From an uncultured Candidatus Saccharibacteria bacterium (GTDB lineage Bacteria; Patescibacteriota; Minisyncoccia; UBA6257; UBA9933), in the NCBI GenBank assembly GCA_964428615.1, contig CAYRXZ010000001.1, positions 2,334 through 66,333 of the forward strand: a stretch of 64,000 nt of DNA. The letters run 5' to 3'. The translations under genes and the position numbers were made by a program. The stretch's first letter is position 1; each line of letters starts with the position of its first letter. The notes under the pieces are model-generated. The model saw nothing but the letters and a program-made list of their open reading frames with translations, did not search any database and was not told where the DNA came from. This document shows positions 1-64,000 of this stretch, piece by piece.

Positions 1-789
1 TTTAACAAGCTTTTGCAAAGCCATTCTAGCAACTTCCCTTCTTATTGGATCAAAAGAAGAAATTACGATGCTTTCCGGAGTTTCATCTATAATAAATTCT
101 ACTCCGGTGGCGCGCTCCAAAGCACGGATATTTCTTCCTTCTCTACCAATTATTTTTCCCTTTAAATCTTCATCGTTTAAAGTAAAAACAGAGGTCGTCA
201 CATCGCTTACATGCGAACGCGCATAGCGTTGCATGGCTGTTGTCATAATATCCAAGCTCTTGTGTTCAATTTCCTCGCGTCTTTCTTTATCCATTTTAGA
301 AAGAGTTGAAACAAGTTCGCCTTGATGTAACTCTTGAGCATTTTTTAAAAGAATTTCTTTTGCTTGAATAGTAGACATCCCGGAAACTTTTTCAAGATCA
401 GAAACAACTTTTTTCTTAAGTTCATCTATTTCCGTTTTAGCTATTTTTAATTTTTCTATATCTTGCAAAGACCTTTCTTCGCGCTGTTTTAATTCAATGG
501 ATTGCGAGTCTAAATGCTCTTCTTTTTTAAGAAGCCTTTCTTCAAGTTTGCCAAGTTGAATTTTACCTTCTTTTTCAGCTTTTTTAATTTCTTCAAATGC
601 ACCCGTAGCCTTTTCTTGAGCTTCAAGAATTATTTCTTTTGCTTTTGATTTAGATTCTTCGATCTGCCTTTTTATTTTCTGCTCGACAGAATTAAGATTT
701 TTAGAAGCTATTATTTGGCGAATAAAATAGCCGGCAAACACCCCCAAAACAACCAAGCCGGCCCAAAAAAGCGGGTTTTGATAAATCAT
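1..789 (-). CDS. rny: Ribonuclease Y (partial; N-terminal TM anchor, coiled coil and KH domain; gene continues beyond window start)
   Basis: Reverse translation gives N-terminal TM helix, long coiled coil, and KH motif [41 protein letters not shown] typical of RNase Y; ATG at ~789. Confidence 0.75.
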
Positions 790-920
790 CGTTTAATAAT
801 CGCGAATAATCACGAAGTTGAACACGTTTTAAATTTTTAATTAATAAGTCCGTGGCCATATTCGTTTCAATTGGCGAATCTTTGTTTGCTATAAATTCAT
901 TATAACGGTAAAATAAAAAT

Positions 921-2462
921 ATGTCAAAACAACCGATTATATTGGCAATTTTAGATGGCTGGGGAGAGGGCCAGCCAAATAAAACAAATCCTATTTATAC
1001 TGCCGAACCAAAAAACTTTGATTATTTAAGAGCTAATTTCCCAAGCGGATTACTTCAGTCATCCGGCATCAGCGTCGGCTTGCCCTGGGGAGAAGAAGGA
1101 AATAGTGAAGTAGGACATTTAAATTTGGGCGCCGGAAGAATTATCTACCAATATTTGCCGAAAATTGATTTTGCTATTCGCGATGAAAGTTTTTTTAAAA
1201 ATCCTGCCATCAGAAACGCCTTTGAGCATACAAAAAAATATAATTCCAGCGTTAATCTGATAGGTTTAATAGGCAACGGCAATGTCCATTCTTCTTTTAA
1301 CCATATAAAATCACTTATCGAATTCGCGGTAAAAGAAAATGTTCCAAAAATAAATCTTCATCTTTTTACCGATGGCCGCGACAGCGCGCCGATTTCTTCA
1401 ATAGAAACATTAAATCGTCTGCCAAAAGAAGCTAACCTGGCAAGTATTAGCGGCCGTTTTTTTGGCATGGACAGAGAGGGTTATTGGGACCGTACCAAAA
1501 AAGCTTATTCTGTGATGATTGGAGAAGGTCCAGTAAACACCGATATTGAAACTTATATTAAAAATTCTTATGCGGGCAAAAAAACCGATGAATACATTGA
1601 ACCGACACGCGTAAAAGAAGGATGTGAAATTAAAGATAACGACGCGGTAATATTTTTTAATTTCCGCGAGGATAGAATCAGGCAAATGGCATCTGTTTTC
1701 GCCGATAGAAACTTCCAGAAATTCCCGGTTAAAAGTATCAACAATCTCTTTGTGGCAACAATGACACCTTACGATAAAAATATAAGCGCGGCAGTTATTT
1801 TCCCAAATGAAAAAATTGATTATTGTCTAAGTAAAATCTTGGCTGAAAACGGGAAAAATCAAATTAGAATAGCCGAAACTCAAAAATATCCTCATATAAC
1901 TTATTTTTTCAATGGCCTGGAAGAAAAGCCATTTTTAAATGAATATCGAACTTTAATCCCTTCAAGGCCGATTGTCAGACAAGACGAACACCCTGAAATG
2001 ATGACTCCAGAAATAGCCAATCGCGCCATAGAATCTATAATGGAAGATGCATTTGATTTTGTGCTTATAAATTTCGCCAATTCCGATATAATCGCCCACA
2101 CTGGAAATTATGATGCTTGTGTTAAAGCAGTAAAAGTAATTGATGAACAAATAGGAAAACTCATAAAAACCGTTTTAGAAACTGATGCTACTCTAATTAT
2201 TACGTCCGACCATGGCAATATAGAAAAAGTTATAGACGAAAGAACTGGGAATATCGAAACTAAACACAATGCCAATCCTGTGCCGATTTATATAGTTTCT
2301 AAAAAATTTATGCGTCCCAGAACTCAAGAAGAAATTCTTAGATCAAGAAAAGAAAACATCGGCATTTTAGCCGATGTCGCGCCCACTATTTTGGAATTAA
2401 TGGGTCTCCCCCAGCCAAAAGAAATGACAGGGCAGAGCCTAATTAAGTTTTTGGTGAGCTAG
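921..2462 (+). CDS. gpmI: 2,3-bisphosphoglycerate-independent phosphoglycerate mutase
   Basis: 513 aa; N-terminal ILDGWGEG and SEVGHLNLGAGR metal-binding motifs of iPGM. Confidence 0.9.
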   Translation: MSKQPIILAILDGWGEGQPNKTNPIYTAEPKNFDYLRANFPSGLLQSSGISVGLPWGEEGNSEVGHLNLGAGRIIYQYLPKIDFAIRDESFFKNPAIRNAFEHTKKYNSSVNLIGLIGNGNVHSSFNHIKSLIEFAVKENVPKINLHLFTDGRDSAPISSIETLNRLPKEANLASISGRFFGMDREGYWDRTKKAYSVMIGEGPVNTDIETYIKNSYAGKKTDEYIEPTRVKEGCEIKDNDAVIFFNFREDRIRQMASVFADRNFQKFPVKSINNLFVATMTPYDKNISAAVIFPNEKIDYCLSKILAENGKNQIRIAETQKYPHITYFFNGLEEKPFLNEYRTLIPSRPIVRQDEHPEMMTPEIANRAIESIMEDAFDFVLINFANSDIIAHTGNYDACVKAVKVIDEQIGKLIKTVLETDATLIITSDHGNIEKVIDERTGNIETKHNANPVPIYIVSKKFMRPRTQEEILRSRKENIGILADVAPTILELMGLPQPKEMTGQSLIKFLVS

Positions 2463-2497
2463 ATAATTGGATAATTAGTTTTTCAAAAACTAATTCT

Positions 2498-3748
2498 CTA
2501 ATTCTCCAGTTTTCCAATCTCTAATAATCTATTATATTTTATCATTCTTTCCGGCGCCGATGGGGCGCCGGCTTTTATCCCAAAAGCTCCGGTTCCCACC
2601 GCTAAGTCAGCTATAAAATCATCCATTGTCTCGCCGCTTCTGTGAGAAATGACTGCTTGCCAATTATTCTCATATGCCAGTTTAACTACATTTAAAGTTT
2701 CTGTTAAGGTACCGATTTGATTCGGCTTTATTAAAATCGTGTTGCCGGATTTTTTTTCTATCGCGGTTTTTAACCTTTCAAAATTAGTTGTTGTTAAATC
2801 GTCTGTTATCACCAATAATCCGTGTAAATCCGTGTTCGGGTCCGTGTAAATCCGTGTTGTGAGAGACGCGAACGAATCAAATGACTCTTCGGAAAAAGGA
2901 TCCTCTATCGAAAAAATTTTATATGCTTCAATAATTCTATAATAATAATTTCTCAATTCTTCTGCTGAATATTCTTTTTTGCCCAGAATATAAACTCCCC
3001 CTTGTTTGTCGTTTGTCGTTTGTAGTTTATAAAATTGCGTTGCTGCCGTATCCAAGCCGATTTTCAATGGATAATTATGCTTCAAAATCAAATCCGCCAT
3101 AATCTCAAGCGCTTGTTCATTATTCTCAAAGGGGCACGAAAATCCCGCTTCATCACCAAACATAATATTTTCTTTACTAAATTTTTCCTCAAGAGATTCT
3201 CCTAATTTTCTGTAAAATTCTTGCCCCAAACCTAATGCCAAATTAAAGTCTTGTGTGTCGGGAATTATCTGAAATTCCTGAAAATTCAATTTTGATTCCG
3301 GATGCGTGGCATGCGCCCCGCCATTTATAACATTAAAAAGGGGTCGCGTGCTTCTTGAAACCTGAAACTTAGAATCTGAAATTTTATTTATATATTCAAA
3401 CAATTCAACGCCTTCTTTTTTTGCTTTTGACCGCGCAAACGCCAAAGACAAAACCAAAGTCAAGTTTCCGCCAAGATTACTCTTATTCTGGGTGCCGTCT
3501 AAATAAATCAAAAAATCATCAAAATCTTTTTGATCTTTAAATTCTCTGCCTAAAATGCCGAGCTTTGTCTTATTAAATTTTTCAACAGCAAGTTGTGGTT
3601 CCAACACAAACGCTTCATGCGCCCCCCGGCTTTTTCCGCTTGGAGCCGAGGCTATTGCTGAAAATTCACCGGCTTTTAATTCCGCTTCCAATGTATCTTT
3701 CCCCCGCGAATCCTGAATTATTTTTAAATTAATATCAATAATTTTCAT
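2498..3748 (-). CDS. eno: Enolase (phosphopyruvate hydratase)
   Basis: 416 aa; C-terminal SHRSGETMDDFIADLAVG and KYNRLLEIG enolase signatures; contains short in-frame tandem repeat inserts. Confidence 0.9.
   Translation of the reverse strand: MKIIDINLKIIQDSRGKDTLEAELKAGEFSAIASAPSGKSRGAHEAFVLEPQLAVEKFNKTKLGILGREFKDQKDFDDFLIYLDGTQNKSNLGGNLTLVLSLAFARSKAKKEGVELFEYINKISDSKFQVSRSTRPLFNVINGGAHATHPESKLNFQEFQIIPDTQDFNLALGLGQEFYRKLGESLEEKFSKENIMFGDEAGFSCPFENNEQALEIMADLILKHNYPLKIGLDTAATQFYKLQTTNDKQGGVYILGKKEYSAEELRNYYYRIIEAYKIFSIEDPFSEESFDSFASLTTRIYTDPNTDLHGLLVITDDLTTTNFERLKTAIEKKSGNTILIKPNQIGTLTETLNVVKLAYENNWQAVISHRSGETMDDFIADLAVGTGAFGIKAGAPSAPERMIKYNRLLEIGKLEN
3003..3030. repeat. Heptamer tandem repeat (CGTTTGT)x3+1 inside eno
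   Basis: cgtttgt cgtttgt cgtttgt agtttat; encodes QTTNDKQ segment in-frame. Confidence 0.6.
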
Positions 3749-3942
3749 TTTATGAAAAATCCATTATAAACCCAAAATATATCAATTAATAATCCCAAAA
3801 CACCGATAACCAAAATTGTCATTAAAACCCATAAAGGAAATAACTTTTTAAACTTAAGCCCCCACAATGAAATACAAATTAAAAATGCAAAGATGAAAAT
3901 GCCAAAGATATCAAAAAATTCCGGTCGCATAAAGTTAAACAT
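3745..3942 (-). CDS. Small hydrophobic membrane protein (hypothetical)
   Basis: 65 aa, two predicted TM helices; 4-nt overlap with eno start. Confidence 0.3.
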   Translation of the reverse strand: MFNFMRPEFFDIFGIFIFAFLICISLWGLKFKKLFPLWVLMTILVIGVLGLLIDIFWVYNGFFIK

Positions 3943-3953
3943 ATTAATTAACT

Positions 3954-4583
3954 TTAATTCACTATAATCTTATTAATAATAAAAAAATCTTTTACAATTT
4001 CAAAAATTTTTCTGTGGCCCTCAGAATTCGGGTGCAGACCGTCTTCTGATAAATTTTCATTCCCTTTTAATTGATCGAAGACTTCTATAAATAAAAGATC
4101 ATTCTCCTCGCAAACTTTTTTTATAATTTCATCGTATTTTTGAATATATTCATTTTTGTAAAATTTATCTGTATCCCATGGAATCGGCGTAGTTTTTAAT
4201 TCTTTAATCGGCGTTAAACCGACAAAAATTATTTTCCCCGAAAACTGCTTAACACGACTTATTAAAAATAAAATGTTGTTTTTAAAATTTTCGAGCGGAA
4301 CCCGAAAACTATTTTTAGTAGGAATAAATTGAGAATCATTTATTCCTATCGCAAAAATAAAAATCGTTTTTTCTTTACTGTCAAATCTAATCCTTATTTC
4401 CTGTTCAAATCTTTTTAATAAAGCTTCCGTATTATCACCGTTGATCCCAAGATTATATACGGAAAAATCGCTTTCGTCAGACAAATTTTTATCATCTAAA
4501 AACTTTCTTAGCCTTTTCACCCAACCGCCCTCATTATCACAAGCACCATAAGTTATACTATCCCCAAAAATAAGAATTGTCAT
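3954..4583 (-). CDS. SGNH/GDSL-family hydrolase
   Basis: N-terminal ILIFGDSITYG (GDS(L) block I) and downstream conserved blocks of SGNH hydrolases. Confidence 0.6.
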   Translation of the reverse strand: MTILIFGDSITYGACDNEGGWVKRLRKFLDDKNLSDESDFSVYNLGINGDNTEALLKRFEQEIRIRFDSKEKTIFIFAIGINDSQFIPTKNSFRVPLENFKNNILFLISRVKQFSGKIIFVGLTPIKELKTTPIPWDTDKFYKNEYIQKYDEIIKKVCEENDLLFIEVFDQLKGNENLSEDGLHPNSEGHRKIFEIVKDFFIINKIIVN

Positions 4584-4584
4584 T

Positions 4585-7011
4585 TTATTGCTTCTTCAAT
4601 TTCTTCTCCTTTTCGTAAACTTTCAAAGTCGTTTTTATCACCGTGTCCGGGTTTAAAGACATACTCTCAATGCCTTGTTCAACCAAAAACTCGGCAAAAT
4701 CGGGATAATCAGACGGAGCTTGGCCACAAATACCAATATATTTCTTGCGTTTGCGGCATTTTTTGATTACTTCGACGATTAATTTCTTAACTGATTCATC
4801 TTTTTCATTTGCTACGTCGCGAACCAATTCCGAAGCGTCACGATCTATACCAACTGTTAATTGAGTTAAATCATTTGAACCGATACTCATGCCATCAAAA
4901 ATATTTAAAAATTCGTCCGCTAAAACAACATTTGAAGGAATTTCGCACATGACAAAAATATTAAGATTTTTGTCACCCCGAGCTTGCCGAAGGGTTTTCT
5001 TTATTATTTCAATAACTTTCTTGCCTTCTTCCACTGTCCGGCAAAACGGCACCATTACCGCCACATTATCCAATTTCATTTCTTCACGAACTTTTTTAAT
5101 TGCTTTAAGCTCTAATACAAAAGCCGAAGCAAAATTCGGGTGATAATAACGCGAAGCGCCACGCCAGCCAATCATTGGATTTTCTTCTTGTGGCTCATAA
5201 ATTTCTCCGCCAATTAAAGTACAGTATTCATTTGTTTTAAAATCCGAAAACCTTACAATAACTTGTTTTGGATAAAACGCCGCGGCGATTTTTGCAATTC
5301 CATAAGCAAGCTTATCAATATAAAATTGTTTTTTATCTATGTAGCCTATTGTTTTTTTATCTACAAGTTTTTTTACCGCCACAGGAAGTTTTTTATAATT
5401 TATTAAAGCATTTGGATGAATACCGATATCACTGGCGATAATAAATTCTTCTCTTGCCAGCCCGACACCATCATTCGGCAAAAGCGATTTTTCAAAAGCT
5501 GTATCCGAAGTAGCGATATTCATCATTATTTTGGTCTTCGGTTTAGGAAATTTTTTAACGTTATTTTCTATCACTTTAAAATTCAAAGCTCCATCGTAAA
5601 TTACGCCCTCGCTGGAAGTGGTGTCTACGGTTATAGTCTGACCCGTTTTTATCTTTTTTGTGGCATTGCCAGAGCCTACAACGCAAGGAATGCCCAATTC
5701 ACGCGAAACTATAGCTGCATGTGAAGTTCGTCCGCCTTTATCTGTAACAATCGCCGAAGCGATTTTCATAATTGGCTCCCAATCCGGGTCTGTCATATCA
5801 GTTATTAAAACTTCGCCCGCTTTAAACTGGCTTATTTGTTTAGCGTCTAAAATTATCCGCGCTTTGCCAACGGCAATTTTATTCCCTACTGATGCTCCTT
5901 TTACAATAACCCTTTTAATTTGTCTCTTATTGCTCGTCACTAATCGATATTCTTTTATTTTTGAAAAATCCCGGCGGCTATGAACTGTTTCTGGTCTGGC
6001 TTGAACAATAAAAAGTTCTCCTGTTTTGCCGTCTTTCGCCCATTCCATATCCATTGGCGTCCATTTTTTCCGCAAAGTCGTGTAATGTTTTTCTATTATC
6101 ATTGCCCACTCCGCCAATTTCAAAATTTCCGCTTCACTTAAAATAAATTTATTTTTTTCTTCTATTCCTACGTCTATAACTTTTGTTTTTTTAATACCGC
6201 GACCGGTTGAATAAACCATTTTACGGCTCTTATCGCCAAGCCGTTTATCTATAATTGCCCTAGTCTTTTTGAAAACCAAGAACTCGTCCGGCGTTACTTC
6301 TCCCTGCACAACCATTTCGCCTAAACCCCAAGCGCCGTTTATTAAAACTACATCTGGAAAACCTGACTCCGTATCAAGTGTAAATATTATTCCCGAACAT
6401 CCCAAATCTGAGCGCACCATTTTTTGTACACCCACTGAAAGAGCCATTTTAGTGTAATCAAATCCCTTATCCGCCCTGTAAGAAATCGCCCTATCTGTGA
6501 ACAAAGAAGCAAAAGATTCTTTCACCGCTTGTAAAACTTCTTTTGTGCCGCGAATATTCAAAAATGTTTCGTATTGGCCGGCAAACGACGCATCGGGCGC
6601 GTCTTCTGTTGTCCCGCTGGTACGAACTGCCACATCTGCATTTTTACCATATTCTTTTTCTAATTTTTTATAATTTAAAGCTATTTCTTCTTCAAGTTCT
6701 CTTGGCACATCAACGCTTTTAATCATTTCCCTGATTAATTTTCCACGCCTAGCTAAATCCGGAAGGTTATGGGTATTTAAACCTTTAAGTGTTTCCGCTA
6801 TGAAAACTTCTATTGTTTTGTTTTTGTTTTTAAGTTTTGTATTTTTTAAAAAATACCTATATGCTTCCGCCGTTACCGCGAAACCATCGGGTATATTTAA
6901 ACCTTTCGGTTTTAAATATTGGATCATTTCCCCAAGCGAACCGTTTTTCCCACCCACTTCTAAAACATTTTTAATTCCTACTTCTTTAAATTGTTTTATA
7001 AATTTTTTCAT
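4585..7011 (-). CDS. ppsA: Phosphoenolpyruvate synthase (pyruvate, water dikinase)
   Basis: 808 aa; N-terminal VGGKNGSLGEM like E. coli PpsA, PEP-utilizing mobile domain GGRTSHAAIVSRELGIPCVVG, C-terminal TIM-barrel PEP-binding domain. Confidence 0.85.
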   Translation of the reverse strand: MKKFIKQFKEVGIKNVLEVGGKNGSLGEMIQYLKPKGLNIPDGFAVTAEAYRYFLKNTKLKNKNKTIEVFIAETLKGLNTHNLPDLARRGKLIREMIKSVDVPRELEEEIALNYKKLEKEYGKNADVAVRTSGTTEDAPDASFAGQYETFLNIRGTKEVLQAVKESFASLFTDRAISYRADKGFDYTKMALSVGVQKMVRSDLGCSGIIFTLDTESGFPDVVLINGAWGLGEMVVQGEVTPDEFLVFKKTRAIIDKRLGDKSRKMVYSTGRGIKKTKVIDVGIEEKNKFILSEAEILKLAEWAMIIEKHYTTLRKKWTPMDMEWAKDGKTGELFIVQARPETVHSRRDFSKIKEYRLVTSNKRQIKRVIVKGASVGNKIAVGKARIILDAKQISQFKAGEVLITDMTDPDWEPIMKIASAIVTDKGGRTSHAAIVSRELGIPCVVGSGNATKKIKTGQTITVDTTSSEGVIYDGALNFKVIENNVKKFPKPKTKIMMNIATSDTAFEKSLLPNDGVGLAREEFIIASDIGIHPNALINYKKLPVAVKKLVDKKTIGYIDKKQFYIDKLAYGIAKIAAAFYPKQVIVRFSDFKTNEYCTLIGGEIYEPQEENPMIGWRGASRYYHPNFASAFVLELKAIKKVREEMKLDNVAVMVPFCRTVEEGKKVIEIIKKTLRQARGDKNLNIFVMCEIPSNVVLADEFLNIFDGMSIGSNDLTQLTVGIDRDASELVRDVANEKDESVKKLIVEVIKKCRKRKKYIGICGQAPSDYPDFAEFLVEQGIESMSLNPDTVIKTTLKVYEKEKKLKKQ

Positions 7012-8381
7012 ATTTTTAATATTAACATTAAATCTGATACATTAAAAGTTTTCTTTTCTGTAAAAATTAAATCTCCGGTTTTTTTAAAAAAATCAAAAAC
7101 ATTATGATTTTTAAGATATTTTTCAAAGTTTAATTTCAACTTCTGAGCCTTACTTATTGTCAAAATATCGCCAATTGCGCCCGCAGCCTCGGTATTATCT
7201 TTGCCGTCACTGGCAACGCTCAAAAGAACGTAATTCTGAATTCTAAATTCTGAATTCTGAATTAGCATTTCTAAAACTCCAAGCACCGCCTCCATATTCC
7301 TTCCTCCCTTGCCCGGATTTTTCCCTAAAACAATCGTCGTTTCTCCCCCAGCCACAGCAATGTTTACTTTCCTATAGGAAAGTAAACCAACCAGTGGTAT
7401 TAAGGAATTTTTGGCTTCTCCGTTTAATTTATATGAATAAATTTTCGGCAAAAACCCCAATTTTTTCGCCTTTTTCACCATTGCCATGATGGGCTCGCGG
7501 TTGGAAACAAACAAAATATTTTTGACACTTTTAAAATATTTTTTATCCCCGGTAGTAGAACTTCGTTCGCTACGGGGCTTCGCTTTCGGCGTTTCTATCA
7601 ACAAATTACGCGTAACAGGCGACAATAATCCATATTTTTTCAAAATTTTTTCCGCGTCTTTTTTTGTTGTTTTATCAGGCATTGTCGGACCGGAGGCCAC
7701 CATAGATAAATCTCCGCCTATAACGTCGGAAACTATTAAAGAAATCATTGTTGCCGGATAAGCAATTTTCGCCAGCCCGCCGCCCTTAACTTCGGATAAG
7801 TGCTTTCTTATTGTATTAAGCTCAATTATATTAGCTCCAGCGCTAGTTAATTTACTAAAAATCTCACGTGAAGCTTTTAATTCTTTTTTTGAACCGCAAA
7901 GCAATGCCGAACCGCCCCCGCAAATAAAGGAAATTATTAAATCATCTTTACCGGCTTTTCCCGCCAATTCAATTATTTTTTTTGTGGCTCTCACATTTTG
8001 AAGTGACGGTAGCGGATGCGTACCCGTTAAGAATTCAGAATTTAGAATTAAGAATTTAGAATTTAGGGACGGCTTATTAATATCTAAAGCAATACATTTA
8101 TTCAATTTTTTGCCTAAAATATCTGCCAGTGCCATACTCGCCAAAGCCGAACCCTTACCAATTCCAATGATAAAAACTTTTTTATAATTACCCAAACCTA
8201 TTTCTAATTTTCTGCTTCCCTTCAAGGAAGCAGATTTTATTGTAAGTTTACTGCCGTTCAGCTCTATTTTTCCACCTATTACCTTTTGAATATTTATTGC
8301 ACTATATCCCGCTTCAATAATTTGAAGCGCTTTTTTACGAAGCGGACTTTTCGCTAAATTTTTAAAATTAGTAATTATCAT
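7008..8381 (-). CDS. Glycerate 2-kinase, MOFRL family (DUF4147 + MOFRL domains)
   Basis: 457 aa; motifs GGGSALL, NTIRKHLSEVKGG, SDVIGGDLSMVASGPT, AGGETTIVLGKNPGKGGRNME match Thermotoga-type glycerate kinase; two in-frame heptamer repeat inserts. Confidence 0.7.
   Translation of the reverse strand: MIITNFKNLAKSPLRKKALQIIEAGYSAINIQKVIGGKIELNGSKLTIKSASLKGSRKLEIGLGNYKKVFIIGIGKGSALASMALADILGKKLNKCIALDINKPSLNSKFLILNSEFLTGTHPLPSLQNVRATKKIIELAGKAGKDDLIISFICGGGSALLCGSKKELKASREIFSKLTSAGANIIELNTIRKHLSEVKGGGLAKIAYPATMISLIVSDVIGGDLSMVASGPTMPDKTTKKDAEKILKKYGLLSPVTRNLLIETPKAKPRSERSSTTGDKKYFKSVKNILFVSNREPIMAMVKKAKKLGFLPKIYSYKLNGEAKNSLIPLVGLLSYRKVNIAVAGGETTIVLGKNPGKGGRNMEAVLGVLEMLIQNSEFRIQNYVLLSVASDGKDNTEAAGAIGDILTISKAQKLKLNFEKYLKNHNVFDFFKKTGDLIFTEKKTFNVSDLMLILKI
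7232..7265. repeat. Heptamer tandem repeat (AATTCTR)x5 inside glycerate kinase gene
   Basis: aattctg aattcta aattctg aattctg aattag; encodes IQNSEFRIQN in-frame. Confidence 0.65.
8031..8066. repeat. Heptamer tandem repeat (GAATTYA)x5 inside glycerate kinase gene
   Basis: gaattca gaattta gaattaa gaattta gaattta; encodes LNSKFLILNSEF. Confidence 0.65.
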
Positions 8382-8384
8382 AAA

Positions 8385-11300
8385 TCAAATCTTTTTAATC
8401 CCCGCCCAAATTGAGGAACCATTTATTTTAGTTTCGGCTTCCGCGTCAAATTTATCGGTCCGGTTAAAATAAACATTCTTTGCGGAAATTTTTTCTTTAA
8501 ATTCTTTAATATTCTTTTCTATTGCTGAACGGATTTCTACCGGGACTTCCAGCCATAAATCAATCTTATCTTTCGGCAAAAAACCAGCTTCCTTTCTTAT
8601 ATCCTGCATTGCTCTTGCCATTTCTCTTAATAATCCCTCTGCTTTTAATTCCGGAGTAATTTTTGTGTCCAATTCTATTTCTCCGCCGATTTTCAAATCA
8701 AAAATAATTTTTTTAACATTTATCTCATCTGCCAAAATTCCCAATAATTCTTTTTTATCCTTTAATTCTGAATTCTTAATTCTTAATTCTGAAAGCGGTT
8801 GCCTTACTTTAATTCCTCTATTGCCCCTTAATTCCAAAGCCGCTGAGGCAATTTTTCTAATTTCCACCATTGCCTCAATTAAATCTTTATCTATTAATTT
8901 TTTATCAACCTTCGGCCAATCTTCTAAGTGCACGCTTGCCGCTTGTCGCTTGCCGCTTGTCGCCAAAAAAATTCCCTCTGCCACAAACGGCGCGAATGGC
9001 GCAATAATTTTAGAAAACTCCGACAAAACATATTTTGTTGTTTCTATCGCAGCAAATTTATCACTGTCTTCCAATTTAAACCTTTCACGCGAACGTCGAA
9101 TATACCAAGTTGAAAAATCATCAACGAAACCGCTAAGCGGCCTGACCGCTTTGTCAATTTCATAATTCTCTAACGATTCCGAAACTTCCTGCTTTAATTG
9201 TTCCAACCGGGCAATAATCCATCTATCTAGAACATTTTTATTTGAAGCTTGAAGCTTGAAGCTTGAAGTTTTACTATCGGCGTACATCTCGTAAAATTTA
9301 TAAGTATTCCATAACCGCAATATTGTTTTTTTATAAACTTCATCCACGCCTTTTTCTGAAAAATTCAAATTTTCTCCCGCTACCACGGGAGAAGAAAGCA
9401 AATAAAGCCTCAAACTATCTGCGCCATATTTTGAAACAAGCTCCATTGGGTCAGGATAATTTTTCAATCGTTTGCTCATTTTTTGCCCATTTTCCGCCAA
9501 AATTATGCCATTAACAATAACGTTTTTGTAAGCCGGTTTATCAAACAAAGCTGTTGAGAGAACAAGTAATGTATAGAACCAACCACGGGTTTGGTCCATC
9601 CCCTCAGCGATAAATTCCGCCGGCACCGGAGAAAAATTATTCTTCGGCGTTGAAAACGGAAAATGCGATTGGCCGTAAGGCATTGAACCAGATTCAAACC
9701 AGCAATCAAAAACATCTTCTATTCTTTTCATTTTACTACCGCAACCGCAGATAAATTCCACTTTATCAATATACGGCCTGTGCAAATCAAGCTCAAAATT
9801 TTTATTATGCGGAAATGGAACAAATTTCAAATTTTTTATTTCTCCGGTTTTTATAAAATCTTTTTTATTTTCTCTTATCTTAATCGCCTTTTTGGCGCTT
9901 GCTCCTTCGGCGCCAGCGAAAAGCAGCCAAATCGGATATTCATGACTGATAATTAAAATATTTTTACCGGAATATTTTTTATCAATATCATAAATAAAAT
10001 CTGACATCCTATTTTTTAAATCAGTCAGGTTTTCACCTTTCGGAGCCGGCTTAACGAATTTTTCCTCGTAGGAAGAAAAATGTTCTCCATACTCTTTTAT
10101 TGACTTATTATTTAAATTACCTGTATTGACTTCTCTTAATCTTTTGTCGTAGAAAACCTTTTTAATCCCGAAATGCTTTGCCGCCATTCCCGCAGTTTCT
10201 TTTGTCCGAATAAAATCTGAACTATAAATCAAATCAATATTTTTTATCTTTTTTAGAGTATCAACAATTTCTTTTTTCCCTTTTTCTGTTAGATGGTGAC
10301 TGTTTTTATAATTTGAACTCGCAATACCAAATATATTATTTTCCGCTTGCCCATGCCTCATCACAAAATATTTATTACCCGAAGTTCCCGAATTTTTCTT
10401 TATTTCCTCAACCGAACCGACAACTTTTAATTTTCCGCATTTTTTACATTCCCAGACCGGGAGCGGCGACCCCCAAAAACGGCTTCTTGAAATCGCCCAG
10501 TCTCTCGCGTCTTTAAGCCACTGGCCAAAACGTCCATCTTTCACGTGTGCCGGCAGCCAGCTTATTTTCTGGTTATTTTTTATAAGCTTATCTTTAATCG
10601 CTGTCACCTTCACAAACCAAGAAGATGCCGCGTAATTCAAAAGCGGAGTTTCACAACGCCAGCAATGAGGATATGAGTGGACCACTTTTTCACAATTAAA
10701 AACTAAATTTTTTTCTGAAAGAAATTTTATTATTTTCTCATCGGTTTCTTTTGTATTCTCTCGCGGCTTTGCGCGCAAATTTGTAAAATTTTTAACTTCC
10801 TGTTTTAATTTTCCATTCATTCCGACATGCTGAATAAAAGGCAAATTAAGTTTTTGCCCTAATTCCATATCTTCCGCACCAAAAGCCGGAGCAATATGTA
10901 CAATACCCGTTCCTTCTTCAATATTCACAAAATCCGCCGGATAAATTTTCCATCCGTTTTCACGATCTTTTAATTTTTTATCCTGGCTGAAATAATCAAA
11001 AAGAGGCTTATAATTTTCCCCAACCAATTTATCTCCCTTAAACTTCTCTATAATTTCATACTTTTCTTTTACGGCGCCCAATCTTTCTTCCGCTAAAATA
11101 TATTTTTTGTTATCGAAAGTTTTTATTTTTATATAAGTAATTTTCGGGTTTACCGCCAAAGCCACATTCCCGGGCAAAGTCCAAGATGTCGTTGTCCAAG
11201 CCAAAACAAAAGTTTTCGGCTCGTCAATTAATTCAAATTTCAATGTTATCGCAAAATCTTCAATATTTTTATAGTTCTGGGTAACTTCAAAATTTGAGAG

Positions 11301-11867
11301 TGTTGTTTCACAGCGCGGGCAGATATGCATCGGCTTATAGCCTTTATAAATTAAATTCTTATCATATAAATCTTTAAAAACATGTAAAACTGATTCCATA
11401 TATTCAACATCCATAGTTTTATATGGATTTTTCATATCGACCCAACGACCGATTCTGGGAATCGTTTTTTTCCATTCTGATTCATATTTTAAAACACTGA
11501 TTCTCGCAGCCTCATTGAATTTTTCAACACCAAAATCAATAATGTCTTTTTTGCTTTTCAAGCCCAGTTCTTTTTCGATTTCAAATTCAACCGGTAAACC
11601 ATGGCAATCCCAACCCCATCGCCTTTTAACGCTCTTCCCCTTCATAGTCTGGTAACGAGGAATTGCGTCTTTTATTATTGAAGCTAAAATATGGCCATAA
11701 TGCGGCAAACCATTAGCAAAAGGAGGACCATCGAAAAATCTGTATTCTGCTGACGGTTTACCCTGAGCCTGTCGAAGGGATTTTTCAAAAATATTATTAG
11801 TTTGCCAAAAATTAAGAACTTTTTCTTCAATTTCCGCAGGATTGAAATTTTTAAGATTTTTAAACAT
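8385..11867 (-). CDS. ileS: Isoleucyl-tRNA synthetase with an inserted histidine-phosphatase domain
   Basis: 1160 aa; HIGH-type motif PHYGH, KMSKR motif, zinc-binding CPRC/CWRC, DLHRPYID block; ~210 aa extra domain between WECKKCG and DLHRPYID. Confidence 0.9.
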   Translation of the reverse strand: MFKNLKNFNPAEIEEKVLNFWQTNNIFEKSLRQAQGKPSAEYRFFDGPPFANGLPHYGHILASIIKDAIPRYQTMKGKSVKRRWGWDCHGLPVEFEIEKELGLKSKKDIIDFGVEKFNEAARISVLKYESEWKKTIPRIGRWVDMKNPYKTMDVEYMESVLHVFKDLYDKNLIYKGYKPMHICPRCETTLSNFEVTQNYKNIEDFAITLKFELIDEPKTFVLAWTTTSWTLPGNVALAVNPKITYIKIKTFDNKKYILAEERLGAVKEKYEIIEKFKGDKLVGENYKPLFDYFSQDKKLKDRENGWKIYPADFVNIEEGTGIVHIAPAFGAEDMELGQKLNLPFIQHVGMNGKLKQEVKNFTNLRAKPRENTKETDEKIIKFLSEKNLVFNCEKVVHSYPHCWRCETPLLNYAASSWFVKVTAIKDKLIKNNQKISWLPAHVKDGRFGQWLKDARDWAISRSRFWGSPLPVWECKKCGKLKVVGSVEEIKKNSGTSGNKYFVMRHGQAENNIFGIASSNYKNSHHLTEKGKKEIVDTLKKIKNIDLIYSSDFIRTKETAGMAAKHFGIKKVFYDKRLREVNTGNLNNKSIKEYGEHFSSYEEKFVKPAPKGENLTDLKNRMSDFIYDIDKKYSGKNILIISHEYPIWLLFAGAEGASAKKAIKIRENKKDFIKTGEIKNLKFVPFPHNKNFELDLHRPYIDKVEFICGCGSKMKRIEDVFDCWFESGSMPYGQSHFPFSTPKNNFSPVPAEFIAEGMDQTRGWFYTLLVLSTALFDKPAYKNVIVNGIILAENGQKMSKRLKNYPDPMELVSKYGADSLRLYLLSSPVVAGENLNFSEKGVDEVYKKTILRLWNTYKFYEMYADSKTSSFKLQASNKNVLDRWIIARLEQLKQEVSESLENYEIDKAVRPLSGFVDDFSTWYIRRSRERFKLEDSDKFAAIETTKYVLSEFSKIIAPFAPFVAEGIFLATSGKRQAASVHLEDWPKVDKKLIDKDLIEAMVEIRKIASAALELRGNRGIKVRQPLSELRIKNSELKDKKELLGILADEINVKKIIFDLKIGGEIELDTKITPELKAEGLLREMARAMQDIRKEAGFLPKDKIDLWLEVPVEIRSAIEKNIKEFKEKISAKNVYFNRTDKFDAEAETKINGSSIWAGIKKI
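8763..8793. repeat. Heptamer tandem repeat (WAATTCT)x4 inside ileS
   Basis: taattct gaattct taattct taattct; encodes SELRIKNSEL. Confidence 0.65.
8934..8964. repeat. Heptamer tandem repeat (GCTTGYC)x4 inside ileS
   Basis: gcttgcc gcttgtc gcttgcc gcttgtc gcc; encodes ATSGKRQAAS. Confidence 0.65.
9244..9271. repeat. Heptamer tandem repeat (GAAGCTT)x4 inside ileS
   Basis: gaagctt gaagctt gaagctt gaagttt. Confidence 0.65.
9753..10376 (-). other. Histidine phosphatase (phosphoglycerate-mutase-like, RHG motif) domain inserted within ileS coding sequence
   Basis: Residues ~498-705 of IleRS: VMRHGQAENN (catalytic RHG), IRTKETAGMAA, ILIISHEYPIWLL (second catalytic His) - complete branch-1 histidine phosphatase fold signatures. 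Confidence 0.6.
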
Positions 11868-11968
11868 CCCCTTAAATATACAAAAAAACGGCCATTATCT
11901 CAAGAGCCGCCTGAAAATAATTTAAAATTTATAAACCCTAAAACTTTACGTTTATCTGCAATATTTTA

Positions 11969-12751
11969 CTATCTACTATTCGCTATCTGCGGCAAATCTT
12001 CAGGGTTTATTCCCGCCAAAGAATTTCCCTCAAAACTCTGAATTATTTTTACGCCTTCAATATCTATCGCCACTCTATCCTCTGAAGCTAAAATCAAATC
12101 TGGCTCGCGTACAACGCCTTTCATTGGTCCGCCAGAAATAAAACACTTTCTCGCATCCATGATAACCAAATCCGGATGAATTATTTTATTTAAATCTGCA
12201 ATTTTTTTTTGAAGATTAGTTAAATGTAATGACACGCGCTGAGCCGGCTTCATAAATCCAACTGAAAGCTTTAAGGCGCCTGTGTATCGCGCCTGCTTGT
12301 GAGTTTTAAGACAAGGCAAAAGAATTAATTTATCCGCTCTTTCTAAAATCTCCGGGACAGAAACGCTTTTTAAATATTTTGCGCCCGGAATTTCTTTTTT
12401 TACCCAAACTTCTTCTTCAAAAATATATATCCGTGGCGGAGTTTCCATTTTTAATAATTCAAGAACTCCGGATTTTTCCATTATTTTTCTGGTGTTTAAA
12501 GTTACAGTTGAAGACTCGCCTATCATCGCCAGTTTCGCGCCAAAATCATAAACTAATTCAACCACAGATTTTAAAAAATCAACACTTGTTGAAGCCGGAG
12601 ACGGATCAGCGGTATTATAATTCGGCTTCAAAAAAATCACGTCGCCGGTTTTCACAAATTTTTTAAAACCGCCGATTTCTTCAACCACTTTTAAGACCGC
12701 GTCTTTAACGCCAGTACTATTTTTCAGATTTATTTTTCCTACCTTACTCAT
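11969..12751 (-). CDS. DUF362-domain protein (hypothetical)
   Basis: 260 aa; pattern resembles DUF362 family; no catalytic motif recognised with certainty. Confidence 0.4.
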   Translation of the reverse strand: MSKVGKINLKNSTGVKDAVLKVVEEIGGFKKFVKTGDVIFLKPNYNTADPSPASTSVDFLKSVVELVYDFGAKLAMIGESSTVTLNTRKIMEKSGVLELLKMETPPRIYIFEEEVWVKKEIPGAKYLKSVSVPEILERADKLILLPCLKTHKQARYTGALKLSVGFMKPAQRVSLHLTNLQKKIADLNKIIHPDLVIMDARKCFISGGPMKGVVREPDLILASEDRVAIDIEGVKIIQSFEGNSLAGINPEDLPQIANSR

Positions 12752-13985
12752 ATCTTAACGCCTCTATTGGACTCTTTTTAGACGCTTGCCGCGCCGGATA
12801 AAGTCCGAAAATTAAACCTATTAAAGCGGCAACGCCGAAACCTAATAATGCCCCGCTTAAAGGAAAAGTAAATTGCCAATCCAAAACAAGAACTTTACCC
12901 AAAACGTACGCGAGAATAGCTGAAAATGACGAGCCTAAAATTATTCCTATTAATCCACCTACTCCGGTTAAAATAACCGCTTCTAAAAGAAATTGAAATA
13001 ATATATTTTTTTTCGTAGCTCCAATAGCTTTTCTAAGCCCGATTTCGCGAGTTCTTTCAGTAACTGAAACAAGCATTATATTCATAATACCCACTCCGCC
13101 CACTAAAAGCGAAATTGCCGCGACGGCCGCCAAAAACAAAGTTATTATGTTCATGACCGTTCCTACCATCTCCAAAGCATCAGCTTGGCTTGAAACGTTA
13201 AAATCATCTTCTTCAAAACCTGTTATATCGTGTGAATTTCTTAATGTCATTTCAATGTCTTCAACTGTTTGCTCGACATGGTCATCGGTATCGGCCTCTA
13301 TTATAATGTGATTAAAATATTTTATTCCCAAGATGTATTGCTGGGCCGTGGTATAAGGAACAATCATTGTTTCGTCAAAACTTATCAAGCTTGCGCCTTT
13401 TTTTTCTAAAACTCCTATTACCCGGAAATTTTTTCCTTTTATTTTTATTTTTTTACCGATAGCGCCTTCATTATTTACAAAAAGTTCTTCCTTTATTTTT
13501 GAACCGATAACAACCACATCGGCATAACTTTTAACTTCGTCTTCTGTTAAAAAACGGCCTTCACTCACAGTAAGATTATACATGCTGCTAGCAGCATCGG
13601 TCATGCCATAAAGAGACGCCTGATATGTTTCGCTCCCGTAAGCCGCGCTTTCACTGCCGAAGACCAAGGGCATAATCTTGCTTAGATAAGGAACATTGCC
13701 TTTTTTTGAAAGCGCGTCAACATCCTTCTGCACTAATGAATCGGAAAACATTGATAAAAAATCGCTCGGCCCCTTTGGTTGTCTGCCTGGCGCTATCTCA
13801 ATAACTCTTGAACTGACTTGGCCTTGTATCTGCCCCAATATTAAATTTTGCATTCCTTCGCCAAGCGACATTACCAAAATAATGGCAGTTATACCGATAA
13901 CAATCCCCAAAATAGTCAGCGCCGAACGCGACTTATGGGTTTTAAGGCCAATAACGGCTGTTTTAAATGTGTAACCTAACGTCAT
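12744..13985 (-). CDS. ABC transporter permease, MacB/FtsX family
   Basis: 413 aa; N-terminal TM, large periplasmic domain, C-terminal FtsX-type 3-TM bundle. Confidence 0.75.
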   Translation of the reverse strand: MTLGYTFKTAVIGLKTHKSRSALTILGIVIGITAIILVMSLGEGMQNLILGQIQGQVSSRVIEIAPGRQPKGPSDFLSMFSDSLVQKDVDALSKKGNVPYLSKIMPLVFGSESAAYGSETYQASLYGMTDAASSMYNLTVSEGRFLTEDEVKSYADVVVIGSKIKEELFVNNEGAIGKKIKIKGKNFRVIGVLEKKGASLISFDETMIVPYTTAQQYILGIKYFNHIIIEADTDDHVEQTVEDIEMTLRNSHDITGFEEDDFNVSSQADALEMVGTVMNIITLFLAAVAAISLLVGGVGIMNIMLVSVTERTREIGLRKAIGATKKNILFQFLLEAVILTGVGGLIGIILGSSFSAILAYVLGKVLVLDWQFTFPLSGALLGFGVAALIGLIFGLYPARQASKKSPIEALRYE

Positions 13986-13989
13986 AAAA

Positions 13990-14712
13990 TTATTTCATAA
14001 AATGGTCTTTTCCTCTCCTCCTGTGGTCATAATTAATTACTTTATCACTTTCAACCTCTCCATCTTTTAAATGAATAATTCTTTGGCTGTATTCCGCGGT
14101 GTAGGTTTCGTGAGTTATTAAAATTATGGTATGGCCTATATTATTCAGTTTTTCCAAAAATTCCATAATTTGCCCGCCTGATTTTGAATCCAGATTTCCA
14201 GTTGGCTCATCGGCAAAAATAACTTGCGGCGAATTAACTAGGGCGCGCGCTATCGCCGTTCTTTGTTTTTCACCTCCGGAAAGTTGTGAAGAAAGATGAT
14301 TTGCGCGATGCGATAAACCCGCCATCTCAATTGAATCCATGGCAATCCTATCCCAGGAAGATTCTTTAACTTTTGAATAAAAAAGGGGAAGTTTTACGTT
14401 TTCAAATACCGTTGTCCGAGGAAGTAAATTAAATGACTGGAAAATAAATCCCATCTTTTTATTGCGAATATGGGCAAGATCTTCATTTGAATAATCAGTT
14501 ATCGCTTTACCGTCAAAAAAATATTCTCCTTTTGTTTGGCTATCTAAAAAACCCAGAATGTGGAGTAATGTAGATTTGCCCGAACCGCTTGGTCCCATAA
14601 TCGCCACAAATTCACCCTGCTCTATTCTAAAAGAAATATCATGAAGCGCAGGCGTTTCAATATCGCCATCAGAGTATAATTTTGATATATTTTTTAACTC
14701 TATTAAAGACAT
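13990..14712 (-). CDS. ABC transporter ATP-binding protein (MacB/LolD-like)
   Basis: Walker [13 protein letters not shown] signature LSGGEKQR, Walker [12 protein letters not shown]. Confidence 0.85.
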
Positions 14713-14715
14713 TAC

Positions 14716-16275
14716 TTATTTAATTGCTCCAGTAGCGGAAATTTTTTCCATTTCTTCTAAGCCAGAAATGATTTCAATATTCCCATCAATTCCCCTAAGA
14801 CCAGTTTCAATTTTTCGTTTTTCAAAATTTGGAGTTCCATTATCCACCATCACAAATTTTTCTATTCCTTCAGAAATAACAGCTCTTTGCGGGATTATTA
14901 AAACGTTTCCACGTTTATCTGTCGAAATATCTATATTCGCCGTCATTCCAGATTTTATCCTGTTATCGCTTTTTTCAAATTGAATGGTTGTCTTATATGT
15001 CGCGACCCCTTCAATAATTGTTTCCGCTGGATTTATTTTAACTACCTTCGCATCAAAAATAACACCTTCACCATAAGCATCAAGTGTAATTTTTGCCAAA
15101 TCTCCAATTTTAACCTTAGCTATATCGGCTTCAGGAATTTTTGATTCTATTTCAAATTGATTGGCGCTTATAACAGAAACCATAATTGTGTTTGCCAAAA
15201 CAATTTCACCTATTTTAGCGTCTTGCCTAGTTATAATTCCGCTTATTGGAGAACGAAGAATAGTTTTATCCACCTGAACTTGATAAGTTAAAACGTCAGC
15301 GCGAGCTTTTTCAACTTGAGCTTCTTGCGCTTTTATTTCTTCAATAGTAGAGCCTGCTATTTCCAAATTTAATTCTTGTTGCGCTAAAGACAAGGCCGCT
15401 TGGGCATTTTTATAATTCGTTTCAGCTGTTGAAATGCTATCTATCGCCGTATTAACAGTTGTTCTCACTGTTGAAATCCCAGTTTTCCAGCCATCTATCG
15501 TAGCTTGAGAAACACTAGCGCCGGCAGTAAGCCCATTTAAAGCTGAATTTGCCTTGTCTAAAAACACACTTGCTTTATTAAGATTATTTTTTGCCTCAGA
15601 AATATATAAAGGCAAATTAGATTCAACTGTTAATTTTGCCAAGGTTAAATTCCAAGAATTCAACATTTCTTCCATCGCCAATCTTTGATTTTCTATATCT
15701 ATTTTTAACTGATTATCAGAAATGTAAAAATTGAGCTGCGGAGCGGGGATAGCCGGCACTTTAAAAAAACTGTCGGCTTTATTTCGGATAGCATCATCAC
15801 AAGTAGTGTAAGAATTTTTTATTTTTTCAACTAGAGTTTTTTTTGATTCGTCTAAAACAATTTTAGCATTATCAACTTTCGTCTGACTGATTATTATTTT
15901 TTCTTCACGAGTGCCACGAATTAATTCATCAAGTTTGGCTTCTTGGGTTTTTAAGGTCGCTCTTGCACTGGCAAGACTGGCATAAACCCCAGAATCATCA
16001 AGTTGTATAAGCGCTTGACCAGAAATAACTACATCTCCAACTTCGACGTAAACCTTAAAAGCCTTTCCCCCGCTTTCAAAAGCTAAATTAGCATCCTCTG
16101 ACGGCTTAACATTGCCGGTAACACTTACTTCCTGAAATATATTCCCGCGTTTAACTTCGACCGTCTCAATGCCCGAATCGGTCTGGCGATTAAAATAAAA
16201 ATAACCGCCTATAGCTAAAACTGCGACTGCTATAACTATAATTAAAATTTTCCTTCTTTTGATAAAACTTTTCAT
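14716..16275 (-). CDS. Efflux periplasmic adaptor (HlyD/MacA-like membrane fusion protein) with extended coiled coil
   Basis: 519 aa; N-terminal TM anchor, biotinyl/lipoyl-like hairpin, long alpha-helical coiled coil, C-terminal beta-barrel; operon with ABC ATPase and FtsX permease. Confidence 0.7.
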   Translation of the reverse strand: MKSFIKRRKILIIVIAVAVLAIGGYFYFNRQTDSGIETVEVKRGNIFQEVSVTGNVKPSEDANLAFESGGKAFKVYVEVGDVVISGQALIQLDDSGVYASLASARATLKTQEAKLDELIRGTREEKIIISQTKVDNAKIVLDESKKTLVEKIKNSYTTCDDAIRNKADSFFKVPAIPAPQLNFYISDNQLKIDIENQRLAMEEMLNSWNLTLAKLTVESNLPLYISEAKNNLNKASVFLDKANSALNGLTAGASVSQATIDGWKTGISTVRTTVNTAIDSISTAETNYKNAQAALSLAQQELNLEIAGSTIEEIKAQEAQVEKARADVLTYQVQVDKTILRSPISGIITRQDAKIGEIVLANTIMVSVISANQFEIESKIPEADIAKVKIGDLAKITLDAYGEGVIFDAKVVKINPAETIIEGVATYKTTIQFEKSDNRIKSGMTANIDISTDKRGNVLIIPQRAVISEGIEKFVMVDNGTPNFEKRKIETGLRGIDGNIEIISGLEEMEKISATGAIK

Positions 16276-16670
16276 TCGCTTGTTACTCCGTCAAATTCAG
16301 CCTCGTTCGCTTCCGCTTCTTCTTTGGTCGCGCGCACAATACCATCTTTGTGATGAGCCGGTGAATAAATTGTATAAAGTTTTAATTCTTCCACATCAGA
16401 AGTATTAATAATGTTATGTTCTGCTCCCGCCGGAACAACGACCATTATACCATCTTTCAAATCGTATTCGTTTCCATCAATAATGCATTTGCCTTGACCT
16501 TTTTCAAAGCGAAAAAATTGATCGTTATCACTATGTATTTCCATTCCAATTTCTTCTTTTGGTTTTAAACTCATCAATACCAATTGACTATGCTTGCCCG
16601 TATATAAAACTTTACGAAAATTACCGTTTTCTAATGTTTCTTTTTCTATGTTTATACTATATCCTTTCAT
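16272..16670 (-). CDS. Cupin-domain protein
   Basis: 132 aa; HSDNDQFFRFEKGQGKCIIDGNEYDLKDGIMVVVPAGAEHNIIN two-motif cupin pattern. Confidence 0.6.
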   Translation of the reverse strand: MKGYSINIEKETLENGNFRKVLYTGKHSQLVLMSLKPKEEIGMEIHSDNDQFFRFEKGQGKCIIDGNEYDLKDGIMVVVPAGAEHNIINTSDVEELKLYTIYSPAHHKDGIVRATKEEAEANEAEFDGVTSE

Positions 16671-16690
16671 ATTTTTATTAATTAATTTAA

Positions 16691-17164
16691 TTATTTTTTA
16701 AAACTATTATTCTTATATTTTGCCAGCAGCCAGGAACTCGACTGGACCTTGCCGCCCTTGCCTATATTATTAATTATTTTACAATTAATTTTTTTACAAA
16801 CTTCTCCTTCTATTATCGGGATATTCTTTACACTTCTATCTCCCCCTTTAGCAAAAATGTCCGGCTTTAATTTCCTTAAATCTTTTCCAATGCTTATATC
16901 TTTCGTGCCCGGCTTATGTTTAGTAAATATAACCTTATCTACATATTTAAATGCTTCTAAAATTTCTTTTCTTTCTTTCTGTGGCATAAAAACATAACCT
17001 TTTTTCAATTTCAACCAATTATCGTTGTTTAAAATAACAACCAATTTATCACCAAGCTTTTTTGATTCCCTAAACATTCTCACATGACCGATATGAATAG
17101 GGTCGAATCCCCCACTAACGGCAACAATTATTTGTTTTTTAATTTGCTTTTTCTTTTCACTCAT
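16691..17164 (-). CDS. Cytidylyltransferase-family nucleotidyltransferase (RfaE/HldE domain II-like sugar-phosphate adenylyltransferase)
   Basis: 157 aa; GGFDPIHIGHV (HxGH), LNNDNWLKLKKG, PDIFAKGGD blocks parallel heptose-1-phosphate adenylyltransferase domain. Confidence 0.6.
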   Translation of the reverse strand: MSEKKKQIKKQIIVAVSGGFDPIHIGHVRMFRESKKLGDKLVVILNNDNWLKLKKGYVFMPQKERKEILEAFKYVDKVIFTKHKPGTKDISIGKDLRKLKPDIFAKGGDRSVKNIPIIEGEVCKKINCKIINNIGKGGKVQSSSWLLAKYKNNSFKK

Positions 17165-17167
17165 AAT

Positions 17168-17587
17168 TCAGCTTAATCCGTGCTCGTTAAAAAATTCCGT
17201 ATACAATTTGTCCACTACAATAATATGAGCCAAAAGCCAATTCCCGGAATAAGCAGTCATTTCTTCCGCCAATTTTTTTATATCAATATCTTGGCTGTTC
17301 ATCTTCACAAAATATTCATTTATGGCTTCACGATATTCATTATGCGCGTTTATATGAAGCGGCGCATCCTGATATTTAAACTTATCAAAATAACTCTCTT
17401 CTGTGCTTAGATGATAAAAGGCATAATCTCCAAGCTCTTGCAAACCTTTAACAGTTTCCTCTTTCGATAGGGTTTCTTTTGTTGTTAAATCAATAATTCC
17501 GTTTACGATTTCAAAAAAATGCTTATGTTGTTCGTCTATTTCCTTTATACCGACGCTATTTTCTTCTTTCCAAATAAATTTATCCAT
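17168..17587 (-). CDS. Hemerythrin-like metal-binding protein (bacteriohemerythrin)
   Basis: 139 aa; H..H...E / H...H / H....D iron-ligand spacing (EIDEQHKHFFEIV ... HINAHNEY ... LLAHIIVVD). Confidence 0.7.
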   Translation of the reverse strand: MDKFIWKEENSVGIKEIDEQHKHFFEIVNGIIDLTTKETLSKEETVKGLQELGDYAFYHLSTEESYFDKFKYQDAPLHINAHNEYREAINEYFVKMNSQDIDIKKLAEEMTAYSGNWLLAHIIVVDKLYTEFFNEHGLS

Positions 17588-17613
17588 AACAAAGTAATTA
17601 TATAACCTTTAGA

Positions 17614-18111
17614 TTATTGCCGCAACTCAAATTTTACTTTATCGCCTGTTTTTAAGCCAATTTCATCGGACTTACCACTATTTATCTCTAAAGCATATTT
17701 CCCTGGTTTATCGGGGGAAATTGAAGGGCAAACAACAGACTTACAAGGCTGGACATTTTTAGCAATATAAACAATTTCTTTATTTTCGCCAATCCAAATA
17801 ATATCCAAAGGAATAAGAGTATTTTTCATCCAAAAGGCATACTTATCTTCGCTTGAAAAAACAAAAAGCATGGCATTTCCATCTGCTAAAGACTTTCTAT
17901 TCATTAATCCTTTCATTCGCGCTAAAAAAGAAGAGGCAATTTCAGTGTTAAAACATTTATCGCCAAAACAAACGGGGATGTATTTTACCGGACCTGGAGC
18001 CACTTCCTCTTTTATGACAGACAAAAAAATAACCCCAAAAATAATTATTATAAAAAGCAACAAAATCAATAAAATCATTTTAATTTCCATAAATAAATAG
18101 CCGCCCGCCAA
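17614..18111 (-). CDS. DUF192 (COG1430) family protein with N-terminal TM anchor
   Basis: 165 aa; FVF..EDKYAFWMKNTLIPLDIIWI ... NSGKSDEIGLKTGDKVKF typical DUF192 blocks. Confidence 0.55.
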   Translation of the reverse strand: MAGGYLFMEIKMILLILLLFIIIIFGVIFLSVIKEEVAPGPVKYIPVCFGDKCFNTEIASSFLARMKGLMNRKSLADGNAMLFVFSSEDKYAFWMKNTLIPLDIIWIGENKEIVYIAKNVQPCKSVVCPSISPDKPGKYALEINSGKSDEIGLKTGDKVKFELRQ

Positions 18112-18114
18112 AAT

Positions 18115-18585
18115 TCAGTAATTTAATTGCCAAATGGAAAAATTTAAAACTGCCGCAAAGGAAACCCAAATAATATAAGGAAGCAAAAGCCAGCCGGCGA
18201 ATTTTTTAATTTTTCTGAATAAAATTAAATTTATTAAAATTGCCAGCCAAAGAATAAAAATTTCAATTAAGGCGGCCTCCGGTCTTCTTAAGCCGAAAAA
18301 TAAGATTGACCACAAAGAATTAAGTCCGAGCTGAATTGCAAAAAAAGTAATTGCAATTTTTTTCTTTTTCTTTTCAGTATCGCTCTGCCAGACAAAATAA
18401 AGCGCGATTCCCATTAAAATATAAAGAAAAGTCCAAACCGGACCAAAAATCCAATCCGGAGGATTAAAAGACGGCTTAGCTAATTCTTTATACCAAAGAT
18501 CGATTACCGGCATAACAAAGAACGAACCGATGAGTCCGGCTAATAAAGGTAAAATAATCGAAATCCCTAATCTAAACTTGTTCAT
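18115..18585 (-). CDS. tspO: TspO/MBR family tryptophan-rich sensory protein
   Basis: 156 aa, 5 TM; PSFNPPDWIFGPVWTFLYILMGIALYFVW TspO signature. Confidence 0.7.
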   Translation of the reverse strand: MNKFRLGISIILPLLAGLIGSFFVMPVIDLWYKELAKPSFNPPDWIFGPVWTFLYILMGIALYFVWQSDTEKKKKKIAITFFAIQLGLNSLWSILFFGLRRPEAALIEIFILWLAILINLILFRKIKKFAGWLLLPYIIWVSFAAVLNFSIWQLNY

Positions 18586-18613
18586 AGATGATTATTTATT
18601 TTATTATATTAAA

Positions 18614-18832
18614 CTATAAAATTTCTACAATTTTCTGTTTTGAAGTATGGCCTGACAAGATATTTACCCGTGAAGGACTTATGCCAAAATATTCCGCTAA
18701 AACCTTAATTATCCCTGTATTCGCCTTGCCATTTACGGATGGCTCTTTAACCGAAACCGTATAATGATTTTTATCTATTTTTACTACCTCCTTTTTTTTA
18801 GCGCTAGACTTAGCTTTTATAAAAATTTTCAT
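18614..18832 (-). CDS. DUF167 (YggU-like) protein
   Basis: 72 aa; AKSSAKKKEV...VKEPSVNGKANTGIIKVLAEYFGISPSRVNILSGHTSKQKIVEI matches DUF167. Confidence 0.5.
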   Translation of the reverse strand: MKIFIKAKSSAKKKEVVKIDKNHYTVSVKEPSVNGKANTGIIKVLAEYFGISPSRVNILSGHTSKQKIVEIL

Positions 18833-18843
18833 AAAGAACGCAT

Positions 18844-19596
18844 TTATTGCTTGCTACTTACCGCTTGGACATAATCGCAATAATCACAATCTGCGCCAGC
18901 TTCAGGTATTTTTTCGCCATTTAAACATTTATGAGCTTCTATTATTACTCTTTCAACCCAATTGTCAGAACCCGTATAAGGAATCAAAGTAACCTCAAAT
19001 TCAAGCTTGGCATCAAACGCTTGACGGTCCGTTTTTCCATTGCAATAAACAAAATATCCGGTATCCGAAACCTTATACCCATTTTGGCGGAATAACCACT
19101 GATATATTTCCATCTGCCTTTTATATCCATCTTGCCATTCTTTATTAAGCTCAATAATTTCTTCATCTTTTGAAGTGGCCTTATAGTCAACGACAATATA
19201 TTCGCCTTTAGAATTTTGCCAAAGGTCGTCTATAGCGCCTGTTATTAAAAAATTCGTTGGTTTGTGCAGATATTGTATGCCAGTAAAATTGTGGCGCCAT
19301 TTATCCAGATCTTCATGTGGGACAGGCCGCGCATCCACGCCATATTTTTCAATTAACGGATGTTTAGTATCATTGGCACGATAGACGTCAAATTCCAATT
19401 TTAAAAGTTTATCAACTGCCGAATTTAAAGAAAATGGAAAACCGGGCGGCCTGCCGATTCCAAGCCGACGATCTAAATAAAAACATCTTGGGCATTCAAA
19501 AAATAAATCTATTTTTGAGCGTGACAATTTAAACGGCTCGGGAGAATTCGACCCATAAAGATTTTTCGTGCGCTTAGAATTGTAGTATTGGCTCAT
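18844..19596 (-). CDS. PD-(D/E)XK nuclease, Cas4/RecB-like with Cys cluster (standalone)
   Basis: 250 aa; N-terminal CPRCFY, nuclease motifs IVVDYKATSK and QMEIYQWLF (QxxxY), C-terminal CDYCDY. Confidence 0.5.
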   Translation of the reverse strand: MSQYYNSKRTKNLYGSNSPEPFKLSRSKIDLFFECPRCFYLDRRLGIGRPPGFPFSLNSAVDKLLKLEFDVYRANDTKHPLIEKYGVDARPVPHEDLDKWRHNFTGIQYLHKPTNFLITGAIDDLWQNSKGEYIVVDYKATSKDEEIIELNKEWQDGYKRQMEIYQWLFRQNGYKVSDTGYFVYCNGKTDRQAFDAKLEFEVTLIPYTGSDNWVERVIIEAHKCLNGEKIPEAGADCDYCDYVQAVSSKQ

Positions 19597-19798
19597 AAGT
19601 TTTTATATTCTACGCCTTACGCCGAAATAAATCAAAATAAATAAATTACAAAAAATGCCTTATTAGAAGAAAGGTATTTATAAGCCAAAAAATAATTCCA
19701 CTGGCCGTTAAAAATAAAATTACTTTTGTTTGAGTGTCCATAAAAAATATCAACTAAGCCAAAAACAGCGTAGTTTGTTTTAATTACCTTGTCAATTT

Positions 19799-20641
19799 TT
19801 ACGGAGAAAAAATTCTTCCGTCAGGAGTCTCGCATTTCATCGGATTTTGACCCACTATCGGAAAGGCAGCGACAACGCATTCTTCAAAATTAGTTACTAA
19901 TTTAAAAAGAGCGCTGCATTTTTCTTTACTTGCTTTGTCGCTCTTGCCCAAGCATTCATCTAGTTGAGCTACAATATTACCTTCTATGCCAACTATGCTA
20001 AATTTCAAAGTTTGAATTACTTCATCTATTAAACTGTCTATATTAAAAGAGGCGCGTTCATTTTCACATTCTATTTTTTGCAGATCATTATAATTTCCGC
20101 ACTGCGTAGCGCTAACACTAAAAGTGAAAATTGCGGTTTTTTTATCTTTTTCTACTGCATAAACATATTGCGTATAAATGCTTCCAGCAGCACCCTCGCT
20201 TAATTTTGTTACGCAATATTCGTGACCATTAATTATGCGTTTTTCCGTTCTGCCGGCGCGCTCTATCTCTGAACCAGCTTCGGTGCATCCAACTGACCCA
20301 TCTACAATTTGAACTTGTGGCGGCCAATCAAAAGCGCGCATATAAGTCGTCAAAAAACTAGCCGGATATTCAAATGTGACATTTTGAATTTTATCAACAA
20401 AAGTTATCCAATTCGACTTTTTTTCTTTTATATTAATCGGACAAGGCGCAAACTCACAATTCGGCCCTATTCGACTCACAGAAGAACCGTCCGAGCAAAG
20501 TTTCGCCTCCATGGTACAGGCGATCTCATCAGATTTATCTAAAAATTGATTAATTATCAAATAAAAAATTCCCGCCACTAAAACCGTCGCAAAAATTGCA
20601 AACAAAATTTTCTTATTTTGAGAATAAAACTCTAAGACCAT
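19799..20641 (-). CDS. Hypothetical membrane-anchored Cys-rich protein
   Basis: ORF 19799..20695; likely start at internal ATG (MVLEFYSQ...) with N-terminal TM helix; no recognisable domain. Confidence 0.3.
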   Translation of the reverse strand: MVLEFYSQNKKILFAIFATVLVAGIFYLIINQFLDKSDEIACTMEAKLCSDGSSVSRIGPNCEFAPCPINIKEKKSNWITFVDKIQNVTFEYPASFLTTYMRAFDWPPQVQIVDGSVGCTEAGSEIERAGRTEKRIINGHEYCVTKLSEGAAGSIYTQYVYAVEKDKKTAIFTFSVSATQCGNYNDLQKIECENERASFNIDSLIDEVIQTLKFSIVGIEGNIVAQLDECLGKSDKASKEKCSALFKLVTNFEECVVAAFPIVGQNPMKCETPDGRIFSP

Positions 20642-22140
20642 ATATAAATTATAGCCATTCCAATAATTCCTACAAGAATTAAATATGTAATACACGGAAT
20701 GAATACTCCTTTTAAAATTTCTCGTTCACGATTTTTTACGCCAACAATGGCTTCTCCCGCCAACATATCTGCCAGCGCTATCATATTACCCGCAGAACCA
20801 CCAACCACGCCAAGCGACAATATTACCGCAACACTAAAACCGAGAGCTTGTCCGGCGACACTGAAAAAATTTCCAAACATAATATTTGAAACCGTAGCGC
20901 TACCGGTAATAAAAGCTCCAAAAGCGCCAATAAAGGGCGCGAAAAACGGCAACCAACTCATTTCAAAACCCCCAGCGATAAGGGTCATAGCCGATGGCAA
21001 TCCAGAATAATTATTACTGGAATTTATCATTAATTGCACAAAAGCCGACATTGATACAACGACAAAAAATGGATTTAAAGTTCCTTTGAAAGCATCTATC
21101 ATTGAAAGTGAAAGTTTTTCTTTTTTATTTTTCCATATAAAAGCGGTAATTAGTCCGGCAATAATAAACACAAAACCGGGATTAAACAAGCTGAAGGCAT
21201 GATTTATTATTAAATGGATATTAATATTTGCGTTGCCTAAAATTAACTTACCAACAATTAAAAGCAAAACTAAAATTCCGTAAGGTAAAAATGCCCTAAA
21301 TGCAGGCATTGTTTTTTCAAGCTTTTCTTCTCCGCGCAAAGACAAAATGCTTTTCGGCATAAAAATTTTTAATTTCATTGTAAGCAATACCAAAAGTAAA
21401 CCGATTATAGAGCCAACTATTGAGGGAAATTCCTGTCCAAGAAAAGCAGCTGCTATAGCCGATGGAACAACAAATGCTATACCGGACCAAACAGAAAAGC
21501 TTAAACCTCCAAAAAATTCTTTCTTTCCATTGATTCTGCCAGAAGTAATTATCCAAAGCATAAAAATAGGAACTATAAATCCAACACAATTTATAAGCGC
21601 GGAAGTAAACGGAACCGAAGAAATATCCAATCCAGCAAAACCAATACGGATAGGCGCTCCGGCAGCACCAAAAACAACAGCAGCGCTATTACCCAAAAGC
21701 CCTACTATTAAAGATTTCATTACCGGAAGTCCAAGTCCAATAAGAAGCGGAGCAACAACCGCCACTGGAGTTCCAAACCCGGCAGTACCTTCTATAAAAC
21801 CTTCGAAAAACCACGCCAAAATAATAATTTGCACCCTATAATCCTTTGAAATATGTTCTAAATAATATGAAATATTTTTGATAACATCCAAATCTTTTAA
21901 TATTCCCAAGAAAAAAATCGCTCCGAAAATAATAATAAAAATATCAAAAGCCACAAAAAAGCCTTTAATATATGAAGTCAAAAGCGAAACCGGCAATATC
22001 TGCCAATAAAAAATCGCCAGAAGCGTAAATAGGGCAAGCGTAACAAGCGACGCCCTAAGAAGAGAAGTTTTTACCCAAAGTAAAAAAACGAGAAAAACCA
22101 AAAAAGGAATTATTGATAACAAAACCGGAAAAGTAAGCAT
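20632..22140 (-). CDS. L-lactate permease (LctP/LldP family)
   Basis: 502 aa polytopic membrane protein; FFEGFIEGTAGFGTPVAVVAPLLIGLGLP matches LctP block FLEGAAGFGAPVAI..LLVGLGF. Confidence 0.7.
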   Translation of the reverse strand: MLTFPVLLSIIPFLVFLVFLLWVKTSLLRASLVTLALFTLLAIFYWQILPVSLLTSYIKGFFVAFDIFIIIFGAIFFLGILKDLDVIKNISYYLEHISKDYRVQIIILAWFFEGFIEGTAGFGTPVAVVAPLLIGLGLPVMKSLIVGLLGNSAAVVFGAAGAPIRIGFAGLDISSVPFTSALINCVGFIVPIFMLWIITSGRINGKKEFFGGLSFSVWSGIAFVVPSAIAAAFLGQEFPSIVGSIIGLLLVLLTMKLKIFMPKSILSLRGEEKLEKTMPAFRAFLPYGILVLLLIVGKLILGNANINIHLIINHAFSLFNPGFVFIIAGLITAFIWKNKKEKLSLSMIDAFKGTLNPFFVVVSMSAFVQLMINSSNNYSGLPSAMTLIAGGFEMSWLPFFAPFIGAFGAFITGSATVSNIMFGNFFSVAGQALGFSVAVILSLGVVGGSAGNMIALADMLAGEAIVGVKNREREILKGVFIPCITYLILVGIIGMAIIYIWS

Positions 22141-22244
22141 TGCATCTATTTTACACTTTCAACAGATTTGGAGCAAATAAAAAAACCGCTTCAAAAGTGA
22201 GCCAAGCCCGCTTTTTATTTAAAGTATTCACCCAGTAATACCTA

Positions 22245-23384
22245 TTAAGCTTTTTTGAAGTGCTTATACAAATAGTTGAAAAGCGCTCCGAAAGCTGCAA
22301 GGAAAAATACAAAACAAAATATCCACCCGACAAAAGGAATTATTCCTATCACTTTCATTACCACAATACCAGTTAATATACTCTTCCAATCCACTCCGAA
22401 TTCCGGCTTTTTCAAAAGTTTCCGAAAAATAATAGTTCCCAACATTATCGGCGCGAAAACCGAAGCAAAAATTGCCATTAATAAATATAGTAAAACTCCG
22501 ATAATACCAAGAAAAACGCCAACAACTGTAATTAAAGAAATAATTACTGCAATAGGCAAAATCACCAAAACGATAAACCCGCGCAATGTTTCTTTCCCAA
22601 AATTATCTAATGTGTAGCTTACTGCTTCTTTTATTTTTTTACCAAGGAAAAAATAAATTGCTAGCGCCGCAGTTAAAGAAATCAATAATCCTAACAACCA
22701 ACCCATACCAAACAATCCAATAAAACCTTTTTTAGATATTGCTCTATTTTTTGGAGCTACAATTTCTTTAAAAACAACTTCTCCTTTTATTTTAGCTCCG
22801 TCTTCAATTGTTAATTTTTCTGGCGCACTGTAATTTAAATTCCCAGAAAGTTCCGCCTTACTGCCAATAACTAATTTTTGGCCTACTTTTATTGAGGTAT
22901 TACCATTAACTTTCCCATCAATGCGGATAGTATCGCCGTAAACGATAAGATCACCCCCTATATAACCGTCAACCAAAACATTTCCGCCGGCCAATCCAAC
23001 ATTTCCATCAATTTTTAAATCCGAATTCAAGCTCACTTGTCCGCCAGCTGCCAAAAGTTCTCCGCCAATTTTTCCGCCAATCGCTAATGTGCCGCCAACC
23101 AAGCGAGCATCTTCACCAATATTGCCTTCAAAAATCAAGGTTCCGCCTGCCGCATTTAAGTCATTACGTATATCTCCTAAAACCACGACGGTTCCTCCAG
23201 CGGCAAAAATGTCTCCCTTGGCAATTCCCAAAATATTTACACTATTACCGGCAATATAAAGATTTTCTTCGGCAACTGCGTCCCTACTAAGAGAATAATC
23301 CGGAACACCTTGAAAATTCGCCCCAAAAGAAACAAACGGTAATACCAAAAAAGAAAAAACTAAAGCCAAAAATATTTTTTTCAT
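22245..23384 (-). CDS. Secreted polymer-forming (bactofilin-like beta-helix repeat) protein with C-terminal TM segments
   Basis: 379 aa; signal peptide, >10 repeats of GG.(V/L).(I/L).G(D/N) units, then 3-4 TM helices. Confidence 0.4.
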   Translation of the reverse strand: MKKIFLALVFSFLVLPFVSFGANFQGVPDYSLSRDAVAEENLYIAGNSVNILGIAKGDIFAAGGTVVVLGDIRNDLNAAGGTLIFEGNIGEDARLVGGTLAIGGKIGGELLAAGGQVSLNSDLKIDGNVGLAGGNVLVDGYIGGDLIVYGDTIRIDGKVNGNTSIKVGQKLVIGSKAELSGNLNYSAPEKLTIEDGAKIKGEVVFKEIVAPKNRAISKKGFIGLFGMGWLLGLLISLTAALAIYFFLGKKIKEAVSYTLDNFGKETLRGFIVLVILPIAVIISLITVVGVFLGIIGVLLYLLMAIFASVFAPIMLGTIIFRKLLKKPEFGVDWKSILTGIVVMKVIGIIPFVGWIFCFVFFLAAFGALFNYLYKHFKKA

Positions 23385-23415
23385 ATTTTTAAATTAATAA
23401 AACTAATGATAATTT

Positions 23416-24078
23416 TTACAACTCTGCCGTTAAACTATTAAAAGCTGTTGTTTCTACTCTTTTAATAATTGTTTGCTTATCTAAGTTAGAAATTTTCTGC
23501 CGCGCATCTTCAGGGAATATTCTTTCGATATCTATACTATTATACGTACCGTCTCGCGGTGCTTCAAAAGAAAACCCGCTCAAATCGTAATATGATAATT
23601 CATTCGGATAACTTATTCTAACCGGCAAAGAAATACTGCTTAATGTTTTTAATTTACCGTTTTCAACAGTATATTCTCCACAATATGCCCAGATATAAAA
23701 TGGAAACAGCTCGTTTTTAGGTTGAAGATTTTCAATTCCGCAAAATTTTTGGCTGTTTTCTGCAGTTTCCCAGTTAAATTGTTTTTGAGTTAAAAGATAA
23801 TCCGTAATTGTTTTTTCCAACTGAGAATTGCCAAAATTGAACGCCAAGCAATCTTCTTCCCAAACTCTTAAACATTTTTGTTTAGCCTCACACCAAGAAT
23901 AACCGGCTGAGCCAATACAACCATGAATATCTTTGTCTCCGCCAACAACCAACCCAGACTCAGATTCTGACGCAGGCGCCTGCATATCTTTAAAAACTAA
24001 ATAACCGCCAACCCCTATAATTAATACCGCTACTACTATTATTGCCACTAATAATGGCGTAAATGTTTTGTTTTCCAT
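23416..24078 (-). CDS. Hypothetical membrane-anchored exported protein
   Basis: 220 aa; N-terminal TM helix, Cys-containing soluble domain; no known motif. Confidence 0.3.
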   Translation of the reverse strand: MENKTFTPLLVAIIVVAVLIIGVGGYLVFKDMQAPASESESGLVVGGDKDIHGCIGSAGYSWCEAKQKCLRVWEEDCLAFNFGNSQLEKTITDYLLTQKQFNWETAENSQKFCGIENLQPKNELFPFYIWAYCGEYTVENGKLKTLSSISLPVRISYPNELSYYDLSGFSFEAPRDGTYNSIDIERIFPEDARQKISNLDKQTIIKRVETTAFNSLTAEL

Positions 24079-24082
24079 AATT

Positions 24083-24484
24083 TTATTTTACTACTTGAGC
24101 GCAATAAGAGCAACGTTTAGCTTCAATGGGTATATCACTTAAACATTCTTTACATTTTTTGATTACTGAGTCCGCCGAAGGTTCTCTATGAGAACGCTCA
24201 ACTAATATATTTATCGGTTTAACTACAAAGAAAAATATTGCAGCTGCAGCCAATATAAATGAGATAACAGCATTTATTAAATGCCCTATCATAAATTTAC
24301 TTCCATTTATAGTAAAATAAAATCCGGAAAAATCCGGCACTTTGATAATTGCCGCAATGAATGGAGTTAATAAGTCAGATACAAGAGCGGTAACTACTGT
24401 GCCAAAAGCCGCGCCAACCACCACGCCCACAGCTAAATCAACCACATTCCCGCGAAGCAAAAATCGCTTAAACTCTTTTAACAT
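24083..24484 (-). CDS. mscL: Large-conductance mechanosensitive channel with C-terminal CxxC...CxxC zinc-ribbon extension
   Basis: 133 aa; RGNVVDLAVGVVVGAAFGTVV MscL signature; tail KCKECLSDIPIEAKRCSYCAQVVK. Confidence 0.8.
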   Translation of the reverse strand: MLKEFKRFLLRGNVVDLAVGVVVGAAFGTVVTALVSDLLTPFIAAIIKVPDFSGFYFTINGSKFMIGHLINAVISFILAAAAIFFFVVKPINILVERSHREPSADSVIKKCKECLSDIPIEAKRCSYCAQVVK

Positions 24485-24508
24485 ATAAATACATTATAAC
24501 ACATTCAT

Positions 24509-24540
24509 AAAAAAACAGGCATGAAGTGCCTGTTTTTTAT
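24509..24540. terminator. Rho-independent terminator hairpin (A-run / CAGGCAtgaagtGCCTG / T-run)
   Basis: Perfect 6-bp GC-rich stem flanked by A7 and T6 runs, immediately downstream of minus-strand gene ending at 24562. Confidence 0.5.
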
Positions 24541-24561
24541 GATATTCATCTAAATAATTGA

Positions 24562-25254
24562 TTATTTAGCGAATAATCTAGTAAACCAACCAAATAAGCT
24601 AAATTTGTTTTCATTCGCATTAACAAATATTTCAACCTTCTGTTGCTCTTGTTGTAATGCCTGGATTTGATTTTGAAGCTCTGTTTTATCGGCTTCATTT
24701 TGAACATTTTCCATTAACTTGTTTAATTGTTGTAATCTATTTTCCGTTTGAACCATCTCACTTCTTAGAGCTCCCAAATTTTTATAGTCGGAACCTAAAA
24801 AGAATGTTTTTACTTTATTTCTCTCCTGGACTTTTTCCATTGCTTGAACAGTTGTGCTAGCAGCTTGATTTTGCTGTTGTGCAATAACCCTAACTTGTTG
24901 CCCTATCCCATTATTTTCTCTATTAGCAACAAATAAGAGACCCTGAACAAAATTTGATACGGCGCTGCGATGCTCTTCAATATCGACTCGATCTTTTATT
25001 TGTTTTTGTTCGCGAACTTGAACTTGTGTCCCAGAACTCATCTCAGTATTCTGATTTTGAATTTGGTTTTGAACTTGAACTTGAGCCTGTATATTTTCTC
25101 CATGATTGGCAGTTTGCGTTTGTTGTTGAACTTGAACGCCCGCACCAGCATTACTGTTACTGTTTTCTCCTTGTGCAAAAACCGTTAAAGAAGAAAAAGA
25201 AATCGCCAATGCCAAAAAAATGACAAATAATGAACTTATATTTAATTTTTGCAT
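24562..25254 (-). CDS. Secreted Gln/Asn-rich coiled-coil protein (hypothetical)
   Basis: 230 aa; signal peptide, QVQVQNQIQNQ low-complexity tracts, C-terminal coiled coil. Confidence 0.35.
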   Translation of the reverse strand: MQKLNISSLFVIFLALAISFSSLTVFAQGENSNSNAGAGVQVQQQTQTANHGENIQAQVQVQNQIQNQNTEMSSGTQVQVREQKQIKDRVDIEEHRSAVSNFVQGLLFVANRENNGIGQQVRVIAQQQNQAASTTVQAMEKVQERNKVKTFFLGSDYKNLGALRSEMVQTENRLQQLNKLMENVQNEADKTELQNQIQALQQEQQKVEIFVNANENKFSLFGWFTRLFAK

Positions 25255-25393
25255 AATTCTATTAATTATTTAATTATATGCGACCTTTTTTCCATTATAT
25301 AAAAGATATGTCTATTTGGCAATTTCCATTTCCCCTGTTCTACTCTACACTTAAAACACTAAACTAAAAGCAGAAGTGGTTGTAAAAATGTGT

Positions 25394-26101
25394 TCACATA
25401 GATATAAGTTTCATCGCCGCTCCAACAGCAACCGCGTTTTTATAAAATCTTGCTTTTTTTACCGGCATATTGATATTTTTCTTGAAATTTTTTAAAAATC
25501 CTTTTTGTCGAAACATTCCTCCGCCAACAATCATTAATTGTGGGTTATACGGTTTTATTAATTTTTCTATTTTATTCCCAAGGAATTCAGGTAACGCCTT
25601 ATCATTTTTAGAGTTGCGGAGTTTTTGATATCCGCGCTCCCATTGTTCCGGACATTCAAATTTTTTTATTTTTAAAATTTTACCGTTTTTACCGAAAGCT
25701 CTACCAATTCCCGTTCCTATTGTTATAAAGAAAACGCTTTTCTTGCTGACCGCTTTGCCTATCCTATATTCTGCGTGGCCAAAACAGCGAGCGTCATTAT
25801 CCAACGCCATAACTTTAAAATTAAAATTCGTAGCAAGAAAATCAAAGTTTTTAATATAGGGAATATTTGGGCTTTTTATTATTTTTTTCCCACTCACAAT
25901 CCCGGCTACCCCAATAGCAATTCTGTTTGTTCCCCCTAAAATTCTTATTATTTTAAAAAGAGATTGTTTAAAACTGGACAAATTTTGAGGTGTCGACAAT
26001 TCTGTTGTTTTTAAAACTTTTTTTCCGTTCCACAAAACTCCCCGTATTTTTGTTCCACCAATATCTATCCCTATTATTTTTTTGCCGATTTTATTAGACA
26101 T
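25394..26101 (-). CDS. ROK/BadF-type sugar kinase (glucokinase-like)
   Basis: 235 aa; N-terminal IGIDIGGTKIRGVL ATPase phosphate-1 motif. Confidence 0.5.
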   Translation of the reverse strand: MSNKIGKKIIGIDIGGTKIRGVLWNGKKVLKTTELSTPQNLSSFKQSLFKIIRILGGTNRIAIGVAGIVSGKKIIKSPNIPYIKNFDFLATNFNFKVMALDNDARCFGHAEYRIGKAVSKKSVFFITIGTGIGRAFGKNGKILKIKKFECPEQWERGYQKLRNSKNDKALPEFLGNKIEKLIKPYNPQLMIVGGGMFRQKGFLKNFKKNINMPVKKARFYKNAVAVGAAMKLISM

Positions 26102-27354
26102 GAACGGTATAATTTGAGATGGTCCAGAATAAAACGTGGGAATAAAAATTTTCTAAATACCGTCTTTCTCGCTTCCTCGCCCATCTTTTTTTTCTTTTTA
26201 TAATTTGCTAAAAGAAAAAGCGCTCTCTGGGCTAATTCTTCCGAATTTTTTGCGATGAAACCGTTTTTATTGTTAATAATTTGTTTTCGAATCCCCGAAG
26301 CCGGACCGCCAATTACCGGCTGACGTTTCCACATTGCTTCCGTAACTACTAACCCAAATCCTTCTTTAATGGAATTCTGCATCACGATATCCGCGGCGTT
26401 TTGCGCCATACTTGTAAATTTTAAAATATTTTTATTTTTCGGGTTAAAAAACATGAAGATTTCGGGCGATTTTTCAACAATACCTTTAATATCTCTATAA
26501 ACTCCTCCTGCCAGCGGATTATCATAAGCCTCATTAAAACCAATAAGCGCCAAATATGCCTTGGGATATGTATTTTGAATTATACGAAACGCTTCAACAA
26601 CCCCGACCGGATTTTTCCAAACATCAAAACGCGACACCTGAACAATTAACGGGCCGTCTATGGGAACACCGCCATGTTTTTTTAAATACAAACGCGCCTT
26701 TTCTTTGAAAACAATTTCTTGTTTGGGCGACAATGGGTCAATAGCGGGCGTAAAAATTTTAACTTTATTTCGGGGAAAGCCATTACATATAAAATCACGA
26801 TTACTAAAAACGGTTTTATGATACGGCTTTACAAACGGGGAAAGTTTTCCCCAGACCGGTTCAAAAACCGCGGAAGTATCTATATGGCTAAAAAGAACCT
26901 TGCCCTTGATGCGTGAATAAAAACCTGCCAAAAGAAGTTGCGGGTCATTTATTGCTAAAACATCGCAATTGATATTATTTAATTCTATCGCAACAGCCTT
27001 ACTAACCCGTTCATATTCTGCCCATTCTTTATTATTGATTTTTATTGCCGCTCCTTGTAAAGCATTATGGATTTTATTGGTTATCCCGAAAAAATCTTTT
27101 CCAACTGCGGAATCCATATAATACCAATTGCTTTCCACACCCAAAGCGCGCAAATAGGGGATTAAACTTTTTAAAATTTCCGCCACGCCACCGCCGACAG
27201 CCGTTGCGTTAACGTGCGCCACCTTCTTGCCCCGCAAGTAAGAAGCTTGTTTTAATAATTCTTTTTTTCCTTTTTCCGGTAAAAATCTTAAAAAGTCCGC
27301 CGAACGTATTTTTTTTGTAAATTTAAATTTTTTTAAAAGCGTTTTTCGCGCCAT
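26074..27354 (-). CDS. GT4-family glycosyltransferase, TreT-like (trehalose/glycosyl-glycerate synthase type)
   Basis: 426 aa; N-terminal HVNATAVGGGVAEIL matches TreT block NSTAFGGGVAEML; C-terminal GT-B EX7E-like region. Confidence 0.55.
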   Translation of the reverse strand: MARKTLLKKFKFTKKIRSADFLRFLPEKGKKELLKQASYLRGKKVAHVNATAVGGGVAEILKSLIPYLRALGVESNWYYMDSAVGKDFFGITNKIHNALQGAAIKINNKEWAEYERVSKAVAIELNNINCDVLAINDPQLLLAGFYSRIKGKVLFSHIDTSAVFEPVWGKLSPFVKPYHKTVFSNRDFICNGFPRNKVKIFTPAIDPLSPKQEIVFKEKARLYLKKHGGVPIDGPLIVQVSRFDVWKNPVGVVEAFRIIQNTYPKAYLALIGFNEAYDNPLAGGVYRDIKGIVEKSPEIFMFFNPKNKNILKFTSMAQNAADIVMQNSIKEGFGLVVTEAMWKRQPVIGGPASGIRKQIINNKNGFIAKNSEELAQRALFLLANYKKKKKMGEEARKTVFRKFLFPRFILDHLKLYRSCLIKSAKK

Positions 27355-27510
27355 TTTTGTTTTATTATTTTATTAAATTTTTCAACCCTTTAAACATTAT
27401 CATATTGGAAAAATATTAAAATATTTTATCACTTAAAATTCAAATGCTTTTTAAATAATTTACTGAAAAGCCGCCCACAAAGGAACGGCCTTTGATTTAT
27501 AATCAAATAA

Positions 27511-28173
27511 TTACTTCTTTAGCCTAAAACTTCTAACAATCTCGGAAAACACACTTTTATACTCATCCCAGCTGCTTTTGGTTGTGTTAAAAGACATTAC
27601 CCAAACATCATCTCCTTCGCCCGGAATCGCCACTATTAAAACCTTAAAATCTACTCCTTGCTGAGTTAATTCTCCTTCTACCGCGCGGACAGATTTGTCA
27701 TTTATATTTACATCTTGCTCGTTAGCAAAAACAGTATTTGAAACAACTTGTGAAAGCGCATCTTTAACGGTTTGCATATATTCAGCCAAGTTTTTTCCTT
27801 GAAGAGTATCGTAGCTCACCGCAAAATAACTTCTAAAATTAATTTTTTGCGCTGCAGGGTCATTGAGTTGTTCACTAACATTAACTGCCATTGCCGAAGC
27901 CCCAATTACAGGCTCTGTTTTTTGCCAACCCAAAGGGAAAACAACATCAAAATCATCAGTTACAAGTTTATTTTGTAATTGCTCGTCACCCATTCCATTA
28001 TTTTGATTTCCCATTGGCGTTTGTTGCGCAGTATTTTCAGAAGAATTAATTAGCGGTTTATTCTGCTTAATAAAGTAAAAACTAATTAATGCCGCAATAA
28101 CAACAACTACGATTATTAAAACGAGAATTACAATTTTGTTTTTCATATATTTATTATTATTATAACACCTCAA
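27511..28173 (-). CDS. Hypothetical membrane-anchored protein
   Basis: 220 aa; N-terminal TM, no known domain. Confidence 0.3.
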   Translation of the reverse strand: MRCYNNNKYMKNKIVILVLIIVVVVIAALISFYFIKQNKPLINSSENTAQQTPMGNQNNGMGDEQLQNKLVTDDFDVVFPLGWQKTEPVIGASAMAVNVSEQLNDPAAQKINFRSYFAVSYDTLQGKNLAEYMQTVKDALSQVVSNTVFANEQDVNINDKSVRAVEGELTQQGVDFKVLIVAIPGEGDDVWVMSFNTTKSSWDEYKSVFSEIVRSFRLKK

Positions 28174-28210
28174 TAGAACAACTCTATAATTAACGAAGTT
28201 TTTATTTTTT

Positions 28211-28696
28211 TTAATTTATCTGCGCGAAAAGTACCACATAATTCTTACCGTATGCTTTGGCGCACTTTGGGCAAGTGGTATAAGAAAAGTATAATTTATT
28301 TAACTTCTTACCTTTATTCTCAACATGTATCTTCATTTCTTGCGCCCATTTACCGGCATTTTTATATGGTCCTTCAAAAACTTTTGTTAAAAAAGTTCCG
28401 GAGAGAGCCGCCATTTGTGCGCCAGAGACATCTTTAGATACATCAATATAAATATCCGCGCCCCAAAGAGATTTCTCGTCTGTTAACATTAATTGCTGTG
28501 GCGCTTTAGCATCCGCCTTCTCGATTAATTCCATATTCTTAACTATTTTTTTCCCTATATTAAGAGGCATATGAAAAAAGCTAGTAATATGGTCTTTCAC
28601 AAAAATTTTATCTTTCCATGCAATTTCTTTATCCTGCCACGGCTCAGGATTAAACGGCTCGCAACAACCTGTTGATTTTATTGTTTGATTATCCAT
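28211..28696 (-). CDS. Hypothetical protein with C-terminal CPKC motif
   Basis: 161 aa; no recognised domain. Confidence 0.3.
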   Translation of the reverse strand: MDNQTIKSTGCCEPFNPEPWQDKEIAWKDKIFVKDHITSFFHMPLNIGKKIVKNMELIEKADAKAPQQLMLTDEKSLWGADIYIDVSKDVSGAQMAALSGTFLTKVFEGPYKNAGKWAQEMKIHVENKGKKLNKLYFSYTTCPKCAKAYGKNYVVLFAQIN

Positions 28697-28740
28697 ATTT
28701 TTATTATACCATTATATTCCGCCAACCACAAAATAAACAA

Positions 28741-28770
28741 AAAAACAGGCGTTTTACGCCTGTTTTTATA
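28741..28770. terminator. Rho-independent terminator (AAAAA CAGGCGttttaCGCCTG TTTTT)
   Basis: 7-bp perfect stem with flanking A/T runs right after stop of 28785..29087 gene. Confidence 0.55.
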
Positions 28771-28784
28771 CAAATATCTATTTT

Positions 28785-29087
28785 CTATTTCTGCTTACGC
28801 ATTTCACGTATATCTTTTTTTACAACCCTAGCTACATCGCCGCCTATCTTAATGCTATTTTTAAGGCCGACTTTAAGCGACTTCATGCCTTTTTTCCCCG
28901 CTTTTTTAGCAGCCACTTCAAATTCTTCTTTATATTTTTTCCGCTGAGGCTCTGAGGCTTTCCATTTTTTCTGTATTACTTTCGCCATCTTGCCGGCTTG
29001 CTTATCCGCTTTTTTCGCTAATACTCCTGTTTTTTTTGCCGCGCCTCGCGCGAATGATTTTATCTTTTTTATCGTTTTTTTGTTCAT
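28785..29087 (-). CDS. Highly basic Lys/Ala-rich small protein (histone-H1-like, hypothetical)
   Basis: 100 aa, ~35% Lys, AKKAGKK repeats. Confidence 0.35.
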   Translation of the reverse strand: MNKKTIKKIKSFARGAAKKTGVLAKKADKQAGKMAKVIQKKWKASEPQRKKYKEEFEVAAKKAGKKGMKSLKVGLKNSIKIGGDVARVVKKDIREMRKQK

Positions 29088-29316
29088 TTTATTTAATTAT
29101 TTTTACGCAAAAATTCAATTTCGCCCCTTTATTCAATTAAGTTTAATTCCTATAGTGGCGTAAATCAATATTTTTAACTTCCCGGACAACCTATCCGCCG
29201 ACAGGCAGGTTTAAGCCCATAATCTTAAAATCATTATATCAGATTTTACCCTACCCTACTACTCACGATTTTATTATACCACGAAAAATAAAAAATCCCG
29301 CTTTTTATTTTTCGTT

Positions 29317-29844
29317 TTAACGACGAAGGAAGTTCGCGACTCCTACTAATTGAAGTTTATATTCACCCTGAGAAACCTGTCTCAGGGTTATAGTCTCGGA
29401 TGTGTATGAACCAGAGAATATTCCATAGCCTCCTCCAGATAAATTTTCAATACGAGAGCCATTAAGCAATGCTTCCATATTTAGTGTTTCAATGTCCCAA
29501 TTATCACAAGTAGCGCCGCCATATGGAATATTTTTTGTTGATCCGTACATAAATTGACCATAGATGTGATTATTATTTTGGCTTGTTATTTTTAATTTGA
29601 TTGGACCCGTAAAAGTACAATAATTATCCGGAACATTAGTATTTTTAAAAGACGCTACGCCCTCCCAATTTCCTTTGAGATCGGCCACGGCCCCAAGATT
29701 AAATTTAGTTTCATCAATCTTTATATTCTCAATAGGTTTAATTTTTATTTCTGATTTTGATCTAAAAACAAAAACAGGAACAACTACAATGATTATTGTA
29801 GTAATAAGTACAAAAGGCCAAAATTTTACTAACCATGGACGCAT
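29317..29844 (-). CDS. Hypothetical exported protein (N-terminal TM)
   Basis: 175 aa; no known domain. Confidence 0.3.
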   Translation of the reverse strand: MRPWLVKFWPFVLITTIIIVVVPVFVFRSKSEIKIKPIENIKIDETKFNLGAVADLKGNWEGVASFKNTNVPDNYCTFTGPIKLKITSQNNNHIYGQFMYGSTKNIPYGGATCDNWDIETLNMEALLNGSRIENLSGGGYGIFSGSYTSETITLRQVSQGEYKLQLVGVANFLRR

Positions 29845-29866
29845 ATTTTTATTTCAACATACAATT

Positions 29867-29917
29867 TGGCTCCCCGGGTAGGATTTTCCGCCAAAGCGGA
29901 ATAAACTTCCCTACAAC
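29867..29917 (-). pseudogene. tRNA 3'-half-like fragment (T-arm with hairpin insert + acceptor 3' strand)
   Basis: Reverse complement GGTTGTAGG-[GAAGTTTATTCCGCTTTGGCGGAAA]-ATCCTACC-CGGGGAGCC aligns to T-arm/acceptor of adjacent tRNA-Asn. Confidence 0.45.
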
Positions 29918-29936
29918 CTTTTATATTTAAACTTCT

Positions 29937-29998
29937 CTGCTCCGCGGGTAGGATTCTTCGCCTAAGGCGAATGCGCCTCTGGCTCAGAACCTACAAAT
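29937..29998 (-). pseudogene. tRNA 3'-half-like fragment with 31-nt structured insert in T-loop
   Basis: Reverse complement TTGTAGGTTC-[TGAGCCAGAGGCGCATTCGCCTTAGGCGAAG]-AATCCTACC-CGCGGAGCA; insert identical (1 mismatch) to that at 30354..30400. Confidence 0.45.
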
Positions 29999-30250
29999 CT
30001 ATATCAATAAATTATTTAACTCTTTTCTCCCTTGACCAGATTTCAAAAATTTTTCACGTTTCATTGCTTCGCTACGAGTTAAGAATCCCTCCCTATAAAT
30101 CAGTTTCCACGGCATTCTCCCCTTAGTATAACGACATTTCCCCGAATTATGTTCCTTTATTCTTTTACTAAGATTATTTGTACTGCCAATATATTTAGTA
30201 TCAAAAGACGAACTTTTTATTACGTGTAATACATTGCAAATAAAATCCCT
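29999..30250 (-). CDS. Small GIY-YIG nuclease (YhbQ/COG2827-like); start codon ambiguous
   Basis: KYIGSTNNLSKRIKEHNSGK...PWKLIYREGFLTRSEAMKREKFLK = GIY-YIG core; the ORF-track N-terminus (to 30328) is just translated tRNA-Asn; no in-frame ATG after the tRNA. Confidence 0.5.
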   Translation of the reverse strand, partial: RDFICNVLHVIKSSSFDTKYIGSTNNLSKRIKEHNSGKCRYTKGRMPWKLIYREGFLTRSEAMKREKFLKSGQGRKELNNLLI

Positions 30251-30326
30251 TGCTCCGGCGGTAGGATTCGAACCTACAACCTTATCCTTAACAGGGATTT
30301 GCTCTGCCGTTGAGCTACGCCGGAGC
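30251..30326 (-). tRNA. tRNA-Asn (anticodon GTT), CCA not encoded
   Basis: Reverse complement GCTCCGGCGTAGCTCAACGGCAGAGCAAATCCCTGTTAAGGATAAGGTTGTAGGTTCGAATCCTACCGCCGGAGCA folds as cloverleaf; anticodon loop CTGTTAA. Confidence 0.8.
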
Positions 30327-30353
30327 AAAAGATTTTATTAAATAAATTTACAT

Positions 30354-30465
30354 TTGGTAGGATTCTTCGCCTAAGGCGAATGCGCCTCTGGCGCAGAACC
30401 TACAACCGTCTCGTTAACAGCAAGCTGCTCTGCCTCCGCCAGCCGGCGGAGAGCTACGCCGGAGC
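30354..30465 (-). pseudogene. Degenerate tRNA-Asn(GTT)-like copy with 17-nt D-loop and 31-nt T-loop hairpin insertions, lacking 3' acceptor strand
   Basis: Reverse complement GCTCCGGCGTAGCTC-[TCCGCCGGCTGGCGGAG]-GCAGAGCA-GCTTGCTGTTAACGAGAC-GGTTGTAGGTTC-[TGCGCCAGAGGCGCATTCGCCTTAGGCGAAG]-AATCCTACC then AAATG. Confidence 0.5.
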
Positions 30466-30473
30466 AAAGCATT

Positions 30474-30872
30474 TTATACTTTCTTGTCTTTTCCTTTTTT
30501 GTCCAATTTTTTCAGCTGATTTTTTATTTCCTCCAAATCGCTTTTTATCTGTCTTAAACTTACTGCCTCGCCTCTTAATTCTTCTTCTGTTTTTTCATCA
30601 ATTCTCTTTTCTTCTTTAATACCGCTCAGTAAAATTTGGTCGCCGATAAAAAAAGAAACAAATAATCCAGTTGTCAATAAAATAAGAACGCTTATTAATA
30701 TTGAAACTGGTCCTGTCATAAAGGGAAACATGTCTGCTGTCATCCAAATTCCGCGCCAAAGCAAAACAATACCTATACTTCCAACTATCGCGTAAAGAAC
30801 CGGATGATGTGAAAGCGCCCCTCTGACTTTATCCTCAAATTTATCAAAAAATTTCATCATATTCATACTCAA
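30474..30872 (-). CDS. Hypothetical membrane protein with C-terminal coiled coil
   Basis: 132 aa; 2 TM helices then charged helix. Confidence 0.35.
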   Translation of the reverse strand: MSMNMMKFFDKFEDKVRGALSHHPVLYAIVGSIGIVLLWRGIWMTADMFPFMTGPVSILISVLILLTTGLFVSFFIGDQILLSGIKEEKRIDEKTEEELRGEAVSLRQIKSDLEEIKNQLKKLDKKGKDKKV

Positions 30873-30930
30873 AATTCAACAATCACCATTATAATTTTTA
30901 AAAGGCTCCCTGTCAAAGACATGGGAGCCT

Positions 30931-31326
30931 TTATTGATAAGCATTTATGGCTTCCACTATTCTATTTTTCATAGTCTCGTAGCTTTCATAAAATTCTATC
31001 TCCACAGTTGGGATATCCGGGTGCCTTTTCTTATGATTCTCTACCCATGCCTTCCCTGTAATAGACAAGGGGATAGATTGATATTTTCTTTTATCTATCC
31101 GAACTACGTAAAAATCTATACCTTCTTTAATATCCGAATAAGAAAATCTACCCGACGGAACAAACCCACTAATAATCCCTGAAGTTTTTAACTCTTTAAG
31201 AATTTTATTTACCATAAACTCTCTTCGCTTACCGATTCTTTCGCTGGCCCAATTACCGCAACTCTTAATTTCTTCTTTTATTTTTTCCCTTAACAAGAAG
31301 AATCTAACCATTTTGGGTTTTTTCAA
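30931..31326 (-). CDS. Hypothetical protein
   Basis: 131 aa; no recognised motif. Confidence 0.3.
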   Translation of the reverse strand: MKKPKMVRFFLLREKIKEEIKSCGNWASERIGKRREFMVNKILKELKTSGIISGFVPSGRFSYSDIKEGIDFYVVRIDKRKYQSIPLSITGKAWVENHKKRHPDIPTVEIEFYESYETMKNRIVEAINAYQ

Positions 31327-31369
31327 TTTCTATCGCCTCCTTTATTTTTTTATTTTTTTGAATGTTCTG

Positions 31370-31442
31370 TGCGCCCACCAGGGCTCGAACCTGGGACCTT
31401 CTCCTTAAAAGGGAGCCGCTCTACCAACTGAGCTATGGGCGC
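31370..31442 (-). tRNA. tRNA-Lys (anticodon TTT)
   Basis: Reverse complement GCGCCCATAGCTCAGTTGGTAGAGCGGCTCCCTTTTAAGGAGAAGGTCCCAGGTTCGAGCCCTGGTGGGCGCA; anticodon loop CTTTTAA. Confidence 0.8.
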
Positions 31443-31496
31443 AAAAGAACCCGTAGCTCGAGAGCATTAGGGCTCTTCTTATTTATTTTAAATCGT

Positions 31497-31940
31497 CTAT
31501 CTGGTTACAGATATCACTTCATCTAATTCAATAGAAGAACTAGAAACGCCAATAGTAATCCGACTGGTTGTGGCGTTTTGAAAAATCTGATATTTGGTAT
31601 CGGCAGCGCTTCCGTCTTTCGGATCAAAAACCATAGTAGAAACATAAGTCGGCACCAAACAAGGTTCCAAATTTACTAAACCGGCATCTGAGCCGATATT
31701 GGTTAGAAAACTAGGAATAGCTACTGTTGAAGCACCACAAGTGGTATTCCAAACTCCTTTATTATCAGCCATTCTTTGCCCAACCGCGTTCAAAATTGTA
31801 TTAACATTGCTCCATCTTTGAGTATTTCTTGCTTGAGCAAATTGCCGGGCTGGATTTAAAGCCACAATAACAACTGCCGCTAAAATAGCAATAATACCGA
31901 TAACTACCAACAATTCTATCAAAGTAAAACCTTTATTCAT
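31497..31940 (-). CDS. Type IV pilin / competence pseudopilin (prepilin N-terminal methylation domain)
   Basis: MNKGFTLIELLVVIGIIAILAAVV class-III signal peptide. Confidence 0.7.
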   Translation of the reverse strand: MNKGFTLIELLVVIGIIAILAAVVIVALNPARQFAQARNTQRWSNVNTILNAVGQRMADNKGVWNTTCGASTVAIPSFLTNIGSDAGLVNLEPCLVPTYVSTMVFDPKDGSAADTKYQIFQNATTSRITIGVSSSSIELDEVISVTR

Positions 31941-32012
31941 AACATATTTAACATTTTAGATAATCTTTCGACCTTTAATTTACGCCTTTATTATACCAAT
32001 ATATTAAAAAAA

Positions 32013-32390
32013 TCAAAATTTCGCAACTTCTTCCCAAAAAATAATCGATAAATCGCTTTCTTGAGCCGTAATTTTTAAATTGGTAGTTGCTTTCTGGAAA
32101 ATTGCCTTAGTTTTAATGATTTTTTGACTCGAGACGGTTTCAATCGGCAAAATAAAACACTGATATTCGCCTACAGAAATATTTTCATCGCCATTATAAG
32201 ATCTATCCCATGATAATTTTAATAAAGCCGTTTCAACACATGCCTCGGCCAAAGCAAAACTTCGTTCTTTGAATTCGGCGTCCAAAATATTAGCGCGGCT
32301 GAAAAAACCCGTAGAACTGACGGTTAAAGTAATCGTCATAAGTAAAATCGAAATAATAATTGTGGATATAATAGCAATATAACCTTTCAT
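32013..32390 (-). CDS. Hypothetical pilus-operon membrane protein (minor pilin-like)
   Basis: 125 aa; N-terminal hydrophobic helix; sits inside the pilin gene run. Confidence 0.3.
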   Translation of the reverse strand: MKGYIAIISTIIISILLMTITLTVSSTGFFSRANILDAEFKERSFALAEACVETALLKLSWDRSYNGDENISVGEYQCFILPIETVSSQKIIKTKAIFQKATTNLKITAQESDLSIIFWEEVAKF

Positions 32391-32848
32391 TTTCTTAAAT
32401 ATATAGTCGTATTAAATAATTTTGAATTGACTATTAAATTTATTTTTATTGCTTCCGGCAAATTGCCGTTAGCCGCCTGATGTTCAAAAATAACATTATT
32501 CACGGCAATATTTTGGCTGTTTAAGATATTCCACTCGTTCAAACCATTTTTTAATCTAAGATTATTAGAATTTAAATCAACAATAATTGGGTTGTCGGAA
32601 AAATTGGCTTTATTGACGGAAAGCGTTGAACTAGTTGCGTCAACCGGCGGGATATTGATTGCTGTCGCTCCGATTAAAGCCCATTTAATTTTTTGAAGCA
32701 GAAAATTCGCTTCTTGCTCAATAATGATTGAGTCATAAATACCATTATTGCTTTCAATTATTTGATAAACCGCCACAAGAGAACCGCCGATGATAATGGA
32801 GGTTAAAGCAGAATAGATTAAAATTTCAATTAAAGTAAAACCCCGCAT
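32387..32848 (-). CDS. Minor pseudopilin (prepilin-type N-terminal domain)
   Basis: MRGFTLIEILIYSALTSIIIGG prepilin-like leader. Confidence 0.55.
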   Translation of the reverse strand: MRGFTLIEILIYSALTSIIIGGSLVAVYQIIESNNGIYDSIIIEQEANFLLQKIKWALIGATAINIPPVDATSSTLSVNKANFSDNPIIVDLNSNNLRLKNGLNEWNILNSQNIAVNNVIFEHQAANGNLPEAIKINLIVNSKLFNTTIYLRK

Positions 32849-32849
32849 A

Positions 32850-34232
32850 TTAAGGACTTGATGTAATAATTCTTAAAGCGTCGTTTGAACGGACCGAAAC
32901 ATAAATAATATTGTCTTCATAATCTATGCCTGTAGCCATTTGTGGAAAATTAAAAAAACTCCATAACAAAGGACTGGAAGGATTGGAAATATTATATATT
33001 TTAAATTCCGCGTTGGCGTCTTCCGTTACCAAAAAAGCCAAAGAACCGGCTGAAACAATATCGCGAGTTTTATCGCCGATTGAAACTGAACCAACGATTG
33101 CCATATTGGAAACGTCGGAAGCGTTAACGATATAAAATTTTGTTTTTTCGCCAACCAGTATCTTGTCTTCGCTTTTTGAATAAACACTATAAGTATAATC
33201 GCCGATGTCGATTGACCCCAAAATAAACGGCGAGGTTGAGCTTACCACATCAACCACAATCATTCCTCTTTTAAAATCTTCAGTACCTAAATAAGCCCGA
33301 TTATTTAAAACATAAATGTCATTAATTCCATTGCCAACGCCTGAAAGGCCGGAAACTAATGAAGGATTTAAAGGATTATTCACATCAATAATTGAAAATT
33401 CCTGAGGGGCTCCGCTGGCGCGGCCGACATAAACATAATTATCCCAATAAAATATTGTTAAAGCGTCGGCATCGCCGGGCAAATCAAGAGAAGCTATTTC
33501 AACCGGCGCCGACAAATTACTAACATCAACAACGATGAATTCCTTATTATCATCCTTGCCGACCGTATAAGCGTAATTGCCGGCAACATCAATACTATTT
33601 AACCCTTCTCCCATATTAAGACTGGAAATAATAAAAGGACTTTGACCGTTGGCGGCATCAACGATAAAAAAATCCGGTTTGGTTTCAACACTCGCGATTG
33701 CCGAAAGATAAATAATTTTATTTTTAACATCTAAATCGGTGGCGGAAACTCCAGCTCCAAGATCAATTGAGCCCAAAGTTCGAGGATTTTCCCAATTGCC
33801 CGAAGGAGGACTTCCTCCGGTATCGCCGCCGGTCTCAAGAACCACCTGCTTATCCGTAATTAAAGTAACTAATTCAATTTTTTGCGGCCGCAATTTTTCA
33901 ATTTGCCAACTAACACGACTGATAATTTTTTTAGTATAAGTGTCAATATTATCAATAATTATTTCTTTTAAATAAATATCTTCCGTTGATGAACTTGATA
34001 TTAAAGAATTAAAATCTTGTTTGCCAGTCGCCCAAGCAGTTTCCAAAATTTGACGATTAAGATAAAGCGCCTGGTTACTCAATTCTGCGTCTATCGCCGT
34101 TGACTGATTCCCAAAAGAAATTATAACGGCGGCAGCAATACTTGTCGTTAAAATAAAAAGCGAAATAAGGATTTCCAGAGTGGATTGCCCCGTAGAATAA
34201 TTTTTTTTATTACCAATTAATTCTTCCTTCAT
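32850..34232 (-). CDS. Pilus-associated protein with N-terminal pilin-like helix and LVIVD-repeat beta-propeller
   Basis: 460 aa; TLEILISLFILTTSIAAAVI N-terminal helix; repeated ~40-aa units (FIVVDVSNLSAP, FSIIDVNNPLNP, MIVVDVVSSTSP, FKIYNISNPSSP) typical of LVIVD repeats. Confidence 0.45.
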   Translation of the reverse strand: MKEELIGNKKNYSTGQSTLEILISLFILTTSIAAAVIISFGNQSTAIDAELSNQALYLNRQILETAWATGKQDFNSLISSSSTEDIYLKEIIIDNIDTYTKKIISRVSWQIEKLRPQKIELVTLITDKQVVLETGGDTGGSPPSGNWENPRTLGSIDLGAGVSATDLDVKNKIIYLSAIASVETKPDFFIVDAANGQSPFIISSLNMGEGLNSIDVAGNYAYTVGKDDNKEFIVVDVSNLSAPVEIASLDLPGDADALTIFYWDNYVYVGRASGAPQEFSIIDVNNPLNPSLVSGLSGVGNGINDIYVLNNRAYLGTEDFKRGMIVVDVVSSTSPFILGSIDIGDYTYSVYSKSEDKILVGEKTKFYIVNASDVSNMAIVGSVSIGDKTRDIVSAGSLAFLVTEDANAEFKIYNISNPSSPLLWSFFNFPQMATGIDYEDNIIYVSVRSNDALRIITSSP

Positions 34233-34659
34233 TTTGAATTGATATTATTGACGAACGCGTCTCATTGGTCATGGTAATATTTCCTGTAATATTAGGGTTG
34301 CCTGTTAATTGTTCAAAAACGACTTCCTCTAAACCACCGCGAGTTATCGCTTGATTGGCTTTAATAATTTCATCATAAACGGTATCGCGCGATAAATAAT
34401 TTTCGCCTTGAAAAATTATGTATTCGCTATTTTTAAGATAAACGCCATGCTTGACCTCATTGATATTCGTCAACGATTGATTTCTGGCTTTCTGAAGAAC
34501 GCTGACTATTAGATTACGTTCGGAATTAAAACCATGGCTTTTATAGAAATCGATGCCGACAAATAAACCCAAAGCTCCAAGCGCAACAAAAATAGTCATT
34601 GCTATTAATAATTCAATAAGGGTGAAGCCCCTGTTATCTAAGGTTTTGGGTAACTTCAT
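34210..34659 (-). CDS. Major pseudopilin (GspG/ComGC-like), prepilin leader MKLPKTLDNRG|FTLIELL
   Basis: Class-III signal peptide; ORF-track start at 34713 likely over-extended, ATG at 34659 fits leader length. Confidence 0.6.
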   Translation of the reverse strand: MKLPKTLDNRGFTLIELLIAMTIFVALGALGLFVGIDFYKSHGFNSERNLIVSVLQKARNQSLTNINEVKHGVYLKNSEYIIFQGENYLSRDTVYDEIIKANQAITRGGLEEVVFEQLTGNPNITGNITMTNETRSSIISIQNEGRINW

Positions 34660-35689
34660 AAATTGGCGTAATAATTGAAAGAGCGACGAAACCGACAATC
34701 GCCCCCATAACAACCATTAAAAGCGGTTCTAAAACAGTTGATAAATTTTTTGTCATTTCATCAAGTTTTTTTTCGTGGAATTCCGAAAGGTATAAAAGAG
34801 TTTCGCTCAAATTACCCGTTGCCTCGCCGATAGCAATTAATTGCGAAAGCATTGGCGGAAAAAGACGCTGTCTCTTTTCTAAATGTTTTGAAATTTCCCC
34901 GCCACCGGAAATTTCTTTGGCTATTTCTTTAAATTCTTTTCTGTAAATAAGATTGGGCAAGCTATCAGCCGTAATAGAAAGAGCTTCAACGACTTTAACA
35001 TCGCTTTTGAGAAGCAAACTTAAAGTTCGACAAAAGTTCGCCATATTATAATTTTGGGAAATATCGCCGACAAGCGGCGTATAAAGAATTAAACGATCGG
35101 TAAAAAAACGAACCGATTTTATTTTCAACATTAACCAAGCGGAGATAATCATTATAATAATTCCAAAAACAACATAAACACCATAAATTAAAAGAAATTC
35201 ACTGACATTAATAAGAATTCTAGTGGTAATGGGAAGTTGGACTTTCAAACTTTTAAAAATCGGCAGAATTTTAGGAAAAATATAAACTGTTAAAAGACCG
35301 GTAATTATAAAAGTGGCGATAACAATAATAATCGGGTAGATAAGCGCGCTAAGCACTTTACGGCGCAGCTCCCGTTTTTTATTTAATTCTTCCGCCAGAT
35401 AATTTAAATTTTCATAAAGAATGCCACTAGCTTCGCCGACTCTGATGACATTAATCATTAAATCACCAAAGACGCCTTTAAAACGTTCCAAGCTGGTGGA
35501 TAAAAACTGACCATTGGCAATATCTTCGGTAATTTGCCCGAGAATTTCTATCATCGATTTTGACCTCGCCTGTTTTTGAAGAAGTTTAACGCTGTCCAAA
35601 ATCGGCATGCCGGCCTTAATCATCACCGCCAAATTTTTGGCAAAAATGATTTTTTCCTGCAGTGGAATCCAAAAGAAAAATTTATTCAT
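34634..35689 (-). CDS. Type II secretion/type IV pilus platform protein (GspF/PilC/ComGB family)
   Basis: 351 aa; two T2SS-F repeats with 3 TM segments. Confidence 0.7.
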   Translation of the reverse strand: MNKFFFWIPLQEKIIFAKNLAVMIKAGMPILDSVKLLQKQARSKSMIEILGQITEDIANGQFLSTSLERFKGVFGDLMINVIRVGEASGILYENLNYLAEELNKKRELRRKVLSALIYPIIIVIATFIITGLLTVYIFPKILPIFKSLKVQLPITTRILINVSEFLLIYGVYVVFGIIIMIISAWLMLKIKSVRFFTDRLILYTPLVGDISQNYNMANFCRTLSLLLKSDVKVVEALSITADSLPNLIYRKEFKEIAKEISGGGEISKHLEKRQRLFPPMLSQLIAIGEATGNLSETLLYLSEFHEKKLDEMTKNLSTVLEPLLMVVMGAIVGFVALSIITPIYEVTQNLR

Positions 35690-36896
35690 TGATTACTCTT
35701 AATATTTCTTCGACCGTGGTAATGCCGCTTATAACTTTTTGGAAACCGTCTTCAATCATAGTGGTCATTCCGTTTTTGATGGCAATCTTTTTTATTTCGC
35801 CAGCGTCAACCTTTTTTACTACAGCTGCTCTTATTTCATCATCCATTTCTAAAACTTCATAAATGCCGATTCGGCCGCGATAACCACTATGGTCGCATTT
35901 ATCGCAACCGCTACCCTGATAGAAATTTTTGTAATTCGCCAAAATTTTCCCAGGTAAAACACCTGAAAGACTTTTTATTTCATCTTGGGTGATAGATTTT
36001 TTAATTTTACAATCCGAACAAATTTTTCTCACCAATCGCTGGCCAATAGCGAGATTAATGGTGGAGGCGATTAAAAATGGCTCTATTTCCATATCAATAA
36101 GCCTAGGTAAAGTTGTGGCGGCATCATTGGTATGTAAAGTGGAAAGAAGAAGATGACCTGTTAGAGCGGCATTAATTGAGATCGAAGCGGTTTCTTCATC
36201 GCGAATTTCACCAACCATAATAATATTCGGGTCTTGTCTTAAAATAGAACGGAGGCCTGTGGCAAAAGTCAAACCGGTGCGCGGATTAACTTGAATCTGG
36301 TCTATTCCTTCAATAGCATATTCAATCGGGTCTTCAATAGTAATAATGGAAATTTCCGGCGTATTTAAAAGTTTGATCAAAGTATAAAGAACCGTTGTTT
36401 TCCCGGAACCGGTCGGTCCGGTAGAAAGAATCATTCCATAAGGTTTTTTAACGGCGTTAAGAATTTTCTTTTTATCCCTTTCACTAAAACCTAAGGTTTC
36501 TAAAATAAATTTTCCCGTTTTTTCCGCCAAAAGCCTTAAAACGGCATTTTCGCCGTAATAAGTCGGAGCGATGGAAACTCTGATGTCAATCGGGCCGACT
36601 TTTTTAATGACAAGACGGAAACGGCCATCTTGAGCCGCTTGATGCTCGTCGGTCCTTAACCCTGAAAGAACTTTAATTCTGGTAATTATTTCTGAATGAA
36701 TTTCCTTAGGAAAAATAAAACTATCATGAAGTACGCCATCAATTCTTAATCTGACCCGCAAACGTTTGTCTTCCGGATCAATATGAATATCAGAAGCTCT
36801 ACTTTCATAAGCATGTTCGATTAAGCTGTCTATCAAATCAATAATCGAAATTTGCTCTCCTTTTTTAATCTCTTGATCAATATTTTTTTTAGGCAT
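35682..36896 (-). CDS. Type II/IV secretion ATPase (GspE/PilB/ComGA family)
   Basis: 404 aa; Walker A GPTGSGKTT, Asp/His boxes, tetracysteine CSDCK...CDKCDHSG zinc motif; lacks N1 domain like ComGA. Confidence 0.75.
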   Translation of the reverse strand: MPKKNIDQEIKKGEQISIIDLIDSLIEHAYESRASDIHIDPEDKRLRVRLRIDGVLHDSFIFPKEIHSEIITRIKVLSGLRTDEHQAAQDGRFRLVIKKVGPIDIRVSIAPTYYGENAVLRLLAEKTGKFILETLGFSERDKKKILNAVKKPYGMILSTGPTGSGKTTVLYTLIKLLNTPEISIITIEDPIEYAIEGIDQIQVNPRTGLTFATGLRSILRQDPNIIMVGEIRDEETASISINAALTGHLLLSTLHTNDAATTLPRLIDMEIEPFLIASTINLAIGQRLVRKICSDCKIKKSITQDEIKSLSGVLPGKILANYKNFYQGSGCDKCDHSGYRGRIGIYEVLEMDDEIRAAVVKKVDAGEIKKIAIKNGMTTMIEDGFQKVISGITTVEEILRVINE

Positions 36897-36919
36897 TTCT
36901 TATTCGTCTTTACCCATAT

Positions 36920-38047
36920 TTAAATTTCTTTTTCCAGATCTTCTAAAATTTTTCTTGCCTTTGCGCTAACTTTTTTCGGCGTTTTAACTTTTAATTCTAC
37001 GATTAAATCACCTCTGCCAAACCCGCCAAACCTAGGCATTCCTTCTCCGCGAATCTTCAAATTCTCTTTTAAATCAAAATCTGCCGGAATTTCAATCTTT
37101 AATTTATTACCTGAAATAGTCAGAATATCAATCTTTTTATCTAACATCAAATCAATCATTTTAAAATCTTTTCTTATTATCAAATCATCTTCTTGCCGTT
37201 TAAAAATCTGGTGCGATTTAATTTTGATAATTATATAAAGGTCTCCTTCTTTAGCTCCGCGTTCGCCTGCTTCGCCTCCCCCCTGAATTTTTATTATTTG
37301 TCCGTCGGCAATGCCGGAACGAATTTCTATCGTTGTATTTTTTTCACCCATTACTTTGCCGACGCCACGGCAAACTTCGCAAACTTTTTTCGGAATCTGT
37401 CCTGTGCCAAAACATTTAGAGCAAGATTTTACTTGCATAATATCTCCAAAAAAACTTTTACGAATTTCTTTTATCTCACCTCTGCCGCCGCAAGTTTCGC
37501 ATTTATCAAAACCGGCTTTAGCGTCATGACCCAAGCCACTGCACTTTTCGCATTTTATCGAAACCGAATATTTTATTTTTTTCTCTGCCCCACGATATGC
37601 TTCTTCTAAATCTATTTCCTGAACTATTTGGACATCAGCTCCGCCATGATATGAACGGCGCTTTTGTTTTACACCCATACCTTCAAAAAACGCATCAAAT
37701 ACATCGCTCAAATCTCCAAAGTCGCCGGAAAAATTGACATTTGCTCCTCCAAAATCGAAACCAAAAGGATTTCCCTGAGTTCCGCCGAAGGGCCCGCCTT
37801 GCGAAAAATCAAATCCGTTAAATCCTCCGCCGGCTTGCTGACCGCCATCAAATACTCGGCCGAATCTGTCGTATTGTGCCCGCTTTTCTTTACTAGACAA
37901 AACTTTATACGCTTCGCTTATTTCCTTGAATTTCTTTTCGTCGCCGCCCTTGTCGGGATGATATTTATGCGCTAATTTCCGAAACGCTTTTTTAACGTCC
38001 TCTTCCGAAGCTCCCTTATTTATGCCAAGAATTTTATAATAATCCAT
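36920..38047 (-). CDS. dnaJ: Chaperone DnaJ
   Basis: J-domain [33 protein letters not shown], Gly/Phe region, four CxxCxGxG zinc-finger repeats. Confidence 0.85.
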
Positions 38048-39033
38048 TATTTTAAAATGACATTCTCTTTGCTTCTTCCTTCAAGTATAATCGTGCCGAA
38101 ACCCAAAGCCAAAAGAGTTTCATAAAGTAAAAACGAAACAAAAGCGGCAAGTAAACGAATTGGCCAAATAAAACTAATAATAACTAAAAATATGAAAACT
38201 GCAACCAATATTGGAGTAGAATTTAATATATTGTCCGGCAATGAATAAAATTTAACCGCTAAAAAGTCATACATCGTGTCGGAAAGCTTGCTTTGAAAAT
38301 TCAGCTGCGTCCCGGCCATACCCATTGCCTGACTTTTTACCTGTTGAATTGCATTACCTAATAATTCTTCTTTTATAGAATCTGGCAAAAGGCTAAGTTG
38401 AGGATTATTTTCAAGTTCCTTTGTGGCGATACTTCTTATCATTTCTTCTGTTGAACCGGCAAGATTAAAACCGGGCATAATTTTTTCCAAAACCCCATTA
38501 TCCGTTATTGGAGAAACTACAACATTGAAAGCATTTCGTGAGATAAAAAAGTCTTTATCGCTAACATCTATAAAACTTGCGCAAATAACTCCAGCAAACA
38601 CCGCTATTCCGGCAACCACCTTGGGTAAAACTTTTTTAGCAACTTTCCAAAACTTTATTTCAAGAGCATTTTCAATTTCTTTTCTGCCGGCATAAATGCC
38701 GGATACAAAAAATAAAAGGCCTAAAATTATCCCAACGCCAACCATTAAAGAAAATCTATCGTAAAAAAAGATAAAAAATGCCAAGCTTTGAAATAAAACC
38801 GCCAAAACAACCATCCATCCGGTTTTAATAAAGAAAACACAAAGCAAAAACACCGCCATGAAAGCAAGCGCCATTAATGAAGACAATAAAAGATTATTCC
38901 CGCCGCCGCTAACCATAAAAACCTGTACAAAAAATCCCGAAGCAAAAGAAAACACAACGCCGAAAAGCGACAAAATAATTATTTTAACCCTTGAACGGTC
39001 TAATGAAACCTCATCTGTTCCCGATGAATCCAT
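38047..39033 (-). CDS. Hypothetical polytopic membrane protein inserted between dnaK and dnaJ
   Basis: 328 aa; 6-7 TM helices; no known family. Confidence 0.3.
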
Positions 39034-39053
39034 AATTATATTATAGCAAATTT

Positions 39054-40925
39054 TTATTGATTAGGAGAATTTTGCTCTTTATTATCTTCATCACCCCCAT
39101 TGCTTTCATTGCCTTCTTTTTTTTCGGCATACATCGCTTGCCCTATTTTTTGAAGCTCTAAAGAAAGTTCGGAAGCGGCTGATTTTATTTCTTCAATATT
39201 CTGCGATTGATGAATTGAAGTTTTAAGTTTTTCAACTTTTTGATTTATAGAATCTTTAAGTTCGGCCGAAATTTTATCGCCAGCTTCGCTCACTGATTTT
39301 TCAGCTAGATAAACCGTCTGCTCGGCATGATTTTTTGCTTCTGCTAATTCTTTTTTCTGCCTATCTTCTTCGGAATGCGCCGCAGCTTCTTGTTTTAATT
39401 TTTCAACGTCTTCTTTTGAAAGCTGGGTTGAAGCTTCAATGCGAATTGATTGACTTTTACCGCTAGCTTTATCTTTTGCCGAAACATTCAAAATGCCATT
39501 AGCATCTATATCAAAAGAAACTTCAATTTGTGGAATGCCACGCGGAGAAGGCGGAACTCCGTCTAAAATAAATTTCGCCAAAGTTTTGTTATCTAAGGCC
39601 ATAGTGCGTTCGCCCTGTAGAATGTGAATTTCAACTGAAGTCTGATTGTCAGCCGCCGTTGAAAAAACCTGCGACTTTTGTGTCGGAATCGTTGTATTTT
39701 TTTCAAGAATCGGAGTAGCTACTCCGCCATATGTTTCAATGCCTAAAGTTAAAGGAGTAACATCTAAAAGTAAAACATCTTTTACATCGCCTTGAAAAAT
39801 TCCGGCTTGAATCGCAGCGCCGGCAGCAACAACCTCATCGGGATTAATTCCTTTATGCGGCTCTTTTCCAAAAAACTTTTTAACTGCTTCCTGAATGGCC
39901 GGCATTCTTGTCTGACCTCCAACCATTACTACTTCGTCTATTTCTGAAGGCTTAAAACCAGCTTCTTTAATTGTCTTTTCAACTAATTCAATTGAGCGTT
40001 CTATTTCAGCCTTAACAAGTTCTTCTAGTTTGGCGCGAGTAAATTTTAAAAGAAAATGTTTCGGCCCGGAAGTGTCAGAGGTTATATAGGGAAGATTTAT
40101 TTCACTTTCAAAGGCTGTTGAGAGCTCATGCTTGGCGCGTTCGGCCGCTTCTTTTAACCGCTGTAAAGCCAGTGGGTCACTCGAAATATCAATGCCTTCT
40201 TGTTTTTTATATTCTAAAACCAAGAATTCTATTATTTTTCTATCAAAATCATCTCCGCCCAAATGTGTATCTCCACCGGTAGCTTTTACTTCAACCGTTT
40301 CATCGCCGACTTCCAAAACAGAAATGTCAAAAGTCCCACCTCCAAAATCGTAAACCACAATCTGCTCATTTTTCTTTTTATTTAAACCGTATGCCAACGC
40401 TGCGGCTGTCGGTTCGTTTATTATTCTACGCACTTTCAGGCCGGCAATTTCTCCGGCATTTTTAGTTGCTTGTCTTTGAGAATCGTCAAAGTAAGCCGGA
40501 ACCGTAATAACCGCTTCTTCTATTTTTTCTCCAGTCTTCGCTTCAGCATCGGCTTTTAATTTTGCCAAAACCATAGCTGAAATCTCTTCCGGCTTGTACC
40601 ATCTGTCCGCCATTTTTATTTCCACTCCGCCAGTTGAAGATTTTTGAATATCAAAAGGAAGCCATGCCTTATCGCGCTGAACTTCTTTGTCTTCAAAATT
40701 GCGGCCAATCAACCGCTTAACCGAAGAAATTGTATTTTTAGGATTAACCACCGACTGTCTTTTTGCCAATAAGCCAACTAAGCGTTCGCTTGCCTTTGAA
40801 ATTGCGACTACAGAAGGCGTGGTACGGTTACCTTCGTGATTTTCTAAAATTTTCGGCTCGCCCGCTTCAATAATTGCCATCGCCGAATTTGTTGTTCCTA
40901 AATCTATTCCTAAAATTTTAGCCAT
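39054..40925 (-). CDS. dnaK: Chaperone DnaK (Hsp70)
   Basis: 623 aa; [27 protein letters not shown] Hsp70 signatures. Confidence 0.95.
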
Positions 40926-40948
40926 AGTAATTTATATTATTTTTTTTA

Positions 40949-41467
40949 TTATTTCGCTACTTTTACTCTTGCCGGTCTTATAATCTTACCGTGTAGAGAA
41001 TATCCTTTTTCGACCTCTTCAATTATTGTTCCTGAAGGTTTATCTGACTCAACTGACGCCACTGCTTCTTGTAAGCTTGGGTCAAACGGCTGACCGACTG
41101 ATATAATGACCCTTTCTAATCCACTAAGTCTCATTATGTCTTCCAGTTGTTGGCGTATCAAATAAAGCCCTTTTTGCATTTTTGATTCTTCATCACCTCC
41201 AAGTGTAACTAATGCTAAATCAAAACTGTCTAAAACCGTTATTAAATCTTTTACTATTACTTCGTTAGCGAATTTCACGATGGCTTCAAACCTTTTTGAC
41301 TCGTCTTTTTTATAATTTATAAGATCCGCTTTTGCTCGTTTCCAACCATCAAGGTATTCATCACGTTGTTTTTCGCAGTCGTAATCGCACGAACTGCATT
41401 CCGTCTGTACGTTGGACTCTTCTTTTTTTTCTTCCTTTTTATTTTCTTTTTTTATGTCGTTTTCCAT
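40949..41467 (-). CDS. grpE: Nucleotide exchange factor GrpE
   Basis: 172 aa; coiled-coil then GYSLHGKIIRPARVKVAK C-terminal GrpE block. Confidence 0.8.
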   Translation of the reverse strand: MENDIKKENKKEEKKEESNVQTECSSCDYDCEKQRDEYLDGWKRAKADLINYKKDESKRFEAIVKFANEVIVKDLITVLDSFDLALVTLGGDEESKMQKGLYLIRQQLEDIMRLSGLERVIISVGQPFDPSLQEAVASVESDKPSGTIIEEVEKGYSLHGKIIRPARVKVAK

Positions 41468-41510
41468 AATTCAAATTTTTTAATAATTTATAAAACAACT
41501 AACAAAACAA

Positions 41511-41538
41511 AGTATAACAACTCATTGACGATCGTCAA
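41511..41538 (-). promoter_or_regulatory. Putative sigma70-type promoter of grpE-dnaK-dnaJ embedded in operator palindrome (-35 TTGACG, 16 nt, -10 TATACT)
   Basis: Minus-strand read: TTGACGatcgtcaatgagttgtTATACT ~37 nt upstream of grpE ATG. Confidence 0.4.
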
Positions 41539-41550
41539 TAGTTTGTTATA
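41513..41550. promoter_or_regulatory. 38-bp near-perfect palindrome TATAACAA(C)T(C)ATTGACGATCGTCAATAGTTTGTTATA (operator candidate) between regulator gene and grpE
   Basis: 2 mismatches to perfect copy at 42164..42201; centred on GATC. Confidence 0.5.
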
Positions 41551-41562
41551 CTTCGCTAAATT

Positions 41563-42153
41563 TTAAAAATTAAGCATTTCGTCATCGTCGACCTCACCCA
41601 CTGTCATTAATTTTATACAATCATTTAATTTCCTAAAAAGAATTTCTTCATAAAAATCTTCTGCTAATGGACTTTTCCCCATGAAAACGCTTTTTTGAAT
41701 CGGCTTATATTCCAAAGAAATAAGCTGCCAGCGAAGCCAATTTCTGCCATCACGATTTTTTTCCGGTATATCAAACATTATTATTCTCCATTTGCCATCC
41801 CATTGCTCTTTTTCTTTTTCTTTTTCTTTAAAATTTTTTACGGCTCTTAAACCAAGGTTTGTTATCTGAAAACCTGTTTTCTTTTTTTCAACCAAACCCT
41901 TTTTTTGAAGCCGCCACAAAATAGTTCGAGCGCTTTCTTTTTTAAGATTTTTAAGCTCATCATAATAATCCCAAAAATCTTTTGTATCCATTACTCTTTG
42001 ATAGCTTTTTGCCAAACCTCTTTGGGGGCCAGCTAAAACTTCTGACAATGCTACCGCACCTCTTTCCGCCAAACCCAAAAGTAAAGCCATACCAGCCAAA
42101 CTAGTATTCATAGGTAAATCTCTTATTACTTGTTTTAATTGCTCTTTTTCCAT
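41563..42153 (-). CDS. PaaX-family-like winged-HTH transcriptional regulator (truncated, ~197 aa) at head of grpE-dnaK-dnaJ operon
   Basis: wHTH TILWRLQKKGLVEKKKTGFQITNLG resembles PaaX RTALFRLNKEGWLDVSRIGRRSFYSLSDKG; WDGKWRIIMFDIP matches PaaX WDGKWLLLL block; ORF-track start 42189 is a TTG inside the palindrome; ATG at 42153 preferred. Confidence 0.55.
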   Translation of the reverse strand: MEKEQLKQVIRDLPMNTSLAGMALLLGLAERGAVALSEVLAGPQRGLAKSYQRVMDTKDFWDYYDELKNLKKESARTILWRLQKKGLVEKKKTGFQITNLGLRAVKNFKEKEKEKEQWDGKWRIIMFDIPEKNRDGRNWLRWQLISLEYKPIQKSVFMGKSPLAEDFYEEILFRKLNDCIKLMTVGEVDDDEMLNF

Positions 42154-42163
42154 TCCAAAAAAG

Positions 42164-42201
42164 TATAACAAACTATTGACGATCGTCAATAGTTTGTTAT
42201 A
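42164..42201. promoter_or_regulatory. 38-bp perfect palindrome TATAACAAACTATTGACGATCGTCAATAGTTTGTTATA immediately upstream of PaaX-like regulator gene (autoregulatory operator candidate)
   Basis: Exact reverse-complement symmetry over 38 bp; contains TTGACG/TATACT promoter-like hexamers on both strands. Confidence 0.55.
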
Positions 42202-42302
42202 TTGGCTAATTTGTTAAAATATTTATCAAAGCACAATAATTTGTCAAAATGCCAGTCATCAAGTAAAATTATATTAGCTAATATAATTTTATAGTTAAAA
42301 AC

Positions 42303-43670
42303 ATGATTAAATTCTACAATACTCTTTCCGGTAAAAAGGAAGCTTTTAAACCACTTAAAAATAAAACAGCTCGAATCTACAATTGCGGACCGACGGTCTA
42401 CAACTATGCCCATATAGGCAATTTGAGAACTTATGTTTTTGAAGATATTTTGCGCCGTACACTTAAAGCGAATGGCTATAAAATAAAACAAATAACTAAT
42501 ATCACCGACGTTGAAGATAAGATTATTAAAAAAGCCCAACAAGAAAAAAAGGACATTTCTCAGATTACCCGCCCTTTCGAAAAAATATTTTTTGGAGACC
42601 TTAAAAAGCTAAACATTGAAAAATCCGAGCGTTATCCCCGCGCCACTGAACATATAAAAGAAATGATACTTATTATTTCCGCTTTGATGAAAAAAGGTTT
42701 TGCATACCAAGGAAAAGACAAATCAATTTATTTTAAAATTTCAAAATTTAAAAATTATGGCAAGCTTTCAAGATTAAAAAAACGCCAAATAAAAATTGGT
42801 GCCAGAATCGACAGCGACGAATATAAAAAAGATGATGCCCAAGATTTTGTTTTATGGAAATCGGCAAAGCCGAACGAACCGTCATGGCCTTCACCTTGGG
42901 GCACAGGCAGACCGGGCTGGCACATAGAATGTTCAGCTATGAGTATGAAATACCTCGGCGCACCACTTGATATTCACGCCGGCGGAGTAGATTTAATTTT
43001 TCCACACCACGAAAATGAAATCGCCCAATCGGAAGCTGCTACTGGAAAAAAATTCAGCAGGTTTTGGATCCACGGCGAACATCTTTTGGTTAACGGCGAA
43101 AAAATGTCAAAATCGCTCGGCAACATTTTTACGCTTCGCGATTTAGAAAAAAAGGGTGTTAATCTTTTAGCTTTCCGTTATCTGCTTCTTGGAACGCATT
43201 ACAGAAAAAAACTAAATTTTACATGGCAATCACTCAACGCCGCAGAGCACGCACTAAATAATCTTCACGAGTTTCTTGAGACAACTAAACAAATTAAAAC
43301 GCCTAGACACCTAAACACTAAAAAACTCAAACTTTATAAAGACCAATTTATCAGCGCTATTAATGACGATTTAAACACATCAAAAGCGCTTTCAATTGTC
43401 TGGCAAATTATTAAAGATAAAAACCTGCCAGCGAAAGATACAAAACGATTAATTTTCGATTTTGATAAGGTTTTAGGGCTTGAATTAAAAGATATAAAGC
43501 CCCTAAAAACCCAAAAAATACCTGACAAAATAACAGTGTTGGCGAAAAGGCGAGAGTTATTAAGAGTTAATAAACAATTTATTCAAGCCGACGCCTTGCG
43601 GAAACAAATAGAAAAGTTAGGATACCTTATAGAAGACACAACCAAAGGACCAGTCCTTTGGAAATCATAA
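42303..43670 (+). CDS. cysS: Cysteinyl-tRNA synthetase
   Basis: 455 aa; HIGN (HIGH) and KMSKS motifs, CGPT..Y.H zinc-binding start. Confidence 0.9.
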   Translation: MIKFYNTLSGKKEAFKPLKNKTARIYNCGPTVYNYAHIGNLRTYVFEDILRRTLKANGYKIKQITNITDVEDKIIKKAQQEKKDISQITRPFEKIFFGDLKKLNIEKSERYPRATEHIKEMILIISALMKKGFAYQGKDKSIYFKISKFKNYGKLSRLKKRQIKIGARIDSDEYKKDDAQDFVLWKSAKPNEPSWPSPWGTGRPGWHIECSAMSMKYLGAPLDIHAGGVDLIFPHHENEIAQSEAATGKKFSRFWIHGEHLLVNGEKMSKSLGNIFTLRDLEKKGVNLLAFRYLLLGTHYRKKLNFTWQSLNAAEHALNNLHEFLETTKQIKTPRHLNTKKLKLYKDQFISAINDDLNTSKALSIVWQIIKDKNLPAKDTKRLIFDFDKVLGLELKDIKPLKTQKIPDKITVLAKRRELLRVNKQFIQADALRKQIEKLGYLIEDTTKGPVLWKS

Positions 43671-43760
43671 TTTCTAATATTTAATTTCTAAATGTTTTAA
43701 ATTTTAGATTTTATTATTAGAGTTTATTTAGAATTTAGTGCTTAGAATTTAGAATTTTTA
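43671..43760. repeat. ~90-bp intergenic tract of period-7 tandem repeats (TTAGAAT/TTTCTAA family)
   Basis: tttctaa tatttaa tttctaa ... ttagaat ttagtgc ttagaat ttagaat - 7-nt register maintained across the whole cysS-dnaB spacer. Confidence 0.6.
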
Positions 43761-43765
43761 TTTTT

Positions 43766-45103
43766 ATGGATTTCAAGTTGCCACCACAAGACATAGAAGC
43801 TGAACGCTCAGTTCTGGGGGCGTTAATGTTAGACAAAGAAGCCATTATTAGAGTGGCTGATTTAATAAAACCTTTAGATTTTTATCAGCCGGCTCACGCT
43901 AAAATATTCGACGCGATTTTCGAACTTTTTGAAAAAGGAGAGCCTATAGACGCCTTAAGCGTTAGTCAGAAACTTAAAGACAGAAAAGAACTCAGTGAGA
44001 TAGGCGGCGCGAGCTATCTTACCGACATTATTAATTCTGTTCCAACCGCTAGTCATATTTCTTATTACGCTAAAATCGTCCGCCAGAAAAAAGTTCTCCG
44101 CGAATTAATTAATGCCTCTTCCGAAATAACCGAAAAAGTTTTTGACTCTTCAAATGATTCTGAAGATTTATTAGACGACATTGAGCAAAAAATTTTTTCT
44201 ATCAGCCAACAATCACGTCCACAAAACTTCATACCGATAAAAGATGAACTTAAAGCCGCTTATGAAAGAATTGAAAAACTCCATCAGGGCGAAAAAGGTT
44301 TAAGAGGGGTTACTACCGGCTTTAATGAACTAGACTTTTATCTTTCAGGGCTCCAACGCTCAGACTTAATCGTGTTGGGCGCCCGGCCGTCGTTGGGAAA
44401 AACTTCTTTGTGTTTGGATATCGCCCGCAATGCCGCTGTTAAAGCAAAAATTCCTGTTGGGATATTTTCACTCGAAATGTCGCGCGATCAAATCGTAGAC
44501 AGAATAATAGCATCCGAAGCACAGGTTACACTCTGGGAACTCCGGAGTGGCAGAATAAAAGATGAAATTGAATTTGAAATGATTCAGGCGGCACTGGACA
44601 GATTAGCACAAGCGCCAATTTATATAGATGACACTCCATCGGCAAACATTATCCAGCTTCGATCAATGGCGCGCCGGCTTCAAGTAGAACACGGTTTAGG
44701 ATTACTGGTTGTTGATTACCTTCAATTAATCGCACCCAGAAACCACACCGAGAATATGGTCCAAGCTATGACCGAAGTTAGCCGAGGCCTGAAAGCTTTG
44801 GCGCGCGAGCTTGAAGTGCCCGTTTTAGCGGCTGCCCAGCTTTCCCGCGCGGTAGAACAACGAGACGTAAAAGTTCCCCGTTTGTCCGATTTAAGAGAAA
44901 GCGGCTCAATTGAGCAAGACGCCGATGTTGTTATGTTTATTTACAGAAAAGATAAAGAAAAGCTTGACCTCTCGCCGGAAGAACGAGACACGGCAGAAAT
45001 TATTATTGCCAAACATAGAAACGGCCCTATAGGCAGTGTTAAACTTAAATTTGATTCAGATAAAGTAAGTTTTAGATCAATAGATAAATTCAGAGCAGAG
45101 TAA
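43766..45103 (+). CDS. dnaB: Replicative DNA helicase DnaB
   Basis: 445 aa; N-terminal DnaB domain, Walker A GARPSLGKTS, RecA-like C-terminal domain; no intein. Confidence 0.9.
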   Translation: MDFKLPPQDIEAERSVLGALMLDKEAIIRVADLIKPLDFYQPAHAKIFDAIFELFEKGEPIDALSVSQKLKDRKELSEIGGASYLTDIINSVPTASHISYYAKIVRQKKVLRELINASSEITEKVFDSSNDSEDLLDDIEQKIFSISQQSRPQNFIPIKDELKAAYERIEKLHQGEKGLRGVTTGFNELDFYLSGLQRSDLIVLGARPSLGKTSLCLDIARNAAVKAKIPVGIFSLEMSRDQIVDRIIASEAQVTLWELRSGRIKDEIEFEMIQAALDRLAQAPIYIDDTPSANIIQLRSMARRLQVEHGLGLLVVDYLQLIAPRNHTENMVQAMTEVSRGLKALARELEVPVLAAAQLSRAVEQRDVKVPRLSDLRESGSIEQDADVVMFIYRKDKEKLDLSPEERDTAEIIIAKHRNGPIGSVKLKFDSDKVSFRSIDKFRAE

Positions 45104-45104
45104 A

Positions 45105-45148
45105 AACAAAAGCCCATACTATCATATATGATAATATGGGCTTTTTAT
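45105..45148. terminator. Bidirectional rho-independent terminator (AGCCCATActatcatatatgataaTATGGGCT + T-run)
   Basis: Long hairpin between convergent dnaB (+) and pheT (-). Confidence 0.5.
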
Positions 45149-45178
45149 GTCTTAGGTCTTATTTCTTATATATTTATA

Positions 45179-47191
45179 TTATCTGGTTTCTGCGCCGAAT
45201 TTTAATTTAAGAATTTTTTTTATTTTTCCCATTTCATCACTTGCTTCTTTTTCTTTAAGAGTGCGGTCTTCAGCCTGAAAAATAATTCTAAAAGTCAGAC
45301 TTCGCTTGTTATTCACCTCATACTCATCAATCATATCTACGTCTTCAATATATTTTAAATTGGATTCCTGAATAAGTTTCATCATTTCTCCAACTTTCGC
45401 TGTCGGATTCACCAAAACCGAAATGTCGCGCATAATTGAAGGATATTTAGATAGTGGTCTATATTCGTGTTCTTCTTCAATTAATTCTAATAAAATATCC
45501 AAATTTATCTCGGCTAAAACTGCCTCGGCGCCGGAATAATCAACCCTGCCAATATAACCGATAATTTTATCTTTAGATTCAATTTCTAAAATTTCTCCCG
45601 AAATCAAATTGCCAACAAAATCATTGACCCAAGCTCCTTTCCCCGGCTCAGGCATCATATAATCAACCAATCCTATATTCTTAAACATATTTTCGATATT
45701 TCCTTTAAGTTCAAAGAAAATTTGCTTGTCTTTTTTTGAAGCAATTAAAATGCCTAAATTTAATTTTTCCGGAGTATTATCGTAAAAGACTTTACCAATT
45801 TCAAAAATTTTAATGCCGTCAAAAAATCTAAAATTGGATTCTATATTTTTAATAAGATTAGACGCCAAAGAAGGCCTCATATATTTCGCCTGATTACTAA
45901 TAGGGTTTTCAAGTTCCAATAATTTATTTTTCCACGCTGGATTTTTACTTAAATCATTCTCGCTAATAAAAGAATAATTTAAAACCTCATCAAACCCGAA
46001 ACCTACCAAAACTTTTCTTAATTTATCTTTAAAAACAATTTTGTCTTCAAAACCCGATGGATGAATGTGAATTTTAGGTGGCTGCGATTTTAATTTATTT
46101 AAACCATAGAGCCTAGTAATTTCTTCCACCAAATCTTCAAAAATTGAAATGTCTGAACGCCAAACTGGGACTTCCACTAAAAATATATTTTTTGTTTTGT
46201 CCGCCGGTTGACGAATTGTTTTTTGTATTATTTTAAATCCAAGTTTATCTAAATAATCACGGCAGACTTTCGCATTTAAATCAACACCAATTAATTTTTT
46301 AAATTTTTCAACGTCAAATTTAATTATTTTTCTACCCAGCTGTATATGATTAACATCAATAATTTTTCCGGCTTTCACGTCGATAATCTCTTCAAGTAAT
46401 TGTTTTGCTCTATTTAATCCAATTTGCGCCAAAGCCGGACTAATATTATGCGAAAAGATTACCGAAGCGTCTGTTGCAATTTTAAGAGATTTTGAAGCCC
46501 TATAAATGCCGGTACCGGCAAAATTCGCCGCTTCAATAACGATTCTTTTTGTATTGGCGGTCACTTCGGCGACTTTTCCTCCTTTTATTCCAGCAATAGC
46601 TAACGGATTTTTAGAGTCTGTAATTACTAAAATATTTTCGTTTAAATCGTAATTTTTATCATCAAGTGAAATTATTTTTTCACCTTTTTTCGCTTTTCGT
46701 ATAATAATCTTAGATTGCGAAAGTTTATCGTAATCAAAAGCGTGCAACGGCTGACCGGTTTCAAGCATAACGTAATTCATAATATCAACCACCGCACTTA
46801 TCGGCCGTAATCCGCATTCTTCTAAAATATCACGCATCCATTTCGGAGAAACGCCGGCTTTAACATTTTCAAAATACTGACCCATATAGCGCGGACACAA
46901 TTTTTTATCTTCTATTAAAACGCTAAAATTGGCCTTAGCAAAACCGTTTTTCAAAGACTTTAAATCAAAAATTGAAGAGGTAAACTTTTTGCCATAAATC
47001 GCCGAAGCTTCGCGGGCAATACCAATATGAGAAGCCGCATCTGAATATCTATTTGCCGGAAGAGCAATTTCAAAAGAATTCCCGCTCAAATCAACCGCCT
47101 CAAAAGCAAATTCATTTAACTTTTTAATCAAATCTTTTTTACTTTTTACGGCCGGTACCAATTTTTTAATTAGAGTATAAGAAAATTTCAT
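45179..47191 (-). CDS. pheT: Phenylalanyl-tRNA synthetase beta subunit (short form lacking N-terminal tRNA-binding domain)
   Basis: 670 aa; starts MKFSYTLIKKL like PheT, B3/4 and B5 domains, C-terminal FDX-ACB-like region. Confidence 0.8.
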   Translation of the reverse strand: MKFSYTLIKKLVPAVKSKKDLIKKLNEFAFEAVDLSGNSFEIALPANRYSDAASHIGIAREASAIYGKKFTSSIFDLKSLKNGFAKANFSVLIEDKKLCPRYMGQYFENVKAGVSPKWMRDILEECGLRPISAVVDIMNYVMLETGQPLHAFDYDKLSQSKIIIRKAKKGEKIISLDDKNYDLNENILVITDSKNPLAIAGIKGGKVAEVTANTKRIVIEAANFAGTGIYRASKSLKIATDASVIFSHNISPALAQIGLNRAKQLLEEIIDVKAGKIIDVNHIQLGRKIIKFDVEKFKKLIGVDLNAKVCRDYLDKLGFKIIQKTIRQPADKTKNIFLVEVPVWRSDISIFEDLVEEITRLYGLNKLKSQPPKIHIHPSGFEDKIVFKDKLRKVLVGFGFDEVLNYSFISENDLSKNPAWKNKLLELENPISNQAKYMRPSLASNLIKNIESNFRFFDGIKIFEIGKVFYDNTPEKLNLGILIASKKDKQIFFELKGNIENMFKNIGLVDYMMPEPGKGAWVNDFVGNLISGEILEIESKDKIIGYIGRVDYSGAEAVLAEINLDILLELIEEEHEYRPLSKYPSIMRDISVLVNPTAKVGEMMKLIQESNLKYIEDVDMIDEYEVNNKRSLTFRIIFQAEDRTLKEKEASDEMGKIKKILKLKFGAETR

Positions 47192-47193
47192 AT

Positions 47194-47628
47194 TTATTTA
47201 TCTTGCCACAAAATATGTAAAAAGGCAAAAACAGCCAAAGAAACGATTATGTCTAAAAATAATTCTTTTACAAACACAAAAGATAATATCAATGCAGGAT
47301 TTAAAAAAGCATAAAAAAACAGAACGGCAATTATAACGGCCGTCAAACTCCCGACAAGATAATGCCAGGGAATTAATTTTGCCACAACCACGGCTACTGC
47401 ACCAATAAGCGTAAAAACCAGAAGCTCTATTCCAAATCCCGAACTAAATTTTAATATCAAAACAGAAAACAAAATCAAAAAGAATCCTTCAAAAAAATTG
47501 ACGGCGAAAAAAGCCGACACAACAACCGCCACTAATGCCAAATTAGGAATTACACCAAAAACAGAAAGTCCATATGCTTGGATAATACTTAAAACCCCAA
47601 CTAATATAACAAGAGAAAAAAACTTCAT
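47194..47628 (-). CDS. mreD: Rod shape-determining protein MreD-like membrane protein
   Basis: 144 aa, 4-5 TM, immediately downstream of mreC. Confidence 0.35.
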   Translation of the reverse strand: MKFFSLVILVGVLSIIQAYGLSVFGVIPNLALVAVVVSAFFAVNFFEGFFLILFSVLILKFSSGFGIELLVFTLIGAVAVVVAKLIPWHYLVGSLTAVIIAVLFFYAFLNPALILSFVFVKELFLDIIVSLAVFAFLHILWQDK

Positions 47629-48272
47629 TTTAATAAAATTTCAACTTTCCTTAATGCACCAATATTAAAAGGAACTGCCAGAACCGCCTCTTTAAAAACC
47701 CCGGGCGCTGATTCTTTAATTTCTGATATTTCTCCCACTTTTAATTTTAATGGGAATCCCTGCCCAGCAGAATAAACAATATCACCAGTATTTATCGGTT
47801 TATCTTTTTCAATAAAAGTTATCCTTGGCTCATTCCCTCCCTGTAAAAGACCGCTTATTTCGTTTTCACCTATTCTCACAGGCAACTGCCAATCCGGGTC
47901 AAAAATCGTCTGAATAATGCTAGTATTTTTTGAAACCTTAATTATCTGACCCAATAAAATATTATTTCCAAAAAGCGCCGGCATTAAATTTTTTATGCCC
48001 TGCGCTTCACCGGCATCAACTACTATTTGATTTTTAATATTAAAGGGATATGTTGAAAAAACCTTAACTATGAGAATGTCGCTCTGTAAAACTATTACTC
48101 CGCAATTTCCCGTTTTTAACTCCTGAAGCTCAACTTTAAGATTTTCATTTTCTTTTTTAAGTTGAATATTTTCATCAAAAAAACGCTCTTTTTTTACAAA
48201 AAATCCCGTAAAAAAAACTACTATCGCTAAAATTATTATTGAGATAGTAAGTGTATGCCGCTTCATATCCAC
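47625..48272 (-). CDS. mreC: Rod shape-determining protein MreC
   Basis: 215 aa; N-terminal TM, coiled coil, beta domain ending GDIVYSAGQGFPLKLKVGEISEI (cf. GDxVVTSGLGGxFPxGLxIG). Confidence 0.55.
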   Translation of the reverse strand: MDMKRHTLTISIIILAIVVFFTGFFVKKERFFDENIQLKKENENLKVELQELKTGNCGVIVLQSDILIVKVFSTYPFNIKNQIVVDAGEAQGIKNLMPALFGNNILLGQIIKVSKNTSIIQTIFDPDWQLPVRIGENEISGLLQGGNEPRITFIEKDKPINTGDIVYSAGQGFPLKLKVGEISEIKESAPGVFKEAVLAVPFNIGALRKVEILLK

Positions 48273-48277
48273 TTATA

Positions 48278-48955
48278 CTAACGTATTTTCTTCAAAAAGG
48301 TCAATCTGTGGATTTTTGAGGAGCCGTGTTTTTTTATCATTTTTATATGCTCTTTTGTGCCATAACCCTTATTTTTTTCAAACCCGTATTGCGAATATTT
48401 TTTATGTAAATTTTTCATCTGTCTGTCCCGGCTCACTTTAGCGATAATTGAGGCAAGCGAAATTGCTGAAATTTTCTCATCGCCTTTTATTATTGTCCTG
48501 GATTTCAGATTCCAAGTTTTAAGTTTTAAGCTTTTCAGATATAGCCCCCCGTCTAAACAAACTTTGCAATTTTTAATTCTAAATTCTGAATTCTTAATTA
48601 AAAGTGTAAACGCTTTTCTCGCCGCCAAGTTCGCAGCTTCAGAAATATTTATTTTATCTATTGCCTTCGGAGAAACGCTTGCTATCGCATACTGTAGGCG
48701 TAATTCTTTTTTAGCGTATTTAAACCAAATCTCGCGCTGACTCGATGTTAATTTTTTAGAATCCCTTAGCTTCGCTAATTTAAAATTTAGAATTAAGGAT
48801 TTAGAATTTTTAGTTTTTTTCTTAATTCTTAATTCTGAATTCTTAATTCTTAATTTAGTCGGAACTGCGGTAGCAGCAACGACTACATTTCCCGCCAGCG
48901 CTCCCCTGCCAACTTCGTCTATCCCAATAATATATTTTTCTTTTTTAGAGGCCAT
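48278..48955 (-). CDS. rnhB: Ribonuclease HII carrying two in-frame heptamer-repeat inserts
   Basis: IGIDEVGRGALAGNVVVAA catalytic start; extra segments LRIKNSELRIKKK and IKNSEFRIKN encoded by heptamer repeats. Confidence 0.8.
   Translation of the reverse strand: MASKKEKYIIGIDEVGRGALAGNVVVAATAVPTKLRIKNSELRIKKKTKNSKSLILNFKLAKLRDSKKLTSSQREIWFKYAKKELRLQYAIASVSPKAIDKINISEAANLAARKAFTLLIKNSEFRIKNCKVCLDGGLYLKSLKLKTWNLKSRTIIKGDEKISAISLASIIAKVSRDRQMKNLHKKYSQYGFEKNKGYGTKEHIKMIKKHGSSKIHRLTFLKKIR
48512..48602. repeat. Two heptamer repeat blocks (YAAGTTT x4; WAATTCT x4) inside rnhB
   Basis: ccaagtt ttaagtt ttaagct tttcaga ... taattct aaattct gaattct taattaa. Confidence 0.6.
48776..48860. repeat. Heptamer repeat blocks (AATTTAG/AATTAAG and TCTTAAT x5) inside rnhB
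   Basis: aatttag aattaag gatttag aattttt ... tcttaat tcttaat tctgaat tcttaat tcttaat. Confidence 0.6.
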
Positions 48956-48977
48956 GAAATAATTTTAACACTTTCAA

Positions 48978-49014
48978 ATAAAAAAGCCCGCTTTTTCCTC
49001 CAAGAAAACGGGCT
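48978..49014 (-). terminator. Rho-independent terminator (AGCCCGctttttcctccaagaaaaCGGGCT flanked by A-run)
   Basis: Hairpin plus U-run on minus strand just downstream of 49043 stop. Confidence 0.45.
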
Positions 49015-49042
49015 ATCAATATCAAAAATGTTTTGTAATAAC

Positions 49043-49465
49043 TTATAAGTCTAAACTGGCACGCCATCGCGCGCCGAATTTTTTCCCAATATGAATCCGC
49101 CACGCGGAAAATTCAATTGCCCCAAGATTACCATTGGATAACCGATTCAACGCCTCAAACCACGGGCCTTGAGTGTCATACCCTCCTTCTTTCCTGATTT
49201 TTTCCGTGAGGATAACGATAGGGTTTTTCCCTTTGGCCGTCGCTTCATCAATGGAAACGCATCCAAACTTTTGGATGAATTCCGGCGTACAACACTTGTA
49301 ATAGTAACACCAGGCCGATGAAGCGCAAAACGGTACGGGAAGGGTAGATCCATTCTTTTTTTTGAAGTCGACGATAAGGCCAACTTCTTTTTCCACATCG
49401 GGCAAACATGCCCGACATGGCGCCTTAGAATAACATACGGGATTCTTTTTTTTCCGCATAAACAA
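49043..49465 (-). CDS. Cys-rich hypothetical protein (CX5CX2C ... CX4CX5CC) in GC-rich island
   Basis: 140 aa; 7 Cys incl. CYSKAPCRAC and CASSAWCYYYKCC; local GC clearly above window average. Confidence 0.3.
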   Translation of the reverse strand: MFMRKKKNPVCYSKAPCRACLPDVEKEVGLIVDFKKKNGSTLPVPFCASSAWCYYYKCCTPEFIQKFGCVSIDEATAKGKNPIVILTEKIRKEGGYDTQGPWFEALNRLSNGNLGAIEFSAWRIHIGKKFGARWRASLDL

Positions 49466-49470
49466 CCTCC

Positions 49471-49806
49471 TTATTTGACGAAGTATGTGGACTTGTTTTT
49501 TGATCTCCGACTGTCCGTCCCGCTTGATGTCAAAAACTTTCTTTGCGCCGAAGCAAAGGCTTTAAAGAATTCGTCTGCTGTAAGGTGTTTTGCATCAGCC
49601 CTAATTGAAAGATATTGGCGAGATTCAAAAGAAATCACCCCGCCACACTCTTCAATGAGGCAGTATAATGCCTCTCGCGCTTCTTTCTTCTCCTTTTCTA
49701 CTGCGGCAATAAAACCGCAGTTTGAAATCGTTGCGACATCGCGAGTACACCCAAAACTCCATGTCTCGCACCTATCCCTAAACGGACAAACAAATTCTTT
49801 TTCCAT
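49471..49806 (-). CDS. Cys-rich hypothetical protein (CX5CX6CX9C)
   Basis: 111 aa; CPFRDRCETWSFGCTRDVATISNC; 6-nt gap to downstream Cys-rich ORF suggests operon. Confidence 0.3.
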   Translation of the reverse strand: MEKEFVCPFRDRCETWSFGCTRDVATISNCGFIAAVEKEKKEAREALYCLIEECGGVISFESRQYLSIRADAKHLTADEFFKAFASAQRKFLTSSGTDSRRSKNKSTYFVK

Positions 49807-50058
49807 AAACTCCCCCTTTCAAATAGATTTTTTTATCTAAAAATAAAACATTTTTATCTAACAAAGATTGGTAATTTGCTACCGCCCATAATAACCCAAA
49901 AATAAATACTTGTCAAGAAATTATCCTTCCTTACTCCTTTTATATTTTAATTTTTTATAAAATTGACAAAATAGCAAAAATGTGATAAATTATTTTCAGT
50001 GAAATGGTAAGCACTTTGTATAATAAAATAACCCCAAAATACAGAAAGGAGACGCAAA

Positions 50059-50544
50059 ATGACGAAATGGCTTAAAGAAAGATTACCCACACTACTCAAG
50101 GAAGTCCCTTCAGACTTTCAAATGAAATTTTCGGAAAAATCCGAAAACGATGAATTTATCGGAGCGCTTTCTCCAGGTCTCGTTAAAATGGCGAGACTTT
50201 TCGCATGGCTCAATAAAAAGCTCATTGAGGGCTACGAGACACGACTTAGGACCAAATGTGATAAAGAGAGTTCCCGAAACTTCACCCAGGAACAAATGGA
50301 AACGGAAAACGATATGGATGCGGTGAGAGCCAATATATTCACGTCCCTCTGGCACGAGTTGGGTATTTATCCACAAATACAAACATCTCTAAAAATGGAC
50401 AGAGGCGCTATTGTCGCTGTTGTGCCTAAAAAAATTCCTGATCGCGACGCTAAAGTTACGGTTAACGTCGTTCAGATTTCCGGACCATTGCCAAGTATCG
50501 CGGACATCATCAGTGAAATGACCAAGCCACACCTCAACTCTTAA
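50059..50544 (+). CDS. Hypothetical protein (GC-rich island)
   Basis: 161 aa; no recognised domain; followed by strong terminator. Confidence 0.35.
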   Translation: MTKWLKERLPTLLKEVPSDFQMKFSEKSENDEFIGALSPGLVKMARLFAWLNKKLIEGYETRLRTKCDKESSRNFTQEQMETENDMDAVRANIFTSLWHELGIYPQIQTSLKMDRGAIVAVVPKKIPDRDAKVTVNVVQISGPLPSIADIISEMTKPHLNS

Positions 50545-50559
50545 CCGCCGTAAAGCAAC

Positions 50560-50606
50560 ACAGGCCGTCCTGTTTTTATAAACAGTTGCGGCCTTTTTTA
50601 TTTTTA
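50560..50606. terminator. Bidirectional rho-independent terminator (GGCCG..CTGTTTttatAAACAG..CGGCC + T6ATTTTT)
   Basis: Nested hairpin between convergent 50059..50544 (+) and giant gene (-, stop 50604). Confidence 0.5.
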
Positions 50607-53600
50607 TTCCCCAAAACCGATTTTTATATACCAATCTACGGCCGAATTGATATTTACCGAATCGTCTATATAGCTCCCAAAAGGAGAAACTTTTATAAAT
50701 ACCTGCCCCGATTCACCGCCGGAATAAACATCGCTTCCGCTAACCGCGCTCTGCCAAGAGTTTGAAAGTGAATCGCTATAAGAATGAAATGTATAACTTG
50801 AATTTTCCAAAACAAACCAATATTTAACTCCCGAGCTTAAAACAACGTTCGGCGAAAAGCTGAAAACCAAGTCGCGATTTTGCGGGTCGCCCGATAAACC
50901 TGAAATAGTCGAAGCTGAAATAAGGTTATTAAAATCCGGCTTATTCCCGTTATCACCAAAAACCGTAAGTTTTAAATTAAAACTCGCGCCACTATCTTGT
51001 GAATGTTTTACTTTTAAAATAACCTTATTAAATTCCAAGCTTTCTGCTAAAGTAATACTTTGAATATTTGCTGCGCTAATACCATTCCAATTCATTTGCC
51101 CAAAATTATTACTCCAACCGTCGTCAATTTCCTGAATTAGATTAAAATTAATTGGCGGGTATTCCCAATTTGTCGAAAGCGTTAATATTGAATAATTATT
51201 AAAATTATCTTTTACCATGACGCTTATTGAAAAACTTTCTCCAGGCGAAACGAATCTTGAAGTGCCTGTGGCGTTACCCGCCGAACCCCAGCTCTCGTCA
51301 TTGTATTTAATTTCGTAAACTAAAAGGCTATCCAGCGTATCGGCGTCCGTGGCTTTCGACCAAGAAAGGTTTAATTTGGAATTTACGCTATCAAAATTTT
51401 TGACGATTTCGCCATTAAAAATAGGGGTTTGACGTTTCGGTTCAATCCCAAAATAATATTTTGTTTTGTCCGTCGCGACCAATTGAAACTCCGGATTTAA
51501 ACCGTCAAAAGTCGGGATAGATGAAACAGAATAAAAAACAGCTGTCATAAAATCATTTTCATCAAGACTTAATTCCCCGCTTGATTTAACGGTTTTTATA
51601 ATAAAATGGTTGTCTTCCAATTGAGAAAAACTAAAAGACCTATTAACCGCGCCGCCAGGAAAACCGCTACAATTATTAATATCCGGCAAAATCAAAGAAT
51701 CCCCGCCTGTCCCGCCCGCGCATTGGCTATATCTTAACTCCAAAACATTAGTCAAATCATTCGGCCGCCAATAAGGATTATTTAAATCGTTTTTCGCGTC
51801 GCTATTCAAATAAAAAACTGCTATTTTCCACGTATTGCCCTTATTGAACAAATCCGGGATAAAAGGATATTGCTCGTAATACGCGTCTATCAAAATTTCG
51901 CTGTCTTGAGGACTTTGGTAAAAATATAAACCCGAAAAAAAACTCGGAATACTTATTGAAGAAGTCGCTTCGTCCGAACCAAAACCATCTTCATCAAACG
52001 CCTGAATAGAAAAATGGTAATCGCGGCCGACTTCGTTTATTGTAATTTTTTCCGTTGTTGATGTTGATTCCACTATTGGCAATGTCGCACTCGCATTACT
52101 AATATCAAAAATTTTATAAACTAAAGTTGAGGTGGCCCCTAAATAATCTTGCGATTCACTCCACTCAAAATTTAATTCCATTCTGCTTTGCGCGTATTGA
52201 ACGTTGAAATTTTCCGGTTTTGTCGGCGCAATTCTCGGCTCAGGCAAGCTTAAAGAATTTTGCGGATTAGGAATTTCGCGGGTGTCAAAATCCCCATCGC
52301 TATCGCTATCGCAACCGTTTCCGGAAAATTCTCCGCTCGATTGCGATCGAGCGCAAGCGTTATTTATCCACGCTTTTCGTTCTAAGCTCTGGTTTTCGCC
52401 GACAGAGGAATCATAAGAAATCGAATCTACTTCTCCGCCATTGTTATTAAACAAAAAGACAGTGCTTGAACTGTTAGACAACGAACTCGCCCTAACTATA
52501 TCCGCCGTAACGCTTCCAGTATAATTATTTAATCCTATCAAGAAAAATCCTTTGCTTTTTATCAAAATGTTATCTTCTTGTTTGGAACCGAATTTTGCCA
52601 AAAGCTTCGTTGATGTGGCATCGCCTGTTAAAATATTTAAAGAATAATTTGTCAGATCAATTTCGTTGTCTATTGGATTATATAATTCAATAAATTCTTT
52701 TCCTTCGTCGCTTCCTTGAGCATTAAAAAGAATTTCTGAAATTACAATATGATTTGCGCCCGCTAAAGAAACGGGGATGTTTGCCGTAACTGGAGTTGAG
52801 GAAACTCCTTGATTGTTGAAGACAACAAGACTTGTCTCATAACTCCCGAATCTTGAATAGATATGTGAAGCCACCGAACTTGAGGTGATTAATGTGCCGC
52901 CATCTCCAAAGCTCCACTCATAAGAAATAATTTGCCCATTAGAGTCAGTTGAAGAAGCGGCATTGAAATTTACAACTTGCCAGGCCTGGGGGCTCTCTGG
53001 AGAATAAACAAAAAAGGCGCTGGGCGCCTGATTTGACTGGCTTGTTTGAAGATTTTTGATTTTAAAATCGTTAGAATTGTTGTCTGTATCGACAAACACG
53101 TTATTTTGCAACTTTCTTTCAATACTTTGGTTTTCCGTTGGTTCCAGAGCACAAGAACTCTCGCAATCACTGGAATTGCCCCAACCAACTTTATCCACAA
53201 CATCACCGTTAGAATTTTTTATCTGAATAGAATTCGCCTCTGTAAGCGTTAGGCTGTCCAAGAAAATATCGGCATTCATATCTGAACGTGAAATTAAGAA
53301 AAAACTTTTTGCCGAAATTATTTTATTTTCAAAATAAGTTTTTGAAACGAGCGAAGAAAAAGAACTGCCAGTTTTAGTTTTTCTTTGAATATACCAATTA
53401 GTTAAGTTAATAGCTGAATCGTTTGGGTTATAAAGCTTAATAAATCTGTTCCCGGTTGGAGAAATTTGAACTTCGTTTATTAAAATTTTTATTACGTTTG
53501 ATTGCTGATTTTGATTTACTGATCCGCCACCAAAATAAACTGTTTGCACGGGCGCCGATGCCGTTGAATTTTCCGCTTTCGGCGTTCCATTCACAACACT

Positions 53601-55487
53601 TGAAGTGTACCAATTAAAACCGCTTGCGTCGCGCTCCATTGTTTTTCTTTCGCTACTGTTTCCGGCGGGCCAATCGAGATTCGCCAAAACTTCGTCAATC
53701 AAATTGCATTGGCTATCAAAAAGCCTCAAGCCTTCGTTTGTGTTTGAAAGCGCGCCGCTATAAATTAAATCAGCTTTTATGTTTTGAACCGAATTATCAT
53801 CCGTTCTTTCAAATAAAAGAAGCTTGTTTGCTCCGATAATTTTGCTTCCATTGATGGAACCAAAATTTATTTTTATTTGTTCATCTTTATCTATTAATTG
53901 CCAATTACCAACATCTACGTTTCCGCCAGAAATATTTTTCAACTCAATCCATTCATCGCTAGCGCTGTTTAAAGTCCCCATCCAAGCAACCTCATTAATA
54001 ATGATTTTTTGACGTGAAGGGGTTTGATTAGTAATAAAAGAGCATTGTCTTACTGTCACGACCGGCGTTATTCTATTATTATCTTCGTTGTCATCAAGTT
54101 TATTTTCTAAATCTTGCTCTATATTTATCTCATCATCTTTTTCATTTTGAATAACTTCATTCTCTTGAATTTCTTGAACAATTTCTTCTTTTACTGGTTT
54201 TTGTATTAATTCTTTTTGTATTATTTTTGAATTATCGATTTTATCTTTTTCTATGGATTTAATATCGATGTTTTGATTTTTGTTTTCATTTTGATTTAAA
54301 TCTATTTGTTCCACTTGTTCAAAATTATTATCCGAGTTAAAAATACCTGTTAAAAATTTATTCGCCGAAGAAACTATTCCACTTGCCGTCGAGCCGACTT
54401 GAGCCATAAAATTTCCAACTGTTTCCACAGCATTACCGATGACCGACCTTTCTTCAGCAGTATTAAAATTCGGATCATTTTTCGCTTTTTCAACTTCTTG
54501 GAAGAATAGATTTATCACACCGGCGCCATATTGAACGGATTTTGTGGAGAGGCGGGACCAGTAGTCGGACATTACTCTCTCATCTCCTATATTAATAACA
54601 CCTTTAATGTCTATTAAAACACTTGATTGAACGGGTTGTGCCGATAATTTATAAAATCCATCATCATCTTTGCCTAATTTAAATAAAATGTCATCTATTT
54701 TTTCATAAGTAATTGATTCTGGTAATTCATAACCGCTCTGAACGCCAATTGTATCTTTGCTATAAAAATTACTATTTGAATATTTTGCCAGTTGATCAAA
54801 ATAAGAATTCAAGTCTGATAAAACAACAGGAGTTTTATTGATTAATCTGGTGCCTAAATTTTTATCAGAATTACTTAAATTAAATTGCTCTGCATACATT
54901 TCATAAGGACTACCCGTAGCGTGTGGATCATTCCTTGTGTGATCTGGGACAGCCTTGTCTTCAATTAAATGTAAAATGTGGCCAAGCGTAAACATTGCTT
55001 TTTCTTTTTCGCCTTGAACATAAAATTTAATTGCTCTTTGCCACGTAAAATCAGTTTCGCTTGTTAAAGCGCTAATCGCTCTTTGTTGAATAGCGGTTAA
55101 AACTGAAGCAATGGCGGTTGGAACTTTATAAGTTAAACTATTTTGATTATTGCTGTCTTGCGCCCAATTTTTAGATTTTTGCCAATTTCCCAAATTGTAA
55201 AGAGGGTCAATAGAGGGATCGCGAGTAAGACCCTTGTCTTTAATTGGGTCATAAAAATGATTCATCCAACGGGGAATATCATCTTCGCGCCGAGAGCCGT
55301 CTAAAAGATAAGGAACTAAATCATCAGAAATTTTATTGTTTGAGAAATTCTGATTGTAAAATTTAATAATTTCATCAGTTAAAAAAGTATGTGTTTCTAC
55401 ATTGTAAGCAAAAACATTGCTAAAATTAATAATAAAAAATCCCAATATTAAAATTGAGATTATTTTTATAAGCTTTCTATTTTCCAT
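50604..55487 (-). CDS. Giant exported surface protein: N-terminal zinc-dependent phospholipase-C-like domain, three lamin-tail domains (LTD), PKD domain, C-terminal beta-rich region
   Basis: 1627 aa; N-term TM; WMNHFYDP and HILHLIEDKAVPDHTRNDPHA (Zn-PLC-like); LTD motifs IINEVAWMGT...SDEWIELKN, ILINEVQISPTGNRFIKLYNP, IVISEILFNAQGSDEGKEFIELYNP; PKD WSFGDGG. Confidence 0.7.
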   Translation of the reverse strand: MENRKLIKIISILILGFFIINFSNVFAYNVETHTFLTDEIIKFYNQNFSNNKISDDLVPYLLDGSRREDDIPRWMNHFYDPIKDKGLTRDPSIDPLYNLGNWQKSKNWAQDSNNQNSLTYKVPTAIASVLTAIQQRAISALTSETDFTWQRAIKFYVQGEKEKAMFTLGHILHLIEDKAVPDHTRNDPHATGSPYEMYAEQFNLSNSDKNLGTRLINKTPVVLSDLNSYFDQLAKYSNSNFYSKDTIGVQSGYELPESITYEKIDDILFKLGKDDDGFYKLSAQPVQSSVLIDIKGVINIGDERVMSDYWSRLSTKSVQYGAGVINLFFQEVEKAKNDPNFNTAEERSVIGNAVETVGNFMAQVGSTASGIVSSANKFLTGIFNSDNNFEQVEQIDLNQNENKNQNIDIKSIEKDKIDNSKIIQKELIQKPVKEEIVQEIQENEVIQNEKDDEINIEQDLENKLDDNEDNNRITPVVTVRQCSFITNQTPSRQKIIINEVAWMGTLNSASDEWIELKNISGGNVDVGNWQLIDKDEQIKINFGSINGSKIIGANKLLLFERTDDNSVQNIKADLIYSGALSNTNEGLRLFDSQCNLIDEVLANLDWPAGNSSERKTMERDASGFNWYTSSVVNGTPKAENSTASAPVQTVYFGGGSVNQNQQSNVIKILINEVQISPTGNRFIKLYNPNDSAINLTNWYIQRKTKTGSSFSSLVSKTYFENKIISAKSFFLISRSDMNADIFLDSLTLTEANSIQIKNSNGDVVDKVGWGNSSDCESSCALEPTENQSIERKLQNNVFVDTDNNSNDFKIKNLQTSQSNQAPSAFFVYSPESPQAWQVVNFNAASSTDSNGQIISYEWSFGDGGTLITSSSVASHIYSRFGSYETSLVVFNNQGVSSTPVTANIPVSLAGANHIVISEILFNAQGSDEGKEFIELYNPIDNEIDLTNYSLNILTGDATSTKLLAKFGSKQEDNILIKSKGFFLIGLNNYTGSVTADIVRASSLSNSSSTVFLFNNNGGEVDSISYDSSVGENQSLERKAWINNACARSQSSGEFSGNGCDSDSDGDFDTREIPNPQNSLSLPEPRIAPTKPENFNVQYAQSRMELNFEWSESQDYLGATSTLVYKIFDISNASATLPIVESTSTTEKITINEVGRDYHFSIQAFDEDGFGSDEATSSISIPSFFSGLYFYQSPQDSEILIDAYYEQYPFIPDLFNKGNTWKIAVFYLNSDAKNDLNNPYWRPNDLTNVLELRYSQCAGGTGGDSLILPDINNCSGFPGGAVNRSFSFSQLEDNHFIIKTVKSSGELSLDENDFMTAVFYSVSSIPTFDGLNPEFQLVATDKTKYYFGIEPKRQTPIFNGEIVKNFDSVNSKLNLSWSKATDADTLDSLLVYEIKYNDESWGSAGNATGTSRFVSPGESFSISVMVKDNFNNYSILTLSTNWEYPPINFNLIQEIDDGWSNNFGQMNWNGISAANIQSITLAESLEFNKVILKVKHSQDSGASFNLKLTVFGDNGNKPDFNNLISASTISGLSGDPQNRDLVFSFSPNVVLSSGVKYWFVLENSSYTFHSYSDSLSNSWQSAVSGSDVYSGGESGQVFIKVSPFGSYIDDSVNINSAVDWYIKIGFGE

Positions 55488-56020
55488 ACGCCAGAAATCT
55501 CATTAAATTCTAAATCAATATAGGCTTTTAATTCTCCGTTTTCGCGTACAGCAAATTTAAAATCTTTATCATACGCACGAGCCTTTATATCAGGTTTTGC
55601 TTTTAATAATAAATCTGCCACTTCTTGCAACTCGCCTGCTTGTTTGGTTTTTTCTAATCCTTCTAACCATTTTGGATCAATACTCCCATCTGATCTCAAC
55701 ATAAAATATTTACTCGCCAATTCCACATCATCTTTTTTTAGAGCATCAATAAACATTTTCAACGTTTCTTCCGGTGTTTTACCTCCATAAATGTCGTTTT
55801 TCATTGCCTCCTCAAAATCTTCCCGCCAATCAAGATATTTTTCGTAATTTTCCTGATTCTGCCTATCTAATTTCGCCTGCGGGCTCAAGTATTTATCCCA
55901 AACAAAATACCCGCCCGCGAATAAAATGATTATTGCCAAAAACCCAACAACAAACTTCCAATATTTATTTTTATTCTTCGACGCATCCGGCGGATTAGAT
56001 AAAAAATTTTGCTCTTCCAT
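55466..56020 (-). CDS. Hypothetical membrane-anchored protein co-transcribed with giant surface protein
   Basis: ORF 55466..56065; probable ATG MEEQNF at 56020; one TM then soluble domain; 22-nt overlap with downstream giant gene. Confidence 0.35.
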   Translation of the reverse strand: MEEQNFLSNPPDASKNKNKYWKFVVGFLAIIILFAGGYFVWDKYLSPQAKLDRQNQENYEKYLDWREDFEEAMKNDIYGGKTPEETLKMFIDALKKDDVELASKYFMLRSDGSIDPKWLEGLEKTKQAGELQEVADLLLKAKPDIKARAYDKDFKFAVRENGELKAYIDLEFNEISGVWKIESL

Positions 56021-56121
56021 AATTTTAAAATTTTTATAAAAATAAAAGAGGGATCGCTCCCTCACTAGCTTTAATATTATTATAACAAATTTGTTTCCAT
56101 AAAAATGTGGATAACTTATTC

Positions 56122-56159
56122 TTGCTTAAAGTGCACGCTATAGCGTATACTTTAAGCAA
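56122..56159. promoter_or_regulatory. 38-bp near-perfect palindrome TTGCTTAAAGTGCACGCTATAGCGTATACTTTAAGCAA in divergent promoter region (operator candidate)
   Basis: 2 mismatches to perfect copy at 56784..56821; contains TTGCTT-18-TATACT promoter-like spacing toward 56186 gene. Confidence 0.5.
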
Positions 56160-56185
56160 GACTTATTAAGTATAAATTGTAACAA

Positions 56186-56761
56186 ATGAGAATAACAAAA
56201 CATTGGAAGATTAACAACCTGACTAAAGATACTTTGTTAAAATTAGCTCTCGGAGGAGCGTTTATTTTAGTTTCTATTTCATCTCCATATTTTTTAAATC
56301 AAGTAGCTAAAAATTATTTTAAAGAAAAAAGCAAAAAAGCTGCATATGCACGGGCTAAAAGACTAGGCGAATTGGAAAAGAAAAAAATTATTTCATTCAA
56401 AGAGTCTAGTAACAACAAAATTAAAATAGAACTCACACATAAAGGAAAATTATTAGTAAGAGAATACAATCTAGATAATTTAAAATTAAATAAACCGAAA
56501 GTGTGGGATAAAAAATGGAGAATATTTATGTATGATATTCCCGACTATCACAAAAAAGCTCGGGATGCTTTTAGATTTAAAATAAAACAGCTCGGCTTAT
56601 ACCCACTCCAAAAAAGCGTTTGGATATCACCTTATGATTGTACGCCAGAGATTGAATTTCTTTGCGCTGTTTTTGATATAGACATTAATAGCCATGTTTA
56701 TCAACTAACAACAACTCAAATTCCAAAAGAACGAGAAGTTAAAAAGTGGTTTGATTTATAG
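56186..56761 (+). CDS. PaaX-family-like wHTH transcriptional regulator, paralog 2
   Basis: 191 aa; WDKKWRIFMYDIP...LGLYPLQKSVWISP parallels WDGKWRIIMFDIP...LEYKPIQKSVFMGKSP of 41563..42153 protein and PaaX WDGKWLLLL block. Confidence 0.55.
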   Translation: MRITKHWKINNLTKDTLLKLALGGAFILVSISSPYFLNQVAKNYFKEKSKKAAYARAKRLGELEKKKIISFKESSNNKIKIELTHKGKLLVREYNLDNLKLNKPKVWDKKWRIFMYDIPDYHKKARDAFRFKIKQLGLYPLQKSVWISPYDCTPEIEFLCAVFDIDINSHVYQLTTTQIPKEREVKKWFDL

Positions 56762-56783
56762 ATATATAATAGATTTTCATATC

Positions 56784-56821
56784 TTGCTTAAGGTATACGC
56801 TATAGCGTATACCTTAAGCAA
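56784..56821. promoter_or_regulatory. 38-bp perfect palindrome TTGCTTAAGGTATACGCTATAGCGTATACCTTAAGCAA downstream of regulator paralog 2
   Basis: Exact 38-bp dyad; second copy of the operator-like element bracketing the gene. Confidence 0.5.
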
Positions 56822-56865
56822 CTTTAAAAAACTCAAATAAAGTATATTATTATTTATAATATTAA

Positions 56866-58032
56866 TTATATAATAACTCCGCCGCCGAGAAGGGCGCCTT
56901 TTTTGTTATAGAATACGGCTGATTGGCCAGGAGCGACGAACTTAACTGGTTTAATAAATAGTAAATAGTAATTAGTAATTGGGAGTTTTTTGTTTTCCCT
57001 TGTTACTTGTTGCTTATTACTTATTATTAATTCCGCTTTTTCAAGCAGCTGGCGATAGCGGACTCGTGCCATGACTAAAATTTTTGATTTTTTACCTTTT
57101 AGTTTTTCGTCCGATAAATTAACATTTATCAATTCAACTTCTTTTTTATACAATGCCGGGTTTTCATTCCCCTCGACGAGAACAAGAGTGTTTGTTTTTT
57201 TATTTTTCTCGGCAACGTAATACGGCTGTCTGTCTTTTTGAAATTTAATTCGCCGACTGGCGGAAGGAAAATTTATTTTTGCATTTATGTGCCTTTGGCC
57301 GATTGTATAAAATTGAACACCGCTGTGTTCGCCAATTATCTTTCCTTCAAAATCCAAAATTTTTCCTTTTTTCTTGGAAATATATTTTTTCAAAAAATCT
57401 TCAATTTTTATTTTCCCTAAAAAGCACACACCTTGAGAATCTTTTTTTTCGGCGGTTATCAAGCCGGCGGCTTTGGCGATTTTTCGGACTTGCGGTTTCA
57501 AATAATCACCTATCGGAAATAAACAGTGAGCTAATTGCTCCGCTGTTAAAGCCCAAAGAAAATATGATTGGTCTTTATTTTTATCTTTGGCTTGATAAAG
57601 ATTTTTTGATTTTAATTTCACATAATGTCCTGTTGCCACATAATCGGCTCCGAATTTTAAAGCGCGTTCCAAAAACAGACCGAATTTTATTTCTTTATTA
57701 CACATTATATCGGGATTTGGAGTTGAGCCTTTTTTATAACCATCTATCATATATTTAATAACTTTCTTTTTATATTGTTTACGAAAATCCCAAATGTAAA
57801 ACGGGATTTTAAGTTTTTGGGCAACCAAAGCAGCATCGCGGCTATCTTTTTTAGTACAGCCATCTTTTGAATCGTAGCAACGCATAAAAACACCAACTAC
57901 GTCATAGCCTTTCTTTTTAAGCAGTAATGCTGCGACGCTGGAGTCCACGCCACCACTCATACCGACAAAAACCCTTCTACTCCGCTCAGGGTAAACCTTT
58001 TTCTTTTTAAGCTTTTTCAACTCTTTCAACAT
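56866..58032 (-). CDS. mnmA: tRNA-specific 2-thiouridylase MnmA
   Basis: 388 aa; PP-loop VGMSGGVDSSVAALLLK, catalytic Cys region; contains heptamer-repeat-encoded segment. Confidence 0.85.
   Translation of the reverse strand: MLKELKKLKKKKVYPERSRRVFVGMSGGVDSSVAALLLKKKGYDVVGVFMRCYDSKDGCTKKDSRDAALVAQKLKIPFYIWDFRKQYKKKVIKYMIDGYKKGSTPNPDIMCNKEIKFGLFLERALKFGADYVATGHYVKLKSKNLYQAKDKNKDQSYFLWALTAEQLAHCLFPIGDYLKPQVRKIAKAAGLITAEKKDSQGVCFLGKIKIEDFLKKYISKKKGKILDFEGKIIGEHSGVQFYTIGQRHINAKINFPSASRRIKFQKDRQPYYVAEKNKKTNTLVLVEGNENPALYKKEVELINVNLSDEKLKGKKSKILVMARVRYRQLLEKAELIISNKQQVTRENKKLPITNYYLLFIKPVKFVAPGQSAVFYNKKGALLGGGVII
56955..57026. repeat. Heptamer repeat blocks (TAAATAG x4; MCTTRTT x4) inside mnmA
   Basis: taaatag taaatag taattag taattgg ... 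ccttgtt acttgtt gcttatt acttatt. Confidence 0.6.
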
Positions 58033-58576
58033 AAGAACCGGTCTCAGTATTTACGCGAATAACATCGCCTTCATTTATAAAAAGAGGAGTGTTTATTTTA
58101 ACGCCTGTTTCAATAGTAACGACTTTTGAGCCGCCCTGTGCTGTGTCGCCCTTAATTCCAGGTGGAGCTTCGATAACTTTATACTCCATTTTTACCGGCA
58201 AGTTAATATTTAAAATTTTTCCGTTAAATTTCAGTGCATCTACTTCCATATTCGCTTTCAAAAAACCTTCTTTTCCGCCAAGCAATGATACATCTATCTG
58301 AAACCTATTTTTAGGATTATTTATATCACAAAACCAAACTTCACCACGATTAGTATAAAGAAATTTTATTTGTGTTTTTTCCATTTCCGCTTCTTCTAGT
58401 TGGTCACTCGGCTGAAAAGCACGTTCAACTACAGAACCAGAAACTAAATTTTTAATCTTGGTTTTCATGACTGGTTTTCTTTGTTGCATACGCAAAAATT
58501 CCGACTCAAGCACCGCAAAGGGCTGGCCGTTCAAAACAATAAAAACTCCCGGTTTTAATTCATTATATGACAACAT
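58007..58576 (-). CDS. efp: Elongation factor P
   Basis: 189 aa; PPGIKGDTAQGGSKVVTIETGVKINTPLFINEGDVIRVNTETGSYVERV closely parallels E. coli EF-P C-terminal domains. Confidence 0.85.
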   Translation of the reverse strand: MLSYNELKPGVFIVLNGQPFAVLESEFLRMQQRKPVMKTKIKNLVSGSVVERAFQPSDQLEEAEMEKTQIKFLYTNRGEVWFCDINNPKNRFQIDVSLLGGKEGFLKANMEVDALKFNGKILNINLPVKMEYKVIEAPPGIKGDTAQGGSKVVTIETGVKINTPLFINEGDVIRVNTETGSYVERVEKA

Positions 58577-58618
58577 TATAGTATTTTATATCTAGTATTT
58601 AGTATTTTGTATAAAAAT

Positions 58619-59968
58619 TTAAAACAATTTTTTCTGAATCTCCAAATCTTTTTTCTCTTGCTCGCTGAAAATTTTTACTTTACCATATTCACCATCAAAG
58701 CCCGGCTCTACTTTTAATTTCTTTTCACGAACCGCTACTATTCCTTTTACAACTTTTTCATCGGCGATGGTTCTTAATTCTTCAACGCTTAAATCAATTA
58801 AAATTTTTAATTCCGAACCGAATGTTTTAATTAATTTAATATATTCTTCTTTGACTTTCTTTGTAGCAACCCCCATACCATAAACCTCGGCAATAATTTC
58901 GTCAAGCGGAATCAAACTATAATATGGGACCCTATTTTCATAAGTATTATAAAATTTTTCTTTTTCAAGTTTTATTTCCGGTCTATCGGCTAATTTATCA
59001 ATCCTATTCATTGTGCCAATAGTCAATTTTTTCCCGCATTTTGGGCAAATACTATTATGCTTCTTTGTTTCTTCTGGAGGAAAAACTACACCGCAAGCCC
59101 TGTGGCCATCAAAGTGATATCTGCCCTCTTCGGGAAAAAACTCTATTGTCGCTACAAACGCTGATTTATGCTGATTTGACGCTGATTTTCGCTGGTTAGG
59201 AGCGCCGCTTTTTATCGCTTTAATAATTCCATTATATGACAACTCTGTGTTAAAAATATTCGCTTCTCTGCCTATTCTTGGGGCTGAATGAGAATCGGAA
59301 TTTGATATCAAAGCGATATTGTCTAATTTTGAAAGCCGCCAATTCATAGCCGGATCGCTTGAAAGCCCGGTTTCAATGGCAAAAATGTTTTTAGTATATT
59401 CACCAAAACATTCTTCAATTGAATCAAAGCCCGACATTGAACCAAAAACGGAAAACCACGGGGTCCAAGCGTGCGCCGGAATTATTACCGCCAAAGGATT
59501 GGCGTTAAAAACTATTTTCGCCAGCTCACGGCAATCGAGCCCTAAAATCGGCCGGCCATCTGATTTTAGATTGCCTATCCAACCAAGTTGCGTATTAATT
59601 TTTTCAACAGTTTCAAAATCAGGAGCAAAAAGCAAATTGTGAACTCTATAAACTCTTTTCTGGCCCGTGGACGGAGATTGACGAGAATAAATACTCGAAA
59701 CTTCGGCGGTTAAAACAAATCTCGTTTCTGCCAAAGTTCCTTTTATAGTCGGGCGTTTGTATTGCTGTTTTAATTTAAAAAGTCCAGGCTCGGCCAACTC
59801 TAATCTTTCTTTAAGTTCGCCAAACCATTTCGGATGAGTAAAATCTCCGGTCGCCATTACCAAAATTCCTTTATCATCCGCCCAGCGGTCAAGCTCCTCT
59901 AAATCCATATTTGGAGAAGTAGCACGAGAATATTTTGAGTGAATATGTAAGTCGGCGATAAATTTCAT
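58619..59968 (-). CDS. Endonuclease Q-like PHP-domain nuclease (TIGR00375 family) with C-terminal zinc finger
   Basis: 449 aa; LHIHSKYSRATS PHP start, IPAHAWTPW, GLSSDPAM, SNSDSHSAPRIGREAN, CPKCGKKL, LIDLSVEEL, C-terminal GFDGEYGKVKI match Pyrococcus EndoQ blocks. Confidence 0.75.
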   Translation of the reverse strand: MKFIADLHIHSKYSRATSPNMDLEELDRWADDKGILVMATGDFTHPKWFGELKERLELAEPGLFKLKQQYKRPTIKGTLAETRFVLTAEVSSIYSRQSPSTGQKRVYRVHNLLFAPDFETVEKINTQLGWIGNLKSDGRPILGLDCRELAKIVFNANPLAVIIPAHAWTPWFSVFGSMSGFDSIEECFGEYTKNIFAIETGLSSDPAMNWRLSKLDNIALISNSDSHSAPRIGREANIFNTELSYNGIIKAIKSGAPNQRKSASNQHKSAFVATIEFFPEEGRYHFDGHRACGVVFPPEETKKHNSICPKCGKKLTIGTMNRIDKLADRPEIKLEKEKFYNTYENRVPYYSLIPLDEIIAEVYGMGVATKKVKEEYIKLIKTFGSELKILIDLSVEELRTIADEKVVKGIVAVREKKLKVEPGFDGEYGKVKIFSEQEKKDLEIQKKLF

Positions 59969-59976
59969 TTTGGTTG

Positions 59977-60048
59977 TGGGCGCTGGAGGGATCGAACCCC
60001 CGACCTACTCGGTGTAAACGAGTCGCTCTACCACTAAGCTAAGCGCCC
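59977..60048 (-). tRNA. tRNA-Val (anticodon TAC)
   Basis: Reverse complement GGGCGCTTAGCTTAGTGGTAGAGCGACTCGTTTACACCGAGTAGGTCGGGGGTTCGATCCCTCCAGCGCCCA; anticodon loop TTTACAC. Confidence 0.8.
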
Positions 60049-60051
60049 ATG

Positions 60052-60124
60052 TGCCCCTGAGAGGAATCGAACCCCTATTACAAGATCCGGAATCTCGCGT
60101 CCTATCCGTTAAACGACAAGGGCT
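60052..60124 (-). tRNA. tRNA-Arg (anticodon CCG)
   Basis: Reverse complement GCCCTTGTCGTTTAACGGATAGGACGCGAGATTCCGGATCTTGTAATAGGGGTTCGATTCCTCTCAGGGGCA; anticodon loop TTCCGGA. Confidence 0.8.
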
Positions 60125-61289
60125 AATATATTAATTCATAAACTAAACCACCCAGAAAAACAAGCACTAAAATATAAGCGAAAACCGGACTTAATTTTTT
60201 GAGAAAAACTCTTTCGGTTTTTCTTTTTAAAGACTTCAGCCACATCAAACAAATAATAGCTCCTTCAAAAGCAATAAACACACCACCAATTAATGAGACA
60301 AGCTCTAGAAATTTTCGCAACCCAAAAAAATAAAAAAGTATAGGCAATACAATAACCGCAATGCCGGCAAGTATTTCAGGAAATTTTAAATCGCACCTTA
60401 AAGAATTCTTTATATCTATGCCAATAATAAAATAAGAATCCCAAAGAGAAACTAAGGCAAAAATTCCAATAAACGCCAAAATAAATGGGCTTGCAACACC
60501 TATTAATCCCGAAACCGCGTCTTCAGAAACATTTCCCGAAAGCCCCAAAACTCCAAAGACGAACAAAATATAAACCAACGCCGGAATTAAAGTGCCCAGT
60601 ATAATTGACTTTCCCGCGCCCGAAACCGGCTGATTCGTTTTTTTAAAATAATTTATCACTGTTGGGATCGCTACCCTGCCGGCAAAAGAAAATAAAATTA
60701 TTCCGTATGGGAAAAAAATATTTTTAATGTCAAAAACAGGCATTGAAATAATTTTCTCCAAATCGGCGACGCCGAAGATAAAAACTAAAATTGAAACCAA
60801 AATAACGCCGGAAGTGATAAAAAGTTCCAAAAAAGACACCTTGCAGATTCCTAAAAATATCGCCATTGAACCTAAAAGCCAAAAAATAACAACATTTAAT
60901 GCTCCAAAACTACCCGGGGAAATAAGATTTAAAAAGCTTGAAGAAAGAGCGAGATAAGCGACTAATATTAAAAATAGTCCAAAGACGGAAGAAAAAACCG
61001 TCAGCCAAAAACCGAATTTGCCAAAATAAATTTTGGCGTAACCGGAAAAATAGTGTTTACTTTCGGTATTCGTCAAGATTCCGTCGGACAAATCGGTTTT
61101 GACAATAATATCAGCGTACATTAAATGAATTAAAACAAAAATAAGACTGAAAACTGCCAGATAGGCCAAGCCCGTCAATATGCCGGCTTTTTCAAAAACA
61201 AAAGGCAGGGCGAATATGCCCGCGCCGATAATCGCTCCGGCTAATAGCCACGCCGGCATAAAAAGTTTTTTATACATTTTAAACAACAA
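60123..61289 (-). CDS. Polytopic membrane transporter (putative amino-acid permease, aromatic amino acid/APC-like)
   Basis: 388 aa, ~11 TM; N-terminal AGAIIGAGIFALPFVF resembles amino-acid permease motif. Confidence 0.35.
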   Translation of the reverse strand: MLFKMYKKLFMPAWLLAGAIIGAGIFALPFVFEKAGILTGLAYLAVFSLIFVLIHLMYADIIVKTDLSDGILTNTESKHYFSGYAKIYFGKFGFWLTVFSSVFGLFLILVAYLALSSSFLNLISPGSFGALNVVIFWLLGSMAIFLGICKVSFLELFITSGVILVSILVFIFGVADLEKIISMPVFDIKNIFFPYGIILFSFAGRVAIPTVINYFKKTNQPVSGAGKSIILGTLIPALVYILFVFGVLGLSGNVSEDAVSGLIGVASPFILAFIGIFALVSLWDSYFIIGIDIKNSLRCDLKFPEILAGIAVIVLPILFYFFGLRKFLELVSLIGGVFIAFEGAIICLMWLKSLKRKTERVFLKKLSPVFAYILVLVFLGGLVYELIY

Positions 61290-61346
61290 ACTACAAGCCG
61301 CGAATTATTTCGCTTTATTTTCCGTAACTAGTAGTTTGGTGATTAA

Positions 61347-61598
61347 TTAAACTTCAAACACTTGATCGCCTTCTTTGATATGCTCGTCTACCTTCATCCC
61401 AACCTCATCGCCTTTTTTAGCGCCTTCAATACTTTTATGATCAAACTGCATCGAGCTTATTGTTTGGTTGAAATCTGTATGTATTCCTTTAAACTGAACT
61501 TCATCGCCAACTTTTACGGCTTTAAAAAATTTTACGACTGCCACGCCGATTTTACCGTAATAATGAGTAACTTCGCCTATTGGCTTTTTATCTGCCAT
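61347..61598 (-). CDS. Small beta-barrel hypothetical protein
   Basis: 83 aa; no recognised family. Confidence 0.3.
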   Translation of the reverse strand: MADKKPIGEVTHYYGKIGVAVVKFFKAVKVGDEVQFKGIHTDFNQTISSMQFDHKSIEGAKKGDEVGMKVDEHIKEGDQVFEV

Positions 61599-61699
61599 AT
61601 AATTGAATAATTCAAGCTAATTCGACCTTTCCAGGTAGCAGAAACTCGACTAATTTTTATAGTTGTTCAAATCAAAAATTTGAACAAGTCGAGTTTTCA

Positions 61700-62269
61700 C
61701 TACCTGGCTTTCTCTTTTTTTATTAATTCCACTACTTTGGTAATCAACTCTTTTGGATCATCGGAAAAAACTATTTTATCTTTCATTTCTTCCGCTCTAT
61801 GAGATTTTTCAATTATTTCTTTAATTAACTCATCTGTTTCCCATTCACCGGTTAAAATTCCTATTGGTTTTTTATCTTCAAAGGCAATTGTGAATTCGTT
61901 TAATGTTCCCATTCGACCACAACCGACCACAACCGCATCCGCCGAACGGGTCAAAAGCAAATTTCTTCCGGAATATCCAAAACCCGTATAAATAATCAAA
62001 TTTTGATAATCAAGCGGCAATTTATAATATTCGACGTGTTCTTTTTCTGAGTCAGCAGGAGAAATCCCAACAACAATCCCATTAGCGCTTTTTGCACCCT
62101 TAGCCGCCCAATAGGGGAAACCCGTTGTTGCGCCATTAACTAAAACACAACCCTGTTTAATTATTTCCTTCCCTAATTCTTCAGCTTTTGCTAAAGCCGA
62201 ATCACCACACATGTCCGTTTCTGCCGCCCCAGAAACGCAAATTTTATATTTAGGATAATTGTTATTCAT
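61700..62269 (-). CDS. LOG-family / TIGR00725-like Rossmann-fold nucleotide-binding protein
   Basis: 189 aa; GCGRMGTLNEF resembles LOG PGGxGTxxE motif. Confidence 0.5.
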   Translation of the reverse strand: MNNNYPKYKICVSGAAETDMCGDSALAKAEELGKEIIKQGCVLVNGATTGFPYWAAKGAKSANGIVVGISPADSEKEHVEYYKLPLDYQNLIIYTGFGYSGRNLLLTRSADAVVVGCGRMGTLNEFTIAFEDKKPIGILTGEWETDELIKEIIEKSHRAEEMKDKIVFSDDPKELITKVVELIKKEKAR

Positions 62270-62281
62270 ATATAATGTAAA

Positions 62282-63664
62282 TTATAACACAAATTCTTCC
62301 CCTACTGAAGGAATTATTACGTTAAGAGCCAATTCATCTTTTATTTCTTGAGCTAAGGCTAATGCACTTTTTTCTTCTCCCTGAACAACAAAAACTTTTT
62401 TTGCGCTAAAGCGCATGGGCCGAAGCCAGTTTAAAAGTTGCCGCTGATCAGCGTGCGCCGAATATCCGGCAATTGATTTCATTTTGCATTTTACCGAAAT
62501 TTCTTCACCGTTAATTTTTACCCATTTTTCTCCGTCCAAAATCCGTCTTCCTAAAGAACCATTAACCTGATAGCCAATAAATAAAATCGCGCTTTTGGGG
62601 TCAGGCAGATAACGCATTTCATGATGCAAGATTCTTCCACCTTGCGACATTCCCGAACCAGCAATAATTATTTTTGGCGGAGGAATATTATTTATTTCTT
62701 TTGACTGCTCTGTCGTAAGAGTTGTTTTTAGCCCTGGAAAATTAAATATCGCGTCACCTTTTTTTAAAAGCGCAATCGCTTCTTCACGGAAATATCTTGT
62801 ATCTTGTGAATATTTTCTATAAACTGAAGTCAATTTAATTGCCAATGGGCTATCTACAAATACTAAAACTTTAGGGACACGGCCATTTTCGACTAATTCG
62901 TTTAATTCAAATAAAAGTTCCTGTGTGCGCTCCATAGCAAAAGCCGGTATCATTAAGGTTCCACCAGTATTAATTATTTCTTCGATAAAATCTTCAAGCA
63001 TTTCTTTTCTAGATTCAAGATTCTCATGAAGCCTGTCGCCGTAAGCAGACTCTATTAAAACATAATCTGCATTTTCTATTACATCGCCATCTTTAATAAA
63101 TGGCGCCGGAGAATTACCTAAATCACCCGAAAAAATAACTCTTTTCCCACCCGAAGAAACCGAAATAGAGCTTGAACCAAGAATATGACCAGCATTAAAA
63201 AATTCTATATCTAATTCGTTAATTTTTAGCTTTTCATGATAATCAACTTTTTTCCATAAAAACATAACGTTTTTAACATCTTCAATGCTATAAATTGGTT
63301 CTTTATTTTTTTCGCGAGCTTCTCTGTTTAAAATATTTTCCGAATCAAGTAAAAGCTCTTCGGCAAAATCTTTAGTTGGTGAAGTTGAAAAAATATCACC
63401 GCGAAAACCGGCTTTATAAAGCTGAGGCAAACGGCCAATGTGGTCTATATGAGCGTGAGTAATTAAAACTGCTTTAATAGTTTCCGGATCATAAACAAAG
63501 GGTTCAAAATTTATGCTTTCCAAAAAATTAGAACCCTGATTAAGACCGCAATCAACAAGTACGCTGTCATTTATCAAATAATTAGCGCCTGTAACATTTT
63601 TTGCTCCACCACAAAATTTGAGCTTCATATGAAAATTGTAGCAAATCTGCCCGAAAATAGACAT
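62282..63664 (-). CDS. MBL-fold beta-CASP family ribonuclease (RNase J/CPSF73-like)
   Basis: 460 aa; HAHIDHIGRLP metallo-beta-lactamase motif 2, downstream beta-CASP and RNA-specificity blocks. Confidence 0.6.
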   Translation of the reverse strand: MSIFGQICYNFHMKLKFCGGAKNVTGANYLINDSVLVDCGLNQGSNFLESINFEPFVYDPETIKAVLITHAHIDHIGRLPQLYKAGFRGDIFSTSPTKDFAEELLLDSENILNREAREKNKEPIYSIEDVKNVMFLWKKVDYHEKLKINELDIEFFNAGHILGSSSISVSSGGKRVIFSGDLGNSPAPFIKDGDVIENADYVLIESAYGDRLHENLESRKEMLEDFIEEIINTGGTLMIPAFAMERTQELLFELNELVENGRVPKVLVFVDSPLAIKLTSVYRKYSQDTRYFREEAIALLKKGDAIFNFPGLKTTLTTEQSKEINNIPPPKIIIAGSGMSQGGRILHHEMRYLPDPKSAILFIGYQVNGSLGRRILDGEKWVKINGEEISVKCKMKSIAGYSAHADQRQLLNWLRPMRFSAKKVFVVQGEEKSALALAQEIKDELALNVIIPSVGEEFVL

Positions 63665-63757
63665 ATTTAAAGGGCTTTACAAAACTGAATAGATGTGCTA
63701 TGTTTTATTTAGTTATATTAATAATAAAAAATAACAAAAAAAGGAGAAAATCTTTTA

Positions 63758-64000
63758 TGAAAGTGAAAAGAAATTCTGTGTATGGCGCAATACTGGGAGT
63801 CATTTCTATAATCGCATTGTTGGCGGTAATGAATTATTACGCCGCCGGATACGATCGGGCCCTCGGAATTGGAGCGCCATCGTTTTTAACGGTATCCGCC
63901 TATGTGATCTTAGATATCACAGTTGTCATCTTTATAGTTTTTTGGGTCGCGGATAGGCTCAAAAAACGAAAAGTTAATTTCTATTTCATAAAAAAACCAT
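63758..64000 (+). CDS. Hypothetical membrane protein (partial, runs off window end)
   Basis: ATG at 63758; MKVKRNSVYGAILGVISIIALLAV... two TM helices; preceded by AGGAG RBS. Confidence 0.3.

Follow-up and report, generated by a model that had tools for sequence, protein, structure and literature searches.

Heptanucleotide tandem arrays within protein loops of housekeeping genes in candidate-phyla-radiation bacteria

Arrays and host genes in the window

The window, a stretch of 64,000 nt analysed over its whole length, carries short tandem arrays of 7-nt units within housekeeping genes and in non-coding DNA, as follows.

2490-2525, no strand assigned: AGAATT-type repeat over the enolase stop codon (Tandem Repeats Finder)
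3004-3028, minus strand: array in the enolase gene, eno (Tandem Repeats Finder, own scan, codon view)
7008-8381, minus strand: glycerate 2-kinase gene (DUF4147 + MOFRL), 457 aa, two arrays inside (ORF list, Pfam)
7232-7263, minus strand: array GK-B, AATTCTG x4.6 (Tandem Repeats Finder, own scan)
8030-8066, minus strand: array GK-A, AGAATTT x5.3 (Tandem Repeats Finder, codon view)
8385-11867, minus strand: IleRS gene (type 2, eukaryote-like), 1160 aa, three arrays inside (ORF list, Pfam, PDB matches)
8764-8793, minus strand: IleRS array III, AATTCTG x4.3 (Tandem Repeats Finder)
8933-8963, minus strand: IleRS array II, CGCTTGC x4.4 (Tandem Repeats Finder; 100% matching at period 14)
9242-9268, minus strand: IleRS array I, TTGAAGC x3.9, sense CTTCAAG (Tandem Repeats Finder, 100% matching)
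43695-43757, no strand assigned: non-coding arrays TTTTAAA and ATTTAGA/AGAATTT in the cysS-dnaB spacer (Tandem Repeats Finder, six-frame view)
45145-45169, no strand assigned: non-coding array TTATGTC x3.6 (Tandem Repeats Finder, six-frame view)
48514-48534, 48575-48599, 48777-48809 and 48819-48855, minus strand: four arrays in rnhB (Tandem Repeats Finder, translation)
56951-57026, minus strand: two arrays in mnmA (Tandem Repeats Finder, Pfam, codon view)
58579-58612, no strand assigned: non-coding array TAGTATT x4.9 between two genes (Tandem Repeats Finder, six-frame view)

The glycerate 2-kinase matches DUF4147 and MOFRL with Pfam E-values of 3e-57 and 5e-22, respectively, and has the PDB relatives 2b8n and 1x3l. 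GK-B (sense strand AATTCAGAATTCAGAATTTAGAATTCAGAATT) encodes the peptide LIQNSEFRIQNY (aa 373-384), which covers a helix end plus the loop leading into a strand (loop 376-383 in the AF2 model) and is an insertion of five residues compared with 2b8n; orthologous arrays occupy this site in 10 genomes. GK-A (sense strand CTAAATTCTAAATTCTTAATTCTAAATTCTGAATTCT) encodes LNSKFLILNSEFL (aa 106-118) in a region modelled by AF2 as loop, short helix and strand, and both of its would-be in-frame TAA codons read TTA. The GK-A site is occupied by arrays in 22-23 genomes and in most of 118 kinase homologues, which makes the very recent expansion considered in a preliminary description of this DNA unlikely as a one-off event.

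In IleRS, array III (sense strand AGAATTAAGAATTAAGAATTCAGAATT; SELRIKNSEL, aa 1025-1035) coincides with an indel relative to the yeast and human enzymes, and 15-16 genomes have arrays at identical alignment columns. Array II (sense strand GCGACAAGCGGCAAGCGACAAGCGGCAAGCG) encodes ATSGKRQAAS (aa 969-979) at a site holding arrays in six genomes. Array I, which is perfect because its unit is stop-free, encodes TSSFKLQASN (aa 867-876) in a loop that varies relative to eukaryotic IleRS and carries arrays in 10-11 genomes. The same protein has an inserted His_Phos_1 domain. The five blocks that the preliminary description had placed in these two genes were all recovered by Tandem Repeats Finder, and the peptides it quoted, such as NSEFRIQN (within IQNSEFRIQN), were read correctly.

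The enolase array (sense strand AAACTACAAACGACAAACGACAAAC; KLQTTNDKQ) is missing from the closest relative of the window, L046, and an unrelated unit stands at its site in L006; the repeat at the end of the gene provides the enolase TAG and ~5 added C-terminal residues. The arrays of rnhB (48278-48955; Pfam RNase_HII) encode KLRIKNSELRIK, NSKSLILNFKL, LIKNSEFRIKN and LKSLKLKTWNLK, and those of mnmA (56866-58032) encode ISNKQQVT and PITNYYLLF. The AGAATT-type unit recurs, as first observed, in rnhB (48575-48599 and 48819-48855) and in the cysS-dnaB spacer (43726-43757), the flanking genes of which were identified by Pfam.

Period specificity, translation and shared sites

Our own scan (score of at least 12) detected eight period-7 arrays in the window against 0.07 expected from first-order Markov resamples, and 0-1 arrays at other periods, the multiple 14 excepted. 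A set of related sequences, 665 kb in 45 loci (39 Wolfebacteria/Paceibacterota-like and 6 outgroup), gave 85 arrays at period 7 and 0-8 at each other period among 4-12. Perfect lag-7 runs of 10-13 nt numbered 72 in the related loci vs 4.4 expected, and no other lag there gave a similar excess, the next being lag 6 (16 vs 4.4). Short-read assemblers can collapse or expand short repeats, and assembly artefact had been named beforehand as a threat to the initial reading. Chance and artefact are nevertheless refuted: the enrichment exceeds 100-fold over resampled sequence, every host ORF is intact, an independent Logan assembly (run SRR8437217) matches 2,678 nt, the rnhB arrays included, at 100% identity, an ENA kinase variant of 99% identity has both kinase arrays at the same length, and arrays recur at orthologous sites in ~40 independent metagenome-assembled genomes.

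The arrays bear the marks of the reading frame. In units with a cyclic TAA, TAG or TGA, 41 of 41 would-be in-frame stops are repaired by a one-base patch each, and would-be stop codons, 9.4% of positions, account for 42 of the 63 departures from array purity (p=3e-28). Perfect arrays with at least four copies use stop-free units, and the residual impurity is 1.6-2.7% per nt (purity 97-98%) although the host proteins differ by 20-40%. Judged from sequence, the arrays are translated, and their in-frame, stop-free state supports the earlier proposal that they are tolerated through selection on the frame. Their sense strands contain 52% A and 8% G, and the units follow genome composition (e.g. CCGTCAA in L028, a locus of 49% GC).

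ORFs of at least 100 aa contain 88 of the 93 arrays (~95%); because such ORFs cover 93% of the sequence, arrays are neither enriched in nor depleted from coding DNA. They occur at ~1 per 7 kb, with 2.5-6 copies and sizes of 20-40 nt, and they recur at hot spots (stop-to-stop ORF numbering): aa ~105 (22-23 genomes), ~250, ~353 and ~373 of the kinase, aa ~875 (10-11 genomes), ~978 (6) and ~1036 (15-16) of IleRS, aa ~368 and ~685 of PpsA and aa ~247 of enolase. Rather than being scattered insertions, the arrays keep a few orthologous loop positions occupied clade-wide in proteins only 50-60% identical. These sites match gaps in alignments to solved structures and lie between secondary-structure elements (AF2 model, pLDDT 82), in keeping with the surface-loop location that the preliminary description had proposed to check, and nearly all indels between the window and its closest relative are at array sites. 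The arrays show that a repeat type normally confined between genes can sit inside proteins and alter protein length.

The preliminary description overestimated the effect on length. The five kinase and IleRS arrays (27-37 nt) are themselves not multiples of 3 or 21, so it is the net loop length and not the array length that keeps the frame, and the net gain is 2-7 residues (compared with array-free orthologues, the outgroup and solved structures) instead of 7-12, the ancestral loop sequence being partly overwritten. Loop lengths at IleRS site II cluster at 28-30, 35-36 and 42 aa, and the length classes at kinase site ~353 are 14, 21 and 28; between species, two sites thus have classes separated by 7 residues (21 nt), and at some sites classes lie 2 or 5 residues apart, not 7. 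The anticipated length polymorphism was found among orthologues, where length differences coincide with arrays, but not within a population: the single near-identical pair, the 99%-identical kinase variant, had no copy-number change. No frameshifted orthologue at any array was present among 46 kinase, 28 IleRS and 22 PpsA orthologues.

The idea of a single dispersed heptamer family did not survive the wider comparison. The 93 arrays represent 52 canonical units, and units from different sites of one genome show no significantly greater likeness than units taken from different genomes once neighbouring arrays are left out (p = 0.10-0.16). The commonest unit family, AGAATTN, accounts for 15 of the 93 arrays at no fewer than 7 different sites; at least 120 metagenome contigs, with GC contents of 23-71%, carry long AGAATTN arrays that are mostly non-ORF. 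At a given site, units are no less similar between more divergent proteins (Spearman -0.02), and the DNA of some alleles is better conserved than that of the host gene. Identical 37-nt alleles are found in backbones that share only 65-85% identity, with different alleles present in the nearest backbones, and the flanks of shared alleles have diverged as much as the remaining gene. Tandem duplications of 14 nt (41/46) and 21 nt (9/10) overlie 7-nt arrays.

Known repeat systems and competing explanations

Heptanucleotide repeats are described as the most abundant long simple-sequence repeat (SSR) class in many prokaryotes, and a polymerase-footprint slippage idea has been proposed for them (Mrazek 2007, as represented in PMC4679880 and PMC4692102). 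As this class (Mrazek, Guo and Shah 2007) is portrayed there, the present arrays resemble it in their head-to-tail 7-nt units, found by Tandem Repeats Finder and by our scans, in their few copies and diverse units, in the over-representation of period 7 above all others relative to sequence of the same composition, and in slippage as the presumed engine. They differ from it, on the same accounts, in location: non-triplet units are reported to be rare in coding regions, and here ~95% of arrays are in ORFs, essential genes included, at ~1 per 7 kb and at orthologous protein loops across the clade. Intergenic heptamer arrays include GGGNATC in Xanthomonas/Nostoc (PMC4692102) and TAACTGA in Beggiatoaceae (PMC4679880). 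The analogy to the STRR of Calothrix/Nostoc, drawn from the first, is apt in that tandem 7-nt arrays are dispersed over many loci. However, STRR-type systems favour one or few units per genome, often in 4-26 copies, with an excess between genes and a deficit in coding DNA, whereas the present arrays have many units, none genome-specific, in 2.5-6 copies, and are in frame with patched stops.

Rickettsia palindromic elements (PMC10969869) likewise show a reduced genome accommodating repetitive DNA within unrelated housekeeping genes, in frame and at fold-compatible positions. Those elements are mobile, ~150 bp long and conserved in sequence and peptide, in contrast to the tandem arrays of 20-40 nt studied here, which have many unrelated units, no single palindromic or hairpin sequence and no sign of transposition; the closer analogue in the window is a separate set of GC-rich hairpin mini-inserts, which do share such a sequence. 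We found no published description of arrays of the present kind in candidate-phyla-radiation (CPR) bacteria.

Small hairpin elements reportedly nest in cyanobacterial heptamer repeats (the observation is credited to Elhai et al. 2008), and three such cases occur here. On this model, the arrays could have been dispersed by tiny hairpin elements or be their footprints or landing pads, or the AGAATTN array could itself be a spreading cassette. A GC-rich hairpin of 21-22 nt (CCTGCCTTGCCGGCAGGCAGG family) is nested in arrays of three genomes and two genes, the units of which differ, leaving the 7-nt phase preserved across the insert in L001 and L004, and eleven-residue inserts are nested in the site-A array of ~20 of the 118 kinase homologues; the prevalence of AGAATTN and the identical alleles in distantly related backbones point the same way. 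Such an origin is nonetheless unlikely given the 52 unit types, the chance-level likeness of units within genomes, the lack of conserved flanks and, for shared alleles, flanks that have diverged no less than the gene as a whole. Moreover, the surroundings of arrays (within 30 nt) contain no excess of GC-rich islands (20 vs 29 expected), and the nesting therefore reflects two insert types tolerated only in the same loops. An origin at the protein level, with heptad-like 7-residue peptides selected or duplicated and the DNA period as a by-product, would account for the lag-7 self-match of hot-spot peptides (0.18-0.24 vs ~0.05 at other lags) and for the part of GK-A that is a beta strand present in the Thermotoga enzyme too. 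It is very improbable, however, as a 21-nt duplication would not yield three identical 7-nt units per 21 nt, tandem 21-nt repeats devoid of 7-nt substructure are not enriched (one case), and such arrays also occupy non-coding spacers; duplication of 7-residue peptides was excluded, the 14- and 21-nt duplications lying almost only atop 7-nt arrays.

A selected function may also be considered, with the arrays serving as frameshift switches, as tunable loop lengths or as mRNA or DNA sites for a heptamer-spaced binder, e.g. a cold-shock-type protein. Haemophilus hmw1A/hmw2A, with 7-bp repeats, exemplify phase-variable contingency loci, in which, likewise, the unit length is not divisible by three and slippage by one unit would shift frame or spacing. 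The present arrays are such frame-shifting repeats inside ORFs, sites stay occupied across the clade and some alleles are conserved as DNA. Contingency loci, however, are found in promoters or in genes for surface or restriction-modification functions, and sister strains differ at them, whereas the hosts here (ileS, eno, rnhB, mnmA, ppsA and the glycerate kinase gene) are not dispensable environment-facing genes; on/off switching would be lethal in the essential ileS, eno, rnhB and mnmA, and neither frameshifted alleles among the orthologues nor copy-number differences in the single close pair were seen. In B. subtilis, CspB reportedly binds direct repeats of heptamers, one protein to each heptamer (PMC4679880). 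Unit diversity is too great for recognition by a sequence-specific binder, only one array out of seven is notably prone to hairpin formation and a search of Rfam gave no match, leaving a selected function improbable.

Proposed origin and significance

The arrays are best read as members of a wider class of 7-nt tandem repeats, found in excess in many prokaryotes and called STRR in cyanobacteria, and they are probably slippage-prone heptanucleotide SSRs held by selection in permissive loops. A DNA-level process would make and keep re-homogenising runs of 7-nt units, most probably by slipped-strand mispairing in replication or repair with a preference for a 7-nt step, and in very gene-dense genomes the arrays would persist inside genes. 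Selection may then act as a filter: arrays would last only in indel-tolerant surface loops, with a net length that is a multiple of three, viable changes being mostly 21-nt (three-unit, 7-residue) steps, and without in-frame stops. The A-rich units of the sense strand may be explained by a need for hydrophilic peptides. Once a loop has been overwritten, the array would encode a needed piece of the protein, and the site would for that reason remain occupied while the unit drifts and is replaced, giving orthologous hot spots with different units per lineage and an array turnover faster than protein divergence. Slippage as the engine, concerted evolution of the units and their neutrality are what we infer from these patterns.

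Several observations count against this reading. A single +7 step in an essential single-copy gene is a frameshift, and the 99%-identical pair has no copy-number change and the orthologues no frameshift. Vertical descent with drift does not predict identical 37-nt alleles in 65-85% identical backbones. The length classes 2 or 5 residues apart at some sites, the flat relation of unit similarity to protein divergence and the under-representation of heptanucleotide repeats in coding DNA elsewhere also weigh against it. A bolder and distinctly unlikely proposal is that Wolfebacteria-type CPR bacteria, perhaps along with STRR-like carriers (cyanobacteria, Beggiatoaceae and others), have an active enzymatic process that writes and re-homogenises 7-nt arrays, possibly coupled to the 21-nt hairpin mini-elements; in CPR bacteria it would act inside essential genes, making their loops fast-evolving cassettes exchanged between, or convergent in, distant lineages.

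Repeats with non-triplet units would be expected to be lost from coding DNA, yet here they are equally dense inside essential genes and outside. The patched stops, 21-nt-quantised lengths and A-rich sense strands form a signature of selection reconciling a 7-nt mutational process with a 3-nt code, for which ELRIKNSEL, LNSKFLILNSEF, KLEIRNSKLEI and similar sequences are marker peptides. Loops of this type will cause errors when CPR proteins are aligned, placed in phylogenies or modelled structurally. The arrays also offer a natural system for asking why period 7 dominates long prokaryotic repeats and what effect repeat dynamics have on protein length where genomes are ultra-small.

Heptamer arrays of the kinase and IleRS genes

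The window is AT-rich (35.8% GC) and densely packed with genes, predominantly on the minus strand, where a gene pair occupies 7008-11867. One member encodes a 457-residue kinase (DUF4147 and MOFRL domains) of the glycerate 2-kinase family of PDB 2b8n and 1x3l, and the other a type-2 isoleucyl-tRNA synthetase (IleRS) of 1160 residues, both on the minus strand. Homologues are annotated as Wolfebacteria, Paceibacterota or Patescibacteria, placing the organism among the candidate-phyla-radiation (CPR) bacteria. All five arrays of 7-nt units named in the preliminary description were recovered by Tandem Repeats Finder at period 7 (3.9-5.3 copies, 87-100% matches); they lie inside the two ORFs and encode the peptides quoted for them. 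The same program revealed higher-order structure of periods 14 and 21 in the window arrays. The arrays of the window are as follows.

8030-8066, minus strand: array GK-A, kinase site A
7232-7263, minus strand: array GK-B, kinase site B
9242-9268, minus strand: IleRS array I
8933-8963, minus strand: IleRS array II
8764-8793, minus strand: IleRS array III
3004-3028: period-7 array in the enolase gene
2490-2525: AGAATT-type repeat at the end of the enolase gene, providing the stop codon and ~5 additional C-terminal residues compared with L046, the closest relative locus
48514-48855: four period-7 arrays in rnhB
56951-57026: period-7 arrays in mnmA
43695-43757, 45145-45169 and 58579-58612: period-7 arrays in three spacers

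The window contains eight period-7 arrays with a lag-match score of 12 or more, compared with 0.07 in first-order Markov resamples, and by the same simple score the other periods from 4 to 15 give 0-1 arrays each, the multiple 14 excepted. The rnhB arrays are identical in a separately made assembly of the public run SRR8437217. The arrays are explained by neither chance nor assembly. Across 45 loci encoding relatives of the kinase (665 kb in total), 85 period-7 arrays reached the same threshold, as against 0-8 for each of periods 4-12. Perfect lag-7 runs of 10-13 nt numbered 72 in these loci (4.4 expected) and those of at least 14 nt numbered 23 (0 expected). No arrays were present in the six outgroup loci among them (87 kb), which are Saccharimonadia or of higher GC.

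ORFs of at least 100 residues make up 93% of the DNA of window and loci and contain 88 of the 93 arrays, so that coding sequence shows no depletion of arrays. The opposite holds for the heptamer repeats of Xanthomonas and Nostoc (PMC4692102), and also according to the general rule, summarized by PMC4679880 from Mrazek 2007, that long non-triplet repeats stay out of genes. The proposal of one dispersed heptamer-repeat family did not survive, as the 93 arrays comprise 52 different canonical units and hence more than one sequence family. The unit follows genome composition, for example CCGTCAA in a locus of 49% GC.

Loop positions and the reading frame

When mapped onto orthologous protein alignments, the arrays cluster in few columns.

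Array hot spots in orthologous protein alignments
Kinase: residues ~105 (22-23 genomes), ~250, ~353 and ~373
IleRS: the three window sites (10-11, 6 and 15-16 genomes) and minor ones near the N-terminus
PEP synthase (PpsA): residues ~67, ~368 and ~685
Enolase: residue ~247

Hot-spot peptides from 118 kinase homologues show a lag-7 self-match of 0.18-0.24, compared with about 0.05 at other lags. HMMER alignments with solved structures show gaps at both kinase sites against 2b8n and, for IleRS, at all three sites against the yeast and human enzymes. For the kinase, an AF2 model built from the 118-sequence alignment (pLDDT 82, pTM 0.83) assigns site A (residues 100-118) to a loop, then a short helix and the beginning of a strand, and site B (residues 374-383) to the end of a helix and the next loop. 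Between the window and L046 (identities: IleRS 82%, PpsA 89%, kinase 77%, enolase 79%), nearly all length differences fall at hot-spot positions. A single array spans 9-13 codons but adds a net 2-7 residues when compared with orthologues that lack arrays, with the outgroup or with solved structures, fewer than the ~7-12 originally estimated. The ancestral loop is partly overwritten by the arrays.

Since three successive 7-nt units are read in all phases, a stop triplet in the cyclic unit is read in frame once every 21 nt. Where a perfect array has at least four copies, its units are always stop-free (e.g., ATACAAA, AAAATCA, ACAAACG and the window's CTTCAAG). The units of the remaining 44 arrays contain a cyclic TAA, TAG or TGA, and the would-be in-frame stops in these have been repaired in 41 of 41 cases, mostly by a single base. 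Would-be stop codons represent just 9.4% of the array positions and account for 42 of the 63 departures from the pure repeat (binomial p=3e-28). These patches account for the variable R/Y/W position of the units first described; in GK-A, for instance, TAA has become TTA at two places. Loop lengths cluster at 28-30, 35-36 and 42 residues at IleRS site II and at 14, 21 and 28 residues, that is, in three-unit steps, at kinase site ~353. The suggested selection for frame-compatible multiples holds in part, as stop-free or patched arrays and as length clusters stepping by three units. Outside the patches, array purity reaches 97-98%, despite a divergence of 20-40% between the host proteins of different genomes. 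The sense strand of the arrays (52% A, 8% G) yields peptides rich in K, N, Q, S, T, I, L and E, a composition suited to exposed loops.

Other features of the window were also observed. A complete histidine-phosphatase domain (His_Phos_1, phosphoglycerate-mutase-like) is inserted in the middle of IleRS (residues 501-663; window 9879-10367, minus strand), an architecture also found in L046. In-frame period-10 arrays occur at 2817-2857 (enolase) and 59158-59194 (ORF 58619-59968), of the types ACACGGATTT, translated as RIYTDPNTDLHG, and AAATCAGCGT, translated as QRKSASNQHKSAF; akin peptides (RINADK, INADKNADKRR) fill hot-spot loops of L046. An antisense ORF of 166 residues (8665-9165, plus strand) overlies the ileS arrays, stays open partly because these lack stops on the plus strand, and is most likely not a gene.

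Array turnover and rival origins

Array units sharing a site resemble each other more closely than those at different sites do (2.05 versus 2.60 mismatches; at most one mismatch in 27% versus 11% of pairs), and this similarity shows no decay with protein identity. Gradual unit drift under vertical descent was rejected, as protein identity is uncorrelated with unit distance and the alleles are not tree-like. The site-A alleles (LNSKFLILNSEFL, KLEIRNSKLEI, LQTTNYKLQT, KLKIENWKLKI and others) are scattered across the kinase family, and in 28 of 81 cases a homologue has the allele of its nearest neighbour (9.4 expected). The ten kinase backbones nearest to the window's carry seven other site-A alleles, and its own allele reappears in backbones 65-85% identical. 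A limited set of permitted units may be arrived at repeatedly, and lateral exchange of array alleles between lineages is possible. The suggested length polymorphism was not seen in the one 99%-identical strain variant, whose arrays have the same lengths and differ by a single substitution. No convincing frame-shifted genes were found at arrays, the matches being gene ends that enter intergenic arrays or antisense ORFs. We read array turnover as rapid on the scale of species divergence and slow on that of strain divergence.

Duplication of seven residues at the protein level is ruled out as the origin, because repeats of 14 or 21 nt in tandem are found almost exclusively superimposed on 7-nt arrays. 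Neither a genome-specific template nor ectopic spread found support: the similarity of units within a genome is not significant at scores of 12 or more (p=0.56), and the weak signal obtained with a lower threshold (p about 0.01) is lost after dropping neighbouring same-site arrays (p = 0.10-0.16). Small mobile hairpins are indeed associated with arrays in a few cases, where a 21-22-nt hairpin of the CCTGCCTTGCCGGCAGGCAGG type is nested within arrays of relative loci.

L001:2482-2502: nested CCTGCCTTGCCGGCAGGCAGG-family hairpin
L004:1074-1094: nested CCTGCCTTGCCGGCAGGCAGG-family hairpin
L037:6717-6737: nested CCTGCCTTGCCGGCAGGCAGG-family hairpin

The 7-nt phase is kept across the hairpin in L001 and L004, and Elhai (2008) reportedly found small dispersed repeats nested likewise in cyanobacterial heptamer repeats. 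Overall, however, the neighbourhood of arrays shows no excess of GC-rich islands (20 versus 29 expected), so that the arrays are not footprints of GC-rich hairpin elements, and shared tolerance of the same loops is a simpler account of the nesting. Hairpin or cruciform formation is likewise no general property, with a clear z-score (-3.6) for GK-B only. A switch or binding function is unlikely, given essential hosts, diverse units, weak hairpin potential and no Rfam match at the arrays.

The 21-nt CCTGCCTTGCCGGCAGGCAGG family and its variants also occur in L008, L023 and L033, on the minus strand. The window itself contains three GC-rich hairpins that are translated in frame.

~11750-11790 (IleRS residue ~30): CCCTTCGACAGGCTCAGGG, peptide SLRQAQGKP
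within ppsA (4585-7011): CCCTTCGGCAAGCTCGGGG, peptide TLRQARGD
~7550-7590 (kinase residues 267-278; model pLDDT <50): CCCCG...CGGGG, peptide AKPRSERSSTTG

They constitute a second class of mini-inserts, similar to Rickettsia palindromic elements or small dispersed repeats.

Heptamer repeats beyond the window

The reported recurrence of the AGAATT-type unit was reproduced, with period-7 arrays in rnhB and in the 43695-43757 spacer. A metagenome scan with four AGAATTN units matched at least 120 contigs. Among the 80 matches listed, GC content spans 23% to 71%, the array lies outside any ORF of at least 100 residues in 50 contigs, and such non-ORF arrays reach 128 nt, with other heptamer arrays alongside; these contigs hold 178 period-7 arrays, as against 3-20 at other periods. 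The non-ORF arrays resemble the STRR elements of cyanobacteria. In low-GC CPR-like contigs AGAATTN arrays are in frame, in genes for GluRS, LeuRS, MetH, RuvC, DNA polymerase III delta', a GT1 glycosyltransferase and the kinase. One metagenome MetH (L104:2002-5070) combines an inserted DUF559 endonuclease-like domain with an in-frame AGAATTC array (EIQNSEFRIQNY). Non-coding heptamer arrays directly adjoin tRNA genes in two relative loci (L032:17036-17077, L035:396-428), and the L032 unit TAACTAA is one base apart from the TAACTGA repeat of marine Beggiatoaceae.

PMC4679880 and PMC4692102 treat heptanucleotide repeats as the dominant class of long repeats and STRR-type arrays as established, and repetitive in-frame inserts in housekeeping genes have a precedent in Rickettsia (PMC10969869). 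Our literature search found no relevant publication on heptamer repeats in CPR taxa. Dense 7-nt arrays in essential CPR genes, at fixed loop positions with diverging units and with a stop-patched architecture quantized at 21 nt, appear to be an undescribed combination, one that slippage together with selection has probably produced.

What the first reader, a model, noticed from the sequence alone, without database searches (positions are those of the whole stretch)
9753..10376. Complete histidine-phosphatase (PGM-like, RHG) domain inserted into the catalytic core of isoleucyl-tRNA synthetase
The ileS ORF is 1160 aa. Between the WECKKCG zinc-knuckle region and the conserved DLHRPYID block, ordinary IleRS has only a short linker. 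Here there is a ~210-aa module carrying all hallmark motifs of branch-1 histidine phosphatases (cofactor-dependent phosphoglycerate mutase / SixA / PhoE-like): VMRHGQAENN (catalytic Arg-His-Gly), IRTKETA, and ISHEYPIWLL (second His). The reading frame is continuous and the flanking IleRS blocks (HIGH-type PHYGH, KMSKR) are intact, so this is a domain insertion or fusion and not an intein or frameshifted pseudogene. The neighbouring genes are lower-glycolysis enzymes including a phosphoglycerate mutase. A phosphatase embedded in an aaRS could act on a nucleotide or aminoacyl-adenylate-related substrate, or provide an editing or moonlighting function. I am not aware of this architecture being described.
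Basis: partly seen in the sequence, partly recalled or inferred. Interest (0 to 1): 0.72.

Follow-up and report, generated by a model that had tools for sequence, protein, structure and literature searches.

The report
Phosphatase domain inserted inside isoleucyl-tRNA synthetase
An essential translation enzyme (isoleucyl-tRNA synthetase) of a whole group of ultra-small Patescibacteria carries a complete, apparently active phosphatase inside its catalytic core; relatives encode the same phosphatase as a separate gene just upstream, and no paper found describes this.

Summary
ORF 8385-11867 (-) is a 1160-aa type-2 IleRS. A 198-aa segment (aa 496-693) replaces a 3-residue linker of canonical IleRS. 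It is a branch-1 histidine phosphatase (PF00300, E 3e-27; AF2 pLDDT 94; nearest folds PspA, PhoE, CobC), lying in the CP3 subdomain between the two Cys pairs of the zinc knuckle.

It is not an artefact. The ORF occurs on independent assemblies. All 80 retrieved species-level Patescibacteria genomes have the insert at the same site, and 62 give complete ORFs. R504, H505, G506, R554, E579 and H642 are invariant. dN/dS is 0.07-0.12, like the IleRS body.

New findings:
- Relatives lacking the insert carry a free-standing homologue upstream of ileS (7/7 look-ups). Insert-bearing loci have none, so the two forms appeared mutually exclusive.
- The insert's history is decoupled from its host gene. Mosaics have sharp edges at the junctions in both directions, which indicates cassette exchange by recombination.
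- Related phosphatase domains sit at other sites in IleRS and in ValRS.

The substrate is unknown. The glycolysis neighbourhood is local, not conserved. Eight literature searches found no description. I rate it a new variant of a known kind, interest 0.7.

The parts
8385..11867 (-). ileS: type-2 (eukaryote-like) isoleucyl-tRNA synthetase, 1160 aa plus stop, carrying the inserted phosphatase
   Evidence: AF2 full-length model mean pLDDT 89.6, pTM 0.83
10383..11867 (-). IleRS N-terminal part, aa 1-495: first Rossmann half with HIGH-type PHYGH (aa 55-59), CP core, CP1 editing domain (WTTT motif aa 224-227), CP2, first half of CP3 with C474/C477
   Evidence: Aligns to human IleRS 9-494. Editing-domain hit 1wk8. 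Invariant residues. Domain limits taken from PMC7955072 and PMC7191050.
9789..10382 (-). Inserted segment, aa 496-693: branch-1 histidine phosphatase domain (about aa 498-681) plus return linker
   Evidence: PF00300 E 2.9e-27. AF2 of the insert alone pLDDT 93.7. Foldseek top hits PspA 4ij5/4ij6, HFP 9mmh, TIGAR, PhoE 1h2e, CobC 6nru. Absent from canonical IleRS and from insert-less relatives. GC 0.310, lower than any 594-nt segment of the rest of ileS.
10350..10358 (-). R504-H505-G506: catalytic RHG, with H505 the predicted phospho-acceptor
   Evidence: Translation check. Invariant in 63/63 full-length homologues. R and H are also invariant in the 78-sequence alignment that includes free-standing forms; G is at least 90%.
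10206..10208 (-). R554: second phosphate-binding Arg (IRTKETA motif)
10131..10133 (-). E579: predicted proton donor (LREVNTG)
   Evidence: Invariant in inserted forms; 77% in free-standing forms.
9942..9944 (-). H642: second catalytic His (ISHEYP)
9786..9824 (-). Return linker FVPFPHNKNFELD (aa 682-694), consensus FxPxPHNxxxELD. It is specific to the inserted form and is the C-side boundary of the recombination mosaics.
   Evidence: F682 .94, P684 .89, P686 .92, H687 .94, N688 .94, E692 .94. Absent from free-standing proteins, which end at GE(l/v)r.L. Mosaic edges.
8388..9788 (-). IleRS C-terminal part, aa 694-1160: DLHRPYID, C707/C709 of the CP3 zinc knuckle, second Rossmann half (DCWFESG, GMDQTRGWFY, KMSKR 796-800), anticodon-binding domain, DUF5915

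Best explanation
The gene encodes a working type-2 IleRS whose CP3 subdomain hosts a complete, catalytically competent PhoE/PspA-like histidine phosphatase, so the protein has three active sites: synthetic, editing and phosphatase.

Shown: the domain is inserted at the tip of the CP3 zinc knuckle and replaces a 3-residue linker. It folds as an autonomous alpha/beta domain. It keeps every catalytic residue and is under purifying selection as strong as the synthetase. The architecture is a lineage-wide trait of Parcubacteria-type Patescibacteria. In relatives without the insert, a free-standing homologue of the same subfamily sits just upstream of ileS in the same argS-ileS-recO block, while insert-bearing loci have no such gene. 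The phosphatase is thus kept with ileS either in trans or in cis. The insert is a recombining cassette: its phylogeny is decoupled from the IleRS body, with sharp mosaic edges at the conserved junctions (NKYFVMRHG and FxPxPHNxxxELDLHRPYID).

Inferred from the family mechanism: H505 attacks a phosphomonoester to form phospho-His, E579 protonates the leaving group, and R504, R554 and H642 hold the phosphate.

Inferred from linkage: the phosphatase is a dedicated partner of IleRS rather than an unrelated passenger. The capped pocket and the structural neighbours point to a small phosphomonoester. My best guess is a nucleotide-type monoester met at the synthetase (AMP, NMP, or a 2'/3'-phosphorylated adenosine end), but the substrate is not established.

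Confidence by layer: architecture real and ancient 0.97; phosphatase active 0.85; functionally coupled to IleRS 0.55; specific substrate class 0.2.
For: Domain identity.

Insertion site; CP3 limits from PMC7955072 and PMC7191050.

Recurrence:
- All 80 kept GTDB species loci match flank+insert+flank (query residues 1-308, or from residue 4 or 7); 455 candidates were tblastn-confirmed.
- 62 loci give complete ORFs of 1100-1392 aa, including the complete genome CP011215.1.
- 32 of the best 150 representatives at 50% identity are 1000 aa or longer; all six scanned by Pfam (P0125, P0166, P0175, P0219, P0229, P0232) are class Ia synthetases carrying the domain.

Conservation:
- R504, H505, G506, S550, R554, E579, E612 and H642 are invariant in 63 sequences; insert length is 211-225 aa in 60 of 63.
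- dN/dS is 0.07-0.12 for the insert and 0.06-0.12 for the body.
- IleRS motifs and editing residues are intact.

Model: pLDDT 89.6, pTM 0.83; insert blocks 86-96, with one dip to 75 at aa 661-670.

Cis/trans alternation:
- The free-standing homologue lies upstream of an insert-less ileS in 7/7 look-ups: 4 directly adjacent with gaps of 4-24 nt, 3 with 1-3 small or mobile genes between.
- 44 of 61 insert-bearing loci have argS upstream; in 17 of these 150 nt or fewer separate argS and ileS.
- 42 of 64 have recO downstream.
- No second phosphatase hit was found in the window or in any retrieved locus.

Cassette behaviour: (details in the full report).

Recurrence in another editing class Ia enzyme: ValRS with His_Phos_1 in at least 6 clusters plus one NCBI MAG.
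Against: - No biochemical or structural evidence links the phosphatase active site to the synthetic or editing site or to the tRNA path. The tools give no coordinates, so distance and orientation are unknown.
- From the topology, the RHG loop lies at the end of strand beta-1 opposite the junction, which suggests the pocket faces away from CP3 (inference).
- All structural neighbours are small-molecule metabolic phosphatases.
- Other lineages carry the domain at different sites and in tandem arrays (P0166, P0232), which argues against a need for precise geometry.
- Adjacency in very small genomes may reflect operon inheritance only; the free-standing gene is as close to argS as to ileS.
- An apparent charge difference between free and inserted forms turned out to be a lineage-wide proteome bias, so it gives no support.
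- Mutual exclusivity was checked only within about 4-10 kb loci, not whole genomes.
Confidence: 0.55

Rival explanations
1. Passenger enzyme. The domain is an ordinary housekeeping small-molecule phosphatase (PhoE, PspA or CobC-like) with no role in translation. It started as an operon neighbour of ileS and was captured into a permissive surface loop, gaining constitutive co-expression. Once the free copy was lost, the fusion was locked in.
For: All structural and sequence neighbours are metabolic phosphatases with a capped pocket. The domain tolerates different insertion sites and tandem copies in other synthetases. CP3 is structurally variable among IleRS and has no tRNA contacts described in the text passages retrieved. 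The free-standing gene also abuts argS.
Against: One phosphatase subfamily stays linked to ileS in two different genetic forms across deep divergence, even where the IleRS in that slot is a divergent type (L088, L094) and where argS is absent (L092). It recurs in ValRS. The linker is strongly conserved and pTM is high. Passengers in essential catalytic cores are expected to be rare.
Confidence: 0.28
2. Conflict module. The phosphatase protects IleRS or tRNA-Ile from a phosphorylating attack, for example HipA-type kinases that inactivate synthetases, or toxins that phosphorylate or pyrophosphorylate the tRNA CCA end. An arms race then drives cassette turnover.
For: Cassette exchange decoupled from the host gene, with both 'insert far more diverged' and 'insert far more similar' mosaics. 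Multi-copy diverged arrays in ValRS and IleRS of other lineages. Branch-1 members include protein phosphatases such as SixA, PGAM5 and Sts-1 (established knowledge, from memory).
Against: No kinase or toxin gene was seen next to the loci. dN/dS in close pairs is low. No phage carriage was found.
Confidence: 0.13
3. It is the organism's cofactor-dependent phosphoglycerate mutase, fused to ileS next to a glycolysis cluster.
For: The best NCBIfam hit for the insert is dPGM_arch (81.7 bits). The window neighbours are enolase, iPGM, PPDK-like and glycerate-kinase-like genes.
Against: The score is far below the cut-off (81.7 against 225). At about 185 aa the domain is the short phosphatase type, and its best folds are phosphatases. 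The window already encodes an iPGM. The glycolysis context is present in only 5 of 64 related loci; the usual context is argS-ileS-recO.
Confidence: 0.03
4. Artefact or non-functional element: chimeric assembly, frameshifted pseudogene, or an intein that is spliced out.
For: Many database hits are fragments of 250-690 aa that start at MRHG or split the gene.
Against: The two fragments traced to their contigs are a frameshift-ridden assembly in which neighbouring genes are also split, and a contig-edge call. There are 62 complete ORFs in independent species genomes, one of them a closed genome. The window protein is identical on separate assemblies. dN/dS is about 0.1. No HINT or intein domain was found, and the junction residues are wrong for protein splicing. 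No flanking direct repeats.
Confidence: 0.01

Closest known systems
Type-2 (eukaryote/archaea-like) IleRS, e.g. T. thermophilus 1ILE, yeast 7D5C, C. albicans 6LDK, human 9W01
   Same: All domains and motifs are collinear: Rossmann fold, CP core, CP1 editing, CP2, CP3, anticodon-binding domain and C-terminal DUF5915 (E 1e-215 to 1e-228). The CP3 zinc knuckle matches T. thermophilus.
   Different: 198 aa are inserted where those enzymes have about 3 residues. No solved IleRS has a catalytic domain in CP3.
Small branch-1 histidine phosphatases: PspA phosphoserine phosphatase (4IJ5), PhoE/YhfR (1H2E, 1EBB), CobC alpha-ribazole phosphatase (6NRU), HFP riboflavin-pathway phosphatase (9MMH), GpgP Rv2419c
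   Same: Same fold (TM 0.64-0.75), same size and full catalytic set.
   Different: Only 19-24% identity, and below every NCBIfam equivalog cut-off, so no substrate can be transferred. Those are free-standing proteins; this one is embedded in a synthetase.
Free-standing Patescibacteria phosphatase encoded upstream of ileS (P0050, P0111, P0056, P0093, P0110, P0096, P0053)
   Same: Closest relatives of the insert (38-49% identity). They share the N-terminal NKYF(I/V)(L/M)RHG motif and catalytic residues and sit in the same argS-ileS-recO block.
   Different: They are a separate gene, lack the FxPxPHNxxxELD linker, carry a WPEK motif the inserts lack, and cluster apart from the inserts.
NCBIfam NF040702 'ileS_w_GNAT' (IleRS containing an N-acetyltransferase domain)
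   Same: A precedent for an unrelated catalytic domain inside IleRS. One metagenomic IleRS (P0229) has both His_Phos_1 at the CP3 site and a GNAT domain further on.
   Different: The window protein has no GNAT domain and scores 323 bits against a cut-off of 1999.
Inteins (mobile insertions at conserved sites of essential genes)
   Same: Inserted at one conserved site of an essential gene, with phylogeny decoupled from the host gene, presence/absence polymorphism and sharp boundaries.
   Different: No HINT fold or homing endonuclease, and the junction residues are wrong for splicing. The insert is a conserved enzyme evidently retained in the mature protein.
Bifunctional RNase H / CobC-like acid phosphatase (NF005567; M. 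tuberculosis Rv2228c, M. smegmatis RnhC)
   Same: A branch-1 histidine phosphatase fused to a nucleic-acid enzyme with no clear functional link (the description is from memory). The NCBIfam hit is 61 bits.
   Different: That is a terminal fusion, not an internal insertion; a different partner enzyme; below the cut-off of 326.

Membership tests
Isoleucyl-tRNA synthetase (class Ia; TIGR00392) | Whole-protein profile score above the curated cut-off | tested here: met
   890.9 bits against 621.4; E 1e-215 to 1e-228 to solved IleRS
Isoleucyl-tRNA synthetase (class Ia; TIGR00392) | HIGH and KMSKS signature motifs intact | tested here: met
   PHYGH at aa 55-59 and KMSKR at 796-800; H59, K796, S798 at least 90% and K799 invariant in the family alignment
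Isoleucyl-tRNA synthetase (class Ia; TIGR00392) | CP1 editing domain with its Thr-rich motif | tested here: met
   aa 198-401 match T. thermophilus editing domain 1wk8 (E 3e-27); W224, T225-T227, W229, T230, G319, G321, H324 and D333 invariant
Isoleucyl-tRNA synthetase (class Ia; TIGR00392) | Charges tRNA-Ile with isoleucine | not testable with these tools
   Needs an enzyme assay
Histidine phosphatase superfamily, branch 1 (PF00300) | Profile score above the Pfam gathering threshold | tested here: met
   96 bits against 21.7, E 2.9e-27
Histidine phosphatase superfamily, branch 1 (PF00300) | Catalytic set: RHG His nucleophile, second Arg, acidic proton donor, second His | tested here: met
   R504, H505, G506, R554, E579 and H642 present and invariant in 63 homologues
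Histidine phosphatase superfamily, branch 1 (PF00300) | Alpha/beta phosphoglycerate-mutase-like fold | tested here: met
   AF2 pLDDT 93.7; Foldseek probability 1.00, TM 0.64-0.75 to 4ij5, 1h2e, 6nru and 9mmh
Histidine phosphatase superfamily, branch 1 (PF00300) | Phosphomonoesterase activity through a phospho-His intermediate | not testable with these tools
   Needs an assay of wild type against H505A
Cofactor-dependent phosphoglycerate mutase (NF038349 dPGM_arch and bacterial dPGM equivalogs) | Equivalog score above cut-off | tested here: not met
   81.7 against 225; bacterial dPGM models 19-29 bits against 316-366
PspA phosphoserine phosphatase / CobC alpha-ribazole phosphatase / SixA | Equivalog score above cut-off | tested here: not met
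   PspA 56.8 against 350; TIGR03162 63.2 against 162.9; SixA 29.5 against 74.5
Intein | HINT domain; Cys/Ser at the N-terminal junction; His-Asn followed by Cys/Ser/Thr at the C-terminal junction | tested here: not met
   No intein or HINT Pfam hit. The family has a PHN motif, but the next residue is K/E/D and it lies 5 residues before the IleRS sequence resumes.
ileS_w_GNAT (NF040702) | Exception-model score above cut-off, and a GNAT domain | tested here: not met
   323 bits against 1999; no acetyltransferase Pfam hit

The most novel reading that the evidence does not exclude
The insert is a horizontally exchangeable catalytic cassette that gives class Ia editing synthetases (IleRS, and ValRS in other lineages) a third, translation-linked activity. 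Candidates are removing a phosphate from the tRNA 3' end, from a nucleotide by-product, or from the synthetase itself, for instance as protection against phosphorylating toxins. Conflict would then drive the observed cassette turnover. This would be a new kind of accessory activity for an aminoacyl-tRNA synthetase, and a new kind of mobile protein-domain element that spreads by recombination at conserved host motifs without splicing or a homing nuclease.
Probability: 0.17. Interest if true: 0.9.

Novelty: new variant of a known kind. Interest (0 to 1): 0.7.

Why it matters
Aminoacyl-tRNA synthetases are among the most conserved enzymes, and catalytic domains inserted into their cores are very rare. 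Here a whole bacterial radiation keeps an apparently active phosphatase with IleRS, either inside it or encoded next to it. That points to an unrecognised requirement or partnership in Patescibacteria translation.

The cis/trans pair offers a natural experiment: the same two activities fused or separate. The recombining-cassette behaviour shows an enzyme domain moving between alleles of an essential gene, in the way inteins do but without splicing. This bears on how multidomain proteins arise.

Practically, such IleRS genes are commonly split or misnamed by annotation pipelines ('histidine phosphatase family protein, partial', 'class I tRNA ligase family protein'). ileS is also used as a phylogenetic marker, and mosaicism in it could mislead trees.

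Tried and rejected
1. Charge argument. Free-standing phosphatases are very basic (median pI 9.95) and inserts acidic (5.9), which I first read as a lost RNA- or partner-binding surface. Rejected: IleRS, ArgRS and RecO of the split-state genomes are equally basic, so it is a lineage-wide proteome bias.
2. Genuinely split IleRS genes as evolutionary intermediates. The two fragments traced to their contigs are a frameshifted assembly with neighbouring genes also broken (P0007/L096) and a contig-edge call (P0156/L097).
3. UGA recoding to explain broken ORFs. The in-frame stop in P0166 is TAA. The L100 valS is not rescued by table 25.
4. Direction of evolution (free gene to insert, or the reverse) from an IleRS-body NJ tree. 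Neither state is monophyletic in 0 of 60 bootstraps and the body tree conflicts with the domain tree, so the direction is unresolved.
5. A dS-based test of horizontal transfer against in-situ acceleration. dS is saturated (1.2-1.8) even for the closest pairs.
6. Target-site duplications or terminal repeats around the insert: none.
7. Phage carriage: no close relatives in IMG/VR, only 26%-identity hits.
8. AFDB fold search of the full model: the library was unavailable.
9. Geometry of the phosphatase pocket relative to the synthetic and editing sites: no model coordinates are exposed, so this could not be measured.
10. Eight literature searches on IleRS or tRNA synthetase combined with histidine phosphatase, PGM, Parcubacteria, CPR, Patescibacteria or Pfam names found nothing on this architecture. 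One search served only for domain nomenclature.
Full report
**1. What is in the sequence**

The minus-strand ORF 8385-11867 encodes 1160 aa in one frame. Pfam finds:
- tRNA-synt_1 split into two stretches;
- His_Phos_1 at aa 501-663 (E 8.6e-26; the excised 208-aa segment gives 96 bits against a gathering score of 21.7);
- Anticodon_1 and DUF5915.

NCBIfam's ileS equivalog scores 890.9 bits against a cut-off of 621.4.

Against solved structures, residues 7-495 align to human cytoplasmic IleRS 9-494, and residue 694 aligns to residue 498. About 198 residues (aa 496-693, nt 9789-10382) therefore stand where canonical type-2 IleRS has three.

Using the domain limits published for yeast and Candida IleRS (CP3 = 459-526 and 473-534; PMC7955072, PMC7191050), the site is the middle of the CP3 subdomain. 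It lies between the two cysteine pairs (C474/C477 and C707/C709) of the zinc knuckle that T. thermophilus IleRS also has. These four Cys are kept in 50 of 63 family members.

**2. It is real and ancient**

- The identical protein occurs on separate assemblies from ENA, Logan, JGI and NCBI.
- A scan of one genome per GTDB species confirmed 455 candidates. The 80 loci kept all match flank+insert+flank, covering query residues 1-308 or starting at residue 4 or 7.
- 62 of these loci give complete ORFs of 1100-1392 aa. They include the closed genome CP011215.1 and RAAC4_OD1_1.
- The hosts are Parcubacteria-type Patescibacteria (Nomura-, Campbell-, Vogel-, Wolfe-, Yonath- and Tagabacteria, 'Paceibacterota').
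- In the 63-sequence alignment R504, H505, G506, S550, R554, E579, E612 and H642 are invariant. The insert length is 211-225 aa in 60 of 63.
- Against the closest relatives, dN/dS is 0.07-0.12 for the insert and 0.06-0.12 for the IleRS body.
- HIGH, KMSKS and the editing-site residues are intact.
- AlphaFold2 gives mean pLDDT 89.6 and pTM 0.83 for the whole protein. Insert blocks score 86-96, with one dip to 75 at aa 661-670. The insert alone gives 93.7.
- Foldseek places the insert among short, capped small-molecule phosphatases: PspA, HFP, TIGAR, PhoE, GpgP and CobC, with TM 0.6-0.75. It falls below every NCBIfam equivalog cut-off, dPGM included.

Many database hits are fragments. The two traced to their contigs are a frameshifted assembly and a contig-edge gene call.

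**3. Same partnership, two genetic forms**

The closest free-standing relatives of the insert are proteins of about 180-198 aa at 38-49% identity. In all seven look-ups the gene lies upstream of an insert-less IleRS of 927-980 aa. Six of the seven sit in the block argS - phosphatase - ileS - recO; L092 has no argS upstream.
- In four cases it is directly adjacent, with gaps of 4-24 nt.
- In three cases 1-3 small or mobile genes lie between.

Those IleRS have only a short linker at the site, for example GNVEELGRKMK-DLHRP.

Insert-bearing loci mostly keep the same block without that gene:
- argS is upstream in 44 of 61 loci;
- in 17 of these, 150 nt or fewer separate argS and ileS;
- recO is downstream in 42 of 64.

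No second phosphatase hit exists in the window or in any retrieved locus. Free proteins end at GE(l/v)r.L. The inserted form adds a conserved return linker, FxPxPHNxxxELD.

The window's own context (DUF362 - ileS - MOFRL - PPDK, beside enolase and iPGM) is shared by only a few close relatives; MOFRL is downstream in 5 of 64 loci. The glycolysis neighbourhood is therefore not a functional clue.

**4. An unexpected property: the insert is a recombining cassette**

Pairwise identities among the 63 full-length proteins:

| Comparison | Correlation (r) |
|---|---|
| IleRS N-half vs C-half | 0.88 |
| Insert vs N-half | 0.18 |
| Insert vs C-half | 0.21 |

IleRS bodies fall into two clades (identity 0.605 within, 0.458 between). 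Insert identity is the same within (0.442) and between (0.428).

Mosaics run in both directions:

| Pair | Body identity | Insert identity |
|---|---|---|
| L038 / L046 | 84% | 42-45% |
| L070 / L075 | 51% | 77% |
| L075 / L082 | 48% | 73% |
| L045 / L061 | 48% | 65% |
| L022 / L024 | 51% | 64% |

In L038/L046 identity falls right after NKYFVMRHG and recovers at FVxIPHNExYELDLHRPYID.

Flanking genes, used as species proxies, track the body but not the insert:
- ArgRS: r = 0.44 with the body, 0.01 with the insert.
- RecO: r = 0.60 with the body, 0.18 with the insert.

In some pairs it is the body that disagrees with the flanks.

Insert-less IleRS are interleaved among insert-bearing ones in a body tree; neither group is monophyletic in any of 60 bootstraps. 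The phosphatases themselves cluster by state.

The cases where the insert is more similar than the body exclude a pure rate effect. The simplest reading is recombination at the conserved junctions, which shuffles cassettes, and perhaps presence or absence, among ileS alleles.

Limits on this reading:
- The direction and number of events are unresolved.
- dS is saturated, so transfer cannot be dated.
- The window's insert is also more AT-rich (GC 0.310) than any equal-length stretch of the rest of ileS.
- No flanking repeats and no phage copies were found.

**5. Related variants elsewhere**

- P0166 is an IleRS with His_Phos_1 domains at three other sites, and has an in-frame TAA in the third.
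- P0232 is a ValRS with at least four mutually diverged His_Phos_1 domains, at the start of CP2 and in CP3.
- P0229 is an IleRS with a RAYT-like domain in CP1, His_Phos_1 at the CP3 site, and a GNAT domain.
- ValRS with His_Phos_1 recurs in at least six clusters and in one NCBI MAG.

**6. How it most likely works**

Shown: an intact IleRS plus an intact phosphatase active site, kept together by selection in cis or in trans.

Inferred from the family mechanism: H505 forms a phospho-histidine, E579 is the proton donor, and R504, R554 and H642 bind the phosphate.

Inferred from the linkage: the phosphatase serves IleRS, at about 0.55 confidence. The capped fold suggests a small phosphomonoester. 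A nucleotide-type substrate is my best guess, but it is weakly supported.

Rival readings, with my confidence in each:
- an unrelated passenger enzyme (0.28);
- a conflict module acting on phosphorylated IleRS or tRNA (0.13);
- a dPGM (0.03);
- an artefact or intein (0.01).

The geometry of the pocket relative to the synthetic and editing sites could not be measured, because model coordinates are not exposed.

**7. Novelty**

Eight full-text searches found no description of this architecture. The sequences are public under automatic names. NCBIfam has an exception model for a GNAT-containing IleRS but none for this one.

I rate it a new variant of a known kind. The cis/trans alternation and the cassette behaviour are the most surprising parts.

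Noticed in passing
P0232 (metagenomic protein, 1161 aa, contig 3.9 kb); L100:3369-7188 (GCA_942491595.1): A ValRS (valS models 380-410 bits) carries at least four His_Phos_1 domains, all with RHG intact and only 31-35% identical between the three complete copies. One is at the start of CP2 and three are in tandem at the CP3 site. ValRS with His_Phos_1 recurs in at least 6 protein clusters and in an NCBI MAG where the gene is broken by frameshifts.
   Followed up: partly
P0166 = L098:1711-4974 and L099:1570-4833: An IleRS has His_Phos_1 domains at three sites different from the window's: after the second CP3 Cys pair, in the HYPFxN-FPADFI loop, and in the anticodon-binding region. An in-frame TAA interrupts the third domain, and the frame continues as phosphatase sequence after it. 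The same sequence is in two assemblies. Pseudogene, split gene or readthrough was not resolved.
   Followed up: partly
P0229 (1066 aa, JGI contig 11.3 kb): An IleRS with a REP-associated tyrosine transposase (Y1_Tnp/RAYT) domain in-frame inside CP1 (aa 326-472), His_Phos_1 at the CP3 site, and a GNAT acetyltransferase domain after the HFPFEN loop. NCBIfam has a separate model for GNAT-containing IleRS (NF040702).
   Followed up: no
L088:6581-9481, L094:6509-9388: In two split-state loci the IleRS in the argS-phosphatase-ileS slot is a divergent type, about 40% identical to all others, with different CP2-CP3 linker and WFxSG motifs. Their upstream phosphatases are ordinary family members. The phosphatase-ileS linkage has survived an apparent IleRS replacement.
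   Followed up: partly
L083-L094 (split-state loci): Genomes with the free-standing phosphatase have strongly basic proteins throughout (IleRS pI 8.1-9.6, ArgRS 9.0-9.8, RecO 8.6-9.6). IleRS bodies of insert-bearing genomes have a median pI of 6.2. This is a lineage-wide proteome charge difference.
   Followed up: partly
L086:6668-9055; L084:4664-5668: Diversity-generating-retroelement-like genes (RVT_1 reverse transcriptase, bAvd) sit between the free-standing phosphatase and ileS in L086. Another RVT_1 gene lies upstream of argS in L084/L085.
   Followed up: no
L036 (MFVF01000018.1) and L041 (PEZV01000039.1) ileS: Further lineage-specific insertions inside the same region: a low-complexity stretch of about 23 aa within the first Cys pair and about 20 aa before the second pair in L036, and a roughly 37-aa Arg/Ser/Gly-rich stretch inside the phosphatase domain of L041.
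   Followed up: no
window 9789-10382 versus the rest of 8385-11867: The insert is more AT-rich (GC 0.310, GC3 0.273) than the rest of ileS (GC 0.365, GC3 0.330). No 594-nt segment of the remainder is as low.
   Followed up: yes
window 921-8381: Lower-glycolysis and gluconeogenesis cluster: iPGM (+), enolase, a GDSL hydrolase, a PPDK/PEP-synthase-like gene and a DUF4147/MOFRL glycerate-kinase-like gene. The last overlaps the PPDK-like gene by 4 nt and ends 3 nt before the ileS stop.
   Followed up: partly
window 50604-55487 (-): A 1627-aa ORF with three Lamin-tail domains and a PKD domain, probably a surface protein. Other synthetase genes in the window (CysRS 42303-43670, PheRS beta 45179-47191) have ordinary architectures with no phosphatase.
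   Followed up: no

Follow-up and report, generated by a model that had tools for sequence, protein, structure and literature searches.

The window analysed here is a 64-kb stretch of DNA, and the locus in question lies on its minus strand, where a 3'-truncated tRNA-Asn copy (psi5') is followed by an intact tRNA-Asn, a GIY-YIG gene and two tRNA 3' fragments (psi3'_1 and psi3'_0). The intact inner tRNA-Asn(GTT), placed at 30252..30324 by ARAGORN and at 30253-30324 by the Rfam tRNA model (68.6 bits), has the acceptor stem TCCGGCG/CGCCGGA and no encoded CCA. ARAGORN and Rfam called none of the three partial copies, which are evident in the sequence itself; the first-pass annotation had listed this same set, one intact tRNA-Asn, a GIY-YIG ORF and three degenerate copies, and it stands with slight corrections to the coordinates. 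An Rfam scan of 28500-32000 returned only tRNA matches at E<=5, with no ribozyme or intron family among them, and promoter and terminator scans of the locus gave nothing exceeding the shuffled expectation. All sequences compared come from metagenome assemblies, which are prone to breaking at such repeats. The locus recurs in two contigs of an independent assembly: L201 departs from it by one base, which lies in the trailer, and L216 matches exactly, being identical over the downstream half, including the 3' part of the nuclease gene and psi3'_1.

The inner tRNA, which we name tRNA-Asn_2 and regard as a cassette-borne replacement, is enclosed by a leader and a trailer that can pair with each other. 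The leader strand AATAAAATCTTTTGC (30325..30339) and its partner, the trailer strand GCAAGGGATTTTATT (30239..30253), would form a 15-bp helix lengthening the acceptor stem; they are seen as an inverted repeat (I2) of 22 nt that is 91% complementary, and the fold of 30237-30340, the tRNA together with leader and trailer, has z = -7.2. The one base by which the L201 trailer differs, A for G, changes a G-U pair into A-U. A helix of the same kind, differing in sequence, is found at 34 of 105 GIY-adjacent tRNAs, compared with 0.6% in a control of mismatched leaders and trailers. An AT-rich spacer (30340..30355) separates the leader from psi5', and equivalent spacers are present in L001, L010, L012, L018, L022 and L057.

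The outermost copy, psi5' (30356..30465), is recognised from its sequence, the repeats D1/D3/D6 and the relatives as a 3'-truncated copy of an ex-resident tRNA-Asn. It starts with the leader GC and the 5' acceptor strand TCCGGCG (30457-30463); in its D arm, AAC is replaced by a hairpin, TCCGCCGGCTGGCGGA (30435-30450), which had been reported earlier as 17 nt long and measures 16 nt. The anticodon arm is intact, with the loop CTGTTAA at 30414-30420, and the T arm consists of the 5' strand of the T-stem with TTC (30396-30403), a 30-nt double hairpin (30366-30395) set between TTC and GAAT, and the terminal segment GAATCCTACC (30356-30365). Hairpin 1 reads TGCGCC-AGA-GGCGCA (30381-30395) and hairpin 2 TTCGCC-TTA-GGCGAA (30366-30380). 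There is no 3' acceptor strand, and the sequence agrees on this, as on the retained GTT anticodon arm, with what had first been described. psi5' is a mosaic, its first 27 nt resembling the inner tRNA and the remainder the resident type; it is reproduced in L201, and such a mosaic would be unexpected from a single clean homing event.

On the other side of the nuclease gene, psi3'_1 (29939..29994) comprises a T arm with the double hairpin at 29957-29986, the 3' acceptor strand CCGCGGA (29941-29947) and GC. Its insert differs from that of psi5' by one mismatch, TGAGCC for TGCGCC; a double hairpin is indeed shared by the two copies, as first annotated, and the insert is 30 nt long rather than 31 and not quite identical. 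The 50-nt T-arm repeat to which both belong (D3) is 98% identical between them. Behind psi3'_1 follow a relic trailer, AGAGAAGTTTAAATA (29924..29938), whose partner leader is gone, and psi3'_0 (29867..29920), made up of a T arm that has one hairpin, TTCCGC-TTTG-GCGGAA (29886-29901), and the 3' end CCTAC CCGGGGA GCCA. The 5' and 3' acceptor halves of the pseudo-copies in the window do not pair, and removing the hairpins in silico yields no complete tRNA there. A 39-nt pattern has 2 matches in the window and 0 in 100 shuffles, and no GC-rich hairpins like the inserts occur elsewhere within the 64 kb.

The ORF behind the tRNA (29999..30234) encodes a GIY-YIG domain, matching Pfam PF01541 with E=1.5e-14 and 54.5 bits (cut-off 22.6) over profile positions 7-74 of 78. 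That it lacks a canonical start codon had been noticed at the first pass and is correct: the domain frame, which ends in a stop codon at 29999-30001, contains no in-frame ATG, GTG or TTG, because a 4-nt deletion puts the real ATG (30232-30234) out of frame. DNA comparison with L012, L001 and L018 places the deletion after codon 3, following 30226 (ATGTATTAC[GTTT]ACGTAAT). An assembly artefact or sequencing error behind the missing start codon was ruled out, as the deletion recurs in the independent assembly (L201) and L216 matches the downstream half. Across the homologs, the Tyr and Gly of YIG, an Arg, the His-Asn and the Glu of REK are invariant or nearly so; the window copy has His in place of the first-strand Tyr, since the deletion shifts the start region, and judging by its sequence, this copy is probably inactive. 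We annotate it, on the Pfam and HMM matches and the DNA comparison, as an Slx1/UPF0213-like nuclease pseudogene. The solved structures nearest to the nuclease are 1zg2 (E=2.8e-11), 1ywl (1.4e-09) and SLX1 chains (8.5e-05 to 6e-03), and TIGR01453 is matched by the nucleases at 17-21 bits against a cut-off of 56. The window ORF has a tRNA on one side and a tRNA fragment on the other and lies in neither an intron nor an intein. At about 80 aa, the proteins consist of a lone GIY-YIG domain; such a bare catalytic domain, with no separate DNA-binding module, is unlike the characterised GIY-YIG homing enzymes and speaks against homing.

Related genomes provide an allelic series for the same site. The site is empty in L212 and L215, where a single intact tRNA-Asn stands with the nuclease absent and with a 3' end identical to psi3'_0, so that the comparison of syntenic relatives recommended in the first-pass annotation did reveal an insertion polymorphism. 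The psi3'_0 fragment is present in L205-L210 as well. In L205, an intact resident tRNA-Asn matches psi5' in the anticodon arm and variable loop, where the inner tRNA does not, and matches psi3'_1 in the 3' acceptor strand; its trailer TGAGAAGTTTAAATA, which pairs with its own leader, matches the relic trailer in the window. The inner tRNA differs from the resident type in its anticodon stem and variable region, 10 positions in all, and is identical at 72 of 73 positions to the cassette tRNA of L213/L214. As far as sequence comparison can show, the outer, insert-bearing copy (psi5' plus psi3'_1) is the ex-resident gene, tRNA-Asn_1, with psi3'_1 its displaced 3' end and the relic its trailer, and the intact inner tRNA is foreign; the tRNA-Asn first called "canonical" is an imported replacement and not the original gene. 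By the same comparison, psi3'_0 is shown to be the displaced 3' end of a still older, ancestral resident, tRNA-Asn_0. The tRNA-Asn site is found in other occupied states in L205-210 and L213/214, different nuclease lineages hold it, and the neighbouring tRNA-Lys is empty in the window and occupied in L205 and L213.

Our preferred reading, to which we assign a probability of roughly 0.7, is that the locus consists of decaying homing-type cassettes that bring their own replacement tRNA, and that one tRNA-Asn gene has undergone at least two successive invasions. Each cassette would comprise a gene for an ~80-aa Slx1/UPF0213-like GIY-YIG protein and a complete replacement tRNA with its own leader/trailer helix, and would have at its borders T-arm copies in which a conserved GC-rich double hairpin interrupts the T-loop between C56 and G57; in the window, a further cassette with a foreign tRNA-Asn and its nuclease would have split the resident tRNA-Asn_1. 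The nuclease may be expressed from the captured tRNA promoter and may break an unoccupied tRNA gene at or near a loop, and the break would be repaired by copying the cassette from the occupied allele, with the tRNA halves serving as homology arms, a form of homing that involves no intron. The spare tRNA would render the disruption harmless, and the nuclease gene could then decay, as it has in the window, until the next invasion. The hairpins probably serve one of three roles, making split copies immune to re-cutting, breaking up homology that would otherwise allow the cassette to be deleted, or providing a handle for the nuclease. The first-pass suggestion of nested scars of a tRNA-targeting element was essentially right, given the allelic series; its view of the GIY-YIG gene as the remaining cargo was less apt, the nuclease being most likely the driver of the element rather than a leftover.

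Successive integrations by integrases typically leave 3' tRNA fragments in tandem downstream of an intact tRNA, and in L212 and L215 a large serine recombinase gene adjoins the same tRNA-Asn. The locus might, on these grounds, be a set of classical scars of integrase-mediated islands or prophages at the 3' end of tRNA-Asn, with the GIY-YIG gene as left-over cargo, and integrase islands do resemble it in inserting into tRNA genes, carrying gene-restoring tRNA sequence and displacing 3' fragments that form direct repeats, tandem after successive events. We nevertheless consider this origin extremely improbable: there is no tyrosine or serine recombinase among the ORFs of 26 to 37 kb and the whole insert measures about 0.4 kb; the 5' pseudo-copy (30356-30465) is not a product of 3'-end integration; the breakpoints, situated in the T-loop, bear a conserved hairpin unit; and, unlike in integrase islands, a complete tRNA is carried along, in a compact nuclease-plus-tRNA unit that recurs at about 100 loci.

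This recurrence was studied in a comparison set of about 200 other loci. The nuclease has 241 homologs, almost all from Patescibacteria, and many of their gene calls run through the adjoining tRNA. A tRNA on the same strand lies within 120 nt of the nuclease gene in 61 of the 80 genome loci, and many of the remaining 19 end at a contig edge within about 130 nt. The layout of the window is repeated at six other tRNA-Asn loci and at Gln, Tyr and Ser loci, and the compact architecture is found with many tRNA isotypes and in several phyla. The isotypes of inner and outer tRNAs are always equal and the resident halves are kept; in L033, the outer acceptor halves pair with each other and differ from the inner tRNA. 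The nucleases cluster by tRNA isotype, the nearest neighbour being of the same class in 79 of 112 cases, as against a chance expectation of 27%. At the same time, the window nuclease is 66-74% identical to nucleases of distant Patescibacteria lineages and 45-48% identical to those at the same site in its syntenic relatives; this incongruence between nuclease and host phylogeny, judged from pairwise identities without full tree reconciliation, points to horizontal movement. A phage origin was rejected, since a search of 2.9 million viral contigs with the hairpin pattern gave 0 matches and PHROG gave weak matches, generic homing-endonuclease ones, for a single homolog. In the literature accessible to us, which falls short of most subscription journals, we found no published account of an element combining a GIY-YIG gene with a tRNA gene and pseudo-tRNA.

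The double hairpin is, on its sequence record, a conserved hallmark of the element family. A strict pattern matches 52 times, in 40 of 81 sources and without exception on the strand of the nuclease, and the unit is placed exactly in the T-loop, between C56 and G57, of the partial tRNA copies flanking nuclease genes. Folded as two hairpins, it is 99.1% paired, with 6 pairs changed on both sides across 45 cells, and 0 of 500 shuffles attain the observed paired percentage or covariation score. The structured inserts had at first been judged atypical of scars; conservation and covariation make them the mark of the element instead. A bulge-helix-bulge fold of the kind seen in archaeal introns can be drawn for the 30-nt insert and was rejected, having 0 compensatory changes and 85% pairing, below the shuffles, in a bacterial host. 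The hairpin as an independent insert in an intact tRNA was likewise rejected: none of 194 sites has it in an otherwise complete tRNA, and its excision in silico from these sites produced 9 doubtful ARAGORN calls without a real 3' acceptor strand. At the insertion point itself, the T-loop reads TTC|GAA, a palindrome with its centre at the junction; as a target it would expose the inner intact tRNA and many other tRNAs, and no immunity feature was found, an observation that runs against homing.

Seen from the hairpin side, a nuclease gene lies within 700 nt at 69 of 134 metagenome sites and on the same strand at 68 of those. About half of the hairpin sites are without a nearby nuclease gene, a second point that homing does not readily accommodate; 28 nuclease-free sites were examined, most of them lying just downstream of an intact tRNA, and at one of them the nuclease gene survives as a remnant. 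Over 1.2 Mb of fetched loci, 80% of hairpins of this kind fall within 500 nt of a tRNA, a zone making up 21% of the sequence, figures that are only indicative as these loci were chosen for the element.

Several features would suit a functional RNA, of the element or of the host, in which the hairpin-bearing tRNA pieces act as stabilising or regulating ends of the nuclease mRNA, as processing signals or as tRNA-like decoys. Hairpins and pieces always lie on the transcribed strand of nuclease and tRNA, the stems covary, and the loops show strand asymmetry, with purines prevailing in hairpin 1 and pyrimidines in hairpin 2; the commonest arrangement puts a pseudo-copy with its hairpins 10-35 nt upstream of the nuclease start codon, where they would be 5' UTR, and the leader/trailer helix resembles a processing stem. 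Such a role is nonetheless very unlikely to explain the pieces, which are demonstrably remnants, orthologous to a tRNA gene intact in relatives. The window's unpaired acceptor halves and the lack of any complete hairpin-bearing tRNA also tell against the functional decoys and split or permuted tRNAs envisaged at the first pass; the Rfam match is to tRNA only, and the RNA minimum-energy fold differs from the covarying fold in 38 of 39 sequences. In several solo units, moreover, a terminator-like stem-loop with a T-run, identified by eye, separates the tRNA from the hairpin unit, which may go untranscribed. An RNA function would in any case be compatible with a mobile-element origin and merely add a role to it.

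The same hairpins can also be seen as the ends of a transposition-type element, in which an Slx1-like structure-specific nuclease would cut the loops of extruded hairpins or cloverleaves, and the cassette, or the hairpins alone, would enter single-stranded loops without a homologous donor. The closest characterised relatives of the nuclease, SLX1, are structure-specific; in pseudo-copies, each of the three tRNA loops can harbour a hairpin, and hairpins are found inside the loops of other hairpins as well (L017, L049); the cassette has a direct copy of the hairpin unit on either side; the long inverted repeat of the inner tRNA could extrude as a cruciform; and folding with DNA energy parameters gives two separate hairpins as the lowest-energy structure for 16 of 39 sequences. 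We regard this as unlikely. The nuclease lineages are largely faithful to one tRNA isotype, the constant match of inner and outer isotypes with the resident halves kept is what repair-templated copying predicts, and no target-site duplication distinct from tRNA sequence is seen. A hairpin-only insertion in an otherwise intact tRNA is also wanting, although it would be lethal and hence removed. Two further observations about hairpin placement go against homing: the two flanking copies of the double hairpin are not required by a simple insertion model, and a pseudo-copy in L213 has a double hairpin in its anticodon loop, at a distance from the cassette junction. The hairpins are therefore not strictly junction markers.

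The nuclease might alternatively belong to a host-beneficial module, working in repair, defence or amplification of tRNA genes, with duplicates kept by selection and not by selfish spread. In reduced genomes it is closely and commonly linked to tRNA genes, a spare tRNA whose anticodon stem is altered could withstand anticodon nucleases, and tandem arrays differ in copy number (L103 vs L124); phage SegB promotes the amplification of a tRNA locus as a means of evading defence (PMC13096335). Against this, the gene carries a frameshift in the window and has decayed or been truncated at several further loci, it is missing from the empty-site relatives, nucleases of differing lineages occupy the same site, and the duplicated tRNA pieces are non-functional fragments. 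PADLOC models gave no significant full-length defence match, only motifs of 20-30 residues with E of 1e-2 to 1e-5, and membership in a defence system was rejected on that account. We hold the probability of a host module to be next to negligible.

The nuclease could conceivably find its target without protein-DNA sequence recognition, an idea that we consider quite unlikely in either of its forms. As a structure-specific enzyme, it might use the double hairpins together with the cloverleaf or the leader/trailer cruciform as DNA handles; or else the transcript upstream of the ORF, a partial tRNA with hairpins, might act as a combined guide and handle RNA that leads it to the homologous tRNA gene, a variant modelled by analogy on transposon-encoded guide RNAs. 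The first form, if true, would amount to a new hairpin-ended, loop-targeting class of GIY-YIG transposon, and either one to a programmable or structure-programmed minimal nuclease system.

If the cassette reading is correct, some tRNA genes of Patescibacteria and several other phyla would not be stable housekeeping loci but would be serially overwritten by selfish cassettes equipped with a spare tRNA, which would at the same time offer a route for the horizontal exchange of tRNA genes among minimal-genome organisms. It would account for a common trouble in annotation, namely GIY-YIG "proteins" with tRNA-derived extensions, stray tRNA fragments and assembly breaks at tRNA genes, and would for the first time place a sub-family of the small UPF0213/YhbQ/Slx1-like GIY-YIG proteins, long uncharacterised, in a functional context. 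It would also present a nuclease of very small size whose nucleic-acid partner, the double hairpin, is conserved, and the rule by which the one recognises the other would be open to bench work.

Among known systems, the nucleases fall nearest in sequence to the nuclease domains of UPF0213 and SLX1 rather than to the endonucleases of group I introns, and have in common with the SLX1/UPF0213 (YhbQ-like) proteins a single compact GIY-YIG domain. SLX1 possesses in addition a zinc-finger domain at its C-terminus and acts on branched DNA together with SLX4; we know of no SLX1 or UPF0213 protein that is tRNA-gene-linked or mobile. SegB-type enzymes are larger and have DNA-binding modules; they are not known to involve a split tRNA gene, a replacement copy or a hairpin unit, all three of which are found here. 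SegB of phage T4 is encoded by a GIY-YIG gene that lies among tRNA genes and not within an intron, cleaves the endonuclease-less allele in the tRNA region and is inherited preferentially with co-conversion of the flanks (PMC2330249), and the two systems share a GIY-YIG gene placed among tRNA genes and outside introns.

A similar logic is seen in the fungal mitochondrial mORFs, which create gene hybrids (Allomyces macrogynus atp6; Glomus atp6, atp9, cox2 and nad3); a free-standing endonuclease ORF arrives there with part of a foreign gene, and this divergent copy assumes the function, while the native end persists downstream as a non-functional piece that matches close relatives, and there are relatives with empty sites (PMC3630166). 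A foreign copy replacing the native end is common to both. The mORFs, however, target protein genes in fungi and import a part of the gene, whereas here the target is a tRNA gene, the imported copy is a complete tRNA and remnants of the 5' as well as the 3' end may stay behind, in bacterial hosts, with an ~80-aa catalytic-domain enzyme, double hairpins at the junctions and a leader/trailer helix on the imported tRNA. The hairpins themselves recall the double-hairpin elements (DHEs) of Allomyces, the GC clusters and the Neurospora palindromes, short GC-rich elements of one or two hairpins in AT-rich mitochondrial genomes that are thought to be mobile and frequently adjoin tRNA genes or occupy variable loops in genes for RNAs (PMC2800124, with its references 12 and 17). 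The likeness is one of description, with no sequence relationship expected, and the hairpins described here are tied to one nuclease family and to the tRNA loops of pseudo-copies rather than dispersed over the genome.

Phylum and isotype are shared with the group I introns of patescibacterial tRNA-Asn, self-splicing ribozymes at 35/36 that are mostly without homing endonucleases; the paper describing them makes no mention of GIY-YIG (PMC13011429). A group I intron in the window tRNA was rejected, as Rfam gave no intron match at E<=5 and removal of the hairpins in silico leaves no complete tRNA in the window. Here, in contrast to the introns, there is no ribozyme and the interrupted copy is not restored by splicing, a second, intact gene being supplied in its place; in both cases, the interrupted tRNA gene is missed by standard tools (PMC13011429).

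On inspection of the sequence, every feature of the tRNA-Asn/GIY-YIG locus lies on the minus strand of the window. Read 5' to 3', the stop codon of a gene for a 132-aa membrane protein is followed 10 nt later by psi5', a 3'-truncated tRNA-Asn-like copy (30465-30356), and a 16-nt AT-rich spacer separates the latter from the region of the intact tRNA-Asn(GTT) (30324-30252; found by ARAGORN, 68.6 bits with Rfam), here named tRNA-Asn_2. After an 18-nt trailer comes the GIY-YIG ORF, which ends at 29999 (Pfam E=1.5e-14), and 4 nt past it fragment 1, a T arm with 3' acceptor strand (29994-29939); a 15-nt stretch then leads to fragment 2, a second T arm with 3' acceptor strand (29920-29867), and to the start of a 175-aa gene. 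psi5' retains the 5' acceptor strand, the D stem and the complete anticodon arm (loop CTGTTAA) and ends one base beyond the T stem; its D-loop holds a 16-nt hairpin and its T-loop two adjoining 6-bp hairpins, TGCGCC-AGA-GGCGCA and TTCGCC-TTA-GGCGAA, exactly between TTC and GAAT. This double hairpin belongs to a 50-nt repeat shared with fragment 1 at 98% identity, which is not expected by chance, and no other GC-rich hairpin of the type occurs elsewhere in the window (35.8% GC). The tRNA-Asn locus with its GIY-YIG ORF and three partial copies is thus as the first-pass annotation described it; the layout was correct, and small differences concern lengths and identities, the fragment 1 hairpins, for example, having one mismatch to those of psi5' rather than being identical. 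Two contigs of a second metagenome assembly reproduce the locus, L216 exactly and L201 with one base different in the trailer. Just upstream of the neighbouring tRNA-Lys lies a type IV pilus-like cluster (31497-40925, minus strand), which encodes a T2SSE ATPase, a T2SSF platform protein and several pilins with methylation motifs at the N-terminus.

Comparison with relatives, suggested in the first-pass annotation as a check, reveals what has happened at the site. Syntenic contigs, reached via homologs of the 132-aa neighbour protein and labelled Wolfebacteria, Tagabacteria and Paceibacterota, include two (L212, L215) with an empty site: a single intact tRNA-Asn_0 (acceptor stem TCCCCGG/CCGGGGA, ending in ..CCTACCCGGGGAGCCAA), the nuclease gene and the fragments being absent there. 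The 3' end of fragment 2 in the window is identical to that of this tRNA. Six others (L205-L210) contain a decayed 5' remnant, a different 70-aa GIY-YIG gene and an intact tRNA-Asn_1 (acceptor TCCGCGG/CCGCGGA; anticodon arm GCTCG-CTGTTAA-CGAGA), whose trailer GC-TGAGAAGTTTAAATA pairs with its own leader, and a homolog of fragment 2 comes next. With the inserts removed, the outer copy of the window aligns from the anticodon arm on almost base for base to tRNA-Asn_1, its trailer and fragment 2, whereas the inner tRNA has 10 differences from tRNA-Asn_1 over that region. In L213/L214, the 5' part of tRNA-Asn_0 is cut off after the T stem and followed by a tRNA 72/73 identical to the inner tRNA of the window and by an intact 91-aa GIY-YIG gene. 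The site is thus polymorphic for insertions, and its tRNA has been replaced serially: tRNA-Asn_0 was displaced, and fragment 2 is what remains of it; a cassette bearing tRNA-Asn_2 and the nuclease now seen then split tRNA-Asn_1, of which psi5' and fragment 1 are left. The reading as nested scars, proposed earlier, is essentially right, with at least two successive invasions.

At the adjacent tRNA-Lys, a gene of identical sequence, the window, L211, L212 and L215 show no interruption, but L205 and L213 carry a GIY-YIG cassette; the window copy (31369-31442, minus strand) is an empty site relative to L205:1590-2010 and L213:370-830. Those cassettes lie upstream of the tRNA with breakpoints in the D- or anticodon loop, not the T-loop, and in L213 the displaced 3' copy has the double hairpin within its anticodon loop. 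Directly past the single tRNA-Asn of L212 (2015-3438) and L215 (1961-3384) is a convergent gene for a 571-aa large serine recombinase, and a second, unrelated element type may use the same tRNA. The 15 nt past fragment 2 (window 29855-29869, GCCAAATTGTATGTT) are identical to the flank after the 3' pseudo-copy in an unrelated patescibacterial contig (L010:1205-1220), and the empty-site relatives diverge directly after GCCAA; part of this flank may belong to an element, not the chromosome. Contig L203, whose neighbour protein is exactly that of the window, departs from the window sequence (L203:1240-1251; window ~30328) precisely where the inner tRNA starts (..AATAAAATCTTT, then ACAAGAGCACA) and stops 11 nt on; either strain variation or a branch of the assembly graph at the edge of the cassette could account for this.

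The nuclease gene of the window has no ATG, GTG or TTG in the domain frame past the tRNA, as had been noted earlier, and a 4-nt deletion accounts for this. Homologs start MYYVYV...; at the DNA level, the window reads ATGTATTAC then ACGTAATAAAAAGT, where L012 has ATGTATTACGTTTACGTAATCAAAAGT, so that the ATG is out of frame and the first-strand tyrosine is gone. The independent contig L201 has the same deletion. Beyond the deletion the reading frame stays open, with 66-74% identity to homologs, so the inactivation is recent. The member in the window is decayed, yet informative about the history of the site. Those 66-74% are found in distant lineages, whereas nucleases at this very site in relatives are only 45-48% identical. 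In sequence comparison, the nearest relatives of the family are SLX1 nuclease domains and two uncharacterised UPF0213 proteins, 1zg2 and 1ywl, and not intron-encoded enzymes.

A search yielded 241 nuclease homologs, nearly all of ~80 aa and from Patescibacteria; database gene calls are often extended N- or C-terminally by translated tRNA T arms (e.g. ..GSNP..AKDFIC). Among 80 fetched genomic loci, 61 have a same-strand tRNA within 120 nt of the ORF, either downstream (Gln 34, Tyr 8, Ser 4, Lys 1) or upstream (Asn 9, Ser 5, Gln 1, Lys 1), and many of the other 19 end at a contig edge. Hosts of the loci other than Patescibacteria carry the labels Margulisiibacteriota, Omnitrophota, Bacteroidota, Balneolaceae, Chloroflexi, Chlorobiota and Ignavibacterium. 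Six further tRNA-Asn loci (L001, L010, L012, L018, L022, L057) share the layout of the window: psi5' with T-loop double hairpin, spacer, intact tRNA, nuclease, and a hairpin-bearing T arm with 3' acceptor strand. Loci of tRNA-Gln, tRNA-Tyr and tRNA-Ser have the order psi5' (bearing the double hairpin), nuclease, intact tRNA, in some with a hairpin-bearing 3' fragment past the latter. The outer acceptor halves of L033 pair mutually (TGGGAGA/TCTCCCA) and differ from the inner tRNA (TGCGGGA/TCCCGCA), so two different genes are present, the outer one disrupted. In several independent assemblies, contigs (L201-L204, L211 and many of L001-L200) stop inside or beside such loci; short-read assembly evidently fails at the repeated units of tRNA and hairpin, and the elements are probably under-represented in MAGs.

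While displacement and splitting are documented by the site itself, for the molecular mechanism we infer intron-less homing as the best-supported model. The nuclease would break an unoccupied tRNA gene, and repair would copy the cassette from an occupied allele, the tRNA halves providing the homology; cell viability would be maintained by the imported tRNA, and the nuclease gene would decay, as in the window, until re-invasion. Such decay and re-invasion is the classical homing cycle. Homing is favoured by the resident halves kept on both sides of the cassette, by nuclease lineages holding to one isotype (79 of 112 nearest neighbours in the same class vs 27% by chance), by enrichment of the T-loop GGTTCGAATCC in nuclease-adjacent tRNAs (78% vs 38%) and by the insertion point, which falls at the dyad of a TTCGAA palindrome. 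The one-sided variants observed also fit, since pairing of a broken end with the inner tRNA instead of the outer copy could produce them. Several features fit homing poorly or are left unexplained by it: the nuclease is without a DNA-binding domain, the presumed target is still present in the inner tRNA, psi5' is a mosaic that shares 93% identity with the inner tRNA over its first 27 nt, the cassette is flanked by two hairpin units, and hairpins also sit in D- and anticodon loops of pseudo-copies, off the junctions. These make a structure-specific, transposon-like mechanism a serious rival.

Classical integrase-mediated tRNA islands are excluded, given the lack of a recombinase, the tiny insert and the presence of 5' remnants. 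Nearest in logic to the cassette are the mobile endonuclease ORFs of fungal mitochondria, which bring in the end of a foreign gene while the native one stays behind downstream, with empty sites in relatives (PMC3630166); the nearest GIY-YIG precedent in a tRNA setting is T4 SegB (PMC2330249). The group I introns of patescibacterial tRNA-Asn are a different phenomenon (PMC13011429). Our literature search, incomplete in coverage, found no description of the architecture of tRNA, GIY-YIG gene and double hairpin.

The acceptor stem of the inner tRNA is prolonged by 15 bp into the flanks (fold z-score -7.2 for the leader/tRNA/trailer region); the other three tRNAs of the window have no such helix. 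Among distinct nuclease-adjacent tRNAs, 34 of 105 have 12 or more of 14 flank positions in pairs, and their helices all differ in sequence, against 0.6% when leaders and trailers are mismatched between loci. A relic trailer of tRNA-Asn_1 persists beside fragment 1, so the helix travels with each cassette tRNA; it could serve as a processing stem or a DNA cruciform. Extensions of 12-17 bp, some very GC-rich, also occur on some patescibacterial tRNAs without an adjacent nuclease (L011 tRNA-Trp 2686-2759, L032 tRNA-Thr 1701-1776, L002 tRNA-Thr 2081-2156). These tRNAs may once have belonged to cassettes; alternatively, the helix may serve processing more generally.

The strict double-hairpin pattern (GGTTC, two hairpins, GAATC) was matched 52 times, in 40 of 81 sources and always on the nuclease strand, and anchor-only extraction, with pairing not required, yielded mostly the same 40-nt unit. 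Across 39 distinct sequences, the two-hairpin fold is 99.1% paired, with six pairs changing on both sides (45 cells), and none of 500 shuffles reached the observed pairing or covariation score; a bulge-helix-bulge-like fold of the insert was rejected, having no compensatory changes. The minimum-energy RNA fold is a different nested hairpin in 38 of the 39, and under DNA parameters the two hairpins are the minimum in 16; RNA stability by itself thus does not account for the pairing that is conserved. In the alignment of the unit, purines prevail in the loop of hairpin 1 (mostly A/G-A-A or A-G-A) and pyrimidines in that of hairpin 2 (T-C/T-T/C), and this bias, with the complementary GGTTC/GAATC flanks, lets the unit refold as one long nested hairpin, without covariation.

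Scanning metagenomes from the hairpin side gave 134 sites, 69 with a nuclease within 700 nt (68 on the same strand); the pattern was absent among the viral contigs scanned. Most of 28 nuclease-free sites examined are 3' fragments that carry the hairpins and lie 20-60 nt past the 3' end of an intact tRNA (Cys, Val, Ala, Pro, Ser, Arg, Met, Gln), one (L170) with the 3' end of a nuclease gene remaining, and in-silico removal of the hairpins nowhere restored a convincing complete tRNA. Some fragments form tandem arrays after tRNA-Ala and tRNA-Pro (L103:5778-5912 vs L124:2475-2515; L137:4440-4631), whose copy number varies between samples with identical flanks, each unit consisting of a terminator-like stem-loop, GGTTC, the double hairpin and a tRNA 3' end. 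In L017 (2330-2480), both hairpins of the T-loop unit carry further hairpins in their own loops, and hairpins seem to be added preferentially into loops. The D-loop of the L205 tRNA-Lys pseudo-copy (1590-1665) contains a perfect GC-rich palindrome of ~70 nt with CTGCC-type repeats, far larger than the usual 15-nt hairpin units.
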